58,325 nt of DNA from a virus (IMGVR_UViG_3300032334_000450:1-58325), one strand, 5' to 3'; positions 1 to 58,325 are shown, counted from the first letter of the stretch. The notes: generated by a model from the sequence alone, not told the origin. Program-made: numbers and translations.

Positions 1-303
1 AATTCGCTTTGCCGCAGATTTGTCAATAACAGGCTTTGATGCGTTTTCATAGATGTCCAAAGCACGCTGTGTGTCTTCATCAAATGGCGGCTTGCGCTGA
101 GTCACTATCTTTTGAAGTAGCGCCTCACAGTTGGGTGTACATCTTTCTGGCTCATCCTTCGCTTCTAGTGCGGCTTTAATGGCGGTGATGGCTTCTGCAC
201 ATTCTTTGATGTTGTGCGCTGGCAATAAATCAGAATCAGTAGGCCAATATGCGTTTGTCAACGCCTTCAATGCAAGGCGTAATGCTTCATCTGTGTGGAT
301 CAT
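1..303 (-). CDS. small phage protein, truncated at window start (MIHTDEALRLALKAL...)
   Basis: ATG at 303 read by hand; open to position 1; overlaps the stop of 287..538. Confidence 0.7.
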   Translation of the reverse strand, partial: MIHTDEALRLALKALTNAYWPTDSDLLPAHNIKECAEAITAIKAALEAKDEPERCTPNCEALLQKIVTQRKPPFDEDTQRALDIYENASKPVIDKSAAKRI

Positions 304-538
304 TTTGTTTCTCCGGCATTGGACAATCAGGTGGTACAGGAACCGCACACCATATAGCTCTCCATTTAAGCCTAGGTGCGGGTTCCCATCGGTCTATGTA
401 CGTGTCAGGCATGTTCTTCAGCAAGTGACGTACATTTCTTTTCTCGCGACTAACTGCGGTGCAAATGTCTTCAAGTGTCATACCATCTTCATTAGCCCGC
501 AGTAAGGCGCGAATCTCATGCGTCGCGTTTGTTCTCAT
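287..538 (-). CDS. small putative (winged) HTH DNA-binding protein
   Basis: GMTLEDICTAVSREKRNVRHLL resembles a helix-turn-helix; tightly packed in minus-strand operon. Confidence 0.55.
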   Translation of the reverse strand: MRTNATHEIRALLRANEDGMTLEDICTAVSREKRNVRHLLKNMPDTYIDRWEPAPRLKWRAIWCAVPVPPDCPMPEKQNDPHR

Positions 539-758
539 CGATGAACTCGTTAAGTTTGTTCATGTAATGCAGTGCTTTGTTAGCATCATCTGAACCATCT
601 TTTCTACCTTGTCGCATAGCATACTTAATGATGTTGCCTTTGAGAAACCCGAGAAACTCTTCGGGCGTCATCAAGGATTCCATTACAGTCCACGGCTGTA
701 CGGGCATGTCTTTGTAGTGCGATCCACCGACCTGCACGTCATCTGCTTTAGTACTCAT
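516..758 (-). CDS. DUF3310 family protein (T7 gp1.7-like nucleotide kinase domain)
   Basis: QVGGSHY...GFLKGNIIKYAMR.G.K...D..KA.HY family signature. Confidence 0.85.
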   Translation of the reverse strand: MSTKADDVQVGGSHYKDMPVQPWTVMESLMTPEEFLGFLKGNIIKYAMRQGRKDGSDDANKALHYMNKLNEFIDENKRDA

Positions 759-955
759 TTTTTCGCCTTCCTTTGTCTAAGGTTTCTACCAGTTACTCTG
801 TCAGTCCAACACGATGCACATATCCATCTGGTCTGACTCATTTGCACCCCGCCTTCTGGCGGCCGCATTTCTTCGCACTTGTTGCATAAGCGCAGTTGGT
901 GAGCCGGTTGTTTGCTACCTATGTCCAAGTGGTTGTTTACAAAATTACTCTTCAT
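755..955 (-). CDS. small zinc-ribbon protein
   Basis: CNKC...WICASC; ATGA overlap with upstream gene supports start at 955. Confidence 0.7.
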   Translation of the reverse strand: MKSNFVNNHLDIGSKQPAHQLRLCNKCEEMRPPEGGVQMSQTRWICASCWTDRVTGRNLRQRKAKK

Positions 956-1194
956 TGTTCCTCGTCCCATATGTCTTCTGTCCAAACAAGAATTGGCGTC
1001 GATGGGCCTAGGTACCCACCTTCGATGTTGAACTCAATAAACTCACGTGCTTCTTCGTGCGTCATTCCATCACGCTCTACGAGTATGTCTCGTATCTTTT
1101 CTGCGTTGTAAATAAGCACACTCACCAAGCGACGATTTCGGTGTATGTATGCGGGGCCAATGATGGCCTCGTCGTAGCCGTCGTATTTAATCAT
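952..1194 (-). CDS. conserved phage hypothetical protein (DGYDEAIIG...EFNIEGGYLGPSTP type)
   Basis: ORF track; motif typical of environmental phage proteins; operon packing. Confidence 0.75.
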   Translation of the reverse strand: MIKYDGYDEAIIGPAYIHRNRRLVSVLIYNAEKIRDILVERDGMTHEEAREFIEFNIEGGYLGPSTPILVWTEDIWDEEQ

Positions 1195-1378
1195 GCAATG
1201 CTTTCTCTTTTAGTTCCTCAATTGGTGTCCATCCATATCGACGCCATACAGATTGCACATCTGCACCAGAAGTCCATATAAAACGTGGGTCGTTAACTGG
1301 TATTTTGGGAAAGCACACCGAGCGAACGGGAATGCCTTGGTGAACAATTGGTTCTTGGTTCATGATAGTAAGCCTCAC
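1187..1378 (-). CDS. hypothetical protein
   Basis: overlapping start/stop with both neighbours. Confidence 0.65.
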   Translation of the reverse strand: MRLTIMNQEPIVHQGIPVRSVCFPKIPVNDPRFIWTSGADVQSVWRRYGWTPIEELKEKALHD

Positions 1379-1662
1379 ACGATTGGTTTGAAACAGATTG
1401 ACCCAACGACCTCGCCACGATTGACGATGTCATAAAACTTGCCGACGCTTTTTGCCCCCATGCGTGCCATGTCGCTAAGTACCACAGTCATCGATCGTCC
1501 AAGTGTTGAAACGTACACGACAAGGTTCTCTTCATCAACGGACAACCACTCACGGTCTTGGTCGATGTTGACACCTAGTTCTTCAAAACCTCGCACGAGT
1601 TTTGTCTCGATGCGAGTCAGTCGATACTGAATATCTTTTTCTTTTGTGTTAGGTGCGTTCAT
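1375..1662 (-). CDS. hypothetical protein
   Basis: ORF track; operon packing. Confidence 0.7.
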   Translation of the reverse strand: MNAPNTKEKDIQYRLTRIETKLVRGFEELGVNIDQDREWLSVDEENLVVYVSTLGRSMTVVLSDMARMGAKSVGKFYDIVNRGEVVGSICFKPIV

Positions 1663-1669
1663 ATTGTTC

Positions 1670-2812
1670 TCACAGTGCTACAGTAACCCGAGTGCCGAAG
1701 GGCTCTCGTGGATGGGACAGGCCGATATCAGCCCAGATAACAGGGTACTCAGGTTCCTCGCATTCATCCAAGTCACCCTCCATGTCGGTAAAGAAAATCA
1801 TGCCGCAGTAACGCTCACCGGTCTTGCCGAAGTGCTCGAACACTGGTTGAAAGCGCGTGCCGCCACCGCCCTTGGGCTGTAGCTTAAGCATGTCGTCACG
1901 TTCGAAACGTTCTACATGTGTAACCGAAGAGTCGCAGTAAACAACCTCAACGAATGATGGCTGCAAGTCGTCAACGATTGCCTGAATCTCAGCGGCGATC
2001 TGGTTGCATTCCTTGGGGCCCATCGAGCCTGATGTGTCAAAGCCAATGGCTAGGCCACCGAGTGAGTCAGTGCGAAGCGACGGCATATACAAACCAGAAC
2101 CGATGAAGCGACGCGAAGGACGTAGGTACGTATAGTCCGCGGCCGATGATTCTGTCAGCATGGAACGAGTCACGTCTTGCCAACGCACATTGGGTTTGCC
2201 TACGCTGTCGAGTACGCGATCGATCATGCTAGAACCTTGGCCGCATTCTTTGGCCATCTTGGCGGCGGCAACAATGGTAGCTTCCATGTCAACACGTGTA
2301 GCCTCGTCTTGTGCATCCTCAAGATCACCCTTGCCGTCAAAGCCACCGGCATTGGGCGTACCCTCGCTGTCGCCATCACCTGAGCCAGAACCATTAGATG
2401 GAGGCGGAGGATTTTCTTTGAGCTTGGCGTAGACTTCCTCGGAGGACATATGCTCACGCACCCAACGCAAGTCGACACCACCCTTGGGCAACTGCCAACC
2501 ACGACTACGTATGTACGCATTGATAAGCGCATCATTGGCATAGTTCCACAAGCTAGGATCACGACTCTCACGTCTCCACATGTGCATCATCACGACGTGG
2601 CATGCCTCATGCAACACAAGGCCAAACAATTCCTCGTCGGTCAGCGGATCACAGAACGCAGGGTTAAAGCGTACCCACGTACCATTGGTGCCGGCAGTCG
2701 ATACCTTGTCAGATATCTCACGCTTGACACGTGTCATGACAGCGGCAATGAATGATTCGCGAAGGCCGAGCTTGCTGTAAGCCACATCAATTCGATCAGA
2801 TAAGTTGCTCAT
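1670..2812 (-). CDS. DUF2201-like metallopeptidase + vWA domain protein
   Basis: LHEACH (HExxH), DTSGSM (MIDAS DxSxS), GGGGTRF, FFTD motifs. Confidence 0.88.
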   Translation of the reverse strand: MSNLSDRIDVAYSKLGLRESFIAAVMTRVKREISDKVSTAGTNGTWVRFNPAFCDPLTDEELFGLVLHEACHVVMMHMWRRESRDPSLWNYANDALINAYIRSRGWQLPKGGVDLRWVREHMSSEEVYAKLKENPPPPSNGSGSGDGDSEGTPNAGGFDGKGDLEDAQDEATRVDMEATIVAAAKMAKECGQGSSMIDRVLDSVGKPNVRWQDVTRSMLTESSAADYTYLRPSRRFIGSGLYMPSLRTDSLGGLAIGFDTSGSMGPKECNQIAAEIQAIVDDLQPSFVEVVYCDSSVTHVERFERDDMLKLQPKGGGGTRFQPVFEHFGKTGERYCGMIFFTDMEGDLDECEEPEYPVIWADIGLSHPREPFGTRVTVAL

Positions 2813-2836
2813 AATTTCTCCAGTAAGTAAACAAGT

Positions 2837-2852
2837 TAATCCCGTGGGATTA
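2837..2852. repeat. palindromic repeat copy 1 (TAATCCCGTGGGATTA)
   Basis: read directly; 2 nt after stop of 2855..3133. Confidence 0.95.
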
Positions 2853-2854
2853 GG

Positions 2855-3133
2855 TCAATTATATTCCAATGCAAACAAAGATTCAACAAAGACACGCGCA
2901 GTCTGCAAGTCATCGAAGGACTTTACATCATCGAACGTGTTGCGCGTCACAACCCACCCACGATCCGAGTCGAGTAACCCAGACTTGTTGTAGGCGGGAC
3001 GGACATACGCAAACACGTGCTTGACGATAGACTGCTTACGATTCTTGTATAAGCTGTGTTTCTCTACGTAGGCAGTCCAAGAACCAACTGGTGTGTTCTG
3101 CCAACGTAACTCTGGTCGTTTGTCAGTAACCAT
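2855..3133 (-). CDS. hypothetical protein
   Basis: ORF track; start overlaps AAA gene stop. Confidence 0.7.
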   Translation of the reverse strand: MVTDKRPELRWQNTPVGSWTAYVEKHSLYKNRKQSIVKHVFAYVRPAYNKSGLLDSDRGWVVTRNTFDDVKSFDDLQTARVFVESLFALEYN

Positions 3134-4140
3134 TATTTCATCGCGAACGCGGCCTGATTAGCGATAGCCCACTGGGTAAACGCTGAACTCTTAGTGATCG
3201 TGCGGTCACGCTTGTGTGCCAGTTTAATGGTGAGTGTCTGCACATCGCCGGGCATCTTGGACAGGAACTTCCATGCCTTGTCGAAGTTGGTAGCGTCGAG
3301 ACGTGTAGCCAAGCCCATCGCCACGCAGTAACGCACGTTGAGTTCTTTGGGCACGGGCACGTCCTTACCCTGCAAGATGTCCTCGATACGTGGCATTGAT
3401 TCCCATACACGCAAGTGTGTCTCGAAGATCATGGCCGCTTCCTCACCGACGTCACCCTTGATAAGTTCGACGCGATCCTGCACAGGCAAGTCAAGCTCCA
3501 GTGTGTGCGACACAGCGAACCACGAACGTGGTGAAGGGAAAGGACGAATGTCACCAGTGGGCTCGAACTTGTGCAACAAGTCAGGGCGATCTTGTAACAG
3601 AGACAGAATCTCTGGGCGAATGCCGCGTGTGATTGCATGGGCAACGAAGTCGTCGATCGTGGTGTTGACGTCAATGTCACACATGCGGTTCTGCAGTGGT
3701 GCGGCAAGGTTAAACGTAACGCCTCGGTCAGTCTTACGATTGCCGGCGGCAATGACCATCCACTCAGCGGGAATGCCGAAGTCCTCGGGTGTTAAGCATA
3801 GTTGATATGCCGCGGCTTGCACTGATGGCGGTGCTGATGTGATCTCGTCAAGGAACAAGATACCGGCACCAGACTCTGGCAAGAAACTAGGGCGTGCCCA
3901 GTTGGTGCGGCCTTCGACAACGTGGGGAATACCACGCAAGTCAGTGGGCTCCATCTGCGCTAAGCGCAAGTCAATGACACCCTGCCAGTTGGCAACGTGC
4001 TCAGATAAAAGTTTGCTAGTCTGAAACACAACCTCAGACTTTCCGATACCCGATGGGCCACGCAAGAATGTTGTACGTGCTCGTGTGTTGTCGTTGAGAT
4101 AACGCTTAACGAGAATGGGTGTAACGTGTGCAATACGCAT
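3133..4140 (-). CDS. MoxR-like AAA+ ATPase
   Basis: Walker A GPSGIGKS, Walker B ILFLDE, AAGN sensor, arginine finger LQNR, PSPRSW motif. Confidence 0.9.
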   Translation of the reverse strand: MRIAHVTPILVKRYLNDNTRARTTFLRGPSGIGKSEVVFQTSKLLSEHVANWQGVIDLRLAQMEPTDLRGIPHVVEGRTNWARPSFLPESGAGILFLDEITSAPPSVQAAAYQLCLTPEDFGIPAEWMVIAAGNRKTDRGVTFNLAAPLQNRMCDIDVNTTIDDFVAHAITRGIRPEILSLLQDRPDLLHKFEPTGDIRPFPSPRSWFAVSHTLELDLPVQDRVELIKGDVGEEAAMIFETHLRVWESMPRIEDILQGKDVPVPKELNVRYCVAMGLATRLDATNFDKAWKFLSKMPGDVQTLTIKLAHKRDRTITKSSAFTQWAIANQAAFAMK

Positions 4141-4200
4141 GATAATTTCCTTTAGTAAACAAGTTTGAGAAAGTGCCGATGAACCGCATCGGCTACGGGT

Positions 4201-4216
4201 TAATCCCGTGGGATTA
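4201..4216. repeat. palindromic repeat copy 2
   Basis: TAATCCCGTGGGATTA; contains TAA stop of 4214..4426. Confidence 0.95.
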
Positions 4217-4426
4217 GTTTAGGGGAGTAACAGGCATGCCGTCAACAACATCGGTTGGAGCTGCTTCTGCTTTGGCACGATGCTCAGCTTCCTGAGCTTG
4301 CGCTTGTTGCAAGATGTTGTCAATCATTCCACGCATGAGGCCATGAGGGCCGGCGTCGAGAGTGCGTAACAAAACCTGCAACGCGTTAACGTCGAGATTC
4401 AAATCGAGTTTGATGGAATAGTTCAT
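4214..4426 (-). CDS. hypothetical protein
   Basis: AAGGA RBS; stop inside repeat. Confidence 0.75.
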   Translation of the reverse strand: MNYSIKLDLNLDVNALQVLLRTLDAGPHGLMRGMIDNILQQAQAQEAEHRAKAEAAPTDVVDGMPVTPLN

Positions 4427-4473
4427 AAGTTTCCTTTGGTTAATAAGTGTCTGCTGTTAGGCAGGCGTACAGT

Positions 4474-4713
4474 TTAATTGGATTCTGAGTTGAGTGCAAG
4501 TTTAGCATGGTCAACTGTTGTAAATGCTTTCATTGTTGGGCGGTCGGTTACTTCCTCCACGTGTTTATATGATTGCAATGTGTAGTCGTACGCGATCGGC
4601 TCTGCATTACACAGTAACTTGAACAACGCAAACGCGTCGTCAGCATTGAGCAACACAGTGTTGTACTTGTAAGGTATGTCGATCACGGCCATGGATTTCT
4701 TGTTGTCAACCAT
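4474..4713 (-). CDS. hypothetical protein (MVDNKKSMAV...)
   Basis: 3' part of ORF 4474..4986; ATG at 4713 immediately after upstream stop with GGAG RBS. Confidence 0.7.
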   Translation of the reverse strand: MVDNKKSMAVIDIPYKYNTVLLNADDAFALFKLLCNAEPIAYDYTLQSYKHVEEVTDRPTMKAFTTVDHAKLALNSESN

Positions 4714-4714
4714 G

Positions 4715-5596
4715 TCAGAACTCCAACATTTCATCAATGGACGCAAGTAGCGCAGTGGTCTGTATGTTAACTGCCTTACGCTTTTCTGGATCATCGCGAA
4801 GTTGTTGCGGATGTGGTGTGGTATCGATAACTGTTTTTGCAAGCGCAAGGATGTTGTCGGGGAGAATCTCAGCGAAGTCATGAAGCAAGTTAATTTCTTC
4901 TGCAATGTTCTCGCACACTGAGTCACGGAAGATCGGTGCACGTATCTCAGACACGCCAGTTTTCTTGTTAAGTATCTCACGTTCACCCTTTCCAGTTACC
5001 TCATGTAAGCGAGCGACCACTTCTTTGAGACGCTCCAGTGGAGCGCGAAGCACGGCGTTCATTGACTCTTTAGTTGCCTCTTCTACTTGTTGCCTGAGTG
5101 TGTTGATCTCATCCTCTTGCAACGATACGCGGAAGTCACCCATGTCTGTGATGGGGCGGTAGTTAATGCGGAACCTGAACGCATTGCGTAAGTCCTGCAA
5201 GTCTGGGTATGCACTGGGATCGAACAACCCGCCTTGACTAGCTTGTGCATGCATCATGACGTTGCTCCAGTTGTTGAGGAACGCGGTTACAGATTGGTCA
5301 AACTCAAGCTCGAACTTACCCATACGTTCTGCAAACTGCATAAAGCGTACAGACGGGAGCATGTCCTCACCCCTACCCCATGGGTATGTGGTGCTGTTGA
5401 TGTATGCACGGGCTTGCGACTCGACCATGTTGATCGGTTGGATGAGTGACTTGGGATACAAGTCTTTGCGGTACTGCCCTGCACCATGTGCGTTGTTGGC
5501 AAGTTCTGCATCAGATGTTGCTTTGTGATCCTTCTGAGTCATCTGTGGTTTATTGACTGACAGGGACACAAGCAATGCGTGGTCTTTGATTGACAT
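4715..5596 (-). CDS. DUF3150-like protein
   Basis: helical 293-aa protein with YPW...LP and YP....LR..F motifs, next to AAA/vWA pair. Confidence 0.6.
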   Translation of the reverse strand: MSIKDHALLVSLSVNKPQMTQKDHKATSDAELANNAHGAGQYRKDLYPKSLIQPINMVESQARAYINSTTYPWGRGEDMLPSVRFMQFAERMGKFELEFDQSVTAFLNNWSNVMMHAQASQGGLFDPSAYPDLQDLRNAFRFRINYRPITDMGDFRVSLQEDEINTLRQQVEEATKESMNAVLRAPLERLKEVVARLHEVTGKGEREILNKKTGVSEIRAPIFRDSVCENIAEEINLLHDFAEILPDNILALAKTVIDTTPHPQQLRDDPEKRKAVNIQTTALLASIDEMLEF

Positions 5597-5617
5597 AAGT
5601 TTCTCCAGTTAAAGGGT

Positions 5618-5633
5618 TAATCCCGTGGGATTA
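5618..5633. repeat. palindromic repeat copy 3
   Basis: TAATCCCGTGGGATTA; contains stop of 5631..6002. Confidence 0.95.
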
Positions 5634-6002
5634 GAGGGCGTCACGAATGACGGTGCGGACAGCTTCTTCGAAGTCACCGCCTGAGAAGTTAACTTCGAAG
5701 TTCTCGAGTTTCTGGTCGACAACATCGTCGATCTTGGACTCGAAGTCGAAGTCGTTCATAGCATCCTCAGTCTTCTGACTGATCTGGTCGTCGATGTAGG
5801 ACACTGACGCATCGCATACTGCCTCACGTGTCTGGTCGTCGTTGTTGAGTAAGTCAATGACTGACAAGCGCAAGGTCTCGGGATCGAGCGCAAGCACGGC
5901 CTGAGTCTCAGCTTTCATCTTGCTGAGGACTGCGTCTGCAACGTCCGACACCAGTTTGTCGTACACGCCGCCGAAAATAGATAACAGTTGTGATTGATCC
6001 AT
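5631..6002 (-). CDS. acidic hypothetical protein
   Basis: GGAG RBS before ATG at 6002; D/E-rich C-terminal half. Confidence 0.75.
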   Translation of the reverse strand: MDQSQLLSIFGGVYDKLVSDVADAVLSKMKAETQAVLALDPETLRLSVIDLLNNDDQTREAVCDASVSYIDDQISQKTEDAMNDFDFESKIDDVVDQKLENFEVNFSGGDFEEAVRTVIRDAL

Positions 6003-6026
6003 GATGATCTCCATTAGTAAACAAGT

Positions 6027-6042
6027 TAATCCCACGGGATTA
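6027..6042. repeat. palindromic repeat copy 4 (TAATCCCACGGGATTA)
   Basis: read directly; lies in leader downstream of promoter. Confidence 0.95.
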
Positions 6043-6086
6043 GGAAAGGACAAGGGGTGTGGGCGATCCCCTAGTCCATGGTCATT

Positions 6087-6115
6087 ATTGTAACAGGTTG
6101 TGGTGTGGTTGTCAA
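6087..6115 (-). promoter_or_regulatory. sigma70-type early promoter
   Basis: TTGACA-17 bp-TACAAT on minus strand. Confidence 0.85.
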
Positions 6116-6116
6116 G

Positions 6117-6710
6117 TCAGAAGGCTAACTCCATCTGTGCGGGATGCGACAACCTGCGTCTATCCCATTCCAGTTCCTTGACTGCCTCGTCGAGTACCGC
6201 GAGCTTGTCCTCCGCCATGTCTTCGTCCAAGGCAAGGCCGCTCTCGTATCCGCCTACGTGAGACTGGATGTCGAAGTCAAGCTCGCCGTCAATGATGGCA
6301 GTCAGCTCGAGAAAAACCCAGTGCCACTCGTCGTCGTACCAACCTTTGAGATACTTGTAGTCTGCGTCGACGGCCTTCATGCAGTCCTCGGGTGTCACGT
6401 GTCCCCATTCCTTGCGGGCTACCTCAAGCGACGCCATGACGTCGTAGTACAGATCACGCACCCCACGTGAATTTTTATACAGTGGGCGTAGCATCCGCAA
6501 GCGCGTCTCTTCCTCAAGCTCGGGTTCTTCGTCGAGCAAATGCTGCTCCATCTGGTACTCGCTGAGCGGGTTCCAACCCATCTCGACCACAACCCCGTGG
6601 CAGTCTGACCACTCGAGTGGGGACGTTGCGTCATGATCCTGTATCCAACGCACGCGGTATTGCCTACCGTTCTTGTGCACGAATATTTCTTGGTGTGTGA
6701 TGTCACTCAT
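6117..6710 (-). CDS. acidic hypothetical protein
   Basis: 197 aa; AGGAG RBS. Confidence 0.8.
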   Translation of the reverse strand: MSDITHQEIFVHKNGRQYRVRWIQDHDATSPLEWSDCHGVVVEMGWNPLSEYQMEQHLLDEEPELEEETRLRMLRPLYKNSRGVRDLYYDVMASLEVARKEWGHVTPEDCMKAVDADYKYLKGWYDDEWHWVFLELTAIIDGELDFDIQSHVGGYESGLALDEDMAEDKLAVLDEAVKELEWDRRRLSHPAQMELAF

Positions 6711-6719
6711 GATTGCTCC

Positions 6720-7115
6720 TTAAATAAAATTTGATCTACGGGTTAGCTCGATGTAGTTGTCTACATAAACACCCTCGTTGTTGTATGCATCGGTCTGCGT
6801 ATCGATGTCGTCGTCTTCCTCACCCAAGCGCATGAACACAAACGCACCCTCATAGGTTTTACTTACAAGTTGCATGAGTTTGATCTGCATGTCAACCCAT
6901 GGCGTTGACTCGTACCACTTGACATCGTTGTAATGCACGCGAATCTGGTACGGATACTCATCGCTGTTGTCGATGTGGTAATCCCAGTCGTTGTTGATGA
7001 TGTCAAGCCCAGAGTTAACATCAGAGGCAATCAGCATTGCTTCCAACTTAAAGGCTTGGCGGTTCTCCTCTGTATTAAATAACATGACGTACTTTACGTC
7101 TGATCTGTAACCCAT
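6720..7115 (-). CDS. conserved phage protein (MGYRSDV...F.RLGEEDDD type)
   Basis: recognisable N- and C-terminal motifs; RBS. Confidence 0.8.
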   Translation of the reverse strand: MGYRSDVKYVMLFNTEENRQAFKLEAMLIASDVNSGLDIINNDWDYHIDNSDEYPYQIRVHYNDVKWYESTPWVDMQIKLMQLVSKTYEGAFVFMRLGEEDDDIDTQTDAYNNEGVYVDNYIELTRRSNFI

Positions 7116-7129
7116 AATAGTTCCTTCCT

Positions 7130-7145
7130 TAATTCCGTGGGATTA
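7130..7145. repeat. palindromic repeat copy 5 (variant TAATTCCGTGGGATTA)
   Basis: one mismatch; contains stop of 7143..7427. Confidence 0.9.
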
Positions 7146-7427
7146 GTTACACATTGCAAAAAACAAAGCGACACGTTGTGTCGTGCCATAGTGGCCGGTT
7201 ATTTCGTCGTACTCGAACTCCTCACGAGAGTGGTCAATCACAACCATGTGGGAATACACCCACAAGTTGTCGTCAGAATCCCGCCAGTCGTCAGTGCTTG
7301 CACTGAACCATTCATCGATGAGGGTTTGCTCCTCGTCGTCAAGTCCTGACGGATCGGCATTGATTAGGTACGGCAAGGCGAACTCACCGATCACACATTC
7401 AATAGTTTCAAATACAGTAAAAGTCAT
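7143..7427 (-). CDS. acidic hypothetical protein (ALPYLINADPSGLDDEE)
   Basis: ORF track; ATGA overlap. Confidence 0.75.
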   Translation of the reverse strand: MTFTVFETIECVIGEFALPYLINADPSGLDDEEQTLIDEWFSASTDDWRDSDDNLWVYSHMVVIDHSREEFEYDEITGHYGTTQRVALFFAMCN

Positions 7428-7621
7428 AGCACATCCTTTTGAATTAGTTCAATGTTGTCAATCTTCACAGGGCTCAACTCGTCGAAGTCTTCGTCGATGT
7501 TGGCGTTATTTAAAAAGTTATTAGCCGCATGGATGAGCGCATCCTCGGTGCTGTCTGCAATTACCTTGGTGCGGTAAAACACCTCGCGTCGTGAATAAAC
7601 AACGTATTCATTAGCCATCAT
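7424..7621 (-). CDS. hypothetical protein
   Basis: ORF track; overlaps neighbours. Confidence 0.65.
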   Translation of the reverse strand: MMANEYVVYSRREVFYRTKVIADSTEDALIHAANNFLNNANIDEDFDELSPVKIDNIELIQKDVL

Positions 7622-7704
7622 GGTCTCCAGTAAAACAAGTCAAGTAGTAAAACAATTGCACCGATCAGGAACACAACGCGTTCCAGTTTTTCCCATTTAG
7701 TCAT
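7618..7704 (-). CDS. 28-aa membrane peptide MTKWEKLERVVFLIGAIVLLLDLFYWRP
   Basis: translated by hand; fills gap with overlaps; single hydrophobic helix. Confidence 0.65.
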   Translation of the reverse strand: MTKWEKLERVVFLIGAIVLLLDLFYWRP

Positions 7705-7825
7705 CATTGGATTCTCCTTCGTCGTCAACGACGACACGAATAATACGAACACCCTCAAAAATCTCGACGATCTCATAGTCGATGTCGCATGCGTCAAGCA
7801 ACGCGTGTAGTTCTTCCGCGGTCAT
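7697..7825 (-). CDS. 42-aa acidic protein MTAEELHALLDACDIDYEIVEIFEGVRIIRVVVDDEGESNDD
   Basis: translated by hand; AAGGA RBS right after repeat copy 6. Confidence 0.7.
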   Translation of the reverse strand: MTAEELHALLDACDIDYEIVEIFEGVRIIRVVVDDEGESNDD

Positions 7826-7836
7826 GATGTTTCCTT

Positions 7837-7852
7837 TAATCCCGTGGGATTA
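7837..7852. repeat. palindromic repeat copy 6
   Basis: TAATCCCGTGGGATTA; contains stop of 7850..8623. Confidence 0.95.
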
Positions 7853-8623
7853 GTTGTTGGTGTGAAGGGCTACGAATCCGGCCACAGTGGCACGCATTTG
7901 CTTGATGGGGTACTCAGATACAACATAGATAAAGTCAAGCACGTTGTTGCATGCCGTCATGAACTCAGGGTTATCGAAGTGTGACGCAACGGCTGACTGT
8001 GGGTGAATATCTTGCGACACGTTGCGAATGCATGTGTGAAGCTCTACCTTGGCCGCATCTAAATAGGAAAGCCTCGTTCCATCATGCAACCGCGGGCGCG
8101 TTGCGGCTATGGTCAAATACTCCATGGCTTTGTCGTAGTTCTGGCCGTACTGGCATGCCTCTGCACGATGGGGTTTTGTCAGTGATTGCGTTTTGAGGTC
8201 AAGGGCGTTGGCATTCCACTTGTAGCGTGTGCGGTAATTCTGCTCGAAACAACCCGTGCGATAAATGCGGGAGGTTATTTCTTCTGTGGTTTTACCTAGT
8301 TTCTGCATCTCTAAATGAAATGCTTGGAGGTATAGTGACTTGTGCCGTTTGGTCGTGGGTGAAAACCCGTTGACGTGCATCCATAGCTCAACGTTGCCCG
8401 TGTGGCCGTTGTGCACTAACTGTGCAACTTCTGTGCTGTATGAATAGCCAACGGCCAAAACATCGAAGTGCCCGAATGACTCAAGGTTGATTGCTTTTTG
8501 TTGTGAAAGCGTCGGGTTGCGTGCAGACATATTGGTGCCTACACCCAGTGAGCGCATTTCAGTGCCGCCGAGTTTTTTAGCCGCAGACGCAAAGCGTGCG
8601 GCAACTTGTGCATTAGTTGTCAT
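7850..8623 (-). CDS. hypothetical early protein
   Basis: 257 aa; GGAG RBS; YSYSTEVA...FSPTTKRH motif. Confidence 0.8.
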   Translation of the reverse strand: MTTNAQVAARFASAAKKLGGTEMRSLGVGTNMSARNPTLSQQKAINLESFGHFDVLAVGYSYSTEVAQLVHNGHTGNVELWMHVNGFSPTTKRHKSLYLQAFHLEMQKLGKTTEEITSRIYRTGCFEQNYRTRYKWNANALDLKTQSLTKPHRAEACQYGQNYDKAMEYLTIAATRPRLHDGTRLSYLDAAKVELHTCIRNVSQDIHPQSAVASHFDNPEFMTACNNVLDFIYVVSEYPIKQMRATVAGFVALHTNN

Positions 8624-8658
8624 GTTATCTCCAGTGATACGTTAATAAGTGAGGGAGT

Positions 8659-8674
8659 TAATCCCGTGGGATTA
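8659..8674. repeat. palindromic repeat copy 7
   Basis: TAATCCCGTGGGATTA in leader downstream of promoter. Confidence 0.95.
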
Positions 8675-8729
8675 GCACGGGTGTTTTGTCTTGCCGGTTT
8701 GCGTGGCCGCTCTCCGACTAAACATCCAC

Positions 8730-8758
8730 ATTGTAACACGTTGTGGTGCAGATGTCAA
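8730..8758 (-). promoter_or_regulatory. sigma70-type early promoter
   Basis: TTGACA-17 bp-TACAAT; 25/29 identical to promoter at 6087..6115. Confidence 0.85.
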
Positions 8759-8759
8759 A

Positions 8760-9340
8760 TCAAGGGCTGTATAAATTAGTCCCATAAAAGATGTGGTGTG
8801 GTTGTTGTAAAAGTGGTCGTGTGTAAATTAGTCCCATACCACAACATATGAGAATGATTAAAAATATGGAAAATTCTGTAGGATGTTTGGCGTTTTTGGA
8901 AAATAGTTTGCAAATTAGTTAGATTTAGTCAGAAATAGTCGGCAATTAGTTTGGAAAAACGTCGCAAGTCCTTGATTTTAAAGACTTTAGTCAATTAGTC
9001 AGCTTTTCAGCCGAGAGAGAGAGACGTCAGGAGGAGTTGGGGGGTATCGGCGGGCAGAACTAATCTAAAACAAAAAACTTTTCAACTTTCCTCTCTTGTT
9101 TACCAATCTATTATCTATTTAACTAATCTTATAAATATATATACCTACTATGCAATGTCCAATGCAAAAAAGTCCTTTAAAATCAACAACTTAGCTCATC
9201 TGGGCAACATGTGTACAATTTAACGTCAAAATAGTTTAGATTTTGTAAGTTTCGTGTAATCTAAAAAAGCGACCACTTACGTCGCAACCCGCATGAATGC
9301 TTGATTCTTGCCAATCTAAAAATTTCCATGCACATCCAGA
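8760..9340. other. AT-rich non-coding region, candidate replication origin
   Basis: no ORF in track; oppositely oriented ATTAG/CTAAT short repeats; two IHF-consensus matches. Confidence 0.55.
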
Positions 9341-9341
9341 C

Positions 9342-9357
9342 TAATCCCGCGGGATTA
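9342..9357. repeat. palindromic repeat copy 8 (TAATCCCGCGGGATTA, flanks inverted)
   Basis: flanked C...A instead of T...G. Confidence 0.95.
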
Positions 9358-9506
9358 AACGCCCGAAATTCGTCGCTCATACGTCATACGTCGCATAACC
9401 TTACCGCGTACAGCGTACGTCGTTGCATACTGGGCCGCGCGTGATAGTAGTTGGTGCAGGGCGCATGCATGATAGTAGTTAGGTATTGGGGCAAAAATTT
9501 TTGACG

Positions 9507-9529
9507 AAAAAAAGCCCCCGAAGGGGCTT
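9507..9529 (-). terminator. intrinsic terminator after 9545..10192
   Basis: AAGCCCC-TTCG-GGGGCTT followed by T-run on minus strand. Confidence 0.85.
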
Positions 9530-9544
9530 GGCCGGTAAACCGGT

Positions 9545-10192
9545 TTAGATTGACGCGGCACCTTTTACAGTTTTGCCTTTGGCCGCCTTATTGACGCTAT
9601 AACCAAGGGTTATTAAATGCGCCACAATGCGTGGGTGAAAAACCGCGTCTTTGAAATAAATTTCAAAATCATCTAACCAAGCCGAAAATTTATCGGTTTC
9701 GGTTTTGACCATATCGGGCGCGGCCGCGGCCGCGGGTGTTGCGGCTTTGGGTGTTGATTTCCGGCCGCCGCCGGTTTTTCGGCCAATCCCGTGCGTTTCG
9801 CGAACTTGCTTGGCCGCGTCTTTCATTGCATGCTTGGGCATGTTAACGGCTTCGGCCGCTGTAGTTGGTGTGTCCACTTTTTTGCCGTCTTTGCCAATGG
9901 TGTTCACCATGACGGGACATTGTGCGGCCGCATGCAAAGTTAACGCGTCAACAAATAGTGATTTCACGTTATGGCCGGCCGCGGTGAAATCGGCCGCATA
10001 CAATGCCACAACTGCCCCGATTCTTTCCCCAATGGGTTTCGCGGGATCAAGTTGCGCGGCGGCCGCGGCGGCGGCTTCTTTGCATTTGGCCAACATGCTT
10101 TGGGCGGCTTGGCCGGCTTCATTAATCAACGTGCCGATGGCCGCGTCGCGTGTTGCCACTGTAGCAGTGGCGGCTTTGATTGCTTTGCTCAT
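9545..10192 (-). CDS. Ala/Lys-rich early protein of unknown function (monocistronic)
   Basis: 215 aa; AGGA RBS; own promoter candidate and terminator. Confidence 0.85.
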   Translation of the reverse strand: MSKAIKAATATVATRDAAIGTLINEAGQAAQSMLAKCKEAAAAAAAQLDPAKPIGERIGAVVALYAADFTAAGHNVKSLFVDALTLHAAAQCPVMVNTIGKDGKKVDTPTTAAEAVNMPKHAMKDAAKQVRETHGIGRKTGGGRKSTPKAATPAAAAAPDMVKTETDKFSAWLDDFEIYFKDAVFHPRIVAHLITLGYSVNKAAKGKTVKGAASI

Positions 10193-10259
10193 GATGAGTG
10201 TCCTATTAAGTAAATGCCCTAGAAACCCCTAGGCGGGTATGCCTCGTTGGCATGGGTCA

Positions 10260-10289
10260 ATTATAACCGATATCTGGCCAACATGTCCA
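10260..10289 (-). promoter_or_regulatory. putative sigma70 promoter for 9545..10192
   Basis: TGGACA-18 bp-TATAAT on minus strand. Confidence 0.6.
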
Positions 10290-10300
10290 CCACATAGCAT

Positions 10301-10316
10301 TAATCCCACGGGATTA
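10301..10316. repeat. palindromic repeat copy 9
   Basis: TAATCCCACGGGATTA, 11 bp upstream of putative -35. Confidence 0.95.
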
Positions 10317-10455
10317 GGCCGGTCGCGGGTGATAGTAGTTAAGGCTCCTGCGTCGTTCGTCACGCGCCGTGCGTCGCATACTGGAATGTCAGTGGATACT
10401 AACTTAGCCATGTTGTCAAGCCCAACGCGTGATAGTAGTGATGATAGTTTGAACG

Positions 10456-10480
10456 AAAAAAAGCCCACTTTCGTGGGCTT
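10456..10480 (-). terminator. intrinsic terminator
   Basis: AAGCCCAC-GAAA-GTGGGCTT plus T-run on minus strand. Confidence 0.85.
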
Positions 10481-10484
10481 GGCT

Positions 10485-10580
10485 TCAGAAGAAGAGGACA
10501 TCAAAGTAATGCAGGGCTAGCGCAGTGAGCGCGAGGCCCACTGCAACCGCGCTCAGGATATCAAGAGCATTGGATTTCAT
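10485..10580 (-). CDS. 31-aa membrane peptide MKSNALDILSAVAVGLALTALALHYFDVLFF
   Basis: translated by hand; GAGG RBS; ends just before terminator. Confidence 0.65.
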   Translation of the reverse strand: MKSNALDILSAVAVGLALTALALHYFDVLFF

Positions 10581-11076
10581 AAACTGCGACCTCTTCGAAT
10601 TTGGTGCCGGTCTGCACTTTTTTGCAGGACTCAGAACCGTCCGCGATATTGGCTTCGACTCGCAACATCACGTCAACCGAACCGATTGTGGCTTGGAAAC
10701 GATAAACACGTGATGCACAATATTCCAGAGCGTAATCATGAGAGCCGATGGCTTCGAAGCCATAAGTGCCGATGGCTTCAAGCAAAGCTGGCACTGCACC
10801 ATCACGCAGAGAATCGACAGTGTCTTCAATTGAAATTTGCAATTCGTTTTTGTAGTTGCCTGTCCATGAAAGCCATGTTGAAGGGCGAGCATAAAAATGC
10901 TTAGAAAAACCGATGTCCTTTGCATTTTCAATTATCGCGTTGACCACCGCATAAGCTGGCACGAATGCCTGCGCTTGGGACTCGAGCTCTTTCAGCTCAT
11001 TACGCTTTTCGACCAATGCCTCACGCTTTTCTTTAATAGCGCGTGCGAATGAAACGGGTTTTGCAATTCTAGCCAT
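10561..11076 (-). CDS. hypothetical early protein
   Basis: 171 aa; AAGGA RBS; TATAAT at 11139..11144 upstream. Confidence 0.8.
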   Translation of the reverse strand: MARIAKPVSFARAIKEKREALVEKRNELKELESQAQAFVPAYAVVNAIIENAKDIGFSKHFYARPSTWLSWTGNYKNELQISIEDTVDSLRDGAVPALLEAIGTYGFEAIGSHDYALEYCASRVYRFQATIGSVDVMLRVEANIADGSESCKKVQTGTKFEEVAVYEIQCS

Positions 11077-11379
11077 GATTAAAATTCCTTTAAGTAAGTG
11101 AGTTGAATTTTGTTTGGCCTCTTTCGTCCATGTAGGGAATTATACGCGGATTAGGGATTATGTATAGGTCTGTACTGTAATTCTGGCCACCTGCGCGTGA
11201 TAGTAGGCCACCCCCCACAGGACACCCACCCCGCCCCCCCGGCCCCCTAGGCTGTATCCGTCACTCTCATAACAAGGTCAATTTTTTAGATTCCTTTATC
11301 TACCCAACATCTCCACCACTTAATTTTTATACCCCCAAGCCCCTCTTGACAATCCCAAAATTTTTTGGCAAATTTTTAG

Positions 11380-11409
11380 TGGACACTGTTTAAATAACCA
11401 TGTTATATT
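11380..11409 (+). promoter_or_regulatory. putative promoter for terminase operon
   Basis: TGGACA-18 bp-TATATT with TG extension; ATG 6 nt downstream. Confidence 0.5.
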
Positions 11410-11415
11410 GCACGC

Positions 11416-11961
11416 ATGAACAATTCAATCAATGCCGATCAGGTGTTGCGCGAACTTGCACTTGCCATAGCTAGGAATAAAGTGGGGGCCATGCGCCCGA
11501 TCGCTGACGTTCTTGCAGGTGAAGGTGTAACGCAATCAGAGTACGATGCTATATCCGAAAACCCTCAGTTTATTCGGTATGTAGAGAGCTATGCTAAAGA
11601 AATGCAGGACAGTGGCTTCTCGTTTGCTGCTAAATCCCGCATTCTTGCAGAAGACTTACTCCCTACTGCGTACCATATGGTTAAAGACCCGGACACTCCA
11701 GCAGCTGTAAGGGCAAAAATCATCGAAAATTTCGTAGATTGGGGCGATCTAAAGCCTAAAAACAGTGCTATTTCAACTGCTGGCCCGGGTTTTTCGATCA
11801 CAATTAACCTTCCAAGTACTGCAAATTCGAGCCCAAAAACCATCGTTTTAGAGGCTGAGACACCCGAAAAAACCCCGAAAATTGCAGAAAATGTGCAAAA
11901 ACCGGCTTTAGTTTTGCTTGAAGACGAAAATTACGAATATGCAGGGGACGACTATTTATGA
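11416..11961 (+). CDS. terS: terminase small subunit
   Basis: directly upstream of and overlapping terL; helical N-terminus, FSITINL tail. Confidence 0.7.
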   Translation: MNNSINADQVLRELALAIARNKVGAMRPIADVLAGEGVTQSEYDAISENPQFIRYVESYAKEMQDSGFSFAAKSRILAEDLLPTAYHMVKDPDTPAAVRAKIIENFVDWGDLKPKNSAISTAGPGFSITINLPSTANSSPKTIVLEAETPEKTPKIAENVQKPALVLLEDENYEYAGDDYL

Positions 11962-13403
11962 GTGTTAACTACACCCCAGTCCCAAGCGTTACTCCCTATC
12001 TCTTATCCGATAAGTTTCAATCATTTATTGTTGGCCCTGTAGGGTCAACTAAAACAACCGCGTCTTTGATGAAAATCCCCATCGAAGCTCGGAAAGTTGC
12101 AGCATGTGCAGATGGTATAAGGCGTTCCCGCTGTGCAGTGGTGCGTAATACACGGCAAATGTTGCTTGACTCGACCATCAAAGATTTTTTAGGTTTGTTC
12201 CCAGAAGGGCAAGCGGGCGTTTACCATCGCACAGAATTACGCTTTACTTTACGCTTCGATGATGTCGAGTGCGATGTGCTGTTCAGGGGACTTGACGACG
12301 CCAACGACGTGCGTCGACTACTTTCCTTACAGTTATCGTTTGCCATGGTGGACGAGGTGCGGGAGATTAACTCAGATGTGTTTGATGCGCTGACTGGTCG
12401 TCTAGGTAGATACCCCAACGGCATGATGGTTCCGCACCGCCCACAGTGGGGCAAAGATGAGAAGGGCAACCCAGTGCAGGGTTGCGTGGATGACGAGGGT
12501 AAACAAGTTAAAAAAGTCTGGGGCGCGACCAACCCACCGGATATGGATGCACACTGGGAGCAGTACCTCACCAATGCAGACCCAGAGAAAGTGCACGTCA
12601 CCCTGCAGCCCAGTGGATTGAGCGAAGAGGCGGACTGGGTACAGCACTTACCATCTAACTACTACGAAGACTTGTGTGAGGGCAAGAGCGCTGACTGGAT
12701 CGACGTGTACGTGCATGGGCATTGGGGACGCAGTCTCTCGGGCACTCCGGTTTACCAGCGGACATTTACACAAGACTTTCACGTGGCTAAGGATAATCTT
12801 AAGCCCATACAGAACGCAGACTACCCCATCACGATCGGGATTGACTTTGGCCGCACACCTGCGGCTGTCTTCATGCAGCGAGACCCACGGGGTCGGGTAC
12901 TGGTGCTCTCCGAGCTGACCAGTGAGAACATGGGCATAGAGACGTTTATTACTACGCGCCTGCAGCCGCATATTGCAAATAAATACCCGGGCTATCAGTT
13001 CATTGCGGCTCCTGACCCAGCGGGGTTTATGAAGCAGCAGCTTAACGAGATGACACTCGTGGACGCGCTCAAGAACGCAGGGTTTAAGTGTGTGAAACCA
13101 CCGACGAACAAGCCAGACCTTCGCATACAGGCAGTCGAGCGTTTGCTGTCTAAGCAGTTAGAAGGTAAGGCGATGTTCCTCATTGATCCACGGTGCGCGG
13201 CCCTCATCAAAGGATTCCGCTCGGGCTATCGCTACAAGGTTAAGAAAAATGGCGAGATGGAAGACAGCCCAGATAAGAACGAGTCGAGCCACGTGCATGA
13301 CGCCTTGCAGTATGGAGCTTCGGTCATCGACATGAACATCAGAGGGTTTGGCATAGAAGCAAGACGCAAAGATGTTAAGAAAGTAAAATACGCATACACT
13401 TGA
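11958..13403 (+). CDS. terL: terminase large subunit
   Basis: Walker A-like GPVGSTKT, Walker B MVDE, GATNPP, nuclease GIDFGRTPA and SHVHDALQY. Confidence 0.95.
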   Translation: MSVNYTPVPSVTPYLLSDKFQSFIVGPVGSTKTTASLMKIPIEARKVAACADGIRRSRCAVVRNTRQMLLDSTIKDFLGLFPEGQAGVYHRTELRFTLRFDDVECDVLFRGLDDANDVRRLLSLQLSFAMVDEVREINSDVFDALTGRLGRYPNGMMVPHRPQWGKDEKGNPVQGCVDDEGKQVKKVWGATNPPDMDAHWEQYLTNADPEKVHVTLQPSGLSEEADWVQHLPSNYYEDLCEGKSADWIDVYVHGHWGRSLSGTPVYQRTFTQDFHVAKDNLKPIQNADYPITIGIDFGRTPAAVFMQRDPRGRVLVLSELTSENMGIETFITTRLQPHIANKYPGYQFIAAPDPAGFMKQQLNEMTLVDALKNAGFKCVKPPTNKPDLRIQAVERLLSKQLEGKAMFLIDPRCAALIKGFRSGYRYKVKKNGEMEDSPDKNESSHVHDALQYGASVIDMNIRGFGIEARRKDVKKVKYAYT

Positions 13404-13451
13404 CCGCTTGACAAGGCAGCGTACAATGCGGTAACTATTTAAGGACGACTG

Positions 13452-15551
13452 ATGGCTACAGGTATCGCTCTCATTCCAGTTGCCCGCGCAAGTGACCTTG
13501 AGGCGGAGTCAAAAAAGCGCAGTGACGCTATGCAGAATCAACCCGTGATTCAGGGATTGGCTGCGCATGTCCGCACACGTTGGGATAGCTCACGTACAGC
13601 AAAACGTAAACTTGAAGAGCGCATGCTCCAGTGTTTGCGTCAGCGTAACGGCGAGTACGATCCTGAGAAGTTGCAAGAGATCAACGAGCAGGGTGGCTCA
13701 AGTATCTACATAAACCTGACCTCAGTTAAATGCCGCGCGGCTACAAGTTGGCTGCGTGATACGTTGTTGGGTACAGGCAAAGACAAACCATGGTCGATCT
13801 CAGGAACCCCAGACCCTGACATGCCCCCAGAGATTCTGCAAGAGTTGCAGGCGCGATTGGCCAACGAGTTGATGGTTCACTTACAGCAGGGTGGAGCGCA
13901 GCCTAGCCCAGCAGAGTTGCGCACTATGGCGGCCTCGATGAAAGACGAAGCGGATCGCGAGATGCGCGAGATGTCTGAAGACCGCATAGCCCGCATGGAA
14001 CGTAAGATGGAAGACCAGTTGCAAGAAGGCGGCTGGCACAAAGCGTTCAACGAGTTTTTAGATGACATTGTTACATTCCCATATGCTGTGCTCAAGGGTC
14101 CGATCAAGCGTAAACGCAAGACTCTGAAATGGCAGAACGGCGAGTTGGTTCCTGTCGAAGAGATTCGCAACGAGTGGGAGCGCGTTGACCCATTCATGCT
14201 CTACTGGGCTCCATGGTCGTGGGACTTGGGTGATGGTTATGTGATCGAGCGTCATCGCATGACGGCTGAAGATTTGCAAGCTCTGATCGACGTGCCCGGT
14301 TACAACAACGACGCCATTCGTACAGTGCTCAACGACTTCGAAACATCGGGCATGAAAGAATGGCTGTGGACTGACGCATCCAAAGCACAAGCCGAAGGCA
14401 AGTACGTTACTGAGGCAATTATTTCTGGCGACTTGATCGATGCGATTCAGTTGTGGGATTCTGTCAAAGGCAGCTTGCTCCTAGAGTGGGGCTTGACCAA
14501 AAAAGAGATTCCTGATCCAGCGTTGAGCTACCCTTGCGAAGTGTGGTTGATTGGCACCACCGTGATCCGCGCTGTGTTGAACTACGACCCGTTGGGCCGC
14601 AAGCCTTATTACCTCACAAGCTATGAGAATCTGCCCGGTTCTGTGGACGGTAAAGGCGTGACTGACTTGTGCCGCGATGCTCAGGCGATGGTGAATGCAT
14701 CAGGCCGTGCGCTAGCAAACAACATGGGTATCAGCTCTGGCCCACAGGTTGGTATTAACATTTCTCGCTTGCCATCAGGCGAAGACATCACAGACATGCA
14801 CCCATGGAAGATTTGGCAGTTCTCGTCTTCTGACTATGGTGACAATTCTCCTCCCATCACGTTCTTCCAACCCCAGAGCAACGCCAACGAGTTGATGGCT
14901 GTGTTTGAGAAATTCTCTGCACGCGCTGACGAAGACACGATGATCCCTCGCTACATGACTGGCGAGAACACCCCCGGTGCAGGGCGCACGTCATCTGGTT
15001 TGTCCATGTTGATCTCCAACGCCGGCAAGGGTATCAAGCAGGTTATCAGTAATATCGACAAGAACGTCATCACCCCCGCCATCGAGCGCTTGTACCAAGA
15101 CAACTTGCGCTACAGCAAAGACCCTGACTTGATCGGCGACGTGAACATTGTTGCAACAGGTGCATCTAGCCTTGTGATTAAAGAAGCCGAAGCGGTTCGC
15201 CGTAACGAGTTCTTGCAGGTTGTTTTGAACAGCCCCGTTGCTCAGCAGATCGTTGGTATGGACGGCACTGCCGAGTTGCTCCGCGACCAAGCTAAGAACC
15301 TCAGTGGCAACACTGACCGCATCGTTCCTGACCGCCAGCAGTTAAGTGTTGTACAGCAGCAACAGCAAACCATTACGCAGTTGCAACAACAGTTGGCTCA
15401 GATTATGGGCGAACTCCAGAATGGAGGTATGCCTCCCGAGATGGCCGGCGGTATGACACAAGGCCCAGCCCCAAAGAATATGCTGCCCGACGGTTCGCAA
15501 GTTGGCGGACGCGAAGGTAACATGATGTCCCCAAGACCTAACGGAGTTTGA
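13452..15551 (+). CDS. portal protein (P22/podovirus-type)
   Basis: 699 aa after terL; GAGRTSSGLSML motif; Q-rich C-terminal barrel-like helix. Confidence 0.88.
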   Translation: MATGIALIPVARASDLEAESKKRSDAMQNQPVIQGLAAHVRTRWDSSRTAKRKLEERMLQCLRQRNGEYDPEKLQEINEQGGSSIYINLTSVKCRAATSWLRDTLLGTGKDKPWSISGTPDPDMPPEILQELQARLANELMVHLQQGGAQPSPAELRTMAASMKDEADREMREMSEDRIARMERKMEDQLQEGGWHKAFNEFLDDIVTFPYAVLKGPIKRKRKTLKWQNGELVPVEEIRNEWERVDPFMLYWAPWSWDLGDGYVIERHRMTAEDLQALIDVPGYNNDAIRTVLNDFETSGMKEWLWTDASKAQAEGKYVTEAIISGDLIDAIQLWDSVKGSLLLEWGLTKKEIPDPALSYPCEVWLIGTTVIRAVLNYDPLGRKPYYLTSYENLPGSVDGKGVTDLCRDAQAMVNASGRALANNMGISSGPQVGINISRLPSGEDITDMHPWKIWQFSSSDYGDNSPPITFFQPQSNANELMAVFEKFSARADEDTMIPRYMTGENTPGAGRTSSGLSMLISNAGKGIKQVISNIDKNVITPAIERLYQDNLRYSKDPDLIGDVNIVATGASSLVIKEAEAVRRNEFLQVVLNSPVAQQIVGMDGTAELLRDQAKNLSGNTDRIVPDRQQLSVVQQQQQTITQLQQQLAQIMGELQNGGMPPEMAGGMTQGPAPKNMLPDGSQVGGREGNMMSPRPNGV

Positions 15552-15552
15552 T

Positions 15553-15927
15553 ATGCGCGGAATTACTGCAACACCCACTATCGCTGGCCTGATTGTCCAG
15601 CTCTTTCATGCACGTACAAACGCGCATTTGCAACACTTGCGTACAAAAAGCTACGCAACACACGTTGCTCTGAACGAGTTTTACGACAACATTGTTGAGT
15701 TGACTGATAAATTAGCCGAGGCCACACAAGGCCGCTACGGTATTCTGGATTACCCTGAGTTGCCATACAAGGCTGAGTCTGACCCCATTATGATGATCCG
15801 CGGCTTGCGTCGTTACATTGATGAGAACCGTGACTCTATGTGCGATCACTCTGAATTGCAGAATTTGATCGACGAAATAGTTGCACAAATGGACTCTACG
15901 TTGTATAAACTTGAGAATCTATCTTGA
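15553..15927 (+). CDS. ferritin/Dps-like four-helix protein (DUF5856-like)
   Basis: HLQHLRTKSYATHVALNEFY...DKLAE..QG.YG and LQNLIDEI....LYKL motifs. Confidence 0.7.
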   Translation: MRGITATPTIAGLIVQLFHARTNAHLQHLRTKSYATHVALNEFYDNIVELTDKLAEATQGRYGILDYPELPYKAESDPIMMIRGLRRYIDENRDSMCDHSELQNLIDEIVAQMDSTLYKLENLS

Positions 15928-15952
15928 CTGTGTAAATAGTCAGTGGTATAAA
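15924..15952 (+). promoter_or_regulatory. promoter upstream of head genes
   Basis: TTGACT-17 bp-TATAAA with TG extension. Confidence 0.6.
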
Positions 15953-15960
15953 CGCGACAT

Positions 15961-16203
15961 ATGAAGATTTTTGTAGGCCAAAAGCCAGACCCCCAGCACA
16001 TGCAAGCGCTAGTCCGCTGCAAGCTAGGAGAAAACGGAGCCTTGTTGGACTTGTTCCGCAAGAAGCTAGAGGAGACTAAGAACTCCCTCGTCGTCGCAGA
16101 CGATCTAGTCAAACTGCACCGTTTACAAGGTAGGGCAGAGGTCTTAACAGATTTTCTCGAAGCGGTTGAGAAATCGCAAGAGATTTTCGACCGGGTCAGA
16201 TGA
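15961..16203 (+). CDS. small head-module protein
   Basis: RLQGRAEVL motif; position between portal and scaffold. Confidence 0.7.
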   Translation: MKIFVGQKPDPQHMQALVRCKLGENGALLDLFRKKLEETKNSLVVADDLVKLHRLQGRAEVLTDFLEAVEKSQEIFDRVR

Positions 16204-16292
16204 CCCGAATTTTGTAGTCCGAGCAAACCATTATGTGGACGGCAGACCGAAGTAGGAGCCAGAAACAGAGTTGGAGCTTTTAGGAGATATTG

Positions 16293-17255
16293 ATGGCATT
16301 ACCAAGGCAAGTTGAAGCCCAGTTAAAAGAACTGGAAGAGATCGAAAAGCAGCTAGCTGCACAGCAAAATCCGCAGGACCCCCCTGCAGAACCTGAACCA
16401 CAGCAAGCACAGCCGGAAGAACCCGCCCAGAACCCTGAACCGGTGGCACCACAGCCCGAGGTGAAGTCAGAAAAACCAGTTGAACCGGAAGTACCGGAAG
16501 AGACATGGCAGCAGAAATACAAAACCCTCAAGGGTATGTACGATGCCGAAGTGCCTCGCTTGCATTCAGATGTAAGAGAACTGCGCTCACAAATGGAAAG
16601 ACTCCAAAAAGCCGCAGAAACTCCTAAGTCAGAACCCAAGCCCGCGAAGATGGAGAAGCTGGTTACGGATGCTGATGTTCAAGCATTCGGCGAGGACTTA
16701 ATTGAAGTCCAACGCAAAGTTGCCCGCGAAGTGGCAGCAGAGTTTCGAGGTGAACTCGATGCGATGAAAGCTGAGAATGAGAAGTTGCGCGAGCAGTTGA
16801 CCATGACCGGCAGCCAAGTATCTGAGGCATCCTTTGAGCAGCGTCTGTACCGTTTGGTTCCAGACTTCCAGACAGTTAACGCCGACGAACGTTGGATTGG
16901 CTGGCTGAATGAGGTTGATCCTCTGCTCAGAGCACCTAGAAAATCTGTTGCACAAGATGCGTTCAACCGAGGCGATGCTGAAGCCGTTGCACACTACATT
17001 GGGATGTTCAAATCGAGCGTCGCCCCTGCAGAGCAACCAAGTGATAGAGCCGCTGAACTTGAAAAACAAATCCAGCCGAAACGATCTGCATCTACTGCAC
17101 CAGTTTCACAACAGGCCAAAACATACACGGATGCACAAGTCCAGAAGATGTTCCAACGGTCTGTCGAACTGAGCTCTAGAGGGCAGCGCGATGAGGCAAT
17201 GAAACTTGAAGCTGAAATTGATGCGGCTTACAGAGAAGGACGCGTGAGAGCGTAA
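16293..17255 (+). CDS. capsid scaffolding protein
   Basis: P/E/Q-rich N-terminus, coiled coil, C-terminal AYREGRV; directly before capsid. Confidence 0.8.
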   Translation: MALPRQVEAQLKELEEIEKQLAAQQNPQDPPAEPEPQQAQPEEPAQNPEPVAPQPEVKSEKPVEPEVPEETWQQKYKTLKGMYDAEVPRLHSDVRELRSQMERLQKAAETPKSEPKPAKMEKLVTDADVQAFGEDLIEVQRKVAREVAAEFRGELDAMKAENEKLREQLTMTGSQVSEASFEQRLYRLVPDFQTVNADERWIGWLNEVDPLLRAPRKSVAQDAFNRGDAEAVAHYIGMFKSSVAPAEQPSDRAAELEKQIQPKRSASTAPVSQQAKTYTDAQVQKMFQRSVELSSRGQRDEAMKLEAEIDAAYREGRVRA

Positions 17256-17308
17256 TCCCTGCGAGCAGCATTTACCCAACCTGTTTTTATTTTTTATAGG
17301 AGGCCAAA

Positions 17309-18316
17309 ATGGCTGCTGTTTTCCCCGTCACGGGCTCTGGTGCATTTGACACCAACCCTTCCTACTCCGGTGCCTTTATCCCCACGCTGTGGTCAGGCAA
17401 ACTCTTGGCTAAGTTCTACCAGAACACCATGTTGTCTGAAGTCGCTAACACCGACTACGAAGGTGAATTGAAGAACCAAGGCGATACCGTCCGTATCCGT
17501 CTGGCTCCTTCCATCAGCATTTCTGACTACACTGTTGGTCAGACTCTGTCTTACGAAGTCCCCACTCCTATCTACCAAGATATGCAAGTGAACAAGGGTA
17601 AGTACTTCGGCGTGCAAGTCAATGACGTGTTGGCCTATCAGTCCGACATGAACTTGATGAACATGTTCACAGAAGACGCTGCCAAGCAGTTGAAAATCGC
17701 CATCGAAAACGAAGTGTTCTTCAACAGCTTCGTGACTGAAGGCCCTGCTGCTCAAAACGAAGGCGCTACTGCCGGTAAGATTTCTGCTGCTTACAACTTG
17801 GGCACAGATACAACTCCTATCGACCAATCCACTCCTGAAAACGTGTTGAAGGCTATCCTCCGCATGTCTACAGTTTTGGATGAGCAGAACGTTCCTGAAG
17901 ATGGCCGTTTCTTGATCTTGTCTCCCTATGACCGTCACCTGTTGATGCAATCTAGCATCGCTCAGGCTTACTTCACTGGCGACCAGTCAAGCACCATCCG
18001 TACCGGCAAGATCGGTATGTTGGACCGCTTCAGCGTGTATGTGTCTAACTTGTTGCCCCGTGGTGAAGCTGGTAAAGCTTTGGTTGCTGGTTTGTCTGCT
18101 ACCTCCTCTGGCGGTGCTGTGACCAACGCTAAGGCTCGTCGTATTATGGTTGCTGGTACAAAGGCTGCTACGTCTTTCGCCATGACCATTAACAAGACAG
18201 AACCCCTGCGTAACCAAACAGACTTCGGCGATATCGTCCGCGGTTTGGCTGTGTACGGCCGTAAGGTTGTTAAGCCTGAAGCCTTGGTAACTGCTACTGT
18301 TGGCTCTGCCACTTGA
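17309..18316 (+). CDS. major capsid protein (HK97 fold, P22-coat-like)
   Basis: FIPTLWSGKLL, NTDYEGE, GDTVRI, LDEQNVPEDGR, VYGRKVVKP; GGAGG RBS; strong terminator after. Confidence 0.93.
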   Translation: MAAVFPVTGSGAFDTNPSYSGAFIPTLWSGKLLAKFYQNTMLSEVANTDYEGELKNQGDTVRIRLAPSISISDYTVGQTLSYEVPTPIYQDMQVNKGKYFGVQVNDVLAYQSDMNLMNMFTEDAAKQLKIAIENEVFFNSFVTEGPAAQNEGATAGKISAAYNLGTDTTPIDQSTPENVLKAILRMSTVLDEQNVPEDGRFLILSPYDRHLLMQSSIAQAYFTGDQSSTIRTGKIGMLDRFSVYVSNLLPRGEAGKALVAGLSATSSGGAVTNAKARRIMVAGTKAATSFAMTINKTEPLRNQTDFGDIVRGLAVYGRKVVKPEALVTATVGSAT

Positions 18317-18330
18317 TAGTGGTATAAACT

Positions 18331-18354
18331 GGGGGCCTTCGGGCCCCCTTTTTT
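18331..18354 (+). terminator. intrinsic terminator after capsid gene
   Basis: GGGGGCC-TTCG-GGCCCCC-TTTTTT. Confidence 0.92.
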
Positions 18355-18373
18355 GTTTAATCTTGGAGAAAAT

Positions 18374-18646
18374 ATGACTGCTCTTGAACTAATGACACGC
18401 CTCGGTGGCGAAGTCCTGAACAACAAAATTCGCGCAAACATCGATGGTGAGATCGTTATTGTTGCCCGCCTTGAAGACCAAGACTGGGTTTTGACCGATC
18501 GCGGCATTTTGTTGGCTAATGAGCATTCTAATTTGGCCGTGGCTGAAACAGCTACAACAAAAACTCGCAAAACTAAAGCACAACTGGTAGAATCTGTTGA
18601 AGTTACCGGTGAACCAACCGTTGGTCTCACGCAAGCTACCGAATAA
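18374..18646 (+). CDS. hypothetical virion-module protein
   Basis: GGAG RBS before ATG 18374. Confidence 0.7.
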   Translation: MTALELMTRLGGEVLNNKIRANIDGEIVIVARLEDQDWVLTDRGILLANEHSNLAVAETATTKTRKTKAQLVESVEVTGEPTVGLTQATE

Positions 18647-18654
18647 GGTACATC

Positions 18655-19287
18655 ATGAAACCTCTGAGCGCTTTTTACCCAAGAATACTGCCGTATTTAC
18701 CCGGCTGCTCAGAGCCGTTGGTCGATCAGGTTTTGGTCAATTCCGCGATTGAGTTTGCTGAGACGTCTTTGACGTTACGCCAGAACCTTGATTCTTTCCG
18801 CACTATTGCCGGTGTTGACCAGTATGATCTTGACCCACCCACAGTTAACCATGACATTAATCGTGTTCGTGGTGTCACTCTTGACGGTAAAGAATTGACA
18901 GCGGGTTTGTTTGAAGCAATCCGCAATGATCTGCCAACAGCGCAAGCAAAGCCACGCGGTTTTTACACTGACCGCACAGATAACACATTCACTCTGAAGT
19001 TGTCACCACCACCCGACGGGAAATACACAGTTGTAGTCGCTGTTACATTGCGCCCATCTCGTGATGCGGTCTTACTCGACGACGACCTATACAATATCTG
19101 GATTGATCCTATTGTCTCTGGCGCGATTGCTCGCGCTATGCAGGTTCCCGATCAGCCGTTCACCAATTTTGCTAGAGCCCAACAGTTGATGGACTCAGCC
19201 GCTACTCAGACCAACGCCTCTCGTATTGAGGGCAACTATGGTTTGGTTCGCGGTTCCATGCGCGTTCGTCCCCGTCCTTTTGCTTGA
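18655..19287 (+). CDS. head-tail adaptor-like protein
   Basis: position; PYLPGCSEP...AIEF...G.DQYDL pattern. Confidence 0.6.
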   Translation: MKPLSAFYPRILPYLPGCSEPLVDQVLVNSAIEFAETSLTLRQNLDSFRTIAGVDQYDLDPPTVNHDINRVRGVTLDGKELTAGLFEAIRNDLPTAQAKPRGFYTDRTDNTFTLKLSPPPDGKYTVVVAVTLRPSRDAVLLDDDLYNIWIDPIVSGAIARAMQVPDQPFTNFARAQQLMDSAATQTNASRIEGNYGLVRGSMRVRPRPFA

Positions 19288-19295
19288 GGTAAATC

Positions 19296-19955
19296 ATGAC
19301 CATTGCAGCACAATCAATTATCCGTCGTGTCGTTGAGACAATGCAGGACAACACGTCTGTGCGTTGGCCAGTGGCTGAACTTGTTCGTTACCTCAATGAT
19401 GGTCAGCGTGAAGTGGTCTTGTACCGTCCTGACTCGATGGTGACTAACGCTACCGTGGCTCTTGCAGGCGGCGCGAAGCAGGCTTTGCCCGCTAACGGCT
19501 CCAAACTAATCGACGTTATCCGTAACACAAGCGGCAACAAGCGTTCCGTTCGCATGACCGTGCGCAACATCTTGGACACACAGAGCCCCAACTGGTACAA
19601 CCTGACAGGCGTGACAGAGATTCTGCACTACATGTACGACGCTCGTGACCCCAAGGTGTTCTACGTATACCCACCAGCAGCCTCTTCAGGCGCTTCCGTG
19701 GAGTTGGTGTACTCTGCCTATCCAACAGACATCACAGAGCCCGCTGACGGGGCTGTATACAGTGCTGTGACCGGTAACATCAGCTTGCCCGATATCTATG
19801 GCAACGTCTTGGCCGACTACATCTTGTATCGTGCTTACACCAAAGATAGCGAGTACGCAGGTAACGCTCAACGCGCACAGGCCCACTACGCAGCCTTCCA
19901 AGCTGCATTGACAACCGAGATGGCTGGTACAACAGGCGTTGCGCCTAAAATCTGA
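19296..19955 (+). CDS. adaptor / tail tubular protein (DUF6682-like)
   Basis: RWPVAELVRYLNDGQRE...RPD and YRAYTKDSEYA motifs. Confidence 0.7.
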   Translation: MTIAAQSIIRRVVETMQDNTSVRWPVAELVRYLNDGQREVVLYRPDSMVTNATVALAGGAKQALPANGSKLIDVIRNTSGNKRSVRMTVRNILDTQSPNWYNLTGVTEILHYMYDARDPKVFYVYPPAASSGASVELVYSAYPTDITEPADGAVYSAVTGNISLPDIYGNVLADYILYRAYTKDSEYAGNAQRAQAHYAAFQAALTTEMAGTTGVAPKI

Positions 19956-19963
19956 GGTGACAC

Positions 19964-20296
19964 ATGGCCGAGAAAATTAAACTCGTACAGGGCGATACAA
20001 AGCCCGCCTTGGTGTGCAATATCACCGATGAGATCACGGGCGCTGCCATTTCGATTACCGGCGCTACAGTCTTGTTAAAGTTCCGTGCTGTTGGCGCGAC
20101 CGATCTGACCGCTACTGTTACTGGTTCCGTGACTGACGGCGCTAACGGCCAAGTTGCTTTCTACCCAGCTTCTGCTCCCGCCATGTTGTTAGGAGAAGCC
20201 GGCGACTACGAAGGCGAAATCCAGATTACTTTCTCTGATGGCACAATCCAAACTGTTTACGACTTGCTGAAGTTTAAGCTCCGCGAGGACTTCTAA
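19964..20296 (+). CDS. BppU-N-like tail accessory protein
   Basis: VQGDT.P.L...G.YEGEIQITF.DG..QTV pattern. Confidence 0.6.
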   Translation: MAEKIKLVQGDTKPALVCNITDEITGAAISITGATVLLKFRAVGATDLTATVTGSVTDGANGQVAFYPASAPAMLLGEAGDYEGEIQITFSDGTIQTVYDLLKFKLREDF

Positions 20297-21480
20297 TGGG
20301 CGTGACGGTTGTCAATAATGCTCTAGCGGCTTCTTCGGCTGTTACAAGAGCAAGGGCAAGCGTCGTCATCGTAGCGCCGATCGCCGAGACTTCGGCTGCG
20401 CTTTTATCCGCTGCAACATTTGCCTCGATTGCTGGGGCATCAATTACTCTTGTAGTTCCTGTTAGCAGCCTGAGCTATATCACAATGGCGTCGGGGGCGC
20501 GTCTTGATACGTCCGGCCGATTTCAATATTTTTCTGAAGTAGTCACAGTAGCGGACACTTCTTTTCGTGTAGTAGGGAAAACCCTTACAGATACATTCGC
20601 ATCGACTGATTACATAACGTCGAAGTCTGCGGACATTGTCAAACATGATAGCGTTTCAGTTCCCGATTTTATTATCCGCACGCTTGAATTTATCCGCCGG
20701 TTCACAGACTCTTTTGGTTTTTCAGACAGCCCATCGTTTTCCACGGAAAAGCCATTAGTAGATATCTTTTTGATATCAGATGCGGCGGCCAAGGGCTTTA
20801 ATAAACCTCGAGCGGATGCTTTCTCCTTATCTGATTCTGCCCCGGTGTTCTCCTACCAAGTAGCGTATTTTGATTCTTTTGCTCTTTCAGAAACTATACG
20901 CCGGACTTTTAGTAAAGCACTGATTGACAGCACGGGCACCACAGACGCGGCTCAGTTTGCTTTGGGCAAACACACCTCAGATATTTTTTATATTGCCGAC
21001 AGTGCTAGCCGAAGCACGTCTAAGGCGCTGGTCGACAGTTTTACCCACACCGACGCTGCAGCAAAAGACACCGCCAAAGCATTGACAGACTCGTTCCCGT
21101 TGTCGGACTTTGCGACTAGAAACACAATAAAAGCTGCGTTTGACTCCTTTGGTAGCTCAGAAACCTTAACACGAGCCCTCGACAAAGGCGTGTTTGACAG
21201 CCTTGTGCTTTCTGATTTCTCCAGCCGTATTATTGGTCGTGTGATTAATGATGGCGTTGCAATGAACGACAGCGCCGATTTAGCGGATAATATTACCTAC
21301 CAAGCTGTAAAATACATAACCAATCTAGTTTTTGTGGCAGACGCAACTACAGTATCTGCCAATCCAAACAAGAACGACACAGTATCTTTGGGCAGCAGTG
21401 GTGTTTTGACTTCCCAAAACTATTGTGATATGTCATACTTCGCAGAAGACTACGTCGGTTCTTCCCGCACATTTTCATAG
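20296..21480 (+). CDS. repeat-rich virion fibre protein
   Basis: ~19-aa periodic K...D.F..SD repeats; C-terminal YFAEDYVG. Confidence 0.65.
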   Translation: MGVTVVNNALAASSAVTRARASVVIVAPIAETSAALLSAATFASIAGASITLVVPVSSLSYITMASGARLDTSGRFQYFSEVVTVADTSFRVVGKTLTDTFASTDYITSKSADIVKHDSVSVPDFIIRTLEFIRRFTDSFGFSDSPSFSTEKPLVDIFLISDAAAKGFNKPRADAFSLSDSAPVFSYQVAYFDSFALSETIRRTFSKALIDSTGTTDAAQFALGKHTSDIFYIADSASRSTSKALVDSFTHTDAAAKDTAKALTDSFPLSDFATRNTIKAAFDSFGSSETLTRALDKGVFDSLVLSDFSSRIIGRVINDGVAMNDSADLADNITYQAVKYITNLVFVADATTVSANPNKNDTVSLGSSGVLTSQNYCDMSYFAEDYVGSSRTFS

Positions 21481-21488
21481 GAGCTTCC

Positions 21489-21926
21489 ATGTTAAACGAC
21501 CAACTCAAAGTCACTGGCGACGTAGTCGTCGAAATCACTGGCCCAGACGGCCAAATTAAGGATCGCCGCGAGATTAAAAACCTTGTAGTGTCTACTGGAA
21601 AAACATTTATTGCAGGTCGTATCGTTGGTACTCCTACAGCTATGTCTCACATGGCTATCGGTTCTAATAATACTGCAGCCGCTACTAACGACGCTGCTTT
21701 GGGTAGTGAGTTGGGCCGCGTTGCGTTGTCTTCTTCCACCTCTGCAGGTGCAGTTGTTACTTATGTAGCTAGCTTCCCAGCCGGTACTGGCACTGGTGCT
21801 GTTGTTGAAGCCGGCGTTTTCAATGCTTCCTCCTCTGGCACAATGCTGTGCCGCACCGTGTTCGCTGTTGTTAACAAAGGCGCAGATGACGCCATGAGCA
21901 TTACATGGGCGATTACAGTTAGCTAA
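21489..21926 (+). CDS. tail/fibre structural protein
   Basis: KNLVV..GK, ELGRV, EAGVFNA..GTMLCRTVF motifs. Confidence 0.75.
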   Translation: MLNDQLKVTGDVVVEITGPDGQIKDRREIKNLVVSTGKTFIAGRIVGTPTAMSHMAIGSNNTAAATNDAALGSELGRVALSSSTSAGAVVTYVASFPAGTGTGAVVEAGVFNASSSGTMLCRTVFAVVNKGADDAMSITWAITVS

Positions 21927-21944
21927 TTTTTGGAGTAGTGTTGT

Positions 21945-24900
21945 ATGGTTGATATTGTTACCCGAGCGGGTAAGGGCTCGCCTCTTACAAATAACGAAGT
22001 CGACGCAAACTTCACCAATCTAGCGGAAGTAGCCGGTATTACCGGAGAACCCATGGGTCATGAAGACCGTACAACCTCCGCGATTAGCTTCAACGCATCG
22101 ACCCGTACGTTCACGATTGCACCTGTAAGCGGTAGCTTTACAGTTTGGTGCAAAGGCAAGAAGGTTGTTGTTAGTTCGGCGCAGACTGTTACCATCCCAA
22201 ACACAACTGGGATGCATTCGATTTATTACGATGCAAACGGCACGCTGCTATCTAAAATTGGGTACTTCAGTTTCTCTACAGAAGCTCCGACTGCCTACGT
22301 TTATTGGAACGCGACAACCGGTGCAGCCCCATACTTTGGCGACGAACGCCACGGTGTTGTTCTAGACTGGCAGACGCACGAGTATTTGCACCGCACACGC
22401 GGCGCTGCTATTGCGAATGGTTTCTTGGCTAGCGGCTATACGCTGAACAACTCAGCTACCAATGCGGCGACGCAGATTGCAATTGAGTCTGGTACGTTTT
22501 TTGACGAGGACATGAAGATCGACATCGTGTCGACTGCTACGCCTACCGCTGGTACATACCAACAGAACTTGTTGTTCCCCGCAAAGATTCCAGTACTGCA
22601 CCTGCAAGGCACTTCGTGGGTTATGGACGCTCCCACAGATTTCCCGTTTAAGCAGGGCACATCCAGACCTCAGTACAACTCCCTCTCTGGTGGTGTTTGG
22701 AGTACAGCAGACGTTGGCAATAACCAACATGCCACGACATGGATTCTGGCTACAAACAATTTAACGTACCCCGTTATTGCGATCATTGGTCAATCTGCCA
22801 CAGATAATCTAGGTGAAGCCGAAGCGTTTTCCTTTGCTGATTTGAGCCTTACAGGTTTCCCATCGGTTGAGTTTAGACCGCTGTACAAACTGATTTATAA
22901 AGCTTCAGACGGCTACGCAAATAGCGTGAACGCCCAACTCGTCAGTATTGTCGATTTGCGTTCTATCTCCGCAGTTGGCTCCGTCGCAAACCCTGCTACT
23001 GACCACGGTAACTTGTCTGGTTTGTCTGACGACGATCACCCCCAGTACTTGAGCGTTGACACTGTTCGTGGCACTTTGACTGCTGCTGTTAAAGCCAGCT
23101 TCTTGCCATCTCAGGCAGGTAACGCAGGTAAGTTCCTGACAACGGATGCCACGTCCACTTCATGGGCTTCGCTGACTAGTGGTAATATTACAACAGCATT
23201 AGGGTTTACCCCATATAACGCTACCAACCCCGCTGGCTATATCACTGGTATTACGTCCAGTAACGTCACTACAGCATTAGGGTTTACCCCATATAACGCA
23301 ACGAATCCTAGCGGGTTTGTTACTGCCGCAGGCGCTCGTGGCGCAATCTCTGTTACCGGTGCAGGTTCGTACGACTCAGCCACTGGTGTGATTAACATCG
23401 TCGGTGGTGTGACAAGTTTCAATACTCGCACAGGCGCGATTACTTTGTCGTCTGCTGACGTTACGACTGCGTTGGGTTTTACACCCTACAACAGCACGAA
23501 TCCGAACGGCTACCTGACAGGCATCACATCGACGCAAGTCACAACGGCTTTGGGGTACACGCCTTACAACAGCAGCAACCCATCGGGCTACATAACTGGC
23601 ATCACATCCAGCATGGTGACAACTGCTTTGGGCTTCACACCCTACAGCAACGCCAACCCAAGTGGGTACATAACGAATTCTGCGTTGTCAGGTTATTTGT
23701 CCAGTGCGTCTGCGGCTAGTACTTATTTGCCTTTAGCTGGGGGAAATTTAACAGGCGCTATTTCGTGGGGCACTAGCCTTCCAAACGCTAAAAGAATTAT
23801 TGGCATTTATCAATCAGGTAATTTCTTCAGCGGCATTGGTATGGATGCTAGCAATGCTGGCGTCAGGATTGCCGGAGATGGCGGAGCCGGAACACTTCTT
23901 GATGTCGGTCAGTATTCGACTGATGGAAACTATACTTGGACATCTCGTCTTTTAGTTTCAACATCGTATGCAAGTTTCAATGGGAGCACAATTCTCCACG
24001 CCGGTAACTACAACTCATATGCACTGCCTTTGAGCGGTGGCACATTATCTGGTAACTTAACAGTTGGTACTGCTGGAAATACTCGCGGAATTCTAAATAC
24101 CAACGGAGATTTTTATAGTTACTACTCAGCAGAAACTAGCCCACGCGTTCAACTTGGCAGAGACATTGGTGTTAGCGGCGGTGCGGGTATTGCTTTTGGG
24201 GGCGGTAGTTATGCGCTTTTAGGAACCAACGACACATCTGGTGCTTCTTTTTACATCAAACTAGCTACAACTATAGGTACTGTTACAACAAGTCCTAGCT
24301 TTTCGTTTTTGTCTTCTGGTTTTTATGTTGGCTCAAACCTTGCACTTCATGCAGGTAACTATAACTCTTACGCCCCAACATTAACAGGTACAGGAGCGTC
24401 AGGTACTTGGGGTATTAATGTTACCGGATATGCAGCCACGCTGAAGCCAACAAATGTAACTAATTCAACCGCATCTACATGGAATCCCGGCAGTCTGACA
24501 TATCAAGCTTGGGGGCAGGCATTTTCGCACTCCAGCATTTCCGGAGATTCTGGTGATTTGACGCTGTGGCTGCGCCCATCGCAGTACTCTGGTGGCGGCA
24601 CTGAGTTGAATATGTACATTGACGGAGATTACTACTCAGGTACAGGTACAGCTAGAGTACTTAACGCAAGTAACTACAGCTCTTACGCCCTGCCGTTGAG
24701 CGGCGGTGGTGTGTCAGGCGACGTTGGTATTTTGCGTAGACGTTTGTCATTCAGCTCCGTTTACAACGACCCGAATCACTCCATCTACAACAACTACAAC
24801 AATATCGATGGTGAAGGTGGTTTTGATGGAATGAAAATTAATGCCTATGCGGGTTTAAAAATACGCACAGGTAACGCATCCGGCGCAGTACCAACAACTA

Positions 24901-27287
24901 TTCTTGACTTAACTTCTTCCGCCGTAAATATTAGCACAGCGCTTCAGCAATCTGGAAATCAAGTTCTCCACGCAGGCAACTACAGTTCGTACGCTCTACC
25001 TTTGAGTGGCGGTACCGTTACGGGAACAACGGCTTTTACGCGCACCGACGATAATGCTATTTCTGTAGGTACTATTCGTGGTCGCGCTGTTGGCAGTCAA
25101 AGCGGAGAGTTTATACACCTTTATGAGCGAGTCCATATTGGATCGCCTGCTGGATGGGGGTCTCGCACTGCACCATCATACGGTCTATCGACATACGGTG
25201 GATGCGCGTTAGCAACCGATACTGGTTCAGTTACCATTGGCGGCAATACTGCTATTCACGCAGGAAACTATAGCTCCTACGCCCTACCTTTAGGTGGAGG
25301 TACCGTAACAGGAACTACAACGTTCTCCCAAGGTCTTCGTATTGGCCCAACACCCGGCGATCCAAATGCGTACATCATCACGCGCACGATGCCAGCGGGT
25401 GATCCGAACGTTGGTAATGAAGCCACCGAGCTTTTACTGTTCCACTCGAACGATCCAGCAAATGGAGCAGGCCCAGATTACATTACGCTTCGCGCTCCAG
25501 CGATTCGTTTCCAGACCTATAACGATGCATCTGTAGCCGACCCTGATAATAGCGCAGGCTGGAATAACCGCCTGACAATTTCTCCTGCCGGTGTTGTCAA
25601 CTCTGTAGGAACGTTGACGCAAGGTGGAAATCAAGTTCTTCACGCTGCAAACATCAACAGTTACATCCCAAACTGGGGAACTGGTGTCAGTGGAAACTAT
25701 TTGGTGCAGCGCGATGGCAACGGCTATATTTACGCCAACCACGTCAATTTTAGTACCGGTATTGAAAATCCATCTATTAACAGTTTCATCACTGAGAATG
25801 GTGACGGTTGGTCTCGTAAATCTTCATTAGCGCATGTTAAGAATTCTATTAAGGACATTGCCGACGGTACTTGGGGTATTAACATTACGGGTAACTCAAA
25901 CTACTCTTCATACTCAAATCGTTTAGAGACAAACTATATTGGTGGCCAACAATTAAACCCACAAACGTATTTCAACAACGGCGTTGGTTTGAAGGTTGCC
26001 ATGACTGCCGTAGCCGGAGTCTGGTCTGACACGTTGTGGATCAATGGTTACGCTGGCGGCGATGTGTTGTCAATGTGTGCACTGCATACGCAGCGTAACG
26101 GCACGCCAAGGATGTATATCAGTACCCAAACGTCTACTGGTACATCATATGGAACGCTCTACGAGTTCTTGACTGGATATAACTACGCCAGCTATGTAAA
26201 CCCAAAAAGTGGCGGTTGGTATGGCTCTGGTTTACCCGGAAGTCGTTGGGGTGGACACAGCGTCAGCGGTGGTGAAATTTCATTTGGCGATGGATTACCA
26301 AACCCCGGTCAGATGGGAATTTTGATCGATGGTTGTTACGTCGCCGGTGAAAACAACGGATTCTGGTCTATAGATAGTGCCAATACTTGGGGTTCGCGCC
26401 GAGGTATGTATTGGGATGGTAGCTACCTGAACTTTACAACTAACAGCGCTACTGCTTATTTTAGTAATGCGTTAATTGGTGGAAACCAAGTTCTCCACGC
26501 AGGGAACTATAGCTCCTACTCTGTTCCATTGGGCGGCGGGACTATGTCAGGCACGCTTTCGTTTAACCAGCCAGTGGGGCTTGGTTTTGCCAACGGCCAA
26601 TACATCAAAGACAACGGCAGTGGCGGTCTTGTTATCTATAGCGGTGCTGCGGTCAATATAAACGGCACATCTATAAGTGTAGGTGGCGATTTGACTGTAA
26701 GTGGAACACTCCGCGCCTACTCTAATGCCATTCGTGCCAGAAGAATCGATTGGGTAAGTGCCGGTGATAGTCCATATTCAGACCCATACGTATTACGTTG
26801 GAGGGGTGAGAACGACGGTGATACTGGAAGTTTATCTTGGCTCGAACTTCAGATGAACGATGATTCGAACGAGGAGTTCCGTATCTATGGCTATTCTTGT
26901 AGTGGTTATGGTTGCGGTGCAATTTCAGGTAATCTTTATCATAGATTTGATGCCAGCGGAAATGCTTGGCATGCTGGAAACGTTACGGCTTACTCAGATG
27001 CACGAGTAAAAGATAACGTAACCGTCATCGGTAACGCAGTATACAAAGTCATGCAGATTCGTGGCGTAACGTTTACCAGAACAGATCGAGCAGATACCGA
27101 AAAGCGTCATGCAGGTGTTATTGCGCAGGAAGTAGAATCGGTACTGCCGGAAGTCGTTGATACTGACGAGTTTGGTATGAAATCTGTCGCATACGGCAAC
27201 ATGGTTGGCCTGCTAATTGAAGCTATAAAAGAGCAACAGTCGCAGATCACAGAACTGAAAAGGACTATTGATGAAATTCGTGGATGA
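21945..27287 (+). CDS. long tail fibre with C-terminal intramolecular chaperone (Peptidase S74)
   Basis: RAGKGSPLTNNEVDANF N-terminus; internal repeats; YSDARVKDN...GVIAQEV...VAYGNMVGLLIEAIKE. Confidence 0.92.
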   Translation: MVDIVTRAGKGSPLTNNEVDANFTNLAEVAGITGEPMGHEDRTTSAISFNASTRTFTIAPVSGSFTVWCKGKKVVVSSAQTVTIPNTTGMHSIYYDANGTLLSKIGYFSFSTEAPTAYVYWNATTGAAPYFGDERHGVVLDWQTHEYLHRTRGAAIANGFLASGYTLNNSATNAATQIAIESGTFFDEDMKIDIVSTATPTAGTYQQNLLFPAKIPVLHLQGTSWVMDAPTDFPFKQGTSRPQYNSLSGGVWSTADVGNNQHATTWILATNNLTYPVIAIIGQSATDNLGEAEAFSFADLSLTGFPSVEFRPLYKLIYKASDGYANSVNAQLVSIVDLRSISAVGSVANPATDHGNLSGLSDDDHPQYLSVDTVRGTLTAAVKASFLPSQAGNAGKFLTTDATSTSWASLTSGNITTALGFTPYNATNPAGYITGITSSNVTTALGFTPYNATNPSGFVTAAGARGAISVTGAGSYDSATGVINIVGGVTSFNTRTGAITLSSADVTTALGFTPYNSTNPNGYLTGITSTQVTTALGYTPYNSSNPSGYITGITSSMVTTALGFTPYSNANPSGYITNSALSGYLSSASAASTYLPLAGGNLTGAISWGTSLPNAKRIIGIYQSGNFFSGIGMDASNAGVRIAGDGGAGTLLDVGQYSTDGNYTWTSRLLVSTSYASFNGSTILHAGNYNSYALPLSGGTLSGNLTVGTAGNTRGILNTNGDFYSYYSAETSPRVQLGRDIGVSGGAGIAFGGGSYALLGTNDTSGASFYIKLATTIGTVTTSPSFSFLSSGFYVGSNLALHAGNYNSYAPTLTGTGASGTWGINVTGYAATLKPTNVTNSTASTWNPGSLTYQAWGQAFSHSSISGDSGDLTLWLRPSQYSGGGTELNMYIDGDYYSGTGTARVLNASNYSSYALPLSGGGVSGDVGILRRRLSFSSVYNDPNHSIYNNYNNIDGEGGFDGMKINAYAGLKIRTGNASGAVPTTILDLTSSAVNISTALQQSGNQVLHAGNYSSYALPLSGGTVTGTTAFTRTDDNAISVGTIRGRAVGSQSGEFIHLYERVHIGSPAGWGSRTAPSYGLSTYGGCALATDTGSVTIGGNTAIHAGNYSSYALPLGGGTVTGTTTFSQGLRIGPTPGDPNAYIITRTMPAGDPNVGNEATELLLFHSNDPANGAGPDYITLRAPAIRFQTYNDASVADPDNSAGWNNRLTISPAGVVNSVGTLTQGGNQVLHAANINSYIPNWGTGVSGNYLVQRDGNGYIYANHVNFSTGIENPSINSFITENGDGWSRKSSLAHVKNSIKDIADGTWGINITGNSNYSSYSNRLETNYIGGQQLNPQTYFNNGVGLKVAMTAVAGVWSDTLWINGYAGGDVLSMCALHTQRNGTPRMYISTQTSTGTSYGTLYEFLTGYNYASYVNPKSGGWYGSGLPGSRWGGHSVSGGEISFGDGLPNPGQMGILIDGCYVAGENNGFWSIDSANTWGSRRGMYWDGSYLNFTTNSATAYFSNALIGGNQVLHAGNYSSYSVPLGGGTMSGTLSFNQPVGLGFANGQYIKDNGSGGLVIYSGAAVNINGTSISVGGDLTVSGTLRAYSNAIRARRIDWVSAGDSPYSDPYVLRWRGENDGDTGSLSWLELQMNDDSNEEFRIYGYSCSGYGCGAISGNLYHRFDASGNAWHAGNVTAYSDARVKDNVTVIGNAVYKVMQIRGVTFTRTDRADTEKRHAGVIAQEVESVLPEVVDTDEFGMKSVAYGNMVGLLIEAIKEQQSQITELKRTIDEIRG

Positions 27288-27489
27288 AGAAACCAAAGCT
27301 TTTAGGCTAAGCCAATGTGATTCCTGCGAGCAACGCAACTCAGTTGGAATCTGTAATGCCTGCATGTGCATCATCAAAGCTAAAGTGAGATTCACAGCTG
27401 CTCTTTGTCCCTTGCACAGATGGGGCGAGGAAGGGCCACTCCCAACAGAAGAAGAATTGAATGCCATCAGAAACGATGCTAGACTTTAA
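27271..27489 (+). CDS. small Cys-rich protein (DUF6171-like)
   Basis: R...CDSC...C..C.C....K......CP...W pattern. Confidence 0.7.
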   Translation: MKFVDEETKAFRLSQCDSCEQRNSVGICNACMCIIKAKVRFTAALCPLHRWGEEGPLPTEEELNAIRNDARL

Positions 27490-27522
27490 ACTATCGATAT
27501 CACAACTCCTTAAGGAAACACC

Positions 27523-27876
27523 ATGTCAGCAACTTTTACAATCAAAATAAACGGCATCCGTACTACAACTGTAGGCGAGCGTGCCAACGTCGTTAAGCAA
27601 GTAGACTGGGCATTAGTCGGCAAAGAATCCAGTCAGACGTTTGAATTGCCTCAGAGCACGACACTTGCAGACCCAGATGGCCAGCCTTTTGTTGAGTTAT
27701 CTAATTTGACTGAGGCAGAAGTTACCGCTTGGGTTGAAGCCGCTGCGGGAAACATTGACGGCATCAAAGCCCACATTCAGATGGTTCTTGACAGAGAAGT
27801 CGCTAGAGCCGCATTGGCTGATACAGCCATGCCTTGGGTTCCAGTAGTTGAAACCCCCACAACACCTGCTCCTTGA
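27523..27876 (+). CDS. tail-fibre-associated protein
   Basis: AAGGA RBS; FVELSNLTEAEVTAWV...MPW motif. Confidence 0.7.
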   Translation: MSATFTIKINGIRTTTVGERANVVKQVDWALVGKESSQTFELPQSTTLADPDGQPFVELSNLTEAEVTAWVEAAAGNIDGIKAHIQMVLDREVARAALADTAMPWVPVVETPTTPAP

Positions 27877-27883
27877 GTAAATC

Positions 27884-28099
27884 ATGACGCTGCAAACCTC
27901 CGGGCCAATTTCAATGGAGCAAATTAACGCTGAGTTTGGTCTTGGCGGTAATCTAAACGCCTACCGGGGTAATATTTGGTTCACTGATACTTACGGCGAA
28001 CAAGGTTCTTTTGGGACGCCAATATCATTTAGTGACTTTTACGGCAAACGCGCAACTAATCCTCTCGGCGGCGGTGGCGGCGGCTACGAATACAATTAG
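27884..28099 (+). CDS. small tail-fibre-associated protein
   Basis: MTLQTSGPISMEQINAEFG...ISFSDFYGK pattern. Confidence 0.65.
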   Translation: MTLQTSGPISMEQINAEFGLGGNLNAYRGNIWFTDTYGEQGSFGTPISFSDFYGKRATNPLGGGGGGYEYN

Positions 28100-28113
28100 A
28101 TAGGAATCCGATC

Positions 28114-28347
28114 ATGGACAACCAACAAATCTTTAACTTCGTTGTAGCTATCGCTGCATTCTTGGCCGTCTTTGTCTTTAACCAGACAACCCGGAAAATC
28201 CAAAAGTTGGAAGACGAGATGGTTTCCATGCGGGAAAATATCCTGAGAGACTACGTCCAGAAGGATGACTACAAGTCTGACATAGCCGAGATCAAAACCA
28301 TCCTGCGCCAAATCTTCGACAAGCTTGACTCGAAGCAAGACAAATGA
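28114..28347 (+). CDS. membrane-anchored coiled-coil protein (lysis region)
   Basis: N-terminal TM; YVQKDDY...IFDKLDSKQDK. Confidence 0.75.
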   Translation: MDNQQIFNFVVAIAAFLAVFVFNQTTRKIQKLEDEMVSMRENILRDYVQKDDYKSDIAEIKTILRQIFDKLDSKQDK

Positions 28348-28350
28348 TGT

Positions 28351-28635
28351 ATGCGCTGGCTGCTTATTCCGCTTATCTCGCTCGTTTTCTGGGCGAGTGC
28401 CAAAGCACCCTGCACAATTTCAGACTTCTACGGACTGAGCTGGCTGGGAAACCCCTCGGAGCGGCACCAGAGATTGTCGGAGTGGCTCACCACCAATGGT
28501 GATAATTGCTCTTCGGAGCAGCTAGTTGGTATTTGGAATAATCTTGCCGCGTGGGCGGGGGTTGCGGATAGCGCAGAGTTACGGCAGAAGGTCTTGTTCT
28601 ACTACGCCCGTGCGGTTGAAAGGGAAAAGAAATGA
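28351..28635 (+). CDS. secreted hypothetical protein
   Basis: signal-peptide-like N-terminus; two Cys. Confidence 0.7.
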   Translation: MRWLLIPLISLVFWASAKAPCTISDFYGLSWLGNPSERHQRLSEWLTTNGDNCSSEQLVGIWNNLAAWAGVADSAELRQKVLFYYARAVEREKK

Positions 28636-28868
28636 TTACCTTAGACAAGTGGTACCCCATGGTGCAACCCACCTATGATGCAAGGACAATCGCCTTTGAC
28701 AGAGCCGTTGAAAAGAAACAGGCTGAGTACGACGAAGCCCTCAAGGCTAACAAACTTGAATTTAAAACACGTGAATTAGAGATGGAGCTGTACGACAAAC
28801 GGGCTAGGCAGAATACGATATCGTTAGAGAATATCAACAACCCCCGACGTTTTGCAATATTTGTATGA
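28632..28868 (+). CDS. hypothetical protein
   Basis: ATGA overlap. Confidence 0.65.
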   Translation: MITLDKWYPMVQPTYDARTIAFDRAVEKKQAEYDEALKANKLEFKTRELEMELYDKRARQNTISLENINNPRRFAIFV

Positions 28869-28877
28869 GGACACAAC

Positions 28878-29120
28878 ATGGAAATCACAATGCGCGAAAG
28901 ACTAACATTTTGGGTCACTTTCATGATAAGCATCACCCTATGCTTTTCGGTATTGGCCATGGTGGTTGCGTTCTTGATGGGACTTTGGGCGAAAGAAGTC
29001 GACAACGGCGAGATATTCAAAATGATTTCCCCCGCGTTCTCAACACTTATCGGTGGCATGATTGGCTTCTTGTCGGGTATCAAACTTAATCAAACTGAGG
29101 AAAAGGATAAAAAATGTTAA
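28878..29120 (+). CDS. two-TM membrane protein (holin candidate)
   Basis: two hydrophobic segments; charged C-terminus; GAGGA RBS. Confidence 0.65.
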   Translation: MEITMRERLTFWVTFMISITLCFSVLAMVVAFLMGLWAKEVDNGEIFKMISPAFSTLIGGMIGFLSGIKLNQTEEKDKKC

Positions 29121-29629
29121 CTCTCTTGTCTACGCTGATGTCGTTCTTGATGGGCGGCCTGCCAAAGATTCTTGAATTCTTCCAAGACCGTGCTGATAAG
29201 GCACACGAGTTAGACCTTGCCCAGATGCAAATTACTCGCGAGTTGGAAATGCGCAAAGCCGGCTTTGAAGCCCAAGAGCGCATCGAGCACATTAAGTCTG
29301 AACAGCTTGAAACCCAAAGCGCAGCCAACACAACACAGACCCTGATTACTGCACAACAAGCTGAGATGCAAGCCGTCTACGCTCACGACATGAGCCTCAA
29401 TGAAGGTACATCCACATGGATGAAGGATTTGCGTGCTAGCGTGCGCCCCGTCATTACTTACGGCTTTTTCTTCTTGTTGGTGTTTATTGACGTTGGCTTG
29501 TTTGCCTATGGCTGGAATCGAGGCGTGCCTTTTACAGAACTGGCAGAGATGTTGTGGGATTCTGACACTCAGGCTTTGTTCGCTTCGATTATTGCGTTTC
29601 ACTTCGGTGGCCGGGCTTTTGGCAAATGA
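29114..29629 (+). CDS. 3TM holin-like membrane protein
   Basis: LRASVRPVITY, IIAFHFGGR motifs; immediately upstream of lysozyme. Confidence 0.7.
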   Translation: MLTLLSTLMSFLMGGLPKILEFFQDRADKAHELDLAQMQITRELEMRKAGFEAQERIEHIKSEQLETQSAANTTQTLITAQQAEMQAVYAHDMSLNEGTSTWMKDLRASVRPVITYGFFFLLVFIDVGLFAYGWNRGVPFTELAEMLWDSDTQALFASIIAFHFGGRAFGK

Positions 29630-30102
29630 ACATCTCCGAGAAATGCTTACACATGATCCGGCACCACGAAGGTGTCCGGACAAAACCATACCAGTGCCCT
29701 GCTAAATTGTGGACGATCGGTGTTGGGCATGTGATGTACCCCGAGCAGGGTAAGCTGAAGATTGAAGACCGCAATGCTTTTCAGACAAAGCCAGAGGACA
29801 TGCGGGTTTACACCATGGAAGAAGTCGATGCAATTCTTCGTAGCGATCTCAAACGATTTGAGCAGGGCGTGGCTAAGTTTTGCCCAGTACCCCTTACACA
29901 AGGTATGTTTGATGGCCTTGTTAGTTTTAGTTTCAATGTCGGTCTTGGAACACTCCAGCGTTCAACGCTTCGTCAGAAACTTCTTCGCGGGGATAAAGAG
30001 GGCGCTGCTGAGGAACTCCTGAAGTATTGCATGGCGGGCGGTAAGGTGTTAAAAGGCTTGCAAAAACGTCGCATCGATGAACGTGCCTTATTTATGAGTT
30101 AA
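29626..30102 (+). CDS. endolysin, GH24 lysozyme
   Basis: HEG.R...Y.C....WTIGVGH; FDGLVSFSFNVG; GLQKRR..E. Confidence 0.93.
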   Translation: MNISEKCLHMIRHHEGVRTKPYQCPAKLWTIGVGHVMYPEQGKLKIEDRNAFQTKPEDMRVYTMEEVDAILRSDLKRFEQGVAKFCPVPLTQGMFDGLVSFSFNVGLGTLQRSTLRQKLLRGDKEGAAEELLKYCMAGGKVLKGLQKRRIDERALFMS

Positions 30103-30132
30103 GACTACAATCGGTGCATATAGGAGTGAGCT

Positions 30133-31776
30133 ATGGCCGTTATTCGCTTTGGGGGCTTCGGCGGTGAAAACCGAGCGATTAACCCCGTCATGTTTCCTGA
30201 TACTGTAGGCGTTGTTTCCCGCAACCAAAAGCCCGGGCGCGGTGACTTGCGTGCTTGGAAATCCCCAACAACTGTTGCAACTGTCCCCTCTGGCCGCCAG
30301 ACTATTTATCGCATGGGTCGTGACGTAAACTCCGACTCTCAGTATTGGCTTAGCTGGACAGGTACTGTTAACGTGGTTCGAGGCTTTGATGCTGCGGACA
30401 CTACAGAGCAAACATACTACACAGGTGATGGCGCTCCTAAATTCACCAACAACGTCATTGGCTTAGCCACTGCACCCTACCCCACAACAAGCCGCCCCAT
30501 GGGGCTGCCAGCGCCCGTAGACGCGCCCACAGTATCTGGAACAAACTCCAGCTCTGCAGAACCCGTGGTTGAGTATTACTACTATGTATATACCTACGTG
30601 AACAGTGCAGGCTGGGAATCCGCTAACTCGCCCGTGAGTGCTCTTGTAACCCGTGACAACCTTGGCTCAACGACCATATCTAACTTTAGTGCGGCCCCAT
30701 CGGGCAACTACGACATTGTCAAAATCCGCATTTACCGCACACAGGGTAGCTCCACTGGCACAGACTTTTACTTCTTGCGTGAGATCGCTACCGGCACTTC
30801 GTCTACAACTGACGACAACCGAGACCTTGGTGAGATTCTTGGAACTGCTAACTGGCTTCCAGCCCCCGGTATTCCGACAGGCGGCACATCGAACATTACA
30901 GAGCCAACGCTTTCTAACCTGACAGCTATGTGGAACGGCATGATGGCCGGCATCTCTGGTAACTCTGTGCGTATCTGTGAACCTTACGCGCCATATGCAT
31001 GGCCTGCTGCTTATGAAATTATTCCTCCTGATAGCAAGCCTGTTGGCCTTGGAGTGTTTGGTCAGGCTATGCTGGTATTAACCACAGGTCGTCCGCTGAT
31101 TACGCAGGGCTCTACGCCTGATGGCATGGATCAACAACCGCTTGAGATACAGCAAGGCTGCGTTGCGGCACGCTCTATTGTGAGCATGGGTACTGGTATT
31201 GCTTGGGCATCTGAGGATGGTCTGTGCTGGTTCGGAGCCGGCGGCCCTCGTGTTCTGACAAACGGAATCATGCTCCGCGAAGACTGGCAAGCCCTTGTGC
31301 CGACTAGCATCATTGGTAAGATGTATGAGGGTTTGTACCTAGGTAGTTATGATGATGGTTCCGGCCGCAAGGGATTCCTCATTGACCCCAACGGCGGAGG
31401 TATGTACTTCCTCGATACTGGCTACGAAGCTATGTACTTTGATAGCCTTAAGGATCAACTGTATGTATTAACAGGTACAAACATAGGTAAGTGGGATACC
31501 GGTACCTCGATGACTTATCGTGCACGCAGCAAACCATTCCGCCAAGGCTCCCCAATCAACTACGCTGCCGCGCAAGTAAACGCAAACGCATACCCTGTGA
31601 CTTTCCGTTTGTACGCCGATGGTTCACTCAAGCACACGCAGACCGTTGCAGACCGCAATCCGTTCAGACTGCCCAGTGGTTATCGCGCCTTTGAATTCCA
31701 GATTGAGCTCGAGGGAACCAACCCCGTGCAGGACGTGGCTATTGCAACATCTGTTGAGGAATTGAAGCAGATATGA
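30133..31776 (+). CDS. tail nozzle / stabilisation protein
   Basis: 547 aa beta-rich; EPYAPYAWP, GCVAARSIV, FRLPSGYR motifs. Confidence 0.65.
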   Translation: MAVIRFGGFGGENRAINPVMFPDTVGVVSRNQKPGRGDLRAWKSPTTVATVPSGRQTIYRMGRDVNSDSQYWLSWTGTVNVVRGFDAADTTEQTYYTGDGAPKFTNNVIGLATAPYPTTSRPMGLPAPVDAPTVSGTNSSSAEPVVEYYYYVYTYVNSAGWESANSPVSALVTRDNLGSTTISNFSAAPSGNYDIVKIRIYRTQGSSTGTDFYFLREIATGTSSTTDDNRDLGEILGTANWLPAPGIPTGGTSNITEPTLSNLTAMWNGMMAGISGNSVRICEPYAPYAWPAAYEIIPPDSKPVGLGVFGQAMLVLTTGRPLITQGSTPDGMDQQPLEIQQGCVAARSIVSMGTGIAWASEDGLCWFGAGGPRVLTNGIMLREDWQALVPTSIIGKMYEGLYLGSYDDGSGRKGFLIDPNGGGMYFLDTGYEAMYFDSLKDQLYVLTGTNIGKWDTGTSMTYRARSKPFRQGSPINYAAAQVNANAYPVTFRLYADGSLKHTQTVADRNPFRLPSGYRAFEFQIELEGTNPVQDVAIATSVEELKQI

Positions 31777-34700
31777 GAAACGATATCCCCAGCGACAGCG
31801 CCAGTAATTTTGGCCCTCGCGTACGCGAAACCTTGATGACCTATTTGGGTAAGCAGGGCGACCCGCTCGACCGCGGTCTTATTTTGCGTGACCTTGTTGA
31901 AGCTGGGATTATCTCTCTTAGCAACTATAACTTTGGCGGTGGCGTAGCTCCGATTACTGTTGGCAATGCAATCATCGACGAGGCTGACTTAACTCCTCCG
32001 CCAACTCCGACGGGCTTTACCGCAACAGCCGCAATTACTAACCTGATTGTTGAGTGCGACGACCCCACGTACAGACAAGGCCATGGCCACAAACAGTCAC
32101 GTCTTTATGGCGCTAAACGCGCAGGCAGCGCACCTCAGCCTGTCTTTGCCGATGCCATAGAAATCACCCAGTTTGCTGGTGCAGTAACTTCATACTCAAC
32201 AGACCCTGCTACCGAGTGGCACTTGTGGCTTAAGTGGGAAACCAAAGACGGCGTGCTCAGCATAAGCCCCGCGGGTGGAACTAATGGAGTTGTTGTAACC
32301 ACAGGCCAAGACGTCGCCAAACTCCTCGAAGCGCTTACTGGAAAGTTACGGGCTGAACAACTGTACTCTGATTTGGGTTCTCGGATTAACCTGATTGATG
32401 CAGAGGCAAGTGTCCCCGGCTCAGTTAACGCCCGTGTTGGCGCGGTACAGGCACAGATCAACGACATCCAGAATACGCCCGCATACTCAGGTTCTGTTAC
32501 GTACTCTGCAAACGACTTGGTAACATATAACGGCGCTATCTACCAAGCGAAGTCTACAACGACTGGCAATCTACCTACCAACACTACTTATTGGACAAAG
32601 GTCGGAGATTACACATCTCTGGGTCAGGTGGTTGCGGCCCATACTACACAGATTGCAACAGTTGTTAGTGACCTTGCAGCGGAAGTAACTCTTCGCCAGA
32701 CTCTGGATGCCCAAGTCAACAATGCTACTACTGGTCTTCCCGCTACCCGCGCAAACCTATCGACAAACTATTACACCAAAGCTGCCACAGATTCCGCGAT
32801 TGCTTCGGCGACTAGCGTACTAGTTTCTACGACTGCATTGAATTCCGCACTAAGTAATTACACCAATACTGCAGGTTTGGTAGCGGACTATTACACAAAG
32901 ACAGCAACAGACGCCGCAATTAGTTCTGCTACGCAGTACCTTGTATCCAACACAGGTTTGAGCAACGCCTTAAGTGCGTATACCAACACAGCAACCCTGA
33001 CTGCAAACTATTACACAAAGACAGCCGCAGACTCGGCCATTAGCCAAGCAACGCAGAATCTCGTATCTAACACAGGGCTTACAACTGCCTTAAACGCGTA
33101 CACCACTACAGCGACTCTTAACACGCTGTACTACACCAAGACTGCCACCGACTCGGCGATTAGCGCGGCTACATCTAACTTGGTATCAACGACTGCTCTT
33201 AATAGCGCCCTGAGTGCATACACAAATACAGCAACGCTTACAACTAACTACTACACCAAGACCGGTGCTGACACCGCTATCAGTAATGCAACGACCAATC
33301 TGGTCTCCAACAGCGGCTTGGCTTCTACACTAAGTAATTACCCTACTACTTCTACGCTGACGACAAACTACTACACCAAGACAGCTACCGACTCTGCAAT
33401 CAGTTCCGCCACATCAACGCTTGTATCTACAAGCACACTAAACAATTACACAACAACTGCTGCACTGCAAGCCAACTATTACACCAAGGCGAGCGGCACT
33501 GATCTCGAGGGTAAGTACACGGTCAAGGTTGACCTCAATGGTTATGTCTCCGGCTATGGCTTGGCTTCTACCGCTAACACGGCTGGGGCTTCTAGTACTT
33601 TTGCTGTACGTGCGGATTCGTTCTATATTGCAAGCCCTAGCGGCCCGGGGATTAGCCCCACGATGCCATTCATTGTCCGGACAACACCTGTCACCATCAA
33701 TGGCGTAGATGTCCCCGTTGGCGTTTACATGACCGATGGCTACATCCAGAACGGCACAATTACAAACGCCAAGATCGCCGACCTCGCAGTTGACAACGCC
33801 AAGATTGCTTTCCTGTCTGCTGACAAAATTAGAGCCGGCTCAATCAGTGTTGGTCAATACATTCAGTCAGCTAACTACGTCTCGGGCTCTTCGGGCTGGA
33901 AGATTAACGGTGATGGTGCTGCTGAGTTTGCCGCTGCCTCTATCCGTGGGCAACTGGTTGCGTCTCAGATTAACTCTGCGGGTTTATCCATCCGTGCGGC
34001 CGACGGCTCAATCATTCTGTCTGCGGGCTCCAGCGTTGCGGCAAGTTCTTTCGGAGGCAATGTCACAGGGTCTCTGGCTGGTACTGCGGCTTCGACTGTT
34101 GTAAATACAGCAAACTCTGCTTCATCTGCTGCGGCCACTGCTCAAGGCACGGCTAACTCGGCTGCTTCTGCGGCTTCTACCGCACAGGGTACAGCTAATA
34201 CAGCTGTCAGCGCAGCTTCTACTGCTCAGGCTACGGCCAACAACGCCGCCTCCGCAGCCTCTAATGCACAATCTACAGCTAACGCTGCTGCCTCCGCCGC
34301 CGCCACTGCTCAAGCTACTGCTGACGCCAAACTTTCAAGATCGGGTGCGCAGATTCTGACTGGCCCTGTGACGCTAAATTCAACAGGCGCGATTACTGTG
34401 GGCAACCCTGCGATTAACGGCGTCCCCGGGTACAACGGTTACTACATTGGTAGCACGGGTATTGTTGGCACGCAGAACGGCAATGTAACTTTTGCTCTGG
34501 ACAACGCAGGTAACGCTACGTTTAAAGGCAACTTAACTGGCGCATCTGGTACGTTTGGTGGCTCTGTTGCCGTGGGTTCTAGCCCCGAAGTCTCTGGCAC
34601 ATCCATGACCGGTTATGGTGCAAAGATTAACAATGACGGCACATTTGCATTTGGCAACCCAACAACCAACATCTCCTACAACGGCGGAGCGGTAAACTTA

Positions 34701-35138
34701 AACGGCGACTTGATCGCCACGGGTAACATTAAGTCTAATGCTGTAACAACCACCCGCTTTAATTTTAAACAAGCCAACACCGAGCTGACAGGAGGTGTAT
34801 GGACAACCATACTTTCTGTACCAATAACTAGCACTGGCGGGTCTTTAGTAATAACTACAAACGGCAACCAAAAAGTTGGTTATAACATTGAGGGGGAAGG
34901 AACTACTCCGGTGGCCCCTACGTTCCGATTACTAAGAGACTCAAACGAACTAGTTGTAAAAACAATTCCGGGCGGCCTTGGCATTTATGGATCGTGTGAT
35001 GCAAGTATGAACTATGTCGATGAGCAACCGCCGGGTACTTACACTTACTACCTCCAAGGCAATGGGCAAAGCGCATCTAGCGGCGATTACCCGGGTGTTT
35101 CTATTGCGTTTTTATTAGTCACGGAACTCAAACGATGA
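31773..35138 (+). CDS. tail spike / host-specificity protein (DUF1983-like) with internal repeats
   Basis: YTVKVDLNGYVSGYGL...FAVRADSFYI...IQNGTITNAKI; 41-aa and 14-aa repeats. Confidence 0.8.
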   Translation: MRNDIPSDSASNFGPRVRETLMTYLGKQGDPLDRGLILRDLVEAGIISLSNYNFGGGVAPITVGNAIIDEADLTPPPTPTGFTATAAITNLIVECDDPTYRQGHGHKQSRLYGAKRAGSAPQPVFADAIEITQFAGAVTSYSTDPATEWHLWLKWETKDGVLSISPAGGTNGVVVTTGQDVAKLLEALTGKLRAEQLYSDLGSRINLIDAEASVPGSVNARVGAVQAQINDIQNTPAYSGSVTYSANDLVTYNGAIYQAKSTTTGNLPTNTTYWTKVGDYTSLGQVVAAHTTQIATVVSDLAAEVTLRQTLDAQVNNATTGLPATRANLSTNYYTKAATDSAIASATSVLVSTTALNSALSNYTNTAGLVADYYTKTATDAAISSATQYLVSNTGLSNALSAYTNTATLTANYYTKTAADSAISQATQNLVSNTGLTTALNAYTTTATLNTLYYTKTATDSAISAATSNLVSTTALNSALSAYTNTATLTTNYYTKTGADTAISNATTNLVSNSGLASTLSNYPTTSTLTTNYYTKTATDSAISSATSTLVSTSTLNNYTTTAALQANYYTKASGTDLEGKYTVKVDLNGYVSGYGLASTANTAGASSTFAVRADSFYIASPSGPGISPTMPFIVRTTPVTINGVDVPVGVYMTDGYIQNGTITNAKIADLAVDNAKIAFLSADKIRAGSISVGQYIQSANYVSGSSGWKINGDGAAEFAAASIRGQLVASQINSAGLSIRAADGSIILSAGSSVAASSFGGNVTGSLAGTAASTVVNTANSASSAAATAQGTANSAASAASTAQGTANTAVSAASTAQATANNAASAASNAQSTANAAASAAATAQATADAKLSRSGAQILTGPVTLNSTGAITVGNPAINGVPGYNGYYIGSTGIVGTQNGNVTFALDNAGNATFKGNLTGASGTFGGSVAVGSSPEVSGTSMTGYGAKINNDGTFAFGNPTTNISYNGGAVNLNGDLIATGNIKSNAVTTTRFNFKQANTELTGGVWTTILSVPITSTGGSLVITTNGNQKVGYNIEGEGTTPVAPTFRLLRDSNELVVKTIPGGLGIYGSCDASMNYVDEQPPGTYTYYLQGNGQSASSGDYPGVSIAFLLVTELKR

Positions 35139-35539
35139 TCTACACTATATACAACACAACTACGGGACAAATACTCAGAGTTGTTGGAACGGATGACATT
35201 CAAGAGCAGCTTGGCGTAGGTGAGGCGTACTTTGAGGGTTGGTGCGATGATAGTAAATACTATGTAAAAAACGGCGCCTTAGTTGAAATCCCGCCAAAGC
35301 CAAGCCAATACTCCAACTTTAACTATGAGACAAAACAGTGGGTTGAAAATACCTCTTTATTAATTGTTGATGTAAGGGCCAAACGCAAGTTGTTGCTTAG
35401 TGGCTCCGACTGGACTCAATTGCCCGACGTACCATTGACTACTAAGACCACATGGGCTACCTATCGTCAAGCGCTCAGGGATATCACAACGCAATCTGGA
35501 TATCCTTTTGAAATCGTCTGGCCAACTCCACCACAATAA
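35135..35539 (+). CDS. tail fibre assembly chaperone
   Basis: R..R..LL..SDWTQLPDVP...W..YRQALRDIT.Q.GYP..I.WP.PP signature. Confidence 0.85.
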   Translation: MIYTIYNTTTGQILRVVGTDDIQEQLGVGEAYFEGWCDDSKYYVKNGALVEIPPKPSQYSNFNYETKQWVENTSLLIVDVRAKRKLLLSGSDWTQLPDVPLTTKTTWATYRQALRDITTQSGYPFEIVWPTPPQ

Positions 35540-35553
35540 TACATAATACGCAA

Positions 35554-35970
35554 ATGGCAGAACTTGTCTTTAACCAGAAGGATCGGATTGGCGCTTGGGT
35601 TGCAGAGCGTGTGGGTCAGGCTGGAGATTGGGGAAGTTTTTATGCTCTTGGCGTTGTTAACGGCGAAGAAGTCCTAGCCGGAGTAGTCATAAACAATTAC
35701 AATGGCGCAAATGCTACATGTCATATTGCGATCGCACGGCAGACTAAGCAGTTGATTTCCCTCTTAGAGCATGTGTGCAACTATGCATTTAATCATTGCC
35801 AGCTGAAAAGACTAACTGGTATGGTACCCACAAATGAACCCCACATCATAGAATTTGACAAGCATCTTGGATTTGAGGAAGAGTTTGTAATGAAGGACGG
35901 CGCACCCGGCGCTGATATGCAGATTTTGGTAATGCGGCCTGACACTTGTCCTTGGCTGCGCAAGGAGTAA
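35554..35970 (+). CDS. GNAT-fold protein of the virion module (P22 gp14-like)
   Basis: YAF...LKRLTGMV..N......HLGF.EE; located before ejection proteins. Confidence 0.75.
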   Translation: MAELVFNQKDRIGAWVAERVGQAGDWGSFYALGVVNGEEVLAGVVINNYNGANATCHIAIARQTKQLISLLEHVCNYAFNHCQLKRLTGMVPTNEPHIIEFDKHLGFEEEFVMKDGAPGADMQILVMRPDTCPWLRKE

Positions 35971-35972
35971 AT

Positions 35973-37004
35973 ATGGGCGGAAAATCGTCACCACCACCAC
36001 CGGACTACTCGGGCCTGACTGCTGCCACAGATCGGGCGACTGCTACTGCTGAACGCTTGAGCAATCGGTCTATGGACTTTGCAGAACGTCAGTATGAGGA
36101 GATGAAACCTCTGGCGCAACGCGTTGCCGCCCAGCAGATGGCTGCCCAAGAGCAGCAGATGAAACAAGCTCAAGATTACTACGACTACCAACAAAAAACG
36201 TTTCGACCGTTAGAGACTGGATTGGTACAGCGAGCGCAAGATTACAACACTGAAGCCAACCGCACACAACTTGCGGCTCAAGCCGCTGCCGACGCAGCTA
36301 ATGCATTCCAAGGCGCACAAAACGTATCTAGTCGTGAGATGGCTCGCCGAGGTATAAACCCATCTTCTGGTGCAGGTATTATGCTTCGTAACCAGAACGC
36401 TTTGGGTCTTGCATCAATGACTGCGGGTTCCGCTAATAACGCACGCCGAGTTGCAGAACAGACTGGTTGGGCTCGTAGCATGGATGTTACTGGTCTTGGT
36501 CGTGGTCTTGCCGGTGCTTCACTTGGTGCATACAGCGGCGCTAATTCTGCTGGTACTGCGGGCCTTGGTTCCGCCATGTCGGCAGGTTATCAATTCACTA
36601 ATGCGTTTGGCAAAGGTGCAGATTATGCCATGACTGGTGCTCAGATGGGTATGACCGGTGCAGGCAATATCCTTACCTCACAGACAAATGCTTATAACGC
36701 CGGTATGGCTCAGCAGGGTCTCGACGTCGGTGGTTTGTTAACTGGAGCAGCTAAGGCTTACACAGCGTTCTCTGATCGTCGCCTTAAAGAAAATATTCAA
36801 ATGGTCGGCCGCGACGAGCGCACTCAGTTGCCGCTTTATGAGTTTGAATATATCAACGGTTCTGGTAAACGTTACCTTGGTGTCATGGCACAAGATGTTA
36901 TTGAGACATATCCAGATATGGTCTTTACAATGCCTGATGGTTTTATGGCAGTGAACTACGCCGGACTAGGCATTGAAATGGTGGAGGTGGATCATGCGGC
37001 TTAA
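35973..37004 (+). CDS. internal virion/ejection protein with C-terminal Peptidase S74-like domain
   Basis: MGGKSSPPPPDY start, A/G/Q-rich body, FSDRRLKENI...GVMAQDV...VNY. Confidence 0.75.
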   Translation: MGGKSSPPPPDYSGLTAATDRATATAERLSNRSMDFAERQYEEMKPLAQRVAAQQMAAQEQQMKQAQDYYDYQQKTFRPLETGLVQRAQDYNTEANRTQLAAQAAADAANAFQGAQNVSSREMARRGINPSSGAGIMLRNQNALGLASMTAGSANNARRVAEQTGWARSMDVTGLGRGLAGASLGAYSGANSAGTAGLGSAMSAGYQFTNAFGKGADYAMTGAQMGMTGAGNILTSQTNAYNAGMAQQGLDVGGLLTGAAKAYTAFSDRRLKENIQMVGRDERTQLPLYEFEYINGSGKRYLGVMAQDVIETYPDMVFTMPDGFMAVNYAGLGIEMVEVDHAA

Positions 37005-38865
37005 TTTTAATAACATTGGCAAGGGTATTGAGGCTATTGCTGGAGCAAAACAGGCTGAGGACTTGGCTAAAGCCGCAAAGCCATACGAAAACAACATTAC
37101 CGAAGGCGCATATGGTGTTGGGCTAGCTCCTAGCCTGCAGAATGTTATTGGTGTACGGGATGAAGCTTTACAAGGCTTAGGCGAAGATGCTACACCAGAG
37201 CAACGCCAGCAAGTCATAGATCAGTACACACCCGCTATGTCCGAGTTAAGCCGACGCGTCGGCTTACAAGGCCCTGACTACACTGTCGGAGGTTATGGCC
37301 CTTCTTACGAAAGTAAAGATGCGGCTCGAATGGCGAATGCTGGATTACGTTCTGAAGCCCTTGCTAATGTCTATCGCCGCTATGGTGATGTGGAACGAGC
37401 TGATGCCTTAGAAGGCCGCGCTCTAGAGATGCGTCGTGGATTAGAAGCTGAGAACCGTGCAAGAACAGCGGAAAAACGTGCAGAAAAACAATTTGAAACT
37501 TCACAAGAAGAAGCTCGTTTGCGTATTAATAGAGAAACGCGTGAAGGCGATCAACTAAAAAAACTGGATGAGGTTGACACAGAAGCTGGCAGGTTTCTTA
37601 CAAACCGACTTACTGACCAAGAGGGCAATGTTAGAGCTGCAACCCCAGATGACATGCTTGCTCAATTGCAGCATCGCGCAACTTTGCTCCAGCAAAAGGG
37701 TTTAGGTAAGCACGCTACTGATGCGCTCAAAGATTACCAAAGCATTGCAGTTAACGCAATTCAATTACAAACCGCGGAGCGAAATGACGAACTTGTTCGT
37801 GTGTCCGGCGCTGTGAGCCAAGGCATATTTAAACCCGCTGCAGCGTTCTATGACAAATTTATTCATGATGGTGCTAAAACTACAGATATCGTCGAGAACA
37901 AGGACGGCTCTATAACTGTGTCTCGCGTACGTGACGACGGCGTCGCTTTGCCTGATACTAAGATTAAAAATAAGGAAGAACTTCTTGTAAGGCTCAACTC
38001 CTTCAAAGACCCATTGGCGCTGTACAACTACAGTAAAGATCAATTTGACCAAAATATGAAGGTCAAACAACTTGCAGTGTCTGAAGGACAGCTTAAAGTA
38101 TCTCAAGGACAGCTTAGCGTAGCTGAAGGTCAGTTGGGTGTCTCACAAGAAAATCTTAACATTACTAGGGAAAGAGAAGACCGTCTGGCCAAACCTATTC
38201 AGACCATGGTTGAAGACCTCAGAGGTGCCGGTCTTGATGTTAGCACTGCCGATATTAAAGCTTTAGCTAAGCTCGACAAACCCGAAAGCGCGGCGGTTAA
38301 AGCTCAAGCTGATGCCATTCTCAAAAGCATTGATCCCTTGCAACCCAAGTCGTTGGAAACTGCGCAGGCTAAGCTCAACGAGTTGTATAAAGGCGTAGCA
38401 CTGCAAGACCGCAATAAAACAATTGTGCAAGGACTTGTCCGCGCTAAGAAAGACGGTAACGAAGAAACCGCTATTGAAACCTTACGCTCAAACGGGATTG
38501 GTGAAGATACTATTGCTGGGTTGGCTAGAGAGGCAGGTATAACATATACACCATCTTCTACAGCGCGGCCTTCGGCACCGGCTTCTGCCCCTGCTACAGC
38601 GGCACCGGCTTCTGGTATTAACACATCCCGCACTGGTACTGTCGAAGCTAATCCATATGTTAATACTGCAGGTAAGCCAACTGGTTTAACTACGGGAGCG
38701 CCATCTATTGCTTCACAAGTACTTCCACAAGTTGCACAAACAGTAGAAAATACAGTAGGATCAGTGCCAGCCGCAACTCGGTATTTGCAAGGTAAAATTG
38801 ACCGAAAAGAACCACTAAGCACGACTGAAACTGCAAGAGCGAAAATGCTCGGCCTTATCAAATAA
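36994..38865 (+). CDS. internal virion/ejection protein
   Basis: helical ~620 aa between pilot-like and giant virion genes. Confidence 0.65.
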   Translation: MRLNFNNIGKGIEAIAGAKQAEDLAKAAKPYENNITEGAYGVGLAPSLQNVIGVRDEALQGLGEDATPEQRQQVIDQYTPAMSELSRRVGLQGPDYTVGGYGPSYESKDAARMANAGLRSEALANVYRRYGDVERADALEGRALEMRRGLEAENRARTAEKRAEKQFETSQEEARLRINRETREGDQLKKLDEVDTEAGRFLTNRLTDQEGNVRAATPDDMLAQLQHRATLLQQKGLGKHATDALKDYQSIAVNAIQLQTAERNDELVRVSGAVSQGIFKPAAAFYDKFIHDGAKTTDIVENKDGSITVSRVRDDGVALPDTKIKNKEELLVRLNSFKDPLALYNYSKDQFDQNMKVKQLAVSEGQLKVSQGQLSVAEGQLGVSQENLNITREREDRLAKPIQTMVEDLRGAGLDVSTADIKALAKLDKPESAAVKAQADAILKSIDPLQPKSLETAQAKLNELYKGVALQDRNKTIVQGLVRAKKDGNEETAIETLRSNGIGEDTIAGLAREAGITYTPSSTARPSAPASAPATAAPASGINTSRTGTVEANPYVNTAGKPTGLTTGAPSIASQVLPQVAQTVENTVGSVPAATRYLQGKIDRKEPLSTTETARAKMLGLIK

Positions 38866-38881
38866 TAGCAAGGTACTAAGC

Positions 38882-41800
38882 ATGGACTACTTCGACGGCC
38901 TTTTCTCTGATAGCGAACCGAAGAAAAAGAAGGAACGAGAAGTTGGTATTACTGGCTCGGCGGCTCCTAATTATTTTGGTAATTCTATTCTTCCAGATAG
39001 TTACTTTGCTAGCCAAGCACCAGTGCAACAGGAACGAGTAAACAACCCCGGTTTTATGTCCGATATCAAGCGGGCATCTGGGCAGTTTATTTCTGGTGCT
39101 GGTTCTACCTTGCGTGACATTGGCGCCGAGCAATTAGGCGGAGATATCGAACAGTACGGTGCCGGTATTGTTCGCCGTAACCCTAGCGAAATTAGTTCTT
39201 TTAGTGATGTCCTGTCACGCCCACTTACAACTGCTCGTGAAGCTGTTGGTGAAGTTGCCCCACAGGTAGGTCTTACTGTTGGTGGTCAGGTAGGTGGTCG
39301 TTTAGTTGGCGGTGCATTGGGCCTCCCGTTCGGCCCTGCAGGTGTTGCAGTTGGTCAACAGATTGGTGGTTTCGTAGGCGGTTTGTTACCTACTGCTGTG
39401 CAGACATATGGTGGTATCCGTTCTGAGCAACGTGAAAAAGGTATCGATGAAAAAGGTCGCGCCCTTGCGGTTACTATACCCGCTGCATTGCTTGAGCGTT
39501 TTGGCGGTGCGGAACGAGTTGCGCTAAGGGTTGCCGGAGAGGGCACAGAATTCTTAGCTCGTGAGTTGGGCTCTAACGCATATAAAGCGGCTGCTAAACA
39601 GTTTGCCCGTGGTGGTGTCGAAGAACTTGTCACTGAGATTCCACAGACAGCACTTGAGCGTTATGGTGTTAGTGGACAAGCTTCTGACCTTACTAGCGCC
39701 GAAGCATTAAACGAATATGGTGTTGCTGGTGCCAAAGCATTCCTAGGTGGCGGTGCTATCCGCACTGGTTTGTCTGTCGCTGCAGGCACACGCCCAGACC
39801 CGACCGTTACGATTCAACCTGACGGCACTATTACATCCAACCAACCATTGCCCGGTGCCGATGGTGAAGTCGACCTGACTAACCCAAACAACGTCATCAC
39901 AACTCCTGAAGCCGCGGCTAAAAAGCTTTCAGAATTTGATCCATATGCTGAGATAGCAGCCCGCGCAGCGGCCGGACGTCCTATGTCTGCTGAAGAAGCG
40001 ACGCAGTATCTGTCCTCATCTTTGGCTGCACAGAAAGCTGGTCAAGAATACATTGACCTCATGCAAAATCGTGAGGAGACTCTTGGCCGTATTGGACAAG
40101 TTGGTGAGCAGTACCAACGCATGATTGGTCGCCGTGGCGATCAGTTGCTTGGCGTCCAAGAAACCGGTGACTTGGCTCGTCCCATAGTGTCACGTCTGCA
40201 AGACGAAGCACAACAACAAGAAGCCCCATATATTGCAGCAGCTCAGGCCGGTGCGGGTGCACAACAACTTCCCGGCATGACTCAGGGTGCTGGGACGCAA
40301 GCTGATTTCTCTCGCATCATGAATCCCGATGTGATGCAGCCTATTGAACCACAAGGCTACGAGCCCCTTGCTCGTACTGACTTACTTCCCGCCCAGCCTG
40401 CTCCATTCAGCAACATGCGTTTGGACAGACCGGGCCCCCAAGAATCTCTTACTGGGCCTACAAGCCAACTTTCAGATCGCCCTGTTACACCAGAGCCTGC
40501 ACCAGTTTCTCCTTTGGTCGCGCAAGCTGCCACTTTGCCCTCCGCGCCAGCCGCGGGGGGCGTTTCTTCTACTCCTGCTACCACTACTACAAATGGCACT
40601 CAAACCACTCAAGCCAAGCAAACAAAAGCGAAAAAACAAAAAGCACCCATCACCGTTGGATCAGTCGTAAAGGTTAATGACAAAGAGATCACGCTCAGTC
40701 AAGAACAAGCTGACGCTTGGAATAAAGCTCAGGAAGCTTACGAGAGTAGAGCTCGTCGTGCCCGTGAATTGACTAACTACCAAGAGCGCGAGAGCGCCTT
40801 GCGTGGTGCCGGTATGCAATTGTCTGCGGAACGCAGAAAGATCACTGGTGCATTGACCGCCAAAGAACAGCAAGCCGCTAACCGCGTTGCAGATAGACAA
40901 ACCGCCGAGCAAAAGGCTCAGGACGATATGGGCCTGACCGCCGCCCTACAGACTGCAAACCGTACGAATGTTGCAAATAATCCACTGCAAGCTGGTGTCC
41001 AAGGCGCAGAAAAGAAACCTGTACCGGGCAAAACTTCATTGACCGTTAACTCGCTGCGCAACATTCGTGATGCGCTGTTAAACCCATCCGCAACAGTTGA
41101 AGGTATCAGCGATAAAGAGCAGAAGATTGCTGACGCTGTGCGTGCATTCGCCAAGTCTTACTACAAGTTCAGCAACGCTGGCGGCAACATGCTTCGCGGT
41201 GTGCCAACAGAGACTCCAATTCTGGATGAGAACGGTAGAGTAGTTAAAGAAGACGGGGAAACCGTATACAAGCCGACAAAGCTGGCTGGTCAAACCCCTG
41301 CAGAACAACGTGGGCAGGTTAAAGCTAAAACTGGTGGACGCGTAAAGACTACGCTAGACCAACTCGAACAAACACGTCAAGCCCTTGCGGGGCTGGGCGA
41401 AGCCGTTGGTGGGAACGCCAAGGACGTTGAAGCTATCGTCAAGCTCGTCAAAGATATGGTGCAGCAGAAGTTGCATACTCAATTCAACGACGAGGGTATG
41501 AACGAAGACTTCGGCCAAAAAACAGCAGAGCGCAAAGACGGTAGAGACCCAACTGATGTGGCATTTGAAAAAATGGACACCATGCTGTCGCAAGGGTGGA
41601 GAGCTGCCAAGGACAATATGTTCCAAGGTGAATCCGATGCTGCCTTTGTTCGTCAGACACCAATTAGAAACTCTGCAGAAGCCACGGCCGCAGGCGTAGA
41701 ACAAACGCCGCTAGAAGAAGCCGCAAAAGGAACCACTACGTTTGGTAGCGGTAAACCCGCGACTGGTATCTTAGGCGTGCTTCGCTATATTAGGAACAGT

Positions 41801-44800
41801 GGTACGCCGTTCGAGAGGACGATCGCCAAAGGTGTGTTTGAGTCTTTATACGACAGCGACACCGCGCCTAAGCTTGAGTTTATTACTGAGGGTAAACCCT
41901 ACTACGACCCTAAGACCAACACAGTCTATATCCAACGCGATGCGTCTGCGGCGGTTACATTGCACGAAGCGTTGCATGCTGCATTGCAGTGGTATGTTTA
42001 TCAGAACCCAGACGCACCAGAAGTTCGTGCGCTGAAAGCTTCTCTCAAGCAGGTTGTTAACTTTAAAGGCCAACTGAGCCCTGACGCCAAGCGCGTGCAG
42101 GACGTACTCAAGACGCTGATGAAGGACAAGAAGGAACTCGACGCTGTTTTGGAATTGATTTCCTACGGCAACACCCTTAACGACTTCCGTCGCGCACTGG
42201 AAGCTATGGACAGCACCGAGGCTCCCAAGTCTTTTTACAACGCGGCTAGTAACATCTGGCAAGCAATTCTGACGACTGTGCAGAAGCTCGTTGGTGTTCG
42301 TCCCTCCGTTGCCGCCGATGTGATCGGCAACACGTTCAAGCTGCTTGAAGCCGCTGGTGCTGGCAAGAAGGGCGAGGCTGTTGGTAATAAGCTCGAGTCA
42401 AAGATCAGCACGCTTACTGACGCGTTTAAGAATTGGTTCAAAGATAGCAAAGTTGTTGACAACGACGGCAATCCGTTAGTTGTGTACCATGGTACAAGCG
42501 CTAGTTTCAACACGTTTGAAAAAGAAATGCTCGGTGCGGCAACGGGTGCCCCATCAGCGAAGCTAGGTTTCTTCTTTGCAGGAGACCCAAGCACCTCGGC
42601 TGAGTACGCCAAGAACGCGAGAAGCACAAGAACACAGAGCCCTGCAGAAGCGGAAATTTCTTATCTGCGTAAAGACCTTGCACGTTATCGGAAAGGTCTA
42701 TCTGAAGCCACAGCACAAAGAGACCCAAATTCTCCTGAAGGTAAATCTTTGCGCGAACGCCAAACAAAGTACCGCGCTAAGAGACTTGAAGAAGCAAAGC
42801 TAAAGCTAAAGAAAAACCCTAGCGATTCGCTCGCTAAATGGGAAACTGAGAACTACGCTAAAGAGCTCCCAGAAACAAGCTACGTAGCTATTGCTGAATC
42901 CTCCGTCCGAGAGTACACGGAAAGTATAGCCAACGCTGAAAAGAAACTGAAAGCTTTAGAAGCTGAAGTCGCCGCAAATGAGAAGACAATCGGGCAACGC
43001 GCTGGCGAGAACATCATGCCCGTGTACATCAGCTTGCAGAATCCGCTCATCATGGATCAGAAGGGTGCTAAGTACCGCATCATGTCGTACCGTGACACAA
43101 TCATAAAAGCTAAGCGTGATGGACACGATGGTGTAATCATCAAGAACACATATGATGGCAAGGCACAGCCTAGCTGGGTACAGCGTTTGATCGCCAAATG
43201 GCGTAAAGAAGACGTACCATCAGACACAATCTACATTGCGTTCGAGCCAAACCAGATCAAGTCTGCGATCGGCAACAACGGTAACTATGACCCTAACTCT
43301 AACAACATTCTCGAAGCCGCTGTTGAAAGCACTGGTACAACACAAGGTAAAGTCGACCCACAAGACTACCGCATCTATAACAAGAAGGTTGCACCTGCAG
43401 CCCTGAGCACTAAGTTTGTGTTCGACCTTATCGGTTGGCAACGTGGTGTTGAAAAAGTAAGTGATCTGTCTTCTAAACTCGCAACGGTGATCCGAAAAGA
43501 TTTCCCTATTGCCGAGCGTTATATTACATACGTAAATTCTACGTTTGGTGCAAATGCTCCTACCATTGATGCGATGCGCGATTTCAAAATTGATAAAAAT
43601 ACTGGTTATCAGCGTATGGAGCAGTTGGCTAACTTTGTTGAATCACGTAGCGCCGAAGAAGCCAATGCTATTTTCGATTATCTCGACGGAAACAAAAAAG
43701 CACTGGATAAATTCACCGACGCTGATAAAATTAAAGAGATCGCGGACTCCGTCGACAAGAGCATGGCGTTATACATTTCACAGCTCCCAGAAAAAGATAA
43801 GGCGTATTTCGAAGGCACTAAGTTTTCTGAATCACTGTTGTTCGCAGGTAACACTAACCAAGTTGCAAGTCATACTTTTGGTGCACGTAAACTTAGCGAG
43901 ATTATTGGTTTGCAGCACCGGTACGAAGGAACAATAGAAGGCTTTCAGCACTGGATGGGCGTTGACAAGAACGGTGACGTAGATATAACTGGCCCTTTCT
44001 ACCAAGTGTTCGGCCCCAATATTAAAGACCCTGCTGGCCCACCAGTGCCACAAGGATACATGTCGATCAAGGAATTTAATGCTAAGGGTAATCCCGTAGG
44101 CTTTACAGTTGATCCATCACGCCAATGGCGTATCTCTGGGAAGAAAGGCGAAGGCTACAAGTTCACGTCAAACATGACTGCCCAACAAGCCATCCTTGAG
44201 AAGAAAGTTACTTCACTTGCTAATGCAATGCGTAACACCATGGCCGCACTTGCCAATAACTACGCATCCCGCAACTTCTCAAAGGCCGCGGCGCAAATTG
44301 GTTATGAAAATGGCGAACCTACTGCGTTAAGTGTGGCGTTTGATTCTATTGCTGATGTAAAGAAAGTGTTTGGTAGTGCTCCGGACGAAAGCCAGATTCT
44401 TAATATATCTAAAGACGAGTCTAAAACACCGCAGATTGCTGACCTGTATAGAAACTCAAATACATGGGTTCGTATCCCCAATGTCCCTGCTTATGGTGAT
44501 CTTGCAGGGAAGATAATGCCCGGCCCAGTGTGGAGTGCTATGACTGACATGTCTGATCGTAAGCCATTAGTTTCATTCCGTGCGTACAACGGGATGATGC
44601 GTTGGTTTAAAAAGTCTAAGACCGTGTACAACCCCGGGACACACATCACGAATATTGCATCCAACGTAACACTAGCCATGATGCATGACATTCCCGTCAG
44701 CACTATTGGTTCTGCAGCTAAATTATTTGCTAAGTACGAGCTTAACGCCAAAAACCTGACTAAGACTGAACTGGCGATCATGTCTGAGTTTATGAATTCT

Positions 44801-46000
44801 GGTGCCATGCTTGGCGACTATTCCAGTGCTGAAGTTAAAGAAGCTATATACAAAGCATGGAGTGAAAATCTTTCACAGCCAACTGACACATCATTGATGC
44901 AACGTCTTAAGATGTTTACAGGTTACGAAAAGTCCAAGGCTGAAATGGGCGTTAAACTGGCTACTAAATATGGAAACAAAATAGACAATATCGCCACTGA
45001 GTTATATGCCGCAGAGGATAACGTGTTCCGCCTTGCAGCGTTCATGAAAAAGGTCGGCGAACTGCAAGAGAAAAACAACGAGAAATCGCCTTCTGCAGAA
45101 ACCTATAAGAACAGTGGTAGCTTTGCTCGTGAAGCGTTCCTAGATTACGACATCGACTCTAAAGCTGTGCGTCTTCTCCGTCAGTCATTCCTGCCGTTTG
45201 TGTCATGGTTATACGCGATTACACCCGTCATAGGACGCATAGCTATGCACCAACCATGGAAGATTGCTAATGTAATGATGGTCTACTACCTAATCGATGC
45301 AGCTATGGCATCCGCTGCAGGCGATGATGATGAGGAAAAGCGAAAGCAAGGGCCTGAATATGTCCGTGAGCGCATGTTTGGTATCGGCCCTTACACTCAT
45401 ATACGCATTCCGTTTATGGGCGACGACAAGAACCCTGTGTACTACCGTTTAGGCGACTATGTACCTATGGCGTCCGCGGCTAAGGGATTGCCTAATGGTT
45501 TTATGGGGCAGTCGTGGTTCCCCGGAGCTTTGACCCCTAGTGGTCCCATGGTTTCTGCTGTCATAGGTCTTGTCGGAGGTGTTGACCCATATACTGGCAA
45601 GTCAATCCATAAACCAACGGACTCCGACTGGGATAAGTTTGTGAACGCCGGTATGTTTGCGTATGACATTATCACGCCACCCGCTGTTAGTAGTAAGCAG
45701 CTTAAGTCTATAGTTGATATTGCAAATGAAAAGACAGGCCCAACTGGAGCACCAGTTAGCGACCTTGCAATTGCGCGTACATTTGGCCTTAAGTTGTATG
45801 AGTTTAATGTCGACGAAGCTGCATACTACCGCAGCGTGGAGATTCGCAAACTGCAACGTGACTATAAAGCCGCGATGAATAAGGCCGCTCGAGAGGAATA
45901 CCGCAAAGGCTATCCTGACCCAGCCGCACTGGAAAAAGAACTTGGCGGTTTACGAGAGCGTATGCTTGAAGCTATTGATAAAGCACGAGGAGAAGAGTAA
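38882..46000 (+). CDS. giant polyvalent internal virion protein (zincin metallopeptidase + ART-like domain)
   Basis: 2372 aa; G-rich membrane-like N-terminal segment; LHEALHA; FKNWF..SKVVD..GNPLVVYHGT...GHDGVII...FEPNQIKSAIGNNG. Confidence 0.85.
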   Translation: MDYFDGLFSDSEPKKKKEREVGITGSAAPNYFGNSILPDSYFASQAPVQQERVNNPGFMSDIKRASGQFISGAGSTLRDIGAEQLGGDIEQYGAGIVRRNPSEISSFSDVLSRPLTTAREAVGEVAPQVGLTVGGQVGGRLVGGALGLPFGPAGVAVGQQIGGFVGGLLPTAVQTYGGIRSEQREKGIDEKGRALAVTIPAALLERFGGAERVALRVAGEGTEFLARELGSNAYKAAAKQFARGGVEELVTEIPQTALERYGVSGQASDLTSAEALNEYGVAGAKAFLGGGAIRTGLSVAAGTRPDPTVTIQPDGTITSNQPLPGADGEVDLTNPNNVITTPEAAAKKLSEFDPYAEIAARAAAGRPMSAEEATQYLSSSLAAQKAGQEYIDLMQNREETLGRIGQVGEQYQRMIGRRGDQLLGVQETGDLARPIVSRLQDEAQQQEAPYIAAAQAGAGAQQLPGMTQGAGTQADFSRIMNPDVMQPIEPQGYEPLARTDLLPAQPAPFSNMRLDRPGPQESLTGPTSQLSDRPVTPEPAPVSPLVAQAATLPSAPAAGGVSSTPATTTTNGTQTTQAKQTKAKKQKAPITVGSVVKVNDKEITLSQEQADAWNKAQEAYESRARRARELTNYQERESALRGAGMQLSAERRKITGALTAKEQQAANRVADRQTAEQKAQDDMGLTAALQTANRTNVANNPLQAGVQGAEKKPVPGKTSLTVNSLRNIRDALLNPSATVEGISDKEQKIADAVRAFAKSYYKFSNAGGNMLRGVPTETPILDENGRVVKEDGETVYKPTKLAGQTPAEQRGQVKAKTGGRVKTTLDQLEQTRQALAGLGEAVGGNAKDVEAIVKLVKDMVQQKLHTQFNDEGMNEDFGQKTAERKDGRDPTDVAFEKMDTMLSQGWRAAKDNMFQGESDAAFVRQTPIRNSAEATAAGVEQTPLEEAAKGTTTFGSGKPATGILGVLRYIRNSGTPFERTIAKGVFESLYDSDTAPKLEFITEGKPYYDPKTNTVYIQRDASAAVTLHEALHAALQWYVYQNPDAPEVRALKASLKQVVNFKGQLSPDAKRVQDVLKTLMKDKKELDAVLELISYGNTLNDFRRALEAMDSTEAPKSFYNAASNIWQAILTTVQKLVGVRPSVAADVIGNTFKLLEAAGAGKKGEAVGNKLESKISTLTDAFKNWFKDSKVVDNDGNPLVVYHGTSASFNTFEKEMLGAATGAPSAKLGFFFAGDPSTSAEYAKNARSTRTQSPAEAEISYLRKDLARYRKGLSEATAQRDPNSPEGKSLRERQTKYRAKRLEEAKLKLKKNPSDSLAKWETENYAKELPETSYVAIAESSVREYTESIANAEKKLKALEAEVAANEKTIGQRAGENIMPVYISLQNPLIMDQKGAKYRIMSYRDTIIKAKRDGHDGVIIKNTYDGKAQPSWVQRLIAKWRKEDVPSDTIYIAFEPNQIKSAIGNNGNYDPNSNNILEAAVESTGTTQGKVDPQDYRIYNKKVAPAALSTKFVFDLIGWQRGVEKVSDLSSKLATVIRKDFPIAERYITYVNSTFGANAPTIDAMRDFKIDKNTGYQRMEQLANFVESRSAEEANAIFDYLDGNKKALDKFTDADKIKEIADSVDKSMALYISQLPEKDKAYFEGTKFSESLLFAGNTNQVASHTFGARKLSEIIGLQHRYEGTIEGFQHWMGVDKNGDVDITGPFYQVFGPNIKDPAGPPVPQGYMSIKEFNAKGNPVGFTVDPSRQWRISGKKGEGYKFTSNMTAQQAILEKKVTSLANAMRNTMAALANNYASRNFSKAAAQIGYENGEPTALSVAFDSIADVKKVFGSAPDESQILNISKDESKTPQIADLYRNSNTWVRIPNVPAYGDLAGKIMPGPVWSAMTDMSDRKPLVSFRAYNGMMRWFKKSKTVYNPGTHITNIASNVTLAMMHDIPVSTIGSAAKLFAKYELNAKNLTKTELAIMSEFMNSGAMLGDYSSAEVKEAIYKAWSENLSQPTDTSLMQRLKMFTGYEKSKAEMGVKLATKYGNKIDNIATELYAAEDNVFRLAAFMKKVGELQEKNNEKSPSAETYKNSGSFAREAFLDYDIDSKAVRLLRQSFLPFVSWLYAITPVIGRIAMHQPWKIANVMMVYYLIDAAMASAAGDDDEEKRKQGPEYVRERMFGIGPYTHIRIPFMGDDKNPVYYRLGDYVPMASAAKGLPNGFMGQSWFPGALTPSGPMVSAVIGLVGGVDPYTGKSIHKPTDSDWDKFVNAGMFAYDIITPPAVSSKQLKSIVDIANEKTGPTGAPVSDLAIARTFGLKLYEFNVDEAAYYRSVEIRKLQRDYKAAMNKAAREEYRKGYPDPAALEKELGGLRERMLEAIDKARGEE

Positions 46001-46263
46001 TGGCAACTAAAGACCCAAGACTAACAAGAGCAGGTGTGTCAGGTTACAACAAGCCCAAGGCTACACCTAACCACCCTACCAAAAGCCACGTAGTTGTGGC
46101 AAAATCTGGCGACCAAGTGAAGACAATTCATTTCGGTCAACAAGGAGTTAAGGGCAGCCCTGACGGGTCTGCTCGAAACGAGGCGTTCAAGGCGCGTCAC
46201 GCCAAGAACATTGCAAAAGGCAAAATGTCAGCCGCCTATTGGGCCGACAAAGTTAAATGGTGA
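46000..46263 (+). CDS. small basic conserved phage protein
   Basis: GVSGYNKPK.TP.HPTKSH...FGQQG...FKARH...SAAYWADKVKW. Confidence 0.85.
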   Translation: MATKDPRLTRAGVSGYNKPKATPNHPTKSHVVVAKSGDQVKTIHFGQQGVKGSPDGSARNEAFKARHAKNIAKGKMSAAYWADKVKW

Positions 46264-46268
46264 ACATT

Positions 46269-46415
46269 ATGGCTACAAAGAAAATGAACCCCTTCGGCAA
46301 AGGCGAATCCAAGAAAATGGAAGCCGCTGAAAAGAAAATGGCTCCTAGCAAAAAAGCTTATGCTGCAATGGAGAAGAAATATGAGCCCGGTATGCACAAG
46401 GGTAAGAAGAAATGA
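46269..46415 (+). CDS. 48-aa Lys/Met-rich protein
   Basis: translated by hand: MATKKMNPFGKGESKKMEAAEKK...GKKK. Confidence 0.7.
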   Translation: MATKKMNPFGKGESKKMEAAEKKMAPSKKAYAAMEKKYEPGMHKGKKK

Positions 46416-46558
46416 AACCCGGTCTCTATGCCAACATTAATGCAAAACAGGAACGTATAAAAAACGGCTCCGGTGAAAAGATGCGTAAGGTTGGTAGTAA
46501 AGGTGCCCCAACTAAAGCTGACTTCATCAAGTCTGCGAAGACTGCGAAGAAGAAATAA
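46412..46558 (+). CDS. 48-aa basic protein (KPGLYANI type)
   Basis: translated by hand: MKPGLYANINAKQERIKNGSGEKMRKVGSKGAPTKADFIKSAKTAKKK; ATGA overlap. Confidence 0.8.
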   Translation: MKPGLYANINAKQERIKNGSGEKMRKVGSKGAPTKADFIKSAKTAKKK

Positions 46559-46560
46559 TC

Positions 46561-46719
46561 ATGCCGTTTAAATCTGATAAGCAAGCCAACATGATGCGTG
46601 CCGCTATGCACGATACAAAGTTTGCAAAGAAGGTTGGCGTGTCTGTTAAGACAGCAACTAAACTTGTGCGTGATGACCAGAAAGCTCGCGGCGTAAAGCC
46701 AAAAGCAAAGACCAAATAA
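46561..46719 (+). CDS. 52-aa basic protein (MPFKS.KQ...FAKKVGV type)
   Basis: translated by hand; followed directly by terminator. Confidence 0.75.
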   Translation: MPFKSDKQANMMRAAMHDTKFAKKVGVSVKTATKLVRDDQKARGVKPKAKTK

Positions 46720-46738
46720 GGAGCTTCGGCTCCTTTTT
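46718..46738 (+). terminator. intrinsic terminator ending late operon
   Basis: GGAGC-TTCG-GCTCC-TTTTT. Confidence 0.85.
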
Positions 46739-46806
46739 GTTGTCACAATTCCGACGTAGTATTGATCTGCAACCGATGTGGTTGTTTACCTTTTTAGGGA
46801 TATATC

Positions 46807-47046
46807 ATGAAATTCGAGATGGAATTTGGTTGGTTAAACAACAACAAGATCAGTATTGAGACACACGACTTTGATGTCATTAGCATCTTCCAAGAGTTCG
46901 TGCGTTTCCAAGAAGCATACGGCTGGGCTGTTGAGTACGTAGCTGTCGAAGATATTGACTTTGAAGATGAAGACGAAGAAGACACCGAAGAAGAGATTGA
47001 CGGTGACATTGCTGCAGCTTCTGAAGAAGCCGCTGACAAAGAGTGA
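46807..47046 (+). CDS. very acidic small protein
   Basis: 79 aa with long D/E tract; AGGGA RBS. Confidence 0.8.
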   Translation: MKFEMEFGWLNNNKISIETHDFDVISIFQEFVRFQEAYGWAVEYVAVEDIDFEDEDEEDTEEEIDGDIAAASEEAADKE

Positions 47047-47048
47047 TA

Positions 47049-47432
47049 TCAGGGGGCTCCGGCCCCCTTCTTCTTGGCCTTTTTGTTTTTGGTTTCACGT
47101 TCTTCGTGATGGTGTATGCGGTGGCAGTTTGCACAGAGCACTATGCACTTTTTAACTTCTTCCATGGCTCTCTTAAAAGCACGGTACTTTACTAAGCGAT
47201 TGACCGAGACTTCCTTGGTGCTGCTGTCGATGTGATGAAAGTCAAAAGTGGCAGGATGGTTTTCTCCGCACTTTACGCACGATAGAGTGGCTTTGTACTC
47301 ACGCCACTGCTCTTTATATTTTTTAACCGACGCCTTAGTTGCAGCAAGTACAGTAGCCTTGTTCTTCTCATAGTACGTACTTTGGTACTGCCTATTTTTT
47401 TGCTTGCGAACTTCGGGGTCTTTATATGGCAT
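47049..47432 (-). CDS. HNH endonuclease-like protein
   Basis: CVKCG...FDFHH...KCIVLCANCHRIHH. Confidence 0.85.
   Translation of the reverse strand: MPYKDPEVRKQKNRQYQSTYYEKNKATVLAATKASVKKYKEQWREYKATLSCVKCGENHPATFDFHHIDSSTKEVSVNRLVKYRAFKRAMEEVKKCIVLCANCHRIHHHEERETKNKKAKKKGAGAP
47052..47085 (+). terminator. possible terminator at convergence point
   Basis: GGGGGC-TCCG-GCCCCC followed by pyrimidine-rich tract; overlaps 3' end of HNH gene. Confidence 0.45.
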
Positions 47433-47865
47433 GCTTGATCCGATACTTCCAATACAAAGCCGTTTCAAAACCCCAAGGCTTACTAGGATCAAATAATTTA
47501 AACCCCGTAGCTATTAGATTGTTTGCTGACGGGGTGTTGTAGTTAGTGTCGGTAACTACCCAGTTCATGCCTAACGCTTTGGCAAGTTTAATGCGCTGTC
47601 GGATAAGCCGCTTCTGGAGTCCCTGTCCTCGATGAGCTTTAACAACACCCGCACGACACATATACATGCAGTCGCTCCAACGACTAGAGGGAGCAAGGCC
47701 AGCGAAGCCAGCCGCCTCACCGTGCTCTGAGTAAGCAATGAACCAGTAGCTATCTTTTGTAATTTCATAAACAGGACAATCGGGGAGACATAGTTTTTGC
47801 AACCAAGTAAGTAGCTGTACCACTTCAGGCAAGCTAGTGTCAACGCGGACAACTTGGTATTTCAT
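47422..47865 (-). CDS. GNAT family acetyltransferase
   Basis: RAGV...HRGQGLQKRLI acetyl-CoA motif; N.PSANNL...GFKLF. Confidence 0.88.
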   Translation of the reverse strand: MKYQVVRVDTSLPEVVQLLTWLQKLCLPDCPVYEITKDSYWFIAYSEHGEAAGFAGLAPSSRWSDCMYMCRAGVVKAHRGQGLQKRLIRQRIKLAKALGMNWVVTDTNYNTPSANNLIATGFKLFDPSKPWGFETALYWKYRIKHAI

Positions 47866-47899
47866 ACCACTATTTTGCCTAAAGTTTATGTCAACTACA

Positions 47900-48151
47900 T
47901 TACTTCATGCCTGCTGATTTTGTTCTTGCAAACGATCTATTTGCAGACTTAGGGATAGCGCGGAGATTGCCTACGCCATTCCCACCGCCTTTAACAATAG
48001 GCTTTTTATGATCTACGTCTAGGCCGTCGCCCTTGCGAACGACGCCTTTATTTTCCAGTTGCCGACGAGCCGAGTTCCGCGCAGATCGGTTAGCGATCTG
48101 TTCGGGTTTACCCTGATAATTAGCATACTCTTTTTTATAGTCACGTGCCAT
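47900..48151 (-). CDS. small HNH-motif protein
   Basis: RDYKKEY...GDGLDVDHKKP..GG.N...NLR....ANRS. Confidence 0.8.
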   Translation of the reverse strand: MARDYKKEYANYQGKPEQIANRSARNSARRQLENKGVVRKGDGLDVDHKKPIVKGGGNGVGNLRAIPKSANRSFARTKSAGMK

Positions 48152-48176
48152 GATAGTTGTCCTTACAAAAGATGGC

Positions 48177-51146
48177 CTATTGTCCCACAGCCGCGCCGTT
48201 TAGAACAGCCAGTAGTACAGGACTTTGCTCGCGGGATGAGGTGCCAGTCAGCGTAGCTACGAACCGTGGATGATTTAGATTAACCATCAGGCAGTGCGTC
48301 TGGCCGGGACTTCTGTCCTTGCAACCTTTAAACATTGTAATGCGTTCCCGCTTTGCAATCAAAGCTCCACTTGCCTCTAGTTCCTGCGTGATGCGGTCTG
48401 AGCTGTCTTGTTTCCTGCCTAGCCATGTCTTGAACAAGGCCAAGTTAATCGCCGCCACGCTACCGGGCAAAACGGGGTTCTTTGCATCATAGACAACTTT
48501 AATACGTGCCACGGCTTTGTCCGGTGCCGGCTGTGTAACCTGCTCTTTATTGGAGCCGTATACCTCAGTGCAATGCACCAGACGATCATTGTGTTCCATG
48601 AGGTATTGACCAATTATGTCGAACACATCGACCTTGTTGTCGATCGCGGCCTGACGGGTCTTTTTAACGTGTTCAATCAAAAACTCTAGCGTAGCCTTAA
48701 CGTCGAACGGAAACAGCCCCAGAGCCTGTCCTATGCGGCCCATGCCCCATGATGCAATGAGTAGCGTCCTGTAAAACCGCTCTTGCGGCTCAAACACAAA
48801 TCCAAACGTTTTATCAAACGACTCTTGTGACCACTTCCAGATAACTTCTGGGCCACCCCTGTCGATCACAACTTGCACTAATTCAGGGAATGCCCAACCA
48901 TTGTTCTTTTCTACAATACCAAAGAACTCATAACCATTGCTATTGCCATCTTCTCTAGTAGCAACAAACAGTCTGTCGCTTTGCATCAACTCCAAGCACC
49001 TAACTTTAAGCGGCTCATTGTTCGCCTGTGCGTTTTCAAACTTCTGATATAAAGAAATATTAGTACTTACAAATGTGGGAGAGAACCATGTTGCAGGTTC
49101 ACGGATTTCACGTTCTTTCGTAAGAGTAATTTTTTCACGGCCTTCACTTAGGGTATACCCCATATCTCGAACTTCGAGATCATCAGCCGCTGTCAATTCA
49201 TCAATGCCACATGGAAGATTGTTTAACACGCCGCGCAATTTGTAAAAGGCATTAGCTGAATCTTGCTTGCTTAAAAATAATTTCTTCGGTGTACCAATCA
49301 AGCTGTTAGCGGCGATAAGAGATAACGATTTACCAGTCGTAGACAAATGAGAACAAATTGAGACGATCGCTGTTGAGTTGCCGGCAACGTTACCAAGGAT
49401 ACCAGTTGTTGCCATAAGGATCGATGCACGAATGTTATCGGTGCCGGGCAAATTGAGCATCTCCATAGCACGCACCCACTCAGAGCGTTCACCATGCGGG
49501 CCAATGAGCCCTGAATATCTTGCGGCGGGGCCGCGAAGACGAGTATCTGTTGCTCCGGAAGTAGCCCCTAGAACAGTCTGCCCACACATGAACGAGCCAT
49601 CTGCCTGCCATCCAAAATTTACAAAATCCAATCCAGTGGGCGCTTGCTGTTGCACCATAGATAAATAGTCCATTAAGTAACTCCTCACTTTTTCTTGTTG
49701 ACCTGCGTTCTTCACATAAATTTGTTCATTTAGCAAAAACGAAGAAAAATCTCTGCCGATTGTTGCGAGCACTGACATCTCATGCTCTGTCTCTTTCCAA
49801 CCCGTCATTGGGTATTTAACAAGCATCTTGAATGCTGATTTGCGACTTTCTCGGTCGTGATATACACCAGTGATATGCATCTCATACTGGCACACGTGGT
49901 CGAACTCAACAACCTCTTGGGCTACCTCGTTGCCGTTTGCATCACTGGTTGTAATTTCAGTCTTGACCTCACGCATGATCTGGCCGTTCTGAATGACGTA
50001 GCCTTTGGGTAGCGTGAACGAAAACTCTTCGCCTTCCTCAGTAACTACTTCAATCTCAGTGACGACAGATAACTGTGCAGGGCTCGTAATGTTTCCGCGG
50101 CTTGGGCATCCCTCACAACCCTTCGCGCAGAATTGTTCAAACTTCGCACATGTAGTCGGGCCGGTACCTTTCCACTTGTCGAGCTTAGCCATGTTGTCAT
50201 CGAGATCAAAGTCCTTGTGCTTACCTGCAATCTTGATAACAGCTTCTTTTACATCCGTTGCGTACCTTACTAGGCCAAGAGAAGCACGCCATATTGGTTC
50301 ATCAACGGGCCTACCATCTGCATCCAAGACGCCACCGGATTCAACAAGCGCTTTAACTTGATTGCATCGCTCCGCGACAGCGTCGATATTGACATTGTTT
50401 GAGTTGAGCACCGCTTCAAGAATCGCAGACCGGCCGCCTTTCTTTGAAGCCTTAGCCTTTTTGTTGACGACACCTTTATCGAACCATGGCTTGAGAATTG
50501 TGAAGAGCGAAGCCGCATCGTAGTCTGGGCAGTCCGCAACACACTTGACATCTTTCCATGGCTGTTGTTTTTTGTGGTGCGTACCAACGGGGCGAAGCAC
50601 CATTGATGGATCATGAATTTTTGATGTGTCAATTACAACTCCCTGTTCTTCTAATGCAACACGAAATGCAATGGAAGCTTTTTCCCAATCATCTCTGTTG
50701 ATAGCCTCTGTCAAAGGCCAATACAAGTGAACACCATTACCCGACGAGATCACCATTGGGTTTGGCATACCAATAGCCGCTAGCGCCGGCATCATGGCTT
50801 TCATGCCTTCGGCTTTAGTTGCGTACGGAGTCTTACCACCAATGTCTAGGTCAAGTGCTAAAGACTTAAACCATGTTGCTTGAACTTGTTTACGTTCAAT
50901 CTTTTCACGACCGTCTGGTCGAATCACTTTGTTATTTGCAAACGAACCAATTGAAAAATAAATTGTTGTCTCGGGTTCTGCGTCCCATAGTGCAATGTTT
51001 GCTACAGCTTCATCAATGTCTGAGAACGATCCACGATTCCATCCAAATCCTTTCGGGTTGCCGCCTGTATGGTCAGGCTTATGTGCCATGATGACGAGTT
51101 CGTCACGTTGGGCAAAGATACGAGTAAGAAAGTTTTTTGTGTCCAA
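48177..51146 (-). CDS. primase-helicase (AEP/RepB-like primase, DUF927, P-loop helicase)
   Basis: LDLD and SSGNGVHLYW primase motifs, LRPVGTHH, C..F...C..C cluster, FGW, STTGKS Walker A, IDE Walker B; TTG start. Confidence 0.88.
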   Translation of the reverse strand: MDTKNFLTRIFAQRDELVIMAHKPDHTGGNPKGFGWNRGSFSDIDEAVANIALWDAEPETTIYFSIGSFANNKVIRPDGREKIERKQVQATWFKSLALDLDIGGKTPYATKAEGMKAMMPALAAIGMPNPMVISSGNGVHLYWPLTEAINRDDWEKASIAFRVALEEQGVVIDTSKIHDPSMVLRPVGTHHKKQQPWKDVKCVADCPDYDAASLFTILKPWFDKGVVNKKAKASKKGGRSAILEAVLNSNNVNIDAVAERCNQVKALVESGGVLDADGRPVDEPIWRASLGLVRYATDVKEAVIKIAGKHKDFDLDDNMAKLDKWKGTGPTTCAKFEQFCAKGCEGCPSRGNITSPAQLSVVTEIEVVTEEGEEFSFTLPKGYVIQNGQIMREVKTEITTSDANGNEVAQEVVEFDHVCQYEMHITGVYHDRESRKSAFKMLVKYPMTGWKETEHEMSVLATIGRDFSSFLLNEQIYVKNAGQQEKVRSYLMDYLSMVQQQAPTGLDFVNFGWQADGSFMCGQTVLGATSGATDTRLRGPAARYSGLIGPHGERSEWVRAMEMLNLPGTDNIRASILMATTGILGNVAGNSTAIVSICSHLSTTGKSLSLIAANSLIGTPKKLFLSKQDSANAFYKLRGVLNNLPCGIDELTAADDLEVRDMGYTLSEGREKITLTKEREIREPATWFSPTFVSTNISLYQKFENAQANNEPLKVRCLELMQSDRLFVATREDGNSNGYEFFGIVEKNNGWAFPELVQVVIDRGGPEVIWKWSQESFDKTFGFVFEPQERFYRTLLIASWGMGRIGQALGLFPFDVKATLEFLIEHVKKTRQAAIDNKVDVFDIIGQYLMEHNDRLVHCTEVYGSNKEQVTQPAPDKAVARIKVVYDAKNPVLPGSVAAINLALFKTWLGRKQDSSDRITQELEASGALIAKRERITMFKGCKDRSPGQTHCLMVNLNHPRFVATLTGTSSREQSPVLLAVLNGAAVGQ

Positions 51147-51159
51147 AACATGCCCCTAG

Positions 51160-51185
51160 AAAAAAAACCCCGGCATTACCCGGGG
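51160..51185 (-). terminator. intrinsic terminator between SSB and primase-helicase
   Basis: CCCCGG stem, then T8 on minus strand. Confidence 0.75.
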
Positions 51186-51207
51186 ATCGACTTACGCTTT
51201 TATTTTA

Positions 51208-52098
51208 TTACTCATCAAACAAACTGTCGAGCTTTGCCGCTAATTCGTCTGAGGCTTTTACAGGTGCTACAACAGGCTTGGCCGCCTTTACAGGAGCCAC
51301 AACTGGTGCAGGTGCTTCTTCCTCATATGCATCGTCTACCGCGGGTGCAGAGATGGCTGCTTTCTGGGATGGAGCGGCAATAGCAGGGCCTGCCGCTTGC
51401 GGAGCGAGCTGACGTGTAGCTACTTTAACAGAATCGCTTGTGAGCAAATTATCGACACGCGAAATAGCTTTTTCTGGCACGTAACCTTTTTGCTTGAACG
51501 TAATCTTGGGGTAGCTAGCGGCGTCATCAAAACCCAACTCTGTGATAACTTCTTCAGGGCCGATACCATAGTGACCCAAGTCGGTAAAGTATTCACGTAA
51601 TGCTTTCATTCCACTTACAGGCACAGTCAAACTGTATACCTTTGATGGATCAGCCGCGGCTACTACTGCCAAGTGACGTTGATCTGCACACATCTTAGAC
51701 TTCGCACCGGAAGGCAAGACCTTAGAGCCAAGCACGTTGTTAGGGCAATCTGCACAGGCAGTGTGCACTGGGGACTCAACGCTAGCGTCAGCTTTCAATC
51801 CATCATTTGACCAACAATCGGGGCGGATGTTGTCGGCAGATGCATCAAATGCTTTTGCATAAAACACTTTGGATACCCTAGGGTTTGCACCTACGATAAT
51901 TGTGTCCAGAGTTACGCCTACTGTTGTTTCTACGCCATCTTCGCTCAAGCGATAACGCCCTGCGCGGATGCTGATACGTGGAATGCTAACGCCGGCGCTA
52001 CCGACGACAGCAGAAGCCACTGTGGATTTAACTCCCGCCTGTTGACGGGCGGCGATACGGGCTGCAATGTGTGCAGGTACTGTTTGAATGTTGCTCAC
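51208..52098 (-). CDS. single-stranded DNA-binding/annealing protein
   Basis: PRISIR...PDCWSNDG...CADCPNN..GS...C; flexible A/P linker; acidic tail LDSLFDE. Confidence 0.7.
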   Translation of the reverse strand: MSNIQTVPAHIAARIAARQQAGVKSTVASAVVGSAGVSIPRISIRAGRYRLSEDGVETTVGVTLDTIIVGANPRVSKVFYAKAFDASADNIRPDCWSNDGLKADASVESPVHTACADCPNNVLGSKVLPSGAKSKMCADQRHLAVVAAADPSKVYSLTVPVSGMKALREYFTDLGHYGIGPEEVITELGFDDAASYPKITFKQKGYVPEKAISRVDNLLTSDSVKVATRQLAPQAAGPAIAAPSQKAAISAPAVDDAYEEEAPAPVVAPVKAAKPVVAPVKASDELAAKLDSLFDE

Positions 52099-52108
52099 GA
52101 TTATTCCT

Positions 52109-52345
52109 TTATGGGTTGCTGTCTGTTACTACGCCGTGAATACCACGTGACCACAAAAGATTACTTGTAGCCACTGCGCCTGCCGCAATTAATTGCGCTG
52201 CGCTATAACGATCCTTGTTAACACGGGGGTAACCCGGGCCAACGAATATCTCACTGTTTCTAAAGTGAGGTACATATGTAACATCTCTTATTTTGTATGT
52301 TATTTGTGCTCCAATTTGAGCAGATTCTGGCGAAGTACTTTTCAT
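52109..52345 (-). CDS. hypothetical protein
   Basis: ATG at 52345 with AAGGA RBS. Confidence 0.65.
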   Translation of the reverse strand: MKSTSPESAQIGAQITYKIRDVTYVPHFRNSEIFVGPGYPRVNKDRYSAAQLIAAGAVATSNLLWSRGIHGVVTDSNP

Positions 52346-52346
52346 A

Positions 52347-52739
52347 CTATTCCTTTGGTAGAGCTTTGCGAAGGTTAAAAACACGAGTCGACGAAAAATT
52401 AACGCCGGGAGGTGGAGCACCATTAGCTTCAATGAAACTCTTAACTCCTAGCTTCGATGCGCGGGACTCGACCATATCCCACAAATCGTTTTCCTTGCAG
52501 TATGCAAAGAACTCTTCACGCGACGCTACGGTCGCGGTATGGTGCGTTGACCAATACGCTGTTCCGAATGATGTCTTGATTGTTTCAAGACCATCTTCTT
52601 GCGCTTTGGCAGTCACCCAATTTTCTACAGCAATAAGCTTCTCTGTGAGTTTTGCTTTTGCCGCTTTGTGATCGCGTTCGAGATCATCAATAGCTTTTCG
52701 CACCTGCAGATATTTTTCTGCGGCTTCTTCATAGTTCAT
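52347..52739 (-). CDS. conserved replication-module protein (coiled coil, Gam/Gp157-like)
   Basis: coiled-coil N-terminus; KTSFGTAY; PPPGVN. Confidence 0.65.
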   Translation of the reverse strand: MNYEEAAEKYLQVRKAIDDLERDHKAAKAKLTEKLIAVENWVTAKAQEDGLETIKTSFGTAYWSTHHTATVASREEFFAYCKENDLWDMVESRASKLGVKSFIEANGAPPPGVNFSSTRVFNLRKALPKE

Positions 52740-52761
52740 AAGTAAGTCCTAACTGAAAAAA

Positions 52762-54312
52762 TTAATCGTCACTGTTGATGCCTTGCACCAAATTCAAAAA
52801 CTCCGCCAATGTGTTCTTCTTTGCGCGGAGCCGGCGGTATAGCTCTGCCTCAAAGCTGGTGGCCCATATGTGCCAGACAGTCGTCTTGCCAACTGTTGTC
52901 AGTCGGCGAATCCTTGCATTAGCTTGCTCATACTGTTCAAGTGAATAAATTGGAGCAAACCAAATAATATCTTTCGCCCGAGTAAGCGTCAAACCATGTG
53001 CCGCAACTTTGGGGTGAGCCAACAAAACCTTTGGCCTATCCGTATGCTGAAAGTCGTTGAAGATTTGATTGCGTTCGTTCTTGCCAACATCACCATGCAC
53101 CGATGCAACATCGAATCCATCAGCAGTCAGCTTCGCTAGCAACTCATCTTGCACGCCTCTAAGCGGCACAAAAATAATAACCTTATCTCCGATCTCATTT
53201 AGTAAGTCAGTGAGTGTATTATACCTCAACGAGCCATCGATTGCAATCTTACCGGTCTCACTGTATACGACACCGCAACTTATCTGCAACATCTTACTGA
53301 GCACAACAGCAGCGTTTGCCGCAGTCACTTCACCACCTGCAAATACAGTAACAGCTTTGTCCTTCATCTCTTTAAAAGCTTTTTCTTGTTGAGGTGTTAG
53401 CTCTGTTTTACGACCGACAAAGTTCGTGTCAGGCAAGTCTTTACATTGGTCAAGTGAGAATCGAATTGATGGCTGTAAAACTTTCTTACATACCTCCAAC
53501 GACTCTGGTCTTGGCACCCATCTGAACGTAGTTACTTTTTGCATCACCATGTCTTTGAACGTAGTGAAACTCTTAGGGCAAGTCGGCGAGTCAACAAGTC
53601 TTGCGAGTGTCCATGCGTCAGCAGGTGTCTGCGAGATCGGTGTACCAGTTAACATCCACAACCATGGCTTGTGCGTCTGCATCCACTTTGCAAATATCTT
53701 ATATCGCTGTGAACTCGGAGACTTAAGTGCAGTCGCTTCGTCATAGATCACCACATCAAAATCATTGAGGTCAGCAGCCATGTTACTAAAGCCGTCATGG
53801 TTAATGATGAAGTACTGCACGCCGGGCTTTTCAAGTAACTGTTTACGTTTTTCTTTACTACCTGTGCATATCACAAACATGCGATGAGGCAAGTGGTGCT
53901 TAAGTTCCCTCCCCCATACAACGGTCAGCGTCGACAAGGGCGCGACAATCAAAATCTTTTTTGCGATACCTTCATCAAGTAAAAAGTCGGCGGCCCAAAT
54001 AGAACTGATGGACTTACCTGTACCCGGTGCATTCAAACATAGCGCACGTTTATGCATGGTGAGAAAAGCCGCAGTTTCTTTCTGGTGCTCCATCGGAGCA
54101 AACCTCGCTGGCCAGTTGTAGTAATGCAGTATGGGAGGGGGCACGCTAAAGCCTAAGTTCTTAAGCACCATAGCTTCTTCGACGCCATACGGCAACGCAA
54201 GCATGGACTCCCCTGAGTGATCGAATTGTTTTGCGTGAGGCATCACAGCCTGCACCGCGTCGTTCTCACTGCTGTTAATAATTATCTTGCGTTTGTCCGG
54301 TATTACGAGCAT
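52762..54312 (-). CDS. SNF2-family helicase
   Basis: PGTGKS, YDEAT, LTGTP, HGLTLT, QANARIRR motifs. Confidence 0.92.
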   Translation of the reverse strand: MLVIPDKRKIIINSSENDAVQAVMPHAKQFDHSGESMLALPYGVEEAMVLKNLGFSVPPPILHYYNWPARFAPMEHQKETAAFLTMHKRALCLNAPGTGKSISSIWAADFLLDEGIAKKILIVAPLSTLTVVWGRELKHHLPHRMFVICTGSKEKRKQLLEKPGVQYFIINHDGFSNMAADLNDFDVVIYDEATALKSPSSQRYKIFAKWMQTHKPWLWMLTGTPISQTPADAWTLARLVDSPTCPKSFTTFKDMVMQKVTTFRWVPRPESLEVCKKVLQPSIRFSLDQCKDLPDTNFVGRKTELTPQQEKAFKEMKDKAVTVFAGGEVTAANAAVVLSKMLQISCGVVYSETGKIAIDGSLRYNTLTDLLNEIGDKVIIFVPLRGVQDELLAKLTADGFDVASVHGDVGKNERNQIFNDFQHTDRPKVLLAHPKVAAHGLTLTRAKDIIWFAPIYSLEQYEQANARIRRLTTVGKTTVWHIWATSFEAELYRRLRAKKNTLAEFLNLVQGINSDD

Positions 54313-54608
54313 GTCAGTGCAACCCAAGCTTTAAATTCAAGTTCCCATATGTCTACAGATGTCTCACGGACAATCCACACCTTTGCACCGCTACGCGTTA
54401 GCGTCTGTATCTCTCGGTCTTGGTTAGCCGTAGTAGTGTTCTTACCGTACTTGGTTTCAATAGCAAACATAAAGCCATTAACACAGCCAATAAAGTCAGG
54501 AATACCAGACCTACCATAGCCATTAGCAGGTGGCATAAACCACCAACATAAGTCAGTATCTTTGAGAACATCTTTGACAATCTTTTTAACATCGCCTTCA
54601 TTCTTCAT
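54303..54608 (-). CDS. VRR-NUC nuclease
   Basis: E..V...GYGRSGIPDFI...FAIETK.....T..Q. Confidence 0.88.
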   Translation of the reverse strand: MKNEGDVKKIVKDVLKDTDLCWWFMPPANGYGRSGIPDFIGCVNGFMFAIETKYGKNTTTANQDREIQTLTRSGAKVWIVRETSVDIWELEFKAWVALTCS

Positions 54609-55297
54609 CTTTTTCCTTTAAGTCTTGCATCAGGGCAAATATCTTTTGCCGCACACCATGGGCATAAACCCGAAGGTGTTGTTTTAAATACGCCAAGCTC
54701 TATCGTCTCTTGAACCTTTGCAAAGCGGGGCTTCAGTGCCCGCCACATGGAGTCTAAGAAACGGCGCTCATACGTTGCGTTTGTTGTTTCGTTGAACTTG
54801 AGCCAGATGAATGACGTCTTAACTTTGGTAACTTCTGGGTAGTGCCAGAACACCATGGCCGCAAACAACTGCAACTGTGTTGGGTTGTCTTTAACTTTGC
54901 CAGTTTTATAGTCGAGGCAGTATGCAGTGTCACCATCCACAACAAGCACGTCAGCAATTGATCTGATCCATACATCATCAGCAAACCAGTCAACAGGTTT
55001 AAGGTCTGCATTGACAGCCATCTGATGCTCGAACAACTTAGTGCCCGGACGATTCATGATGACATCAACAACACCACCCCACTGCTCTAGTGTGTTACGC
55101 CCTTCGGCGGATAGTGAGTCAAGGTCAAGCACACCACGGCCTTTAGCTTCTAACAATTTGTGAACACGGTCTCCGTATTCGGATGCTTCGTTTGATAAGT
55201 TTAGTACGCGCTTAGATACGTACAGGTAGTCAAATTGAGCTTGACATGTTTCAAATGTTGATAGACGACTAAAAGACAGCGGCATTACCTTGGTCAT
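54605..55297 (-). CDS. PD-(D/E)xK Cas4/RecB-like exonuclease
   Basis: SFSRL..FETC, G.RVH..LE, ADVL, DYKTGK, QLQL, C.WC....C. Confidence 0.88.
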   Translation of the reverse strand: MTKVMPLSFSRLSTFETCQAQFDYLYVSKRVLNLSNEASEYGDRVHKLLEAKGRGVLDLDSLSAEGRNTLEQWGGVVDVIMNRPGTKLFEHQMAVNADLKPVDWFADDVWIRSIADVLVVDGDTAYCLDYKTGKVKDNPTQLQLFAAMVFWHYPEVTKVKTSFIWLKFNETTNATYERRFLDSMWRALKPRFAKVQETIELGVFKTTPSGLCPWCAAKDICPDARLKGKR

Positions 55298-55304
55298 AAG
55301 TTTC

Positions 55305-57140
55305 CTATTTCGCCGCACCGTACGAAGGGCCCACACCCGTCTCACAAGATACGGGAATATTCCGGCACCACTTGGGTGTCAAAGATAGGCACTCTTCCAT
55401 ATAAGCGCGTGCTTGAGTAAGTTCTTCATTAGGCACCACGCAGACTGCTTCGTCATGAACTGACAGCTTGACAGGGTACCGCTCGTTAATACGAGCAGTT
55501 TGCCACATAACGATCCGCATTGCAGCATGTTGTGATAAATTTTCTACAACTTTAGGCCCAAAAATACGAACTCGTTGTTTTCCCATCAAGTAAGACCACT
55601 CTTTGCCGTCGTACTTCAGGTCGTGGTACACAACGCCGGGCTCGCCGGGGCGGCCGAAGCCATCCTTCTGCGTGATAAACCATCCATTTACATCCACGTT
55701 GATAAGGCTACAACCATTGGCAATATCCGGCAGAATTAATTGCTGACATCTAGCCCACAAATCTACTACTTTAGAATGCACAGAGCGGTATAGGTTAACA
55801 ATATCGTATGCACGATTAAGATCAATTGGCTGAACACTCGGATCGCTACGAGCCGCAATACGCACCATCTCTTGGAAGCGAGCGGCACCCGCACCATACT
55901 GCAAACCGAGCATGGCGGTCTTGCCTAAGAATCGTTCGGCCTTGTCAGCCTTGGTGATGTCACGACCAAACAACTTAGACGCAAAGTCACAGTACAGATC
56001 GACACCATTAGCTAACTTCTCTAGCACTTCGTCTTGGCCGGCCAAAGCCATCACAGTGCGTAGCTCAATGTTCGATGAGTCACCGACAAGCACAGTGTGT
56101 CCGGCAGGAGCAAGCAAGGCATTACGCAAACCCGCAGACGGGCCTCTGGCAGGGATATTCTGCCAATTAATGCTGTTGCCGCCTGAGTACCGGCCAGTGG
56201 TCTTAGCGCCCCAGAAGTTGAGATACACCGGCAGTGGGCCACGCTTTGCAGTATCCACGAACTTTAGCGCACGGGTTTCTGCGATGGTTGTTTTCACACC
56301 AAGGCGAGCGGCAACAAGAGTTTGCACAACGGGGTTTTCATGGTCGAGCAAGTCAGTGAATTCTTTATCGCTTTTGGCAAACGCATACGTCTCACGCTCA
56401 GTCGTCTTGCTGATCTTCTTTGGTGGTGCTACGCCATTCAACTCTAACTGCTCAGCGAACTTGTCATTGGACATCAGCACATCACGCCCCACAACAAGCG
56501 AACGCATCAATGCTTCTTTACGAGCTACCTCGTCGTTATACAACTGCTCCATCATCGCCACGTCACCCACAAGCATGGGTTCGGTAAACATACGCACAGT
56601 CATGTCGATAAGACGGGCTTCCAGTGGCGGCGTGAATGCATCCATCTTGGTACCAATCGCACGGCACAGCCATGTATCATGCTTGCAGTAATCTGCGTAC
56701 GCCTCTAATTCCATGGGATTAAAGTCTTCACGGCGTTTGCCCAACGCTTTAACAACCTCAGTACCCTTATCAGGGAACCCAAAGAATTTAGCTAAGTTAG
56801 CAAGTGAGTGTGAGACTAGGTAGGGGTAAATCATTCGGCCTTGGGAAAGCGTATCCATCCAAAGCTTTGGGCGTATCCCTAGCCGCTGAGACAGCGCGTA
56901 GCCGTCGAACAAAGTGTTGTGACACCGCACAGCGGAATTACCCCAGTCGTAGTTCGTATGCATCCACTCAAGGATTTCCGCCTCAGTGCCGCTGAACCAA
57001 ACAGGTGGCTCTTCGTTGCGTGCTACGCATACGCCAATAAACTCAAACCTATCGTCTGTGATGTACGCATCGGTCTGCATCTTTGACAAACTGAATTGTG
57101 CATCGTAGTACGTCTCAATATCTACAGTAAGTATGTCCAT
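55305..57140 (-). CDS. polA: family A DNA polymerase with 3'-5' exonuclease
   Basis: DIETY, HNTLFD, YC.HD exo motifs; TGRYS, DSSNIELR (A), KTAMLGLQYG (B), VHDE (C). Confidence 0.95.
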   Translation of the reverse strand: MDILTVDIETYYDAQFSLSKMQTDAYITDDRFEFIGVCVARNEEPPVWFSGTEAEILEWMHTNYDWGNSAVRCHNTLFDGYALSQRLGIRPKLWMDTLSQGRMIYPYLVSHSLANLAKFFGFPDKGTEVVKALGKRREDFNPMELEAYADYCKHDTWLCRAIGTKMDAFTPPLEARLIDMTVRMFTEPMLVGDVAMMEQLYNDEVARKEALMRSLVVGRDVLMSNDKFAEQLELNGVAPPKKISKTTERETYAFAKSDKEFTDLLDHENPVVQTLVAARLGVKTTIAETRALKFVDTAKRGPLPVYLNFWGAKTTGRYSGGNSINWQNIPARGPSAGLRNALLAPAGHTVLVGDSSNIELRTVMALAGQDEVLEKLANGVDLYCDFASKLFGRDITKADKAERFLGKTAMLGLQYGAGAARFQEMVRIAARSDPSVQPIDLNRAYDIVNLYRSVHSKVVDLWARCQQLILPDIANGCSLINVDVNGWFITQKDGFGRPGEPGVVYHDLKYDGKEWSYLMGKQRVRIFGPKVVENLSQHAAMRIVMWQTARINERYPVKLSVHDEAVCVVPNEELTQARAYMEECLSLTPKWCRNIPVSCETGVGPSYGAAK

Positions 57141-57466
57141 TATGGATTCCATTCGAGCAACGTTGCCGCAACTCTGTTTGTTAGTAAGTCAGTGATTTCT
57201 TTGAGGTCGCTTGCAATATGCGTCGACCCGCCGATCTCGACAGTGTACCCGTTCTCAACCTGTTTGACTACTAAGTGAATCGCACGATACGATGAGTTGG
57301 TGGTGTAGGGGTAAGCAACATTCAGTAATGTATTTTGTTGCGCTGCGTTATTCCATGCTTGTTGGGCGGCAAGTGAATTGCTTTGGACTACCCCCGATGT
57401 AATTGCTCCTTGTGCAATGGTGTTTGAGTTAACGGATGTTCCAAACAGTGTTCCAAGTAGTGACAT
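57140..57466 (-). CDS. hypothetical protein
   Basis: ORF track; stop overlaps pol start. Confidence 0.7.
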   Translation of the reverse strand: MSLLGTLFGTSVNSNTIAQGAITSGVVQSNSLAAQQAWNNAAQQNTLLNVAYPYTTNSSYRAIHLVVKQVENGYTVEIGGSTHIASDLKEITDLLTNRVAATLLEWNP

Positions 57467-57471
57467 ATACG

Positions 57472-57693
57472 TTACCTAACTATTTCTACGGGTGATTGAG
57501 TTTCTATCCATACGTGGGCACCGCACGACAAAGGTTTGTCTGGCGAGTAAACGATCTTACTTTCACCTTTGATCTCGACCTCATGGGCGTAGCGGTTTTC
57601 TTTGTATGTCTTGACGGTCAGCACGGGGTTGTTCTCGCCGTTTTTGTTATTGGCTTTAATCACATGCTGATTAACGTGGATGATTGTTTTCAT
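57472..57693 (-). CDS. conserved phage protein (IHVNQHVIK...PLSCGAHVWIET)
   Basis: recognisable motif; RBS. Confidence 0.8.
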   Translation of the reverse strand: MKTIIHVNQHVIKANNKNGENNPVLTVKTYKENRYAHEVEIKGESKIVYSPDKPLSCGAHVWIETQSPVEIVR

Positions 57694-57730
57694 GTTTCTT
57701 CCTTAAGTTTTGCAAGTCGTTTTTCGTCAG

Positions 57731-57910
57731 TTATAAATTTGCTTTTTCTGTTGGTTGCGTTAAAAGCTCCTCGTATTTGTTCGTCAAGTCAAAAATGCAA
57801 TCTTGCAGCATGTCAAGTTGCAAAATGAAATGCGATTCATTAAACGTTTTACTGTATCTAACAGAACCTTCTCCCGCATTGTTATCCCAGTGCAATTCAA
57901 TAAGTTTCAT
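57731..57910 (-). CDS. 59-aa hypothetical protein (MKLIELHWDN...)
   Basis: translated by hand; ATGA overlap. Confidence 0.65.
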   Translation of the reverse strand: MKLIELHWDNNAGEGSVRYSKTFNESHFILQLDMLQDCIFDLTNKYEELLTQPTEKANL

Positions 57911-58002
57911 AGTGGCGCGTCTTCGTGGTTATCGGGGTTGAACTTGGGCACTTTAGTGCCCTTGTCTTTTGGGTTTGGAAATGGTGGGAACGGCCATGTC
58001 AT
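57907..58002 (-). CDS. 31-aa Pro-rich peptide MTWPFPPFPNPKDKGTKVPKFNPDNHEDAPL
   Basis: translated by hand; ATGA overlaps on both sides. Confidence 0.65.
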   Translation of the reverse strand: MTWPFPPFPNPKDKGTKVPKFNPDNHEDAPL

Positions 58003-58214
58003 TCTTTCCCCCTTGCTCTGATGGCTTCGGCAATAACTGTTGAAGGGTGAGGCCAACCTACTGCCCACTCGTCAGCAATCCTTGCACACTCTTCACGCTC
58101 TATAAGCACAGCGGCTTTAGTAGCTTCGGCTTTCCAGTAGTAAGGTTGCCCTCTACGCATCTCTTGCTCACGCATAATGCGATCAAACTCGTCGTCTTCA
58201 TCTGTGTGGATCAT
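57999..58214 (-). CDS. small phage protein (EREECARI...IAEAIRARG type)
   Basis: ORF track; AAGGAG RBS. Confidence 0.75.
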   Translation of the reverse strand: MIHTDEDDEFDRIMREQEMRRGQPYYWKAEATKAAVLIEREECARIADEWAVGWPHPSTVIAEAIRARGKE

Positions 58215-58325
58215 GTGTTCTTCTCCTTAAGTTTGGCTTCGATTCGATGGGCAAACTCCTCAAATGAGCGAGTTCCAACAGCTATGTGTTCTTTTGCAAT
58301 CGCTTCAATCTCCTCATCCGTCAGC
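58211..58325 (-). CDS. C-terminal part of small protein (...LTDEEIEAI...IEAKLKEKNT), truncated at window end
   Basis: translated by hand; ATGA overlap with next gene. Confidence 0.65.
   Translation of the reverse strand, partial: LTDEEIEAIAKEHIAVGTRSFEEFAHRIEAKLKEKNT

Follow-up and report, generated by a model that had tools for sequence, protein, structure and literature searches.

A multi-copy 18-bp palindrome in the early region of an uncultured freshwater phage lineage: a candidate array of operator and roadblock sites

What is the role of an 18-bp palindrome that recurs, almost unchanged, throughout the early region of a phage? The question is raised by a viral DNA of 58,325 nucleotides (IMGVR_UViG_3300032334_000450; hereafter the window, meaning the whole stretch analysed), for which an earlier sequence-only reading had noticed nine such copies and listed four options: (a) roadblock operators, (b) junctions for shuffling accessory-gene cassettes, (c) an RNA hairpin, or (d) loading sites for a protein that protects or organises the DNA. 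A scan of the window with the 18-mer TTAATCCCRYGGGATTAG, tolerating up to two mismatches, recovered all nine places (2836, 4200, 5617, 6026, 7129, 7836, 8658, 9341 and 10300) and a tenth copy with one mismatch at 56705, while none of 100 dinucleotide-preserving shuffles contained any match. The early region thus has nine copies of Y-TAATCCC-RY-GGGATTA-R, with 0 expected by chance; the core pattern with at most one mismatch found 10 sites in the window, and a reversed control pattern found 0. The 7-2-7 symmetry described earlier is correct, as are the outer bases T...G on the plus strand in eight of the nine copies. Because all genes within positions 1-11100 lie on the minus strand, a point absent from the earlier reading, the sense reading is C-TAATCCC-AC-GGGATTA-A. 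The copies and the features associated with them are as follows:

2836..2853, minus strand: motif copy, exact; begins 5 nt downstream of a sigma70-like promoter's -10; a DUF2201 metallopeptidase/VWA gene starts 24 nt beyond the copy
2886-2858, minus strand: weaker promoter preceding copy 2836
4200..4217, minus strand: motif copy, exact; a 70-aa ORF (4214-4426) ends at its first TAA; upstream of an AAA_5 (MoxR-like) gene
5617..5634, minus strand: motif copy, exact; stop of ORF 5631-6002, 21 nt before a 293-aa gene
6026..6043, minus strand: motif copy, exact, with GT as sense centre; a near-consensus promoter has its -10 44 nt upstream
6087..6115, minus strand: near-consensus sigma70 promoter (TTGACA, 17 nt, TG-n-TACAAT), coupled to copy 6026
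7129..7146, minus strand: motif copy, one mismatch (on the sense strand, A for G in the 3' arm); stop of ORF 7143-7427
7836..7853, minus strand: motif copy, exact; stop of a 257-aa gene
8658..8675, minus strand: motif copy, exact; within the 5' leader of the 257-aa gene, 55 nt downstream of a near-consensus promoter's -10
8730..8758, minus strand: near-consensus sigma70 promoter (TTGACA, 17 nt, TG-n-TACAAT), coupled to copy 8658
9341..9358, minus strand: motif copy whose outer bases have the reverse polarity (only the minus strand matches exactly); non-coding, with the terminator of the 215-aa gene ~155 nt upstream
9545..10192, minus strand: gene of a 215-aa early protein of no known family; candidate binder
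10260..10289, minus strand: 215-aa gene promoter (TGGACA, 18 nt, TATAAT), closely following copy 10300
10300..10317, minus strand: motif copy, exact; precedes the -35 of the 215-aa gene's promoter by 10 nt
56705..56722, minus strand: degenerate copy, one mismatch, inside the DNA polymerase ORF; perfect in some relatives

The motif is built into the gene boundaries. As had been claimed, its first TAA in the sense orientation supplies the stop codon of the upstream gene at 4214, 5631, 7143 and 7850; a doubtful 68-codon frame is ended likewise at 9355, and among 204 oriented copies 95 provide the upstream stop. The copy said to lie 2 nt past a stop is the one with its core at 2837-2852, the TGA belonging to ORF 2855-3133. 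An SD-preceded start codon follows within 108 nt for eight of the nine copies (seven were found by script; the eighth, 7836, is followed by the 42-codon ORF 7697-7825, which is below the script's length cut-off). Copy 9341 lies in a non-coding stretch. Orthologues of the variant copy 7129 are perfect in two relatives.

A whole uncultured freshwater lineage of phages of ~58-61 kb is characterised by the motif. At least 119 IMG/VR stretches carry it, with 264 unique perfect copies, 40 copies with one mismatch and 5 with two, and 108 of the 119 have early or replication proteins in common with the window; beyond the 18 nt the flanks are not conserved across copies. All five near-complete relatives have 6-12 copies in one early region of 8-15 kb, with 0 for the reversed control. 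A scan of related phage contigs, suggested by the sequence-only reading, thus finds the repeat conserved, and the idea of a dedicated system agrees well with a motif kept almost letter for letter across a large lineage and clustered in its early region. In prokaryote genomes, by comparison, its frequency over 596 billion bases is roughly what chance would give (~555 chance sites expected), with a single site in 79 of the 80 matches listed, and therefore no host regulon is visible. These counts speak against a host protein (a nucleoid-associated or global regulator) as the binder. Such a protein, or a motif that organises the DNA for segregation, replication or control of injection rather than acting on transcription, would be compatible with the phage proteins, among which no recognisable DNA-binding domain or fold was found, and one copy adjoins a non-coding, AT-rich stretch that contains short iterated units and could be a replication origin. 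However, the copies track gene and promoter architecture and not one locus, so that we regard both variants as very unlikely; option (d), in particular, is unsupported.

The promoter side of this architecture is best seen with a strict definition, namely an extended -10 plus a -35 matching in at least five of six positions. Only three sites in the window conform to it, two of them on the early strand, and both of these near-consensus sigma70 promoters are followed by the motif, 55 nt and 44 nt after the -10, respectively. The motif follows 12 of the 13 promoters of this type in six genomes, at a distance of 35-55 nt. Conversely, a near-consensus promoter precedes only two of the nine copies, or three if the weaker promoter at 2886-2858 is included. 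Some copies precede promoters or follow strong terminators, and in one relative three copies stand in tandem ahead of a promoter. On the early strand, terminator-like sites are limited to 10480-10461, 9529-9512 and 9285-9269, plus the non-conserved 7188-7169.

Hairpin-capable elements downstream of early promoters or between cistrons are familiar from the nut/boxB sites of lambdoid phages and from the RNase III sites between the early genes of T7, and the arrangement of site, leader, genes and site is common to them and to the array described here; copies 8658 and 6026 occupy a nut/boxB-like position after an early promoter. Unlike nut/boxB, there are 9-12 copies rather than 2, and past 9269 there is no conserved terminator to override; no N-like protein was identified in the phage. 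Unlike either system, some copies of the motif lie upstream of promoters. RNase III sites need an extended double-stranded stem, for which 6-7 pairs are too short, and an RNase III processing site was rejected, as only that many pairs form and the flanks are not conserved.

A more general possibility is that the motif acts in mRNA as a hairpin (6-bp stem, 4-nt loop); the phage or host protein recognising it would repress translation of the downstream gene, cleave the transcript into monocistronic units or protect RNA ends. The copies do lie in a transcribed early region and have a common sense-strand polarity: relative to transcription, the 57 copies of six oriented early regions have C (42) or T (9) in the 5' flank, A (35) or G (17) in the 3' flank, and AC (28) or GT (14) in the centre. 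Most of them are situated 9-35 nt upstream of a start codon, adjoining the SD, two lie within the 5' leaders of the strongest promoters, and at 2836 the start site, as placed by prediction, coincides with the foot of the hairpin; the conserved Arg/Lys-Gly-rich stretch of the 215-aa protein would also agree with an mRNA role. The sense polarity and the short distance to the start codon, which would suit an RNA-level translational operator, are among the features that run against a DNA operator. However, the hairpin is weak (-5.8 kcal/mol, with only 6-7 pairs possible): in 58-nt contexts it appears in the minimum-energy fold of five of the nine copies and is absent from the other four, none of these contexts has a z-score below -1.5, and an Rfam search returned no family match. 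The distance to the start codon spans 9-119 nt, the variant base of copy 7129 puts a C-A mismatch into the stem of the sense RNA, and copies located upstream of promoters, after strong terminators or in tandem triplets are difficult to reconcile with a role in the transcript. More than 300 copies show no covariation in the stem, and at the outer and central positions symmetry, not pairing, is the rule: outer bases Y and R together with the centre RY are found in 343 of 344 copies, while pairable outer combinations (T..A plus C..G) number 59, whereas independence of the two ends would predict ~73.5. Option (c) is weakened by these results, although the sense-strand polarity speaks for it, and we consider it rather unlikely. 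The polarity itself is not required by a perfectly symmetric dimer site; it could reflect the stop-codon and leader context or shared descent.

As to a protein that might bind such a site, two had been proposed earlier. The product of 287-538 has homologues in only 4 of the 119 related stretches, whereas the 215-aa protein encoded at 9545-10192 is the best candidate. Its family is conserved, down to 37% identity, beside motif copies; its gene is bracketed by copies in almost every relative, and in two relatives copies are present inside a paralogue. A copy precedes the start codon by 93-142 nt in 26 of the 28 genes of the family and, where the promoter is readable, lies 5-18 nt upstream of the -35. 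The copies upstream of these promoters are imperfect in 14 of 26 cases, versus 45 of 309 for all copies (at most two mismatches). The protein is predicted to form a homodimer, with an ipSAE of 0.82 versus 0.00 for the best of three controls, a value reached by 20 of 30 proteins solved as same-chain pairs and by 1 of 23 whose structures are single chains; in the modelling runs at least 64% of the contacts were common and the pLDDT of the partner was at least 74. Searches of Pfam, NCBIfam, PHROG and PDB sequences gave no match to the protein and comparison with PDB folds no significant one, Pfam matched 0 of 23 family members, and no HTH_3 domain was found in six frames of the window. Homology to repressor c of phage phiC31 was rejected (hhalign of the 23-sequence family profile against gene c, probability 0.06%). 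A second conserved element, the CTACTATCA boxes, also flanks the 215-aa gene, so the protein might bind those boxes instead.

The copies also coincide with sites of gene gain and loss, as the alignment of relatives proposed by the sequence-only reading revealed. Within 10 nt of a motif centre fall 41 of 440 internal HSP ends, compared with 1.5% if they were evenly spread. Two extra ORFs of the window immediately precede copy 4200, at a place for which a relative has only 66 nt; relatives and other metagenome contigs diverge directly past copy 7836, the variable cassette starting 11-15 nt further on; and in two relatives copies lie on both sides of single unique ORFs. In this respect the motif resembles the PeSL cassettes of T4-type phages, described as an early promoter with a generic G/C-rich terminator stem-loop within or beside it (PMC2839356). 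Both are repeated intergenic elements of an ORFan-rich early region, arranged as upstream stop, sigma70 promoter, stem-loop, SD and start, and both are associated with variable ORFans and breakpoints of gene gain and loss; the present motif differs in having one fixed sequence, a weak stem, no T-tract, and a promoter linked to only 2-3 of nine copies. A motif that is mainly a recombination junction, its identical short repeats shuffling accessory-gene cassettes as has been proposed for the T4-type ones, and that has little regulatory role, nevertheless appears highly improbable to us. As stated earlier, no recombinase of the tyrosine or serine type is encoded (PF00589 and PF00239 had no match in six frames of the window, while control genomes were positive), and an integron attC-type system was rejected for lack of a dedicated one. 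Gene junctions devoid of the motif are also frequent breakpoints (e.g. 4715, 7424/7616 and 6116), and recombination alone leaves the near-perfect copies, the coupling to strong promoters and the syntenic copies at the 215-aa gene unexplained. Of option (b), the breakpoints adjoining the copies stand; the exchange of cassettes beside the motif is real but looks secondary.

We therefore favour option (a), with a probability of about 0.5: the copies would be DNA sites at which a dimeric regulator encoded by the phage acts as on operators and roadblocks. This reading fits best the half-site symmetry without pairing covariation, the fixed position ~45-55 nt after the strongest early promoters and the weakened copies at the promoter of a conserved, predicted dimeric early protein; copies in tandem or upstream of promoters agree with it too, the latter being unexplained by an element that works only in the transcript. 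Regulator binding, repression and the identity of the binder are what we infer. The operator would be double-stranded DNA with two abutting 9-bp half-sites (Y-TAATCCC-R), on which a symmetric dimer of an early protein, the 215-aa product being the best candidate, may sit. Host RNA polymerase would start at the few strong sigma70 early promoters; as the regulator accumulates, it would occupy the copies ~40-50 nt past the start sites and at the junctions of early cistrons, blocking or throttling elongation and insulating neighbouring units, and it may regulate its own synthesis through the weaker copies just upstream of its promoter. Being identical islands of 16-18 bp, the copies may double as crossover points or boundaries for swaps of accessory genes, apparently as a side effect.

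The closest parallel is the Streptomyces phage phiC31 (NC_001978), whose conserved inverted repeats are operators bound by repressor c. We counted 16 copies of its 18-bp palindrome, 15 of them intergenic, at distances of 9-93 nt (in one case 260 nt) from the preceding gene and of 10-396 nt from the following one; one copy is 59 nt upstream of the repressor gene and one is inside it. Both phages have many near-identical, perfect palindromes of 16-18 bp, mostly intergenic, and the copies upstream of and inside the phiC31 regulator gene may have a counterpart in those that bracket the 215-aa gene or, in some relatives, lie inside a paralogue. However, the site sequences differ, the copies of phiC31 are spread across early and late genes whereas the present motif belongs to the early region, phiC31 is temperate with an integrase whereas none is present here, and the comparison of the 215-aa family with repressor c, as described above, was negative. 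The stoperators of Cluster A mycobacteriophages (L5, Bxb1, TipsytheTRex) are asymmetric 13-mers whose inversion abolishes function; they occur in many intergenic copies, besides operators close to promoters, a monomer that combines an HTH with a second domain binds them, and they are proposed to stop elongating RNA polymerase (PMC9283540). The present array is likewise a multi-copy site in short intergenic spaces, oriented with transcription (here by the C...A flanks), but it is a 7-2-7 palindrome with polarity limited to the flanking and central bases, and neither HTH_3 nor lysogeny genes accompany it. That no lysogeny genes were found in the phage, in contrast to the known operator arrays of this kind, counts against the operator reading.

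The motif provides a simple sequence tag for the lineage and its early region in metagenomes, it suggests a specific, putative pairing of a regulator, the 215-aa protein, with the palindrome, and it offers a compact promoter-plus-operator module as a possible genetic part. To our knowledge, multi-copy phage operators acting inside operons have been known from only a few temperate actinophages, while a comparable array is here the signature of the early region in an abundant, uncultured lineage from freshwater in which no lysogeny genes were found and none of whose early proteins belongs to a known family. If the roadblock reading is true, stoperator-like control would extend beyond temperate mycobacteriophages to dimer-and-palindrome systems of lytic phages. 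It is also conceivable, though quite unlikely in our estimate, that a new type of early-gene control in a lytic phage is involved, in which a dimeric 215-aa regulator and sites heading every early unit would split the operon into separately throttled modules, while the same sites would serve as recombinase-free plug-in points for accessory genes; if so, one element would serve both regulation and modular evolution.

The 18-bp palindrome of the early region, a 7-2-7 repeat of the form Y-TAATCCC-RY-GGGATTA-R whose copies are named here by their start coordinates, is a real feature of the window and far above chance. The nine copies described in the sequence-only reading were all recovered, and a further near-copy lies outside the early region.

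Copies of the palindrome in the window
2836, 4200, 5617, 6026, 7129, 7836, 8658, 9341, 10300: palindrome copies from a scan for TTAATCCCRYGGGATTAG with at most two mismatches
56705-56722: near-copy with one mismatch, within the DNA polymerase gene, encoding DFNPMELE

No TTAATCCCRYGGGATTAG match arose in 100 dinucleotide-preserving shuffles, and the window, recorded as a complete virus of 58,325 bases with an estimated completeness of 96%, holds ten sites with at most one core mismatch and none of a reversed control pattern. All plausible genes from position 1 to about 11,100 are on the minus strand, so that in the sense direction the element reads C-TAATCCC-AC-GGGATTA-A. As had been noticed from the sequence, its first TAA is the stop codon of the upstream ORF at 4214, 5631, 7143 and 7850, and one more copy (core at 2837) follows a TGA by 2 bases; the proposed order of repeat, leader with ribosome-binding site and ORF also holds, a start codon preceded by a Shine-Dalgarno (SD) sequence being found within 108 nt after eight of the nine copies. 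The near-copy at 56705-56722 is perfect in some relatives through the amino acid changes E to G and M to T; in more distant ones the peptide is loosely kept and the DNA bears no likeness to the motif.

A motif scan of related phage contigs, also suggested in that reading, found the element to be conserved. The exact 16-base core is present in at least 119 IMG/VR stretches, many of them from contigs of 59-61 kb with 5-9 copies each; homologues of the early or replication proteins of the window are encoded in 108 of the 119 stretches listed; of the other eleven, eight contain one copy only. Five near-complete uncultured relatives carry 10, 11, 10, 6 and 12 copies, in one cluster of 8-15 kb each, and no match to the reversed control. 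Unique sequence contexts comprise 264 copies without a mismatch, 40 with one and five with two, and positions outside the 18 bases are not conserved. Prokaryotic genomes (596 billion bases) gave scattered matches, with a single site in 79 of the 80 listed and three sites in one contig; since by our own arithmetic about 555 sites are expected by chance, these matches are at about chance level, and no host regulon is visible among them. The three-copy contig (44,959 bases, copies within 8 kb), binned with a Candidatus Sericytochromatia metagenome-assembled genome, is probably a phage contig of this lineage put in that bin, which makes the bin a weak hint at the host or a binning error. Megablast of positions 1-12000 against the INPHARED phages gave no match; the nearest cultured phages, Pseudomonas phage Rollin and the Rhizobium RHph_TM27A group (terminase identity about 37%, primase-helicase 23-24%), have a genome plan in common with the window but lack the palindrome. 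About half of the sampled early-region words are present in a freshwater metagenome run from a second study. Among the papers searched, none has the motif as 14-mers, and nothing relevant emerged on palindromic repeats and early genes.

When the early regions of the window and the five relatives were oriented and gene-mapped, a common gene order emerged: the gene for a 215-aa protein, often one for a 257-aa protein, and those for a 197-aa protein, a 293-aa protein, an AAA_5 (MoxR-like) ATPase, a DUF2201 metallopeptidase/VWA protein and a 95-aa protein. The trio at 1670-2812, 3133-4140 and 4715-5596 (minus strand), which comprises the metallopeptidase/VWA protein, the ATPase and the 293-aa protein, occurs in all six genomes, and a Rhizobium phage annotation also includes an ATPase and a metallopeptidase gene. 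Many of these conserved genes have the element directly 5' (six of six genomes for the 293-aa gene, five of six for the ATPase), and the variable accessory ORFs are placed from the stop codon of a conserved gene to the next element. From 400 sites, 204 unique copies could be oriented by the downstream start codon after ambiguous ones, those near the end of a stretch and duplicates had been dropped; the next start codon lies 9 to 119 nt away, and in 95 of the 204 the element supplies the upstream stop codon. We regard such coupling as expected in a compact genome, because the element has stops in two of three frames on both strands. Three early genes of the window also have a leader in common, which is found again before early genes of relatives; its total in the window (7, with 4.9 expected) is not above chance.

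Shared leader of early genes
2827-2836, 4155-4164, 6017-6026, minus strand: ACTTGTTTAC, in the interval from palindrome (or hairpin) to SD sequence

A strict scan (extended -10 with at least 5/6 matches and -35 with at least 5/6) found only three promoters in the whole window, one serving the rightward genes at 11404 and two on the early strand, with -10 at 8735 and 6092 and the element 55 and 44 nt past it. Of the 13 strict promoters in the six early regions, 12 are followed by the element at a distance of 35-55 nt; a weaker promoter (2886-2858) ends 5 nt ahead of copy 2836. At the promoter of the 215-aa gene the element stands 5' of the -35, an arrangement kept in relatives down to 37% protein identity: a copy lies 93-142 nt ahead of the start codon in 26 of 28 family members, and a further one about 100-220 nt past the stop codon, after a strong terminator. 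Imperfect copies (at most two mismatches) make up 14 of the 26 upstream of genes of this family vs 45 of 309 overall, and their changes differ by lineage. Individual relatives have three tandem copies upstream of a promoter, or a copy directly abutting the Shine-Dalgarno sequence, and two relatives have copies inside the ORF of a paralogue, the frame differing from one relative to the other. The motif was ruled out as a substitute for a -35 or -10 box, there being no -10 that fits in the gap from motif to SD. A promoter for a phage RNA polymerase, or a hairpin promoter of the N4 type, was likewise rejected: the flanks of the motif are unconserved, the gap between it and the start codon is too short and varies too much, and the 2372-aa ORF is an ART-PolyVal polyvalent protein, not a polymerase. 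This ORF (38882-46000, plus strand) belongs to the virion module, has its ADP-ribosyltransferase domain near residue 1200 and is a candidate 'polyvalent' injected protein; giant ORFs of 2184 and about 2300 aa occur in the distantly related Rollin and RHph_TM27A.

We give roughly even odds (about 0.5) to the reading of the palindromes as an array of DNA operators and roadblocks for a phage-encoded dimer. Its main rival, that the palindrome acts at the level of mRNA, seems to us about half as likely. Recognition of the duplex is favoured by four findings. A pyrimidine and a purine occupy the outer positions and the centre is purine-pyrimidine, the pattern to expect of a dimer whose two halves each read Y-TAATCCC-R on their own strand; combinations of outer bases able to pair are not enriched (59 observed vs about 73.5 expected by our arithmetic); the RNA hairpin is weak (-5.8 kcal/mol), being part of the minimum-energy fold for five of the nine copies in 58-nt contexts, none of which folds with unusual stability; and copy 7129, the only variant in the window, has a C-A mismatch in the sense RNA. 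Copies upstream of promoters, in tandem or of graded quality are usual among operators and fit an mRNA element poorly. The RNA reading stays alive because the element is truly polar: the 57 copies of the six oriented regions have C (42) or T (9) at the 5' flank, A (35) or G (17) at the 3' flank and AC (28) or GT (14) at the centre. This polarity is weaker at copies in non-coding locations, i.e. those around the 215-aa gene, which suggests that stop-codon or leader context, or descent of a copy together with its leader, contributes to it. Rfam contains no family covering the motif. Spacings of neighbouring copies up to 320 nt (23 unique) are near whole helical turns for the five shortest (33, 63, 73, 106 and 106 nt) and not for the rest, and one of the five two-mismatch copies, a small number, is mirrored.

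As to the protein that would bind the operators, no recognisable DNA-binding domain was found among the early proteins, and models of HTH_3, tyrosine recombinase and serine recombinase had no match in the six frames. By its context the 215-aa protein (9545-10192, minus strand) is the best candidate: it comes first or second among the early products, copies of the element stand on both sides of its gene, and it is kept wherever the element occurs in stretches covering that region. It falls into at least 536 metagenomic clusters, all unnamed, and a segment of it rich in Gly, Arg and Lys holds an invariant stretch of basic residues (K120, R131, R138). Its structure is modelled with confidence (mean pLDDT 80) and has no significant neighbour in the PDB; the homodimer prediction reaches an ipSAE of 0.82 vs 0.00 for the best of three controls, a mark attained by 20 of 30 proteins solved as one-chain pairs and by 1 of the 23 single-chain ones. 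At least 64% of contacts are common to the runs and the partner pLDDT is at least 74; the modelling supports dimerisation of this protein as a prediction. Fold and family searches gave nothing significant for it or for the 293-aa protein, whose fold is confident and lacks an informative neighbour. The ESM Atlas pointed to the phiC31 repressor family with a score of only 0.79, and hhalign did not confirm this.

The 215-aa gene and the first early promoter are flanked by a second repeat, which could be the true target of the 215-aa protein instead of the palindrome.

Second repeat of the early region
9441-9451, 9469-9479, 10329-10339, 10429-10439, 11197-11207, minus strand: (A/C)CTACTATCA(C/T)

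It occurs five times in the window vs 0.69 expected, on the sense strand only, and CTACTATCA has 4-5 copies in each of the six related genomes, again sense-only and no more than about 1 kb from the 215-aa gene. The non-coding region 8760-9500, which separates the genes for the 215-aa and 257-aa proteins, presents in order a terminator, CTACTATCA boxes, a conserved segment resembling CCAGTATGCGACG, short iterated units of the type GACG(A/T)A(C/T)GA (greatly expanded in certain relatives), the palindrome, another terminator and about 500 nt with a GC content of 27-39%; this region may be a replication origin or a complex control region. A sub-threshold Rfam match to RybB at 10455-10515 (minus strand; 29.4 bits, gathering score 40) lies over the terminator that follows the first early gene and is probably a chance one, driven by the terminator hairpin.

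The palindromes had also been proposed as junctions for the shuffling of gene cassettes. By comparison with relatives, two ORFs are additional in the window; they stand between the 293-aa gene and copy 4200, and at that place one relative has 66 nt.

Small ORFs next to copy 4200
4474-4712, minus strand: ORF of 79 aa, in the window and some relatives, replaced by 66 nt in others
4214-4426, minus strand: ORF of 70 aa, with the same distribution

At this insertion only the element and the leader further downstream are held in common. Directly 3' of copy 7836 the DNA of the window, of a relative and of contigs from other metagenomes contains differing inserts, with loose ends at 7821-7825 and about 410 extra bases in one long contig. 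The part of the proposal that places breakpoints near copies stands, 41 of 440 internal ends of blastn alignments being within 10 nt of an element centre vs 1.5% under an even spread; the element as a dedicated junction is improbable, since breakpoints are common at element-free junctions too (4715, 6116 and a 7424/7616 deletion that is present in two runs) and a site-specific recombinase is lacking. In our reading, therefore, the exchange follows from the presence of identical short islands where units meet and is not the purpose of the element.

The closest analogue of the array is that of phiC31, the genome of which has 16 copies of an 18-bp palindrome, 15 intergenic; one copy precedes the repressor gene by 59 nt and one is inside it. 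These palindromes are known as the operators of the phiC31 repressor. Stoperators of Cluster A mycobacteriophages resemble the present copies as intergenic roadblocks oriented with transcription, but are asymmetric 13-mers bound by a monomer (PMC9283540). The PeSL cassettes of T4-type phages have a similar layout of promoter plus stem-loop and a tie to gene shuffling, but their stem-loops are generic terminators (PMC2839356). Unlike these three systems, the present array has a sequence of its own, is confined to the early region of phages without lysogeny genes, and has a candidate binder that belongs to no recognised fold or family. The palindrome is a putative control site of the early region throughout this lineage, with a likely secondary role as a boundary for the exchange of accessory genes.
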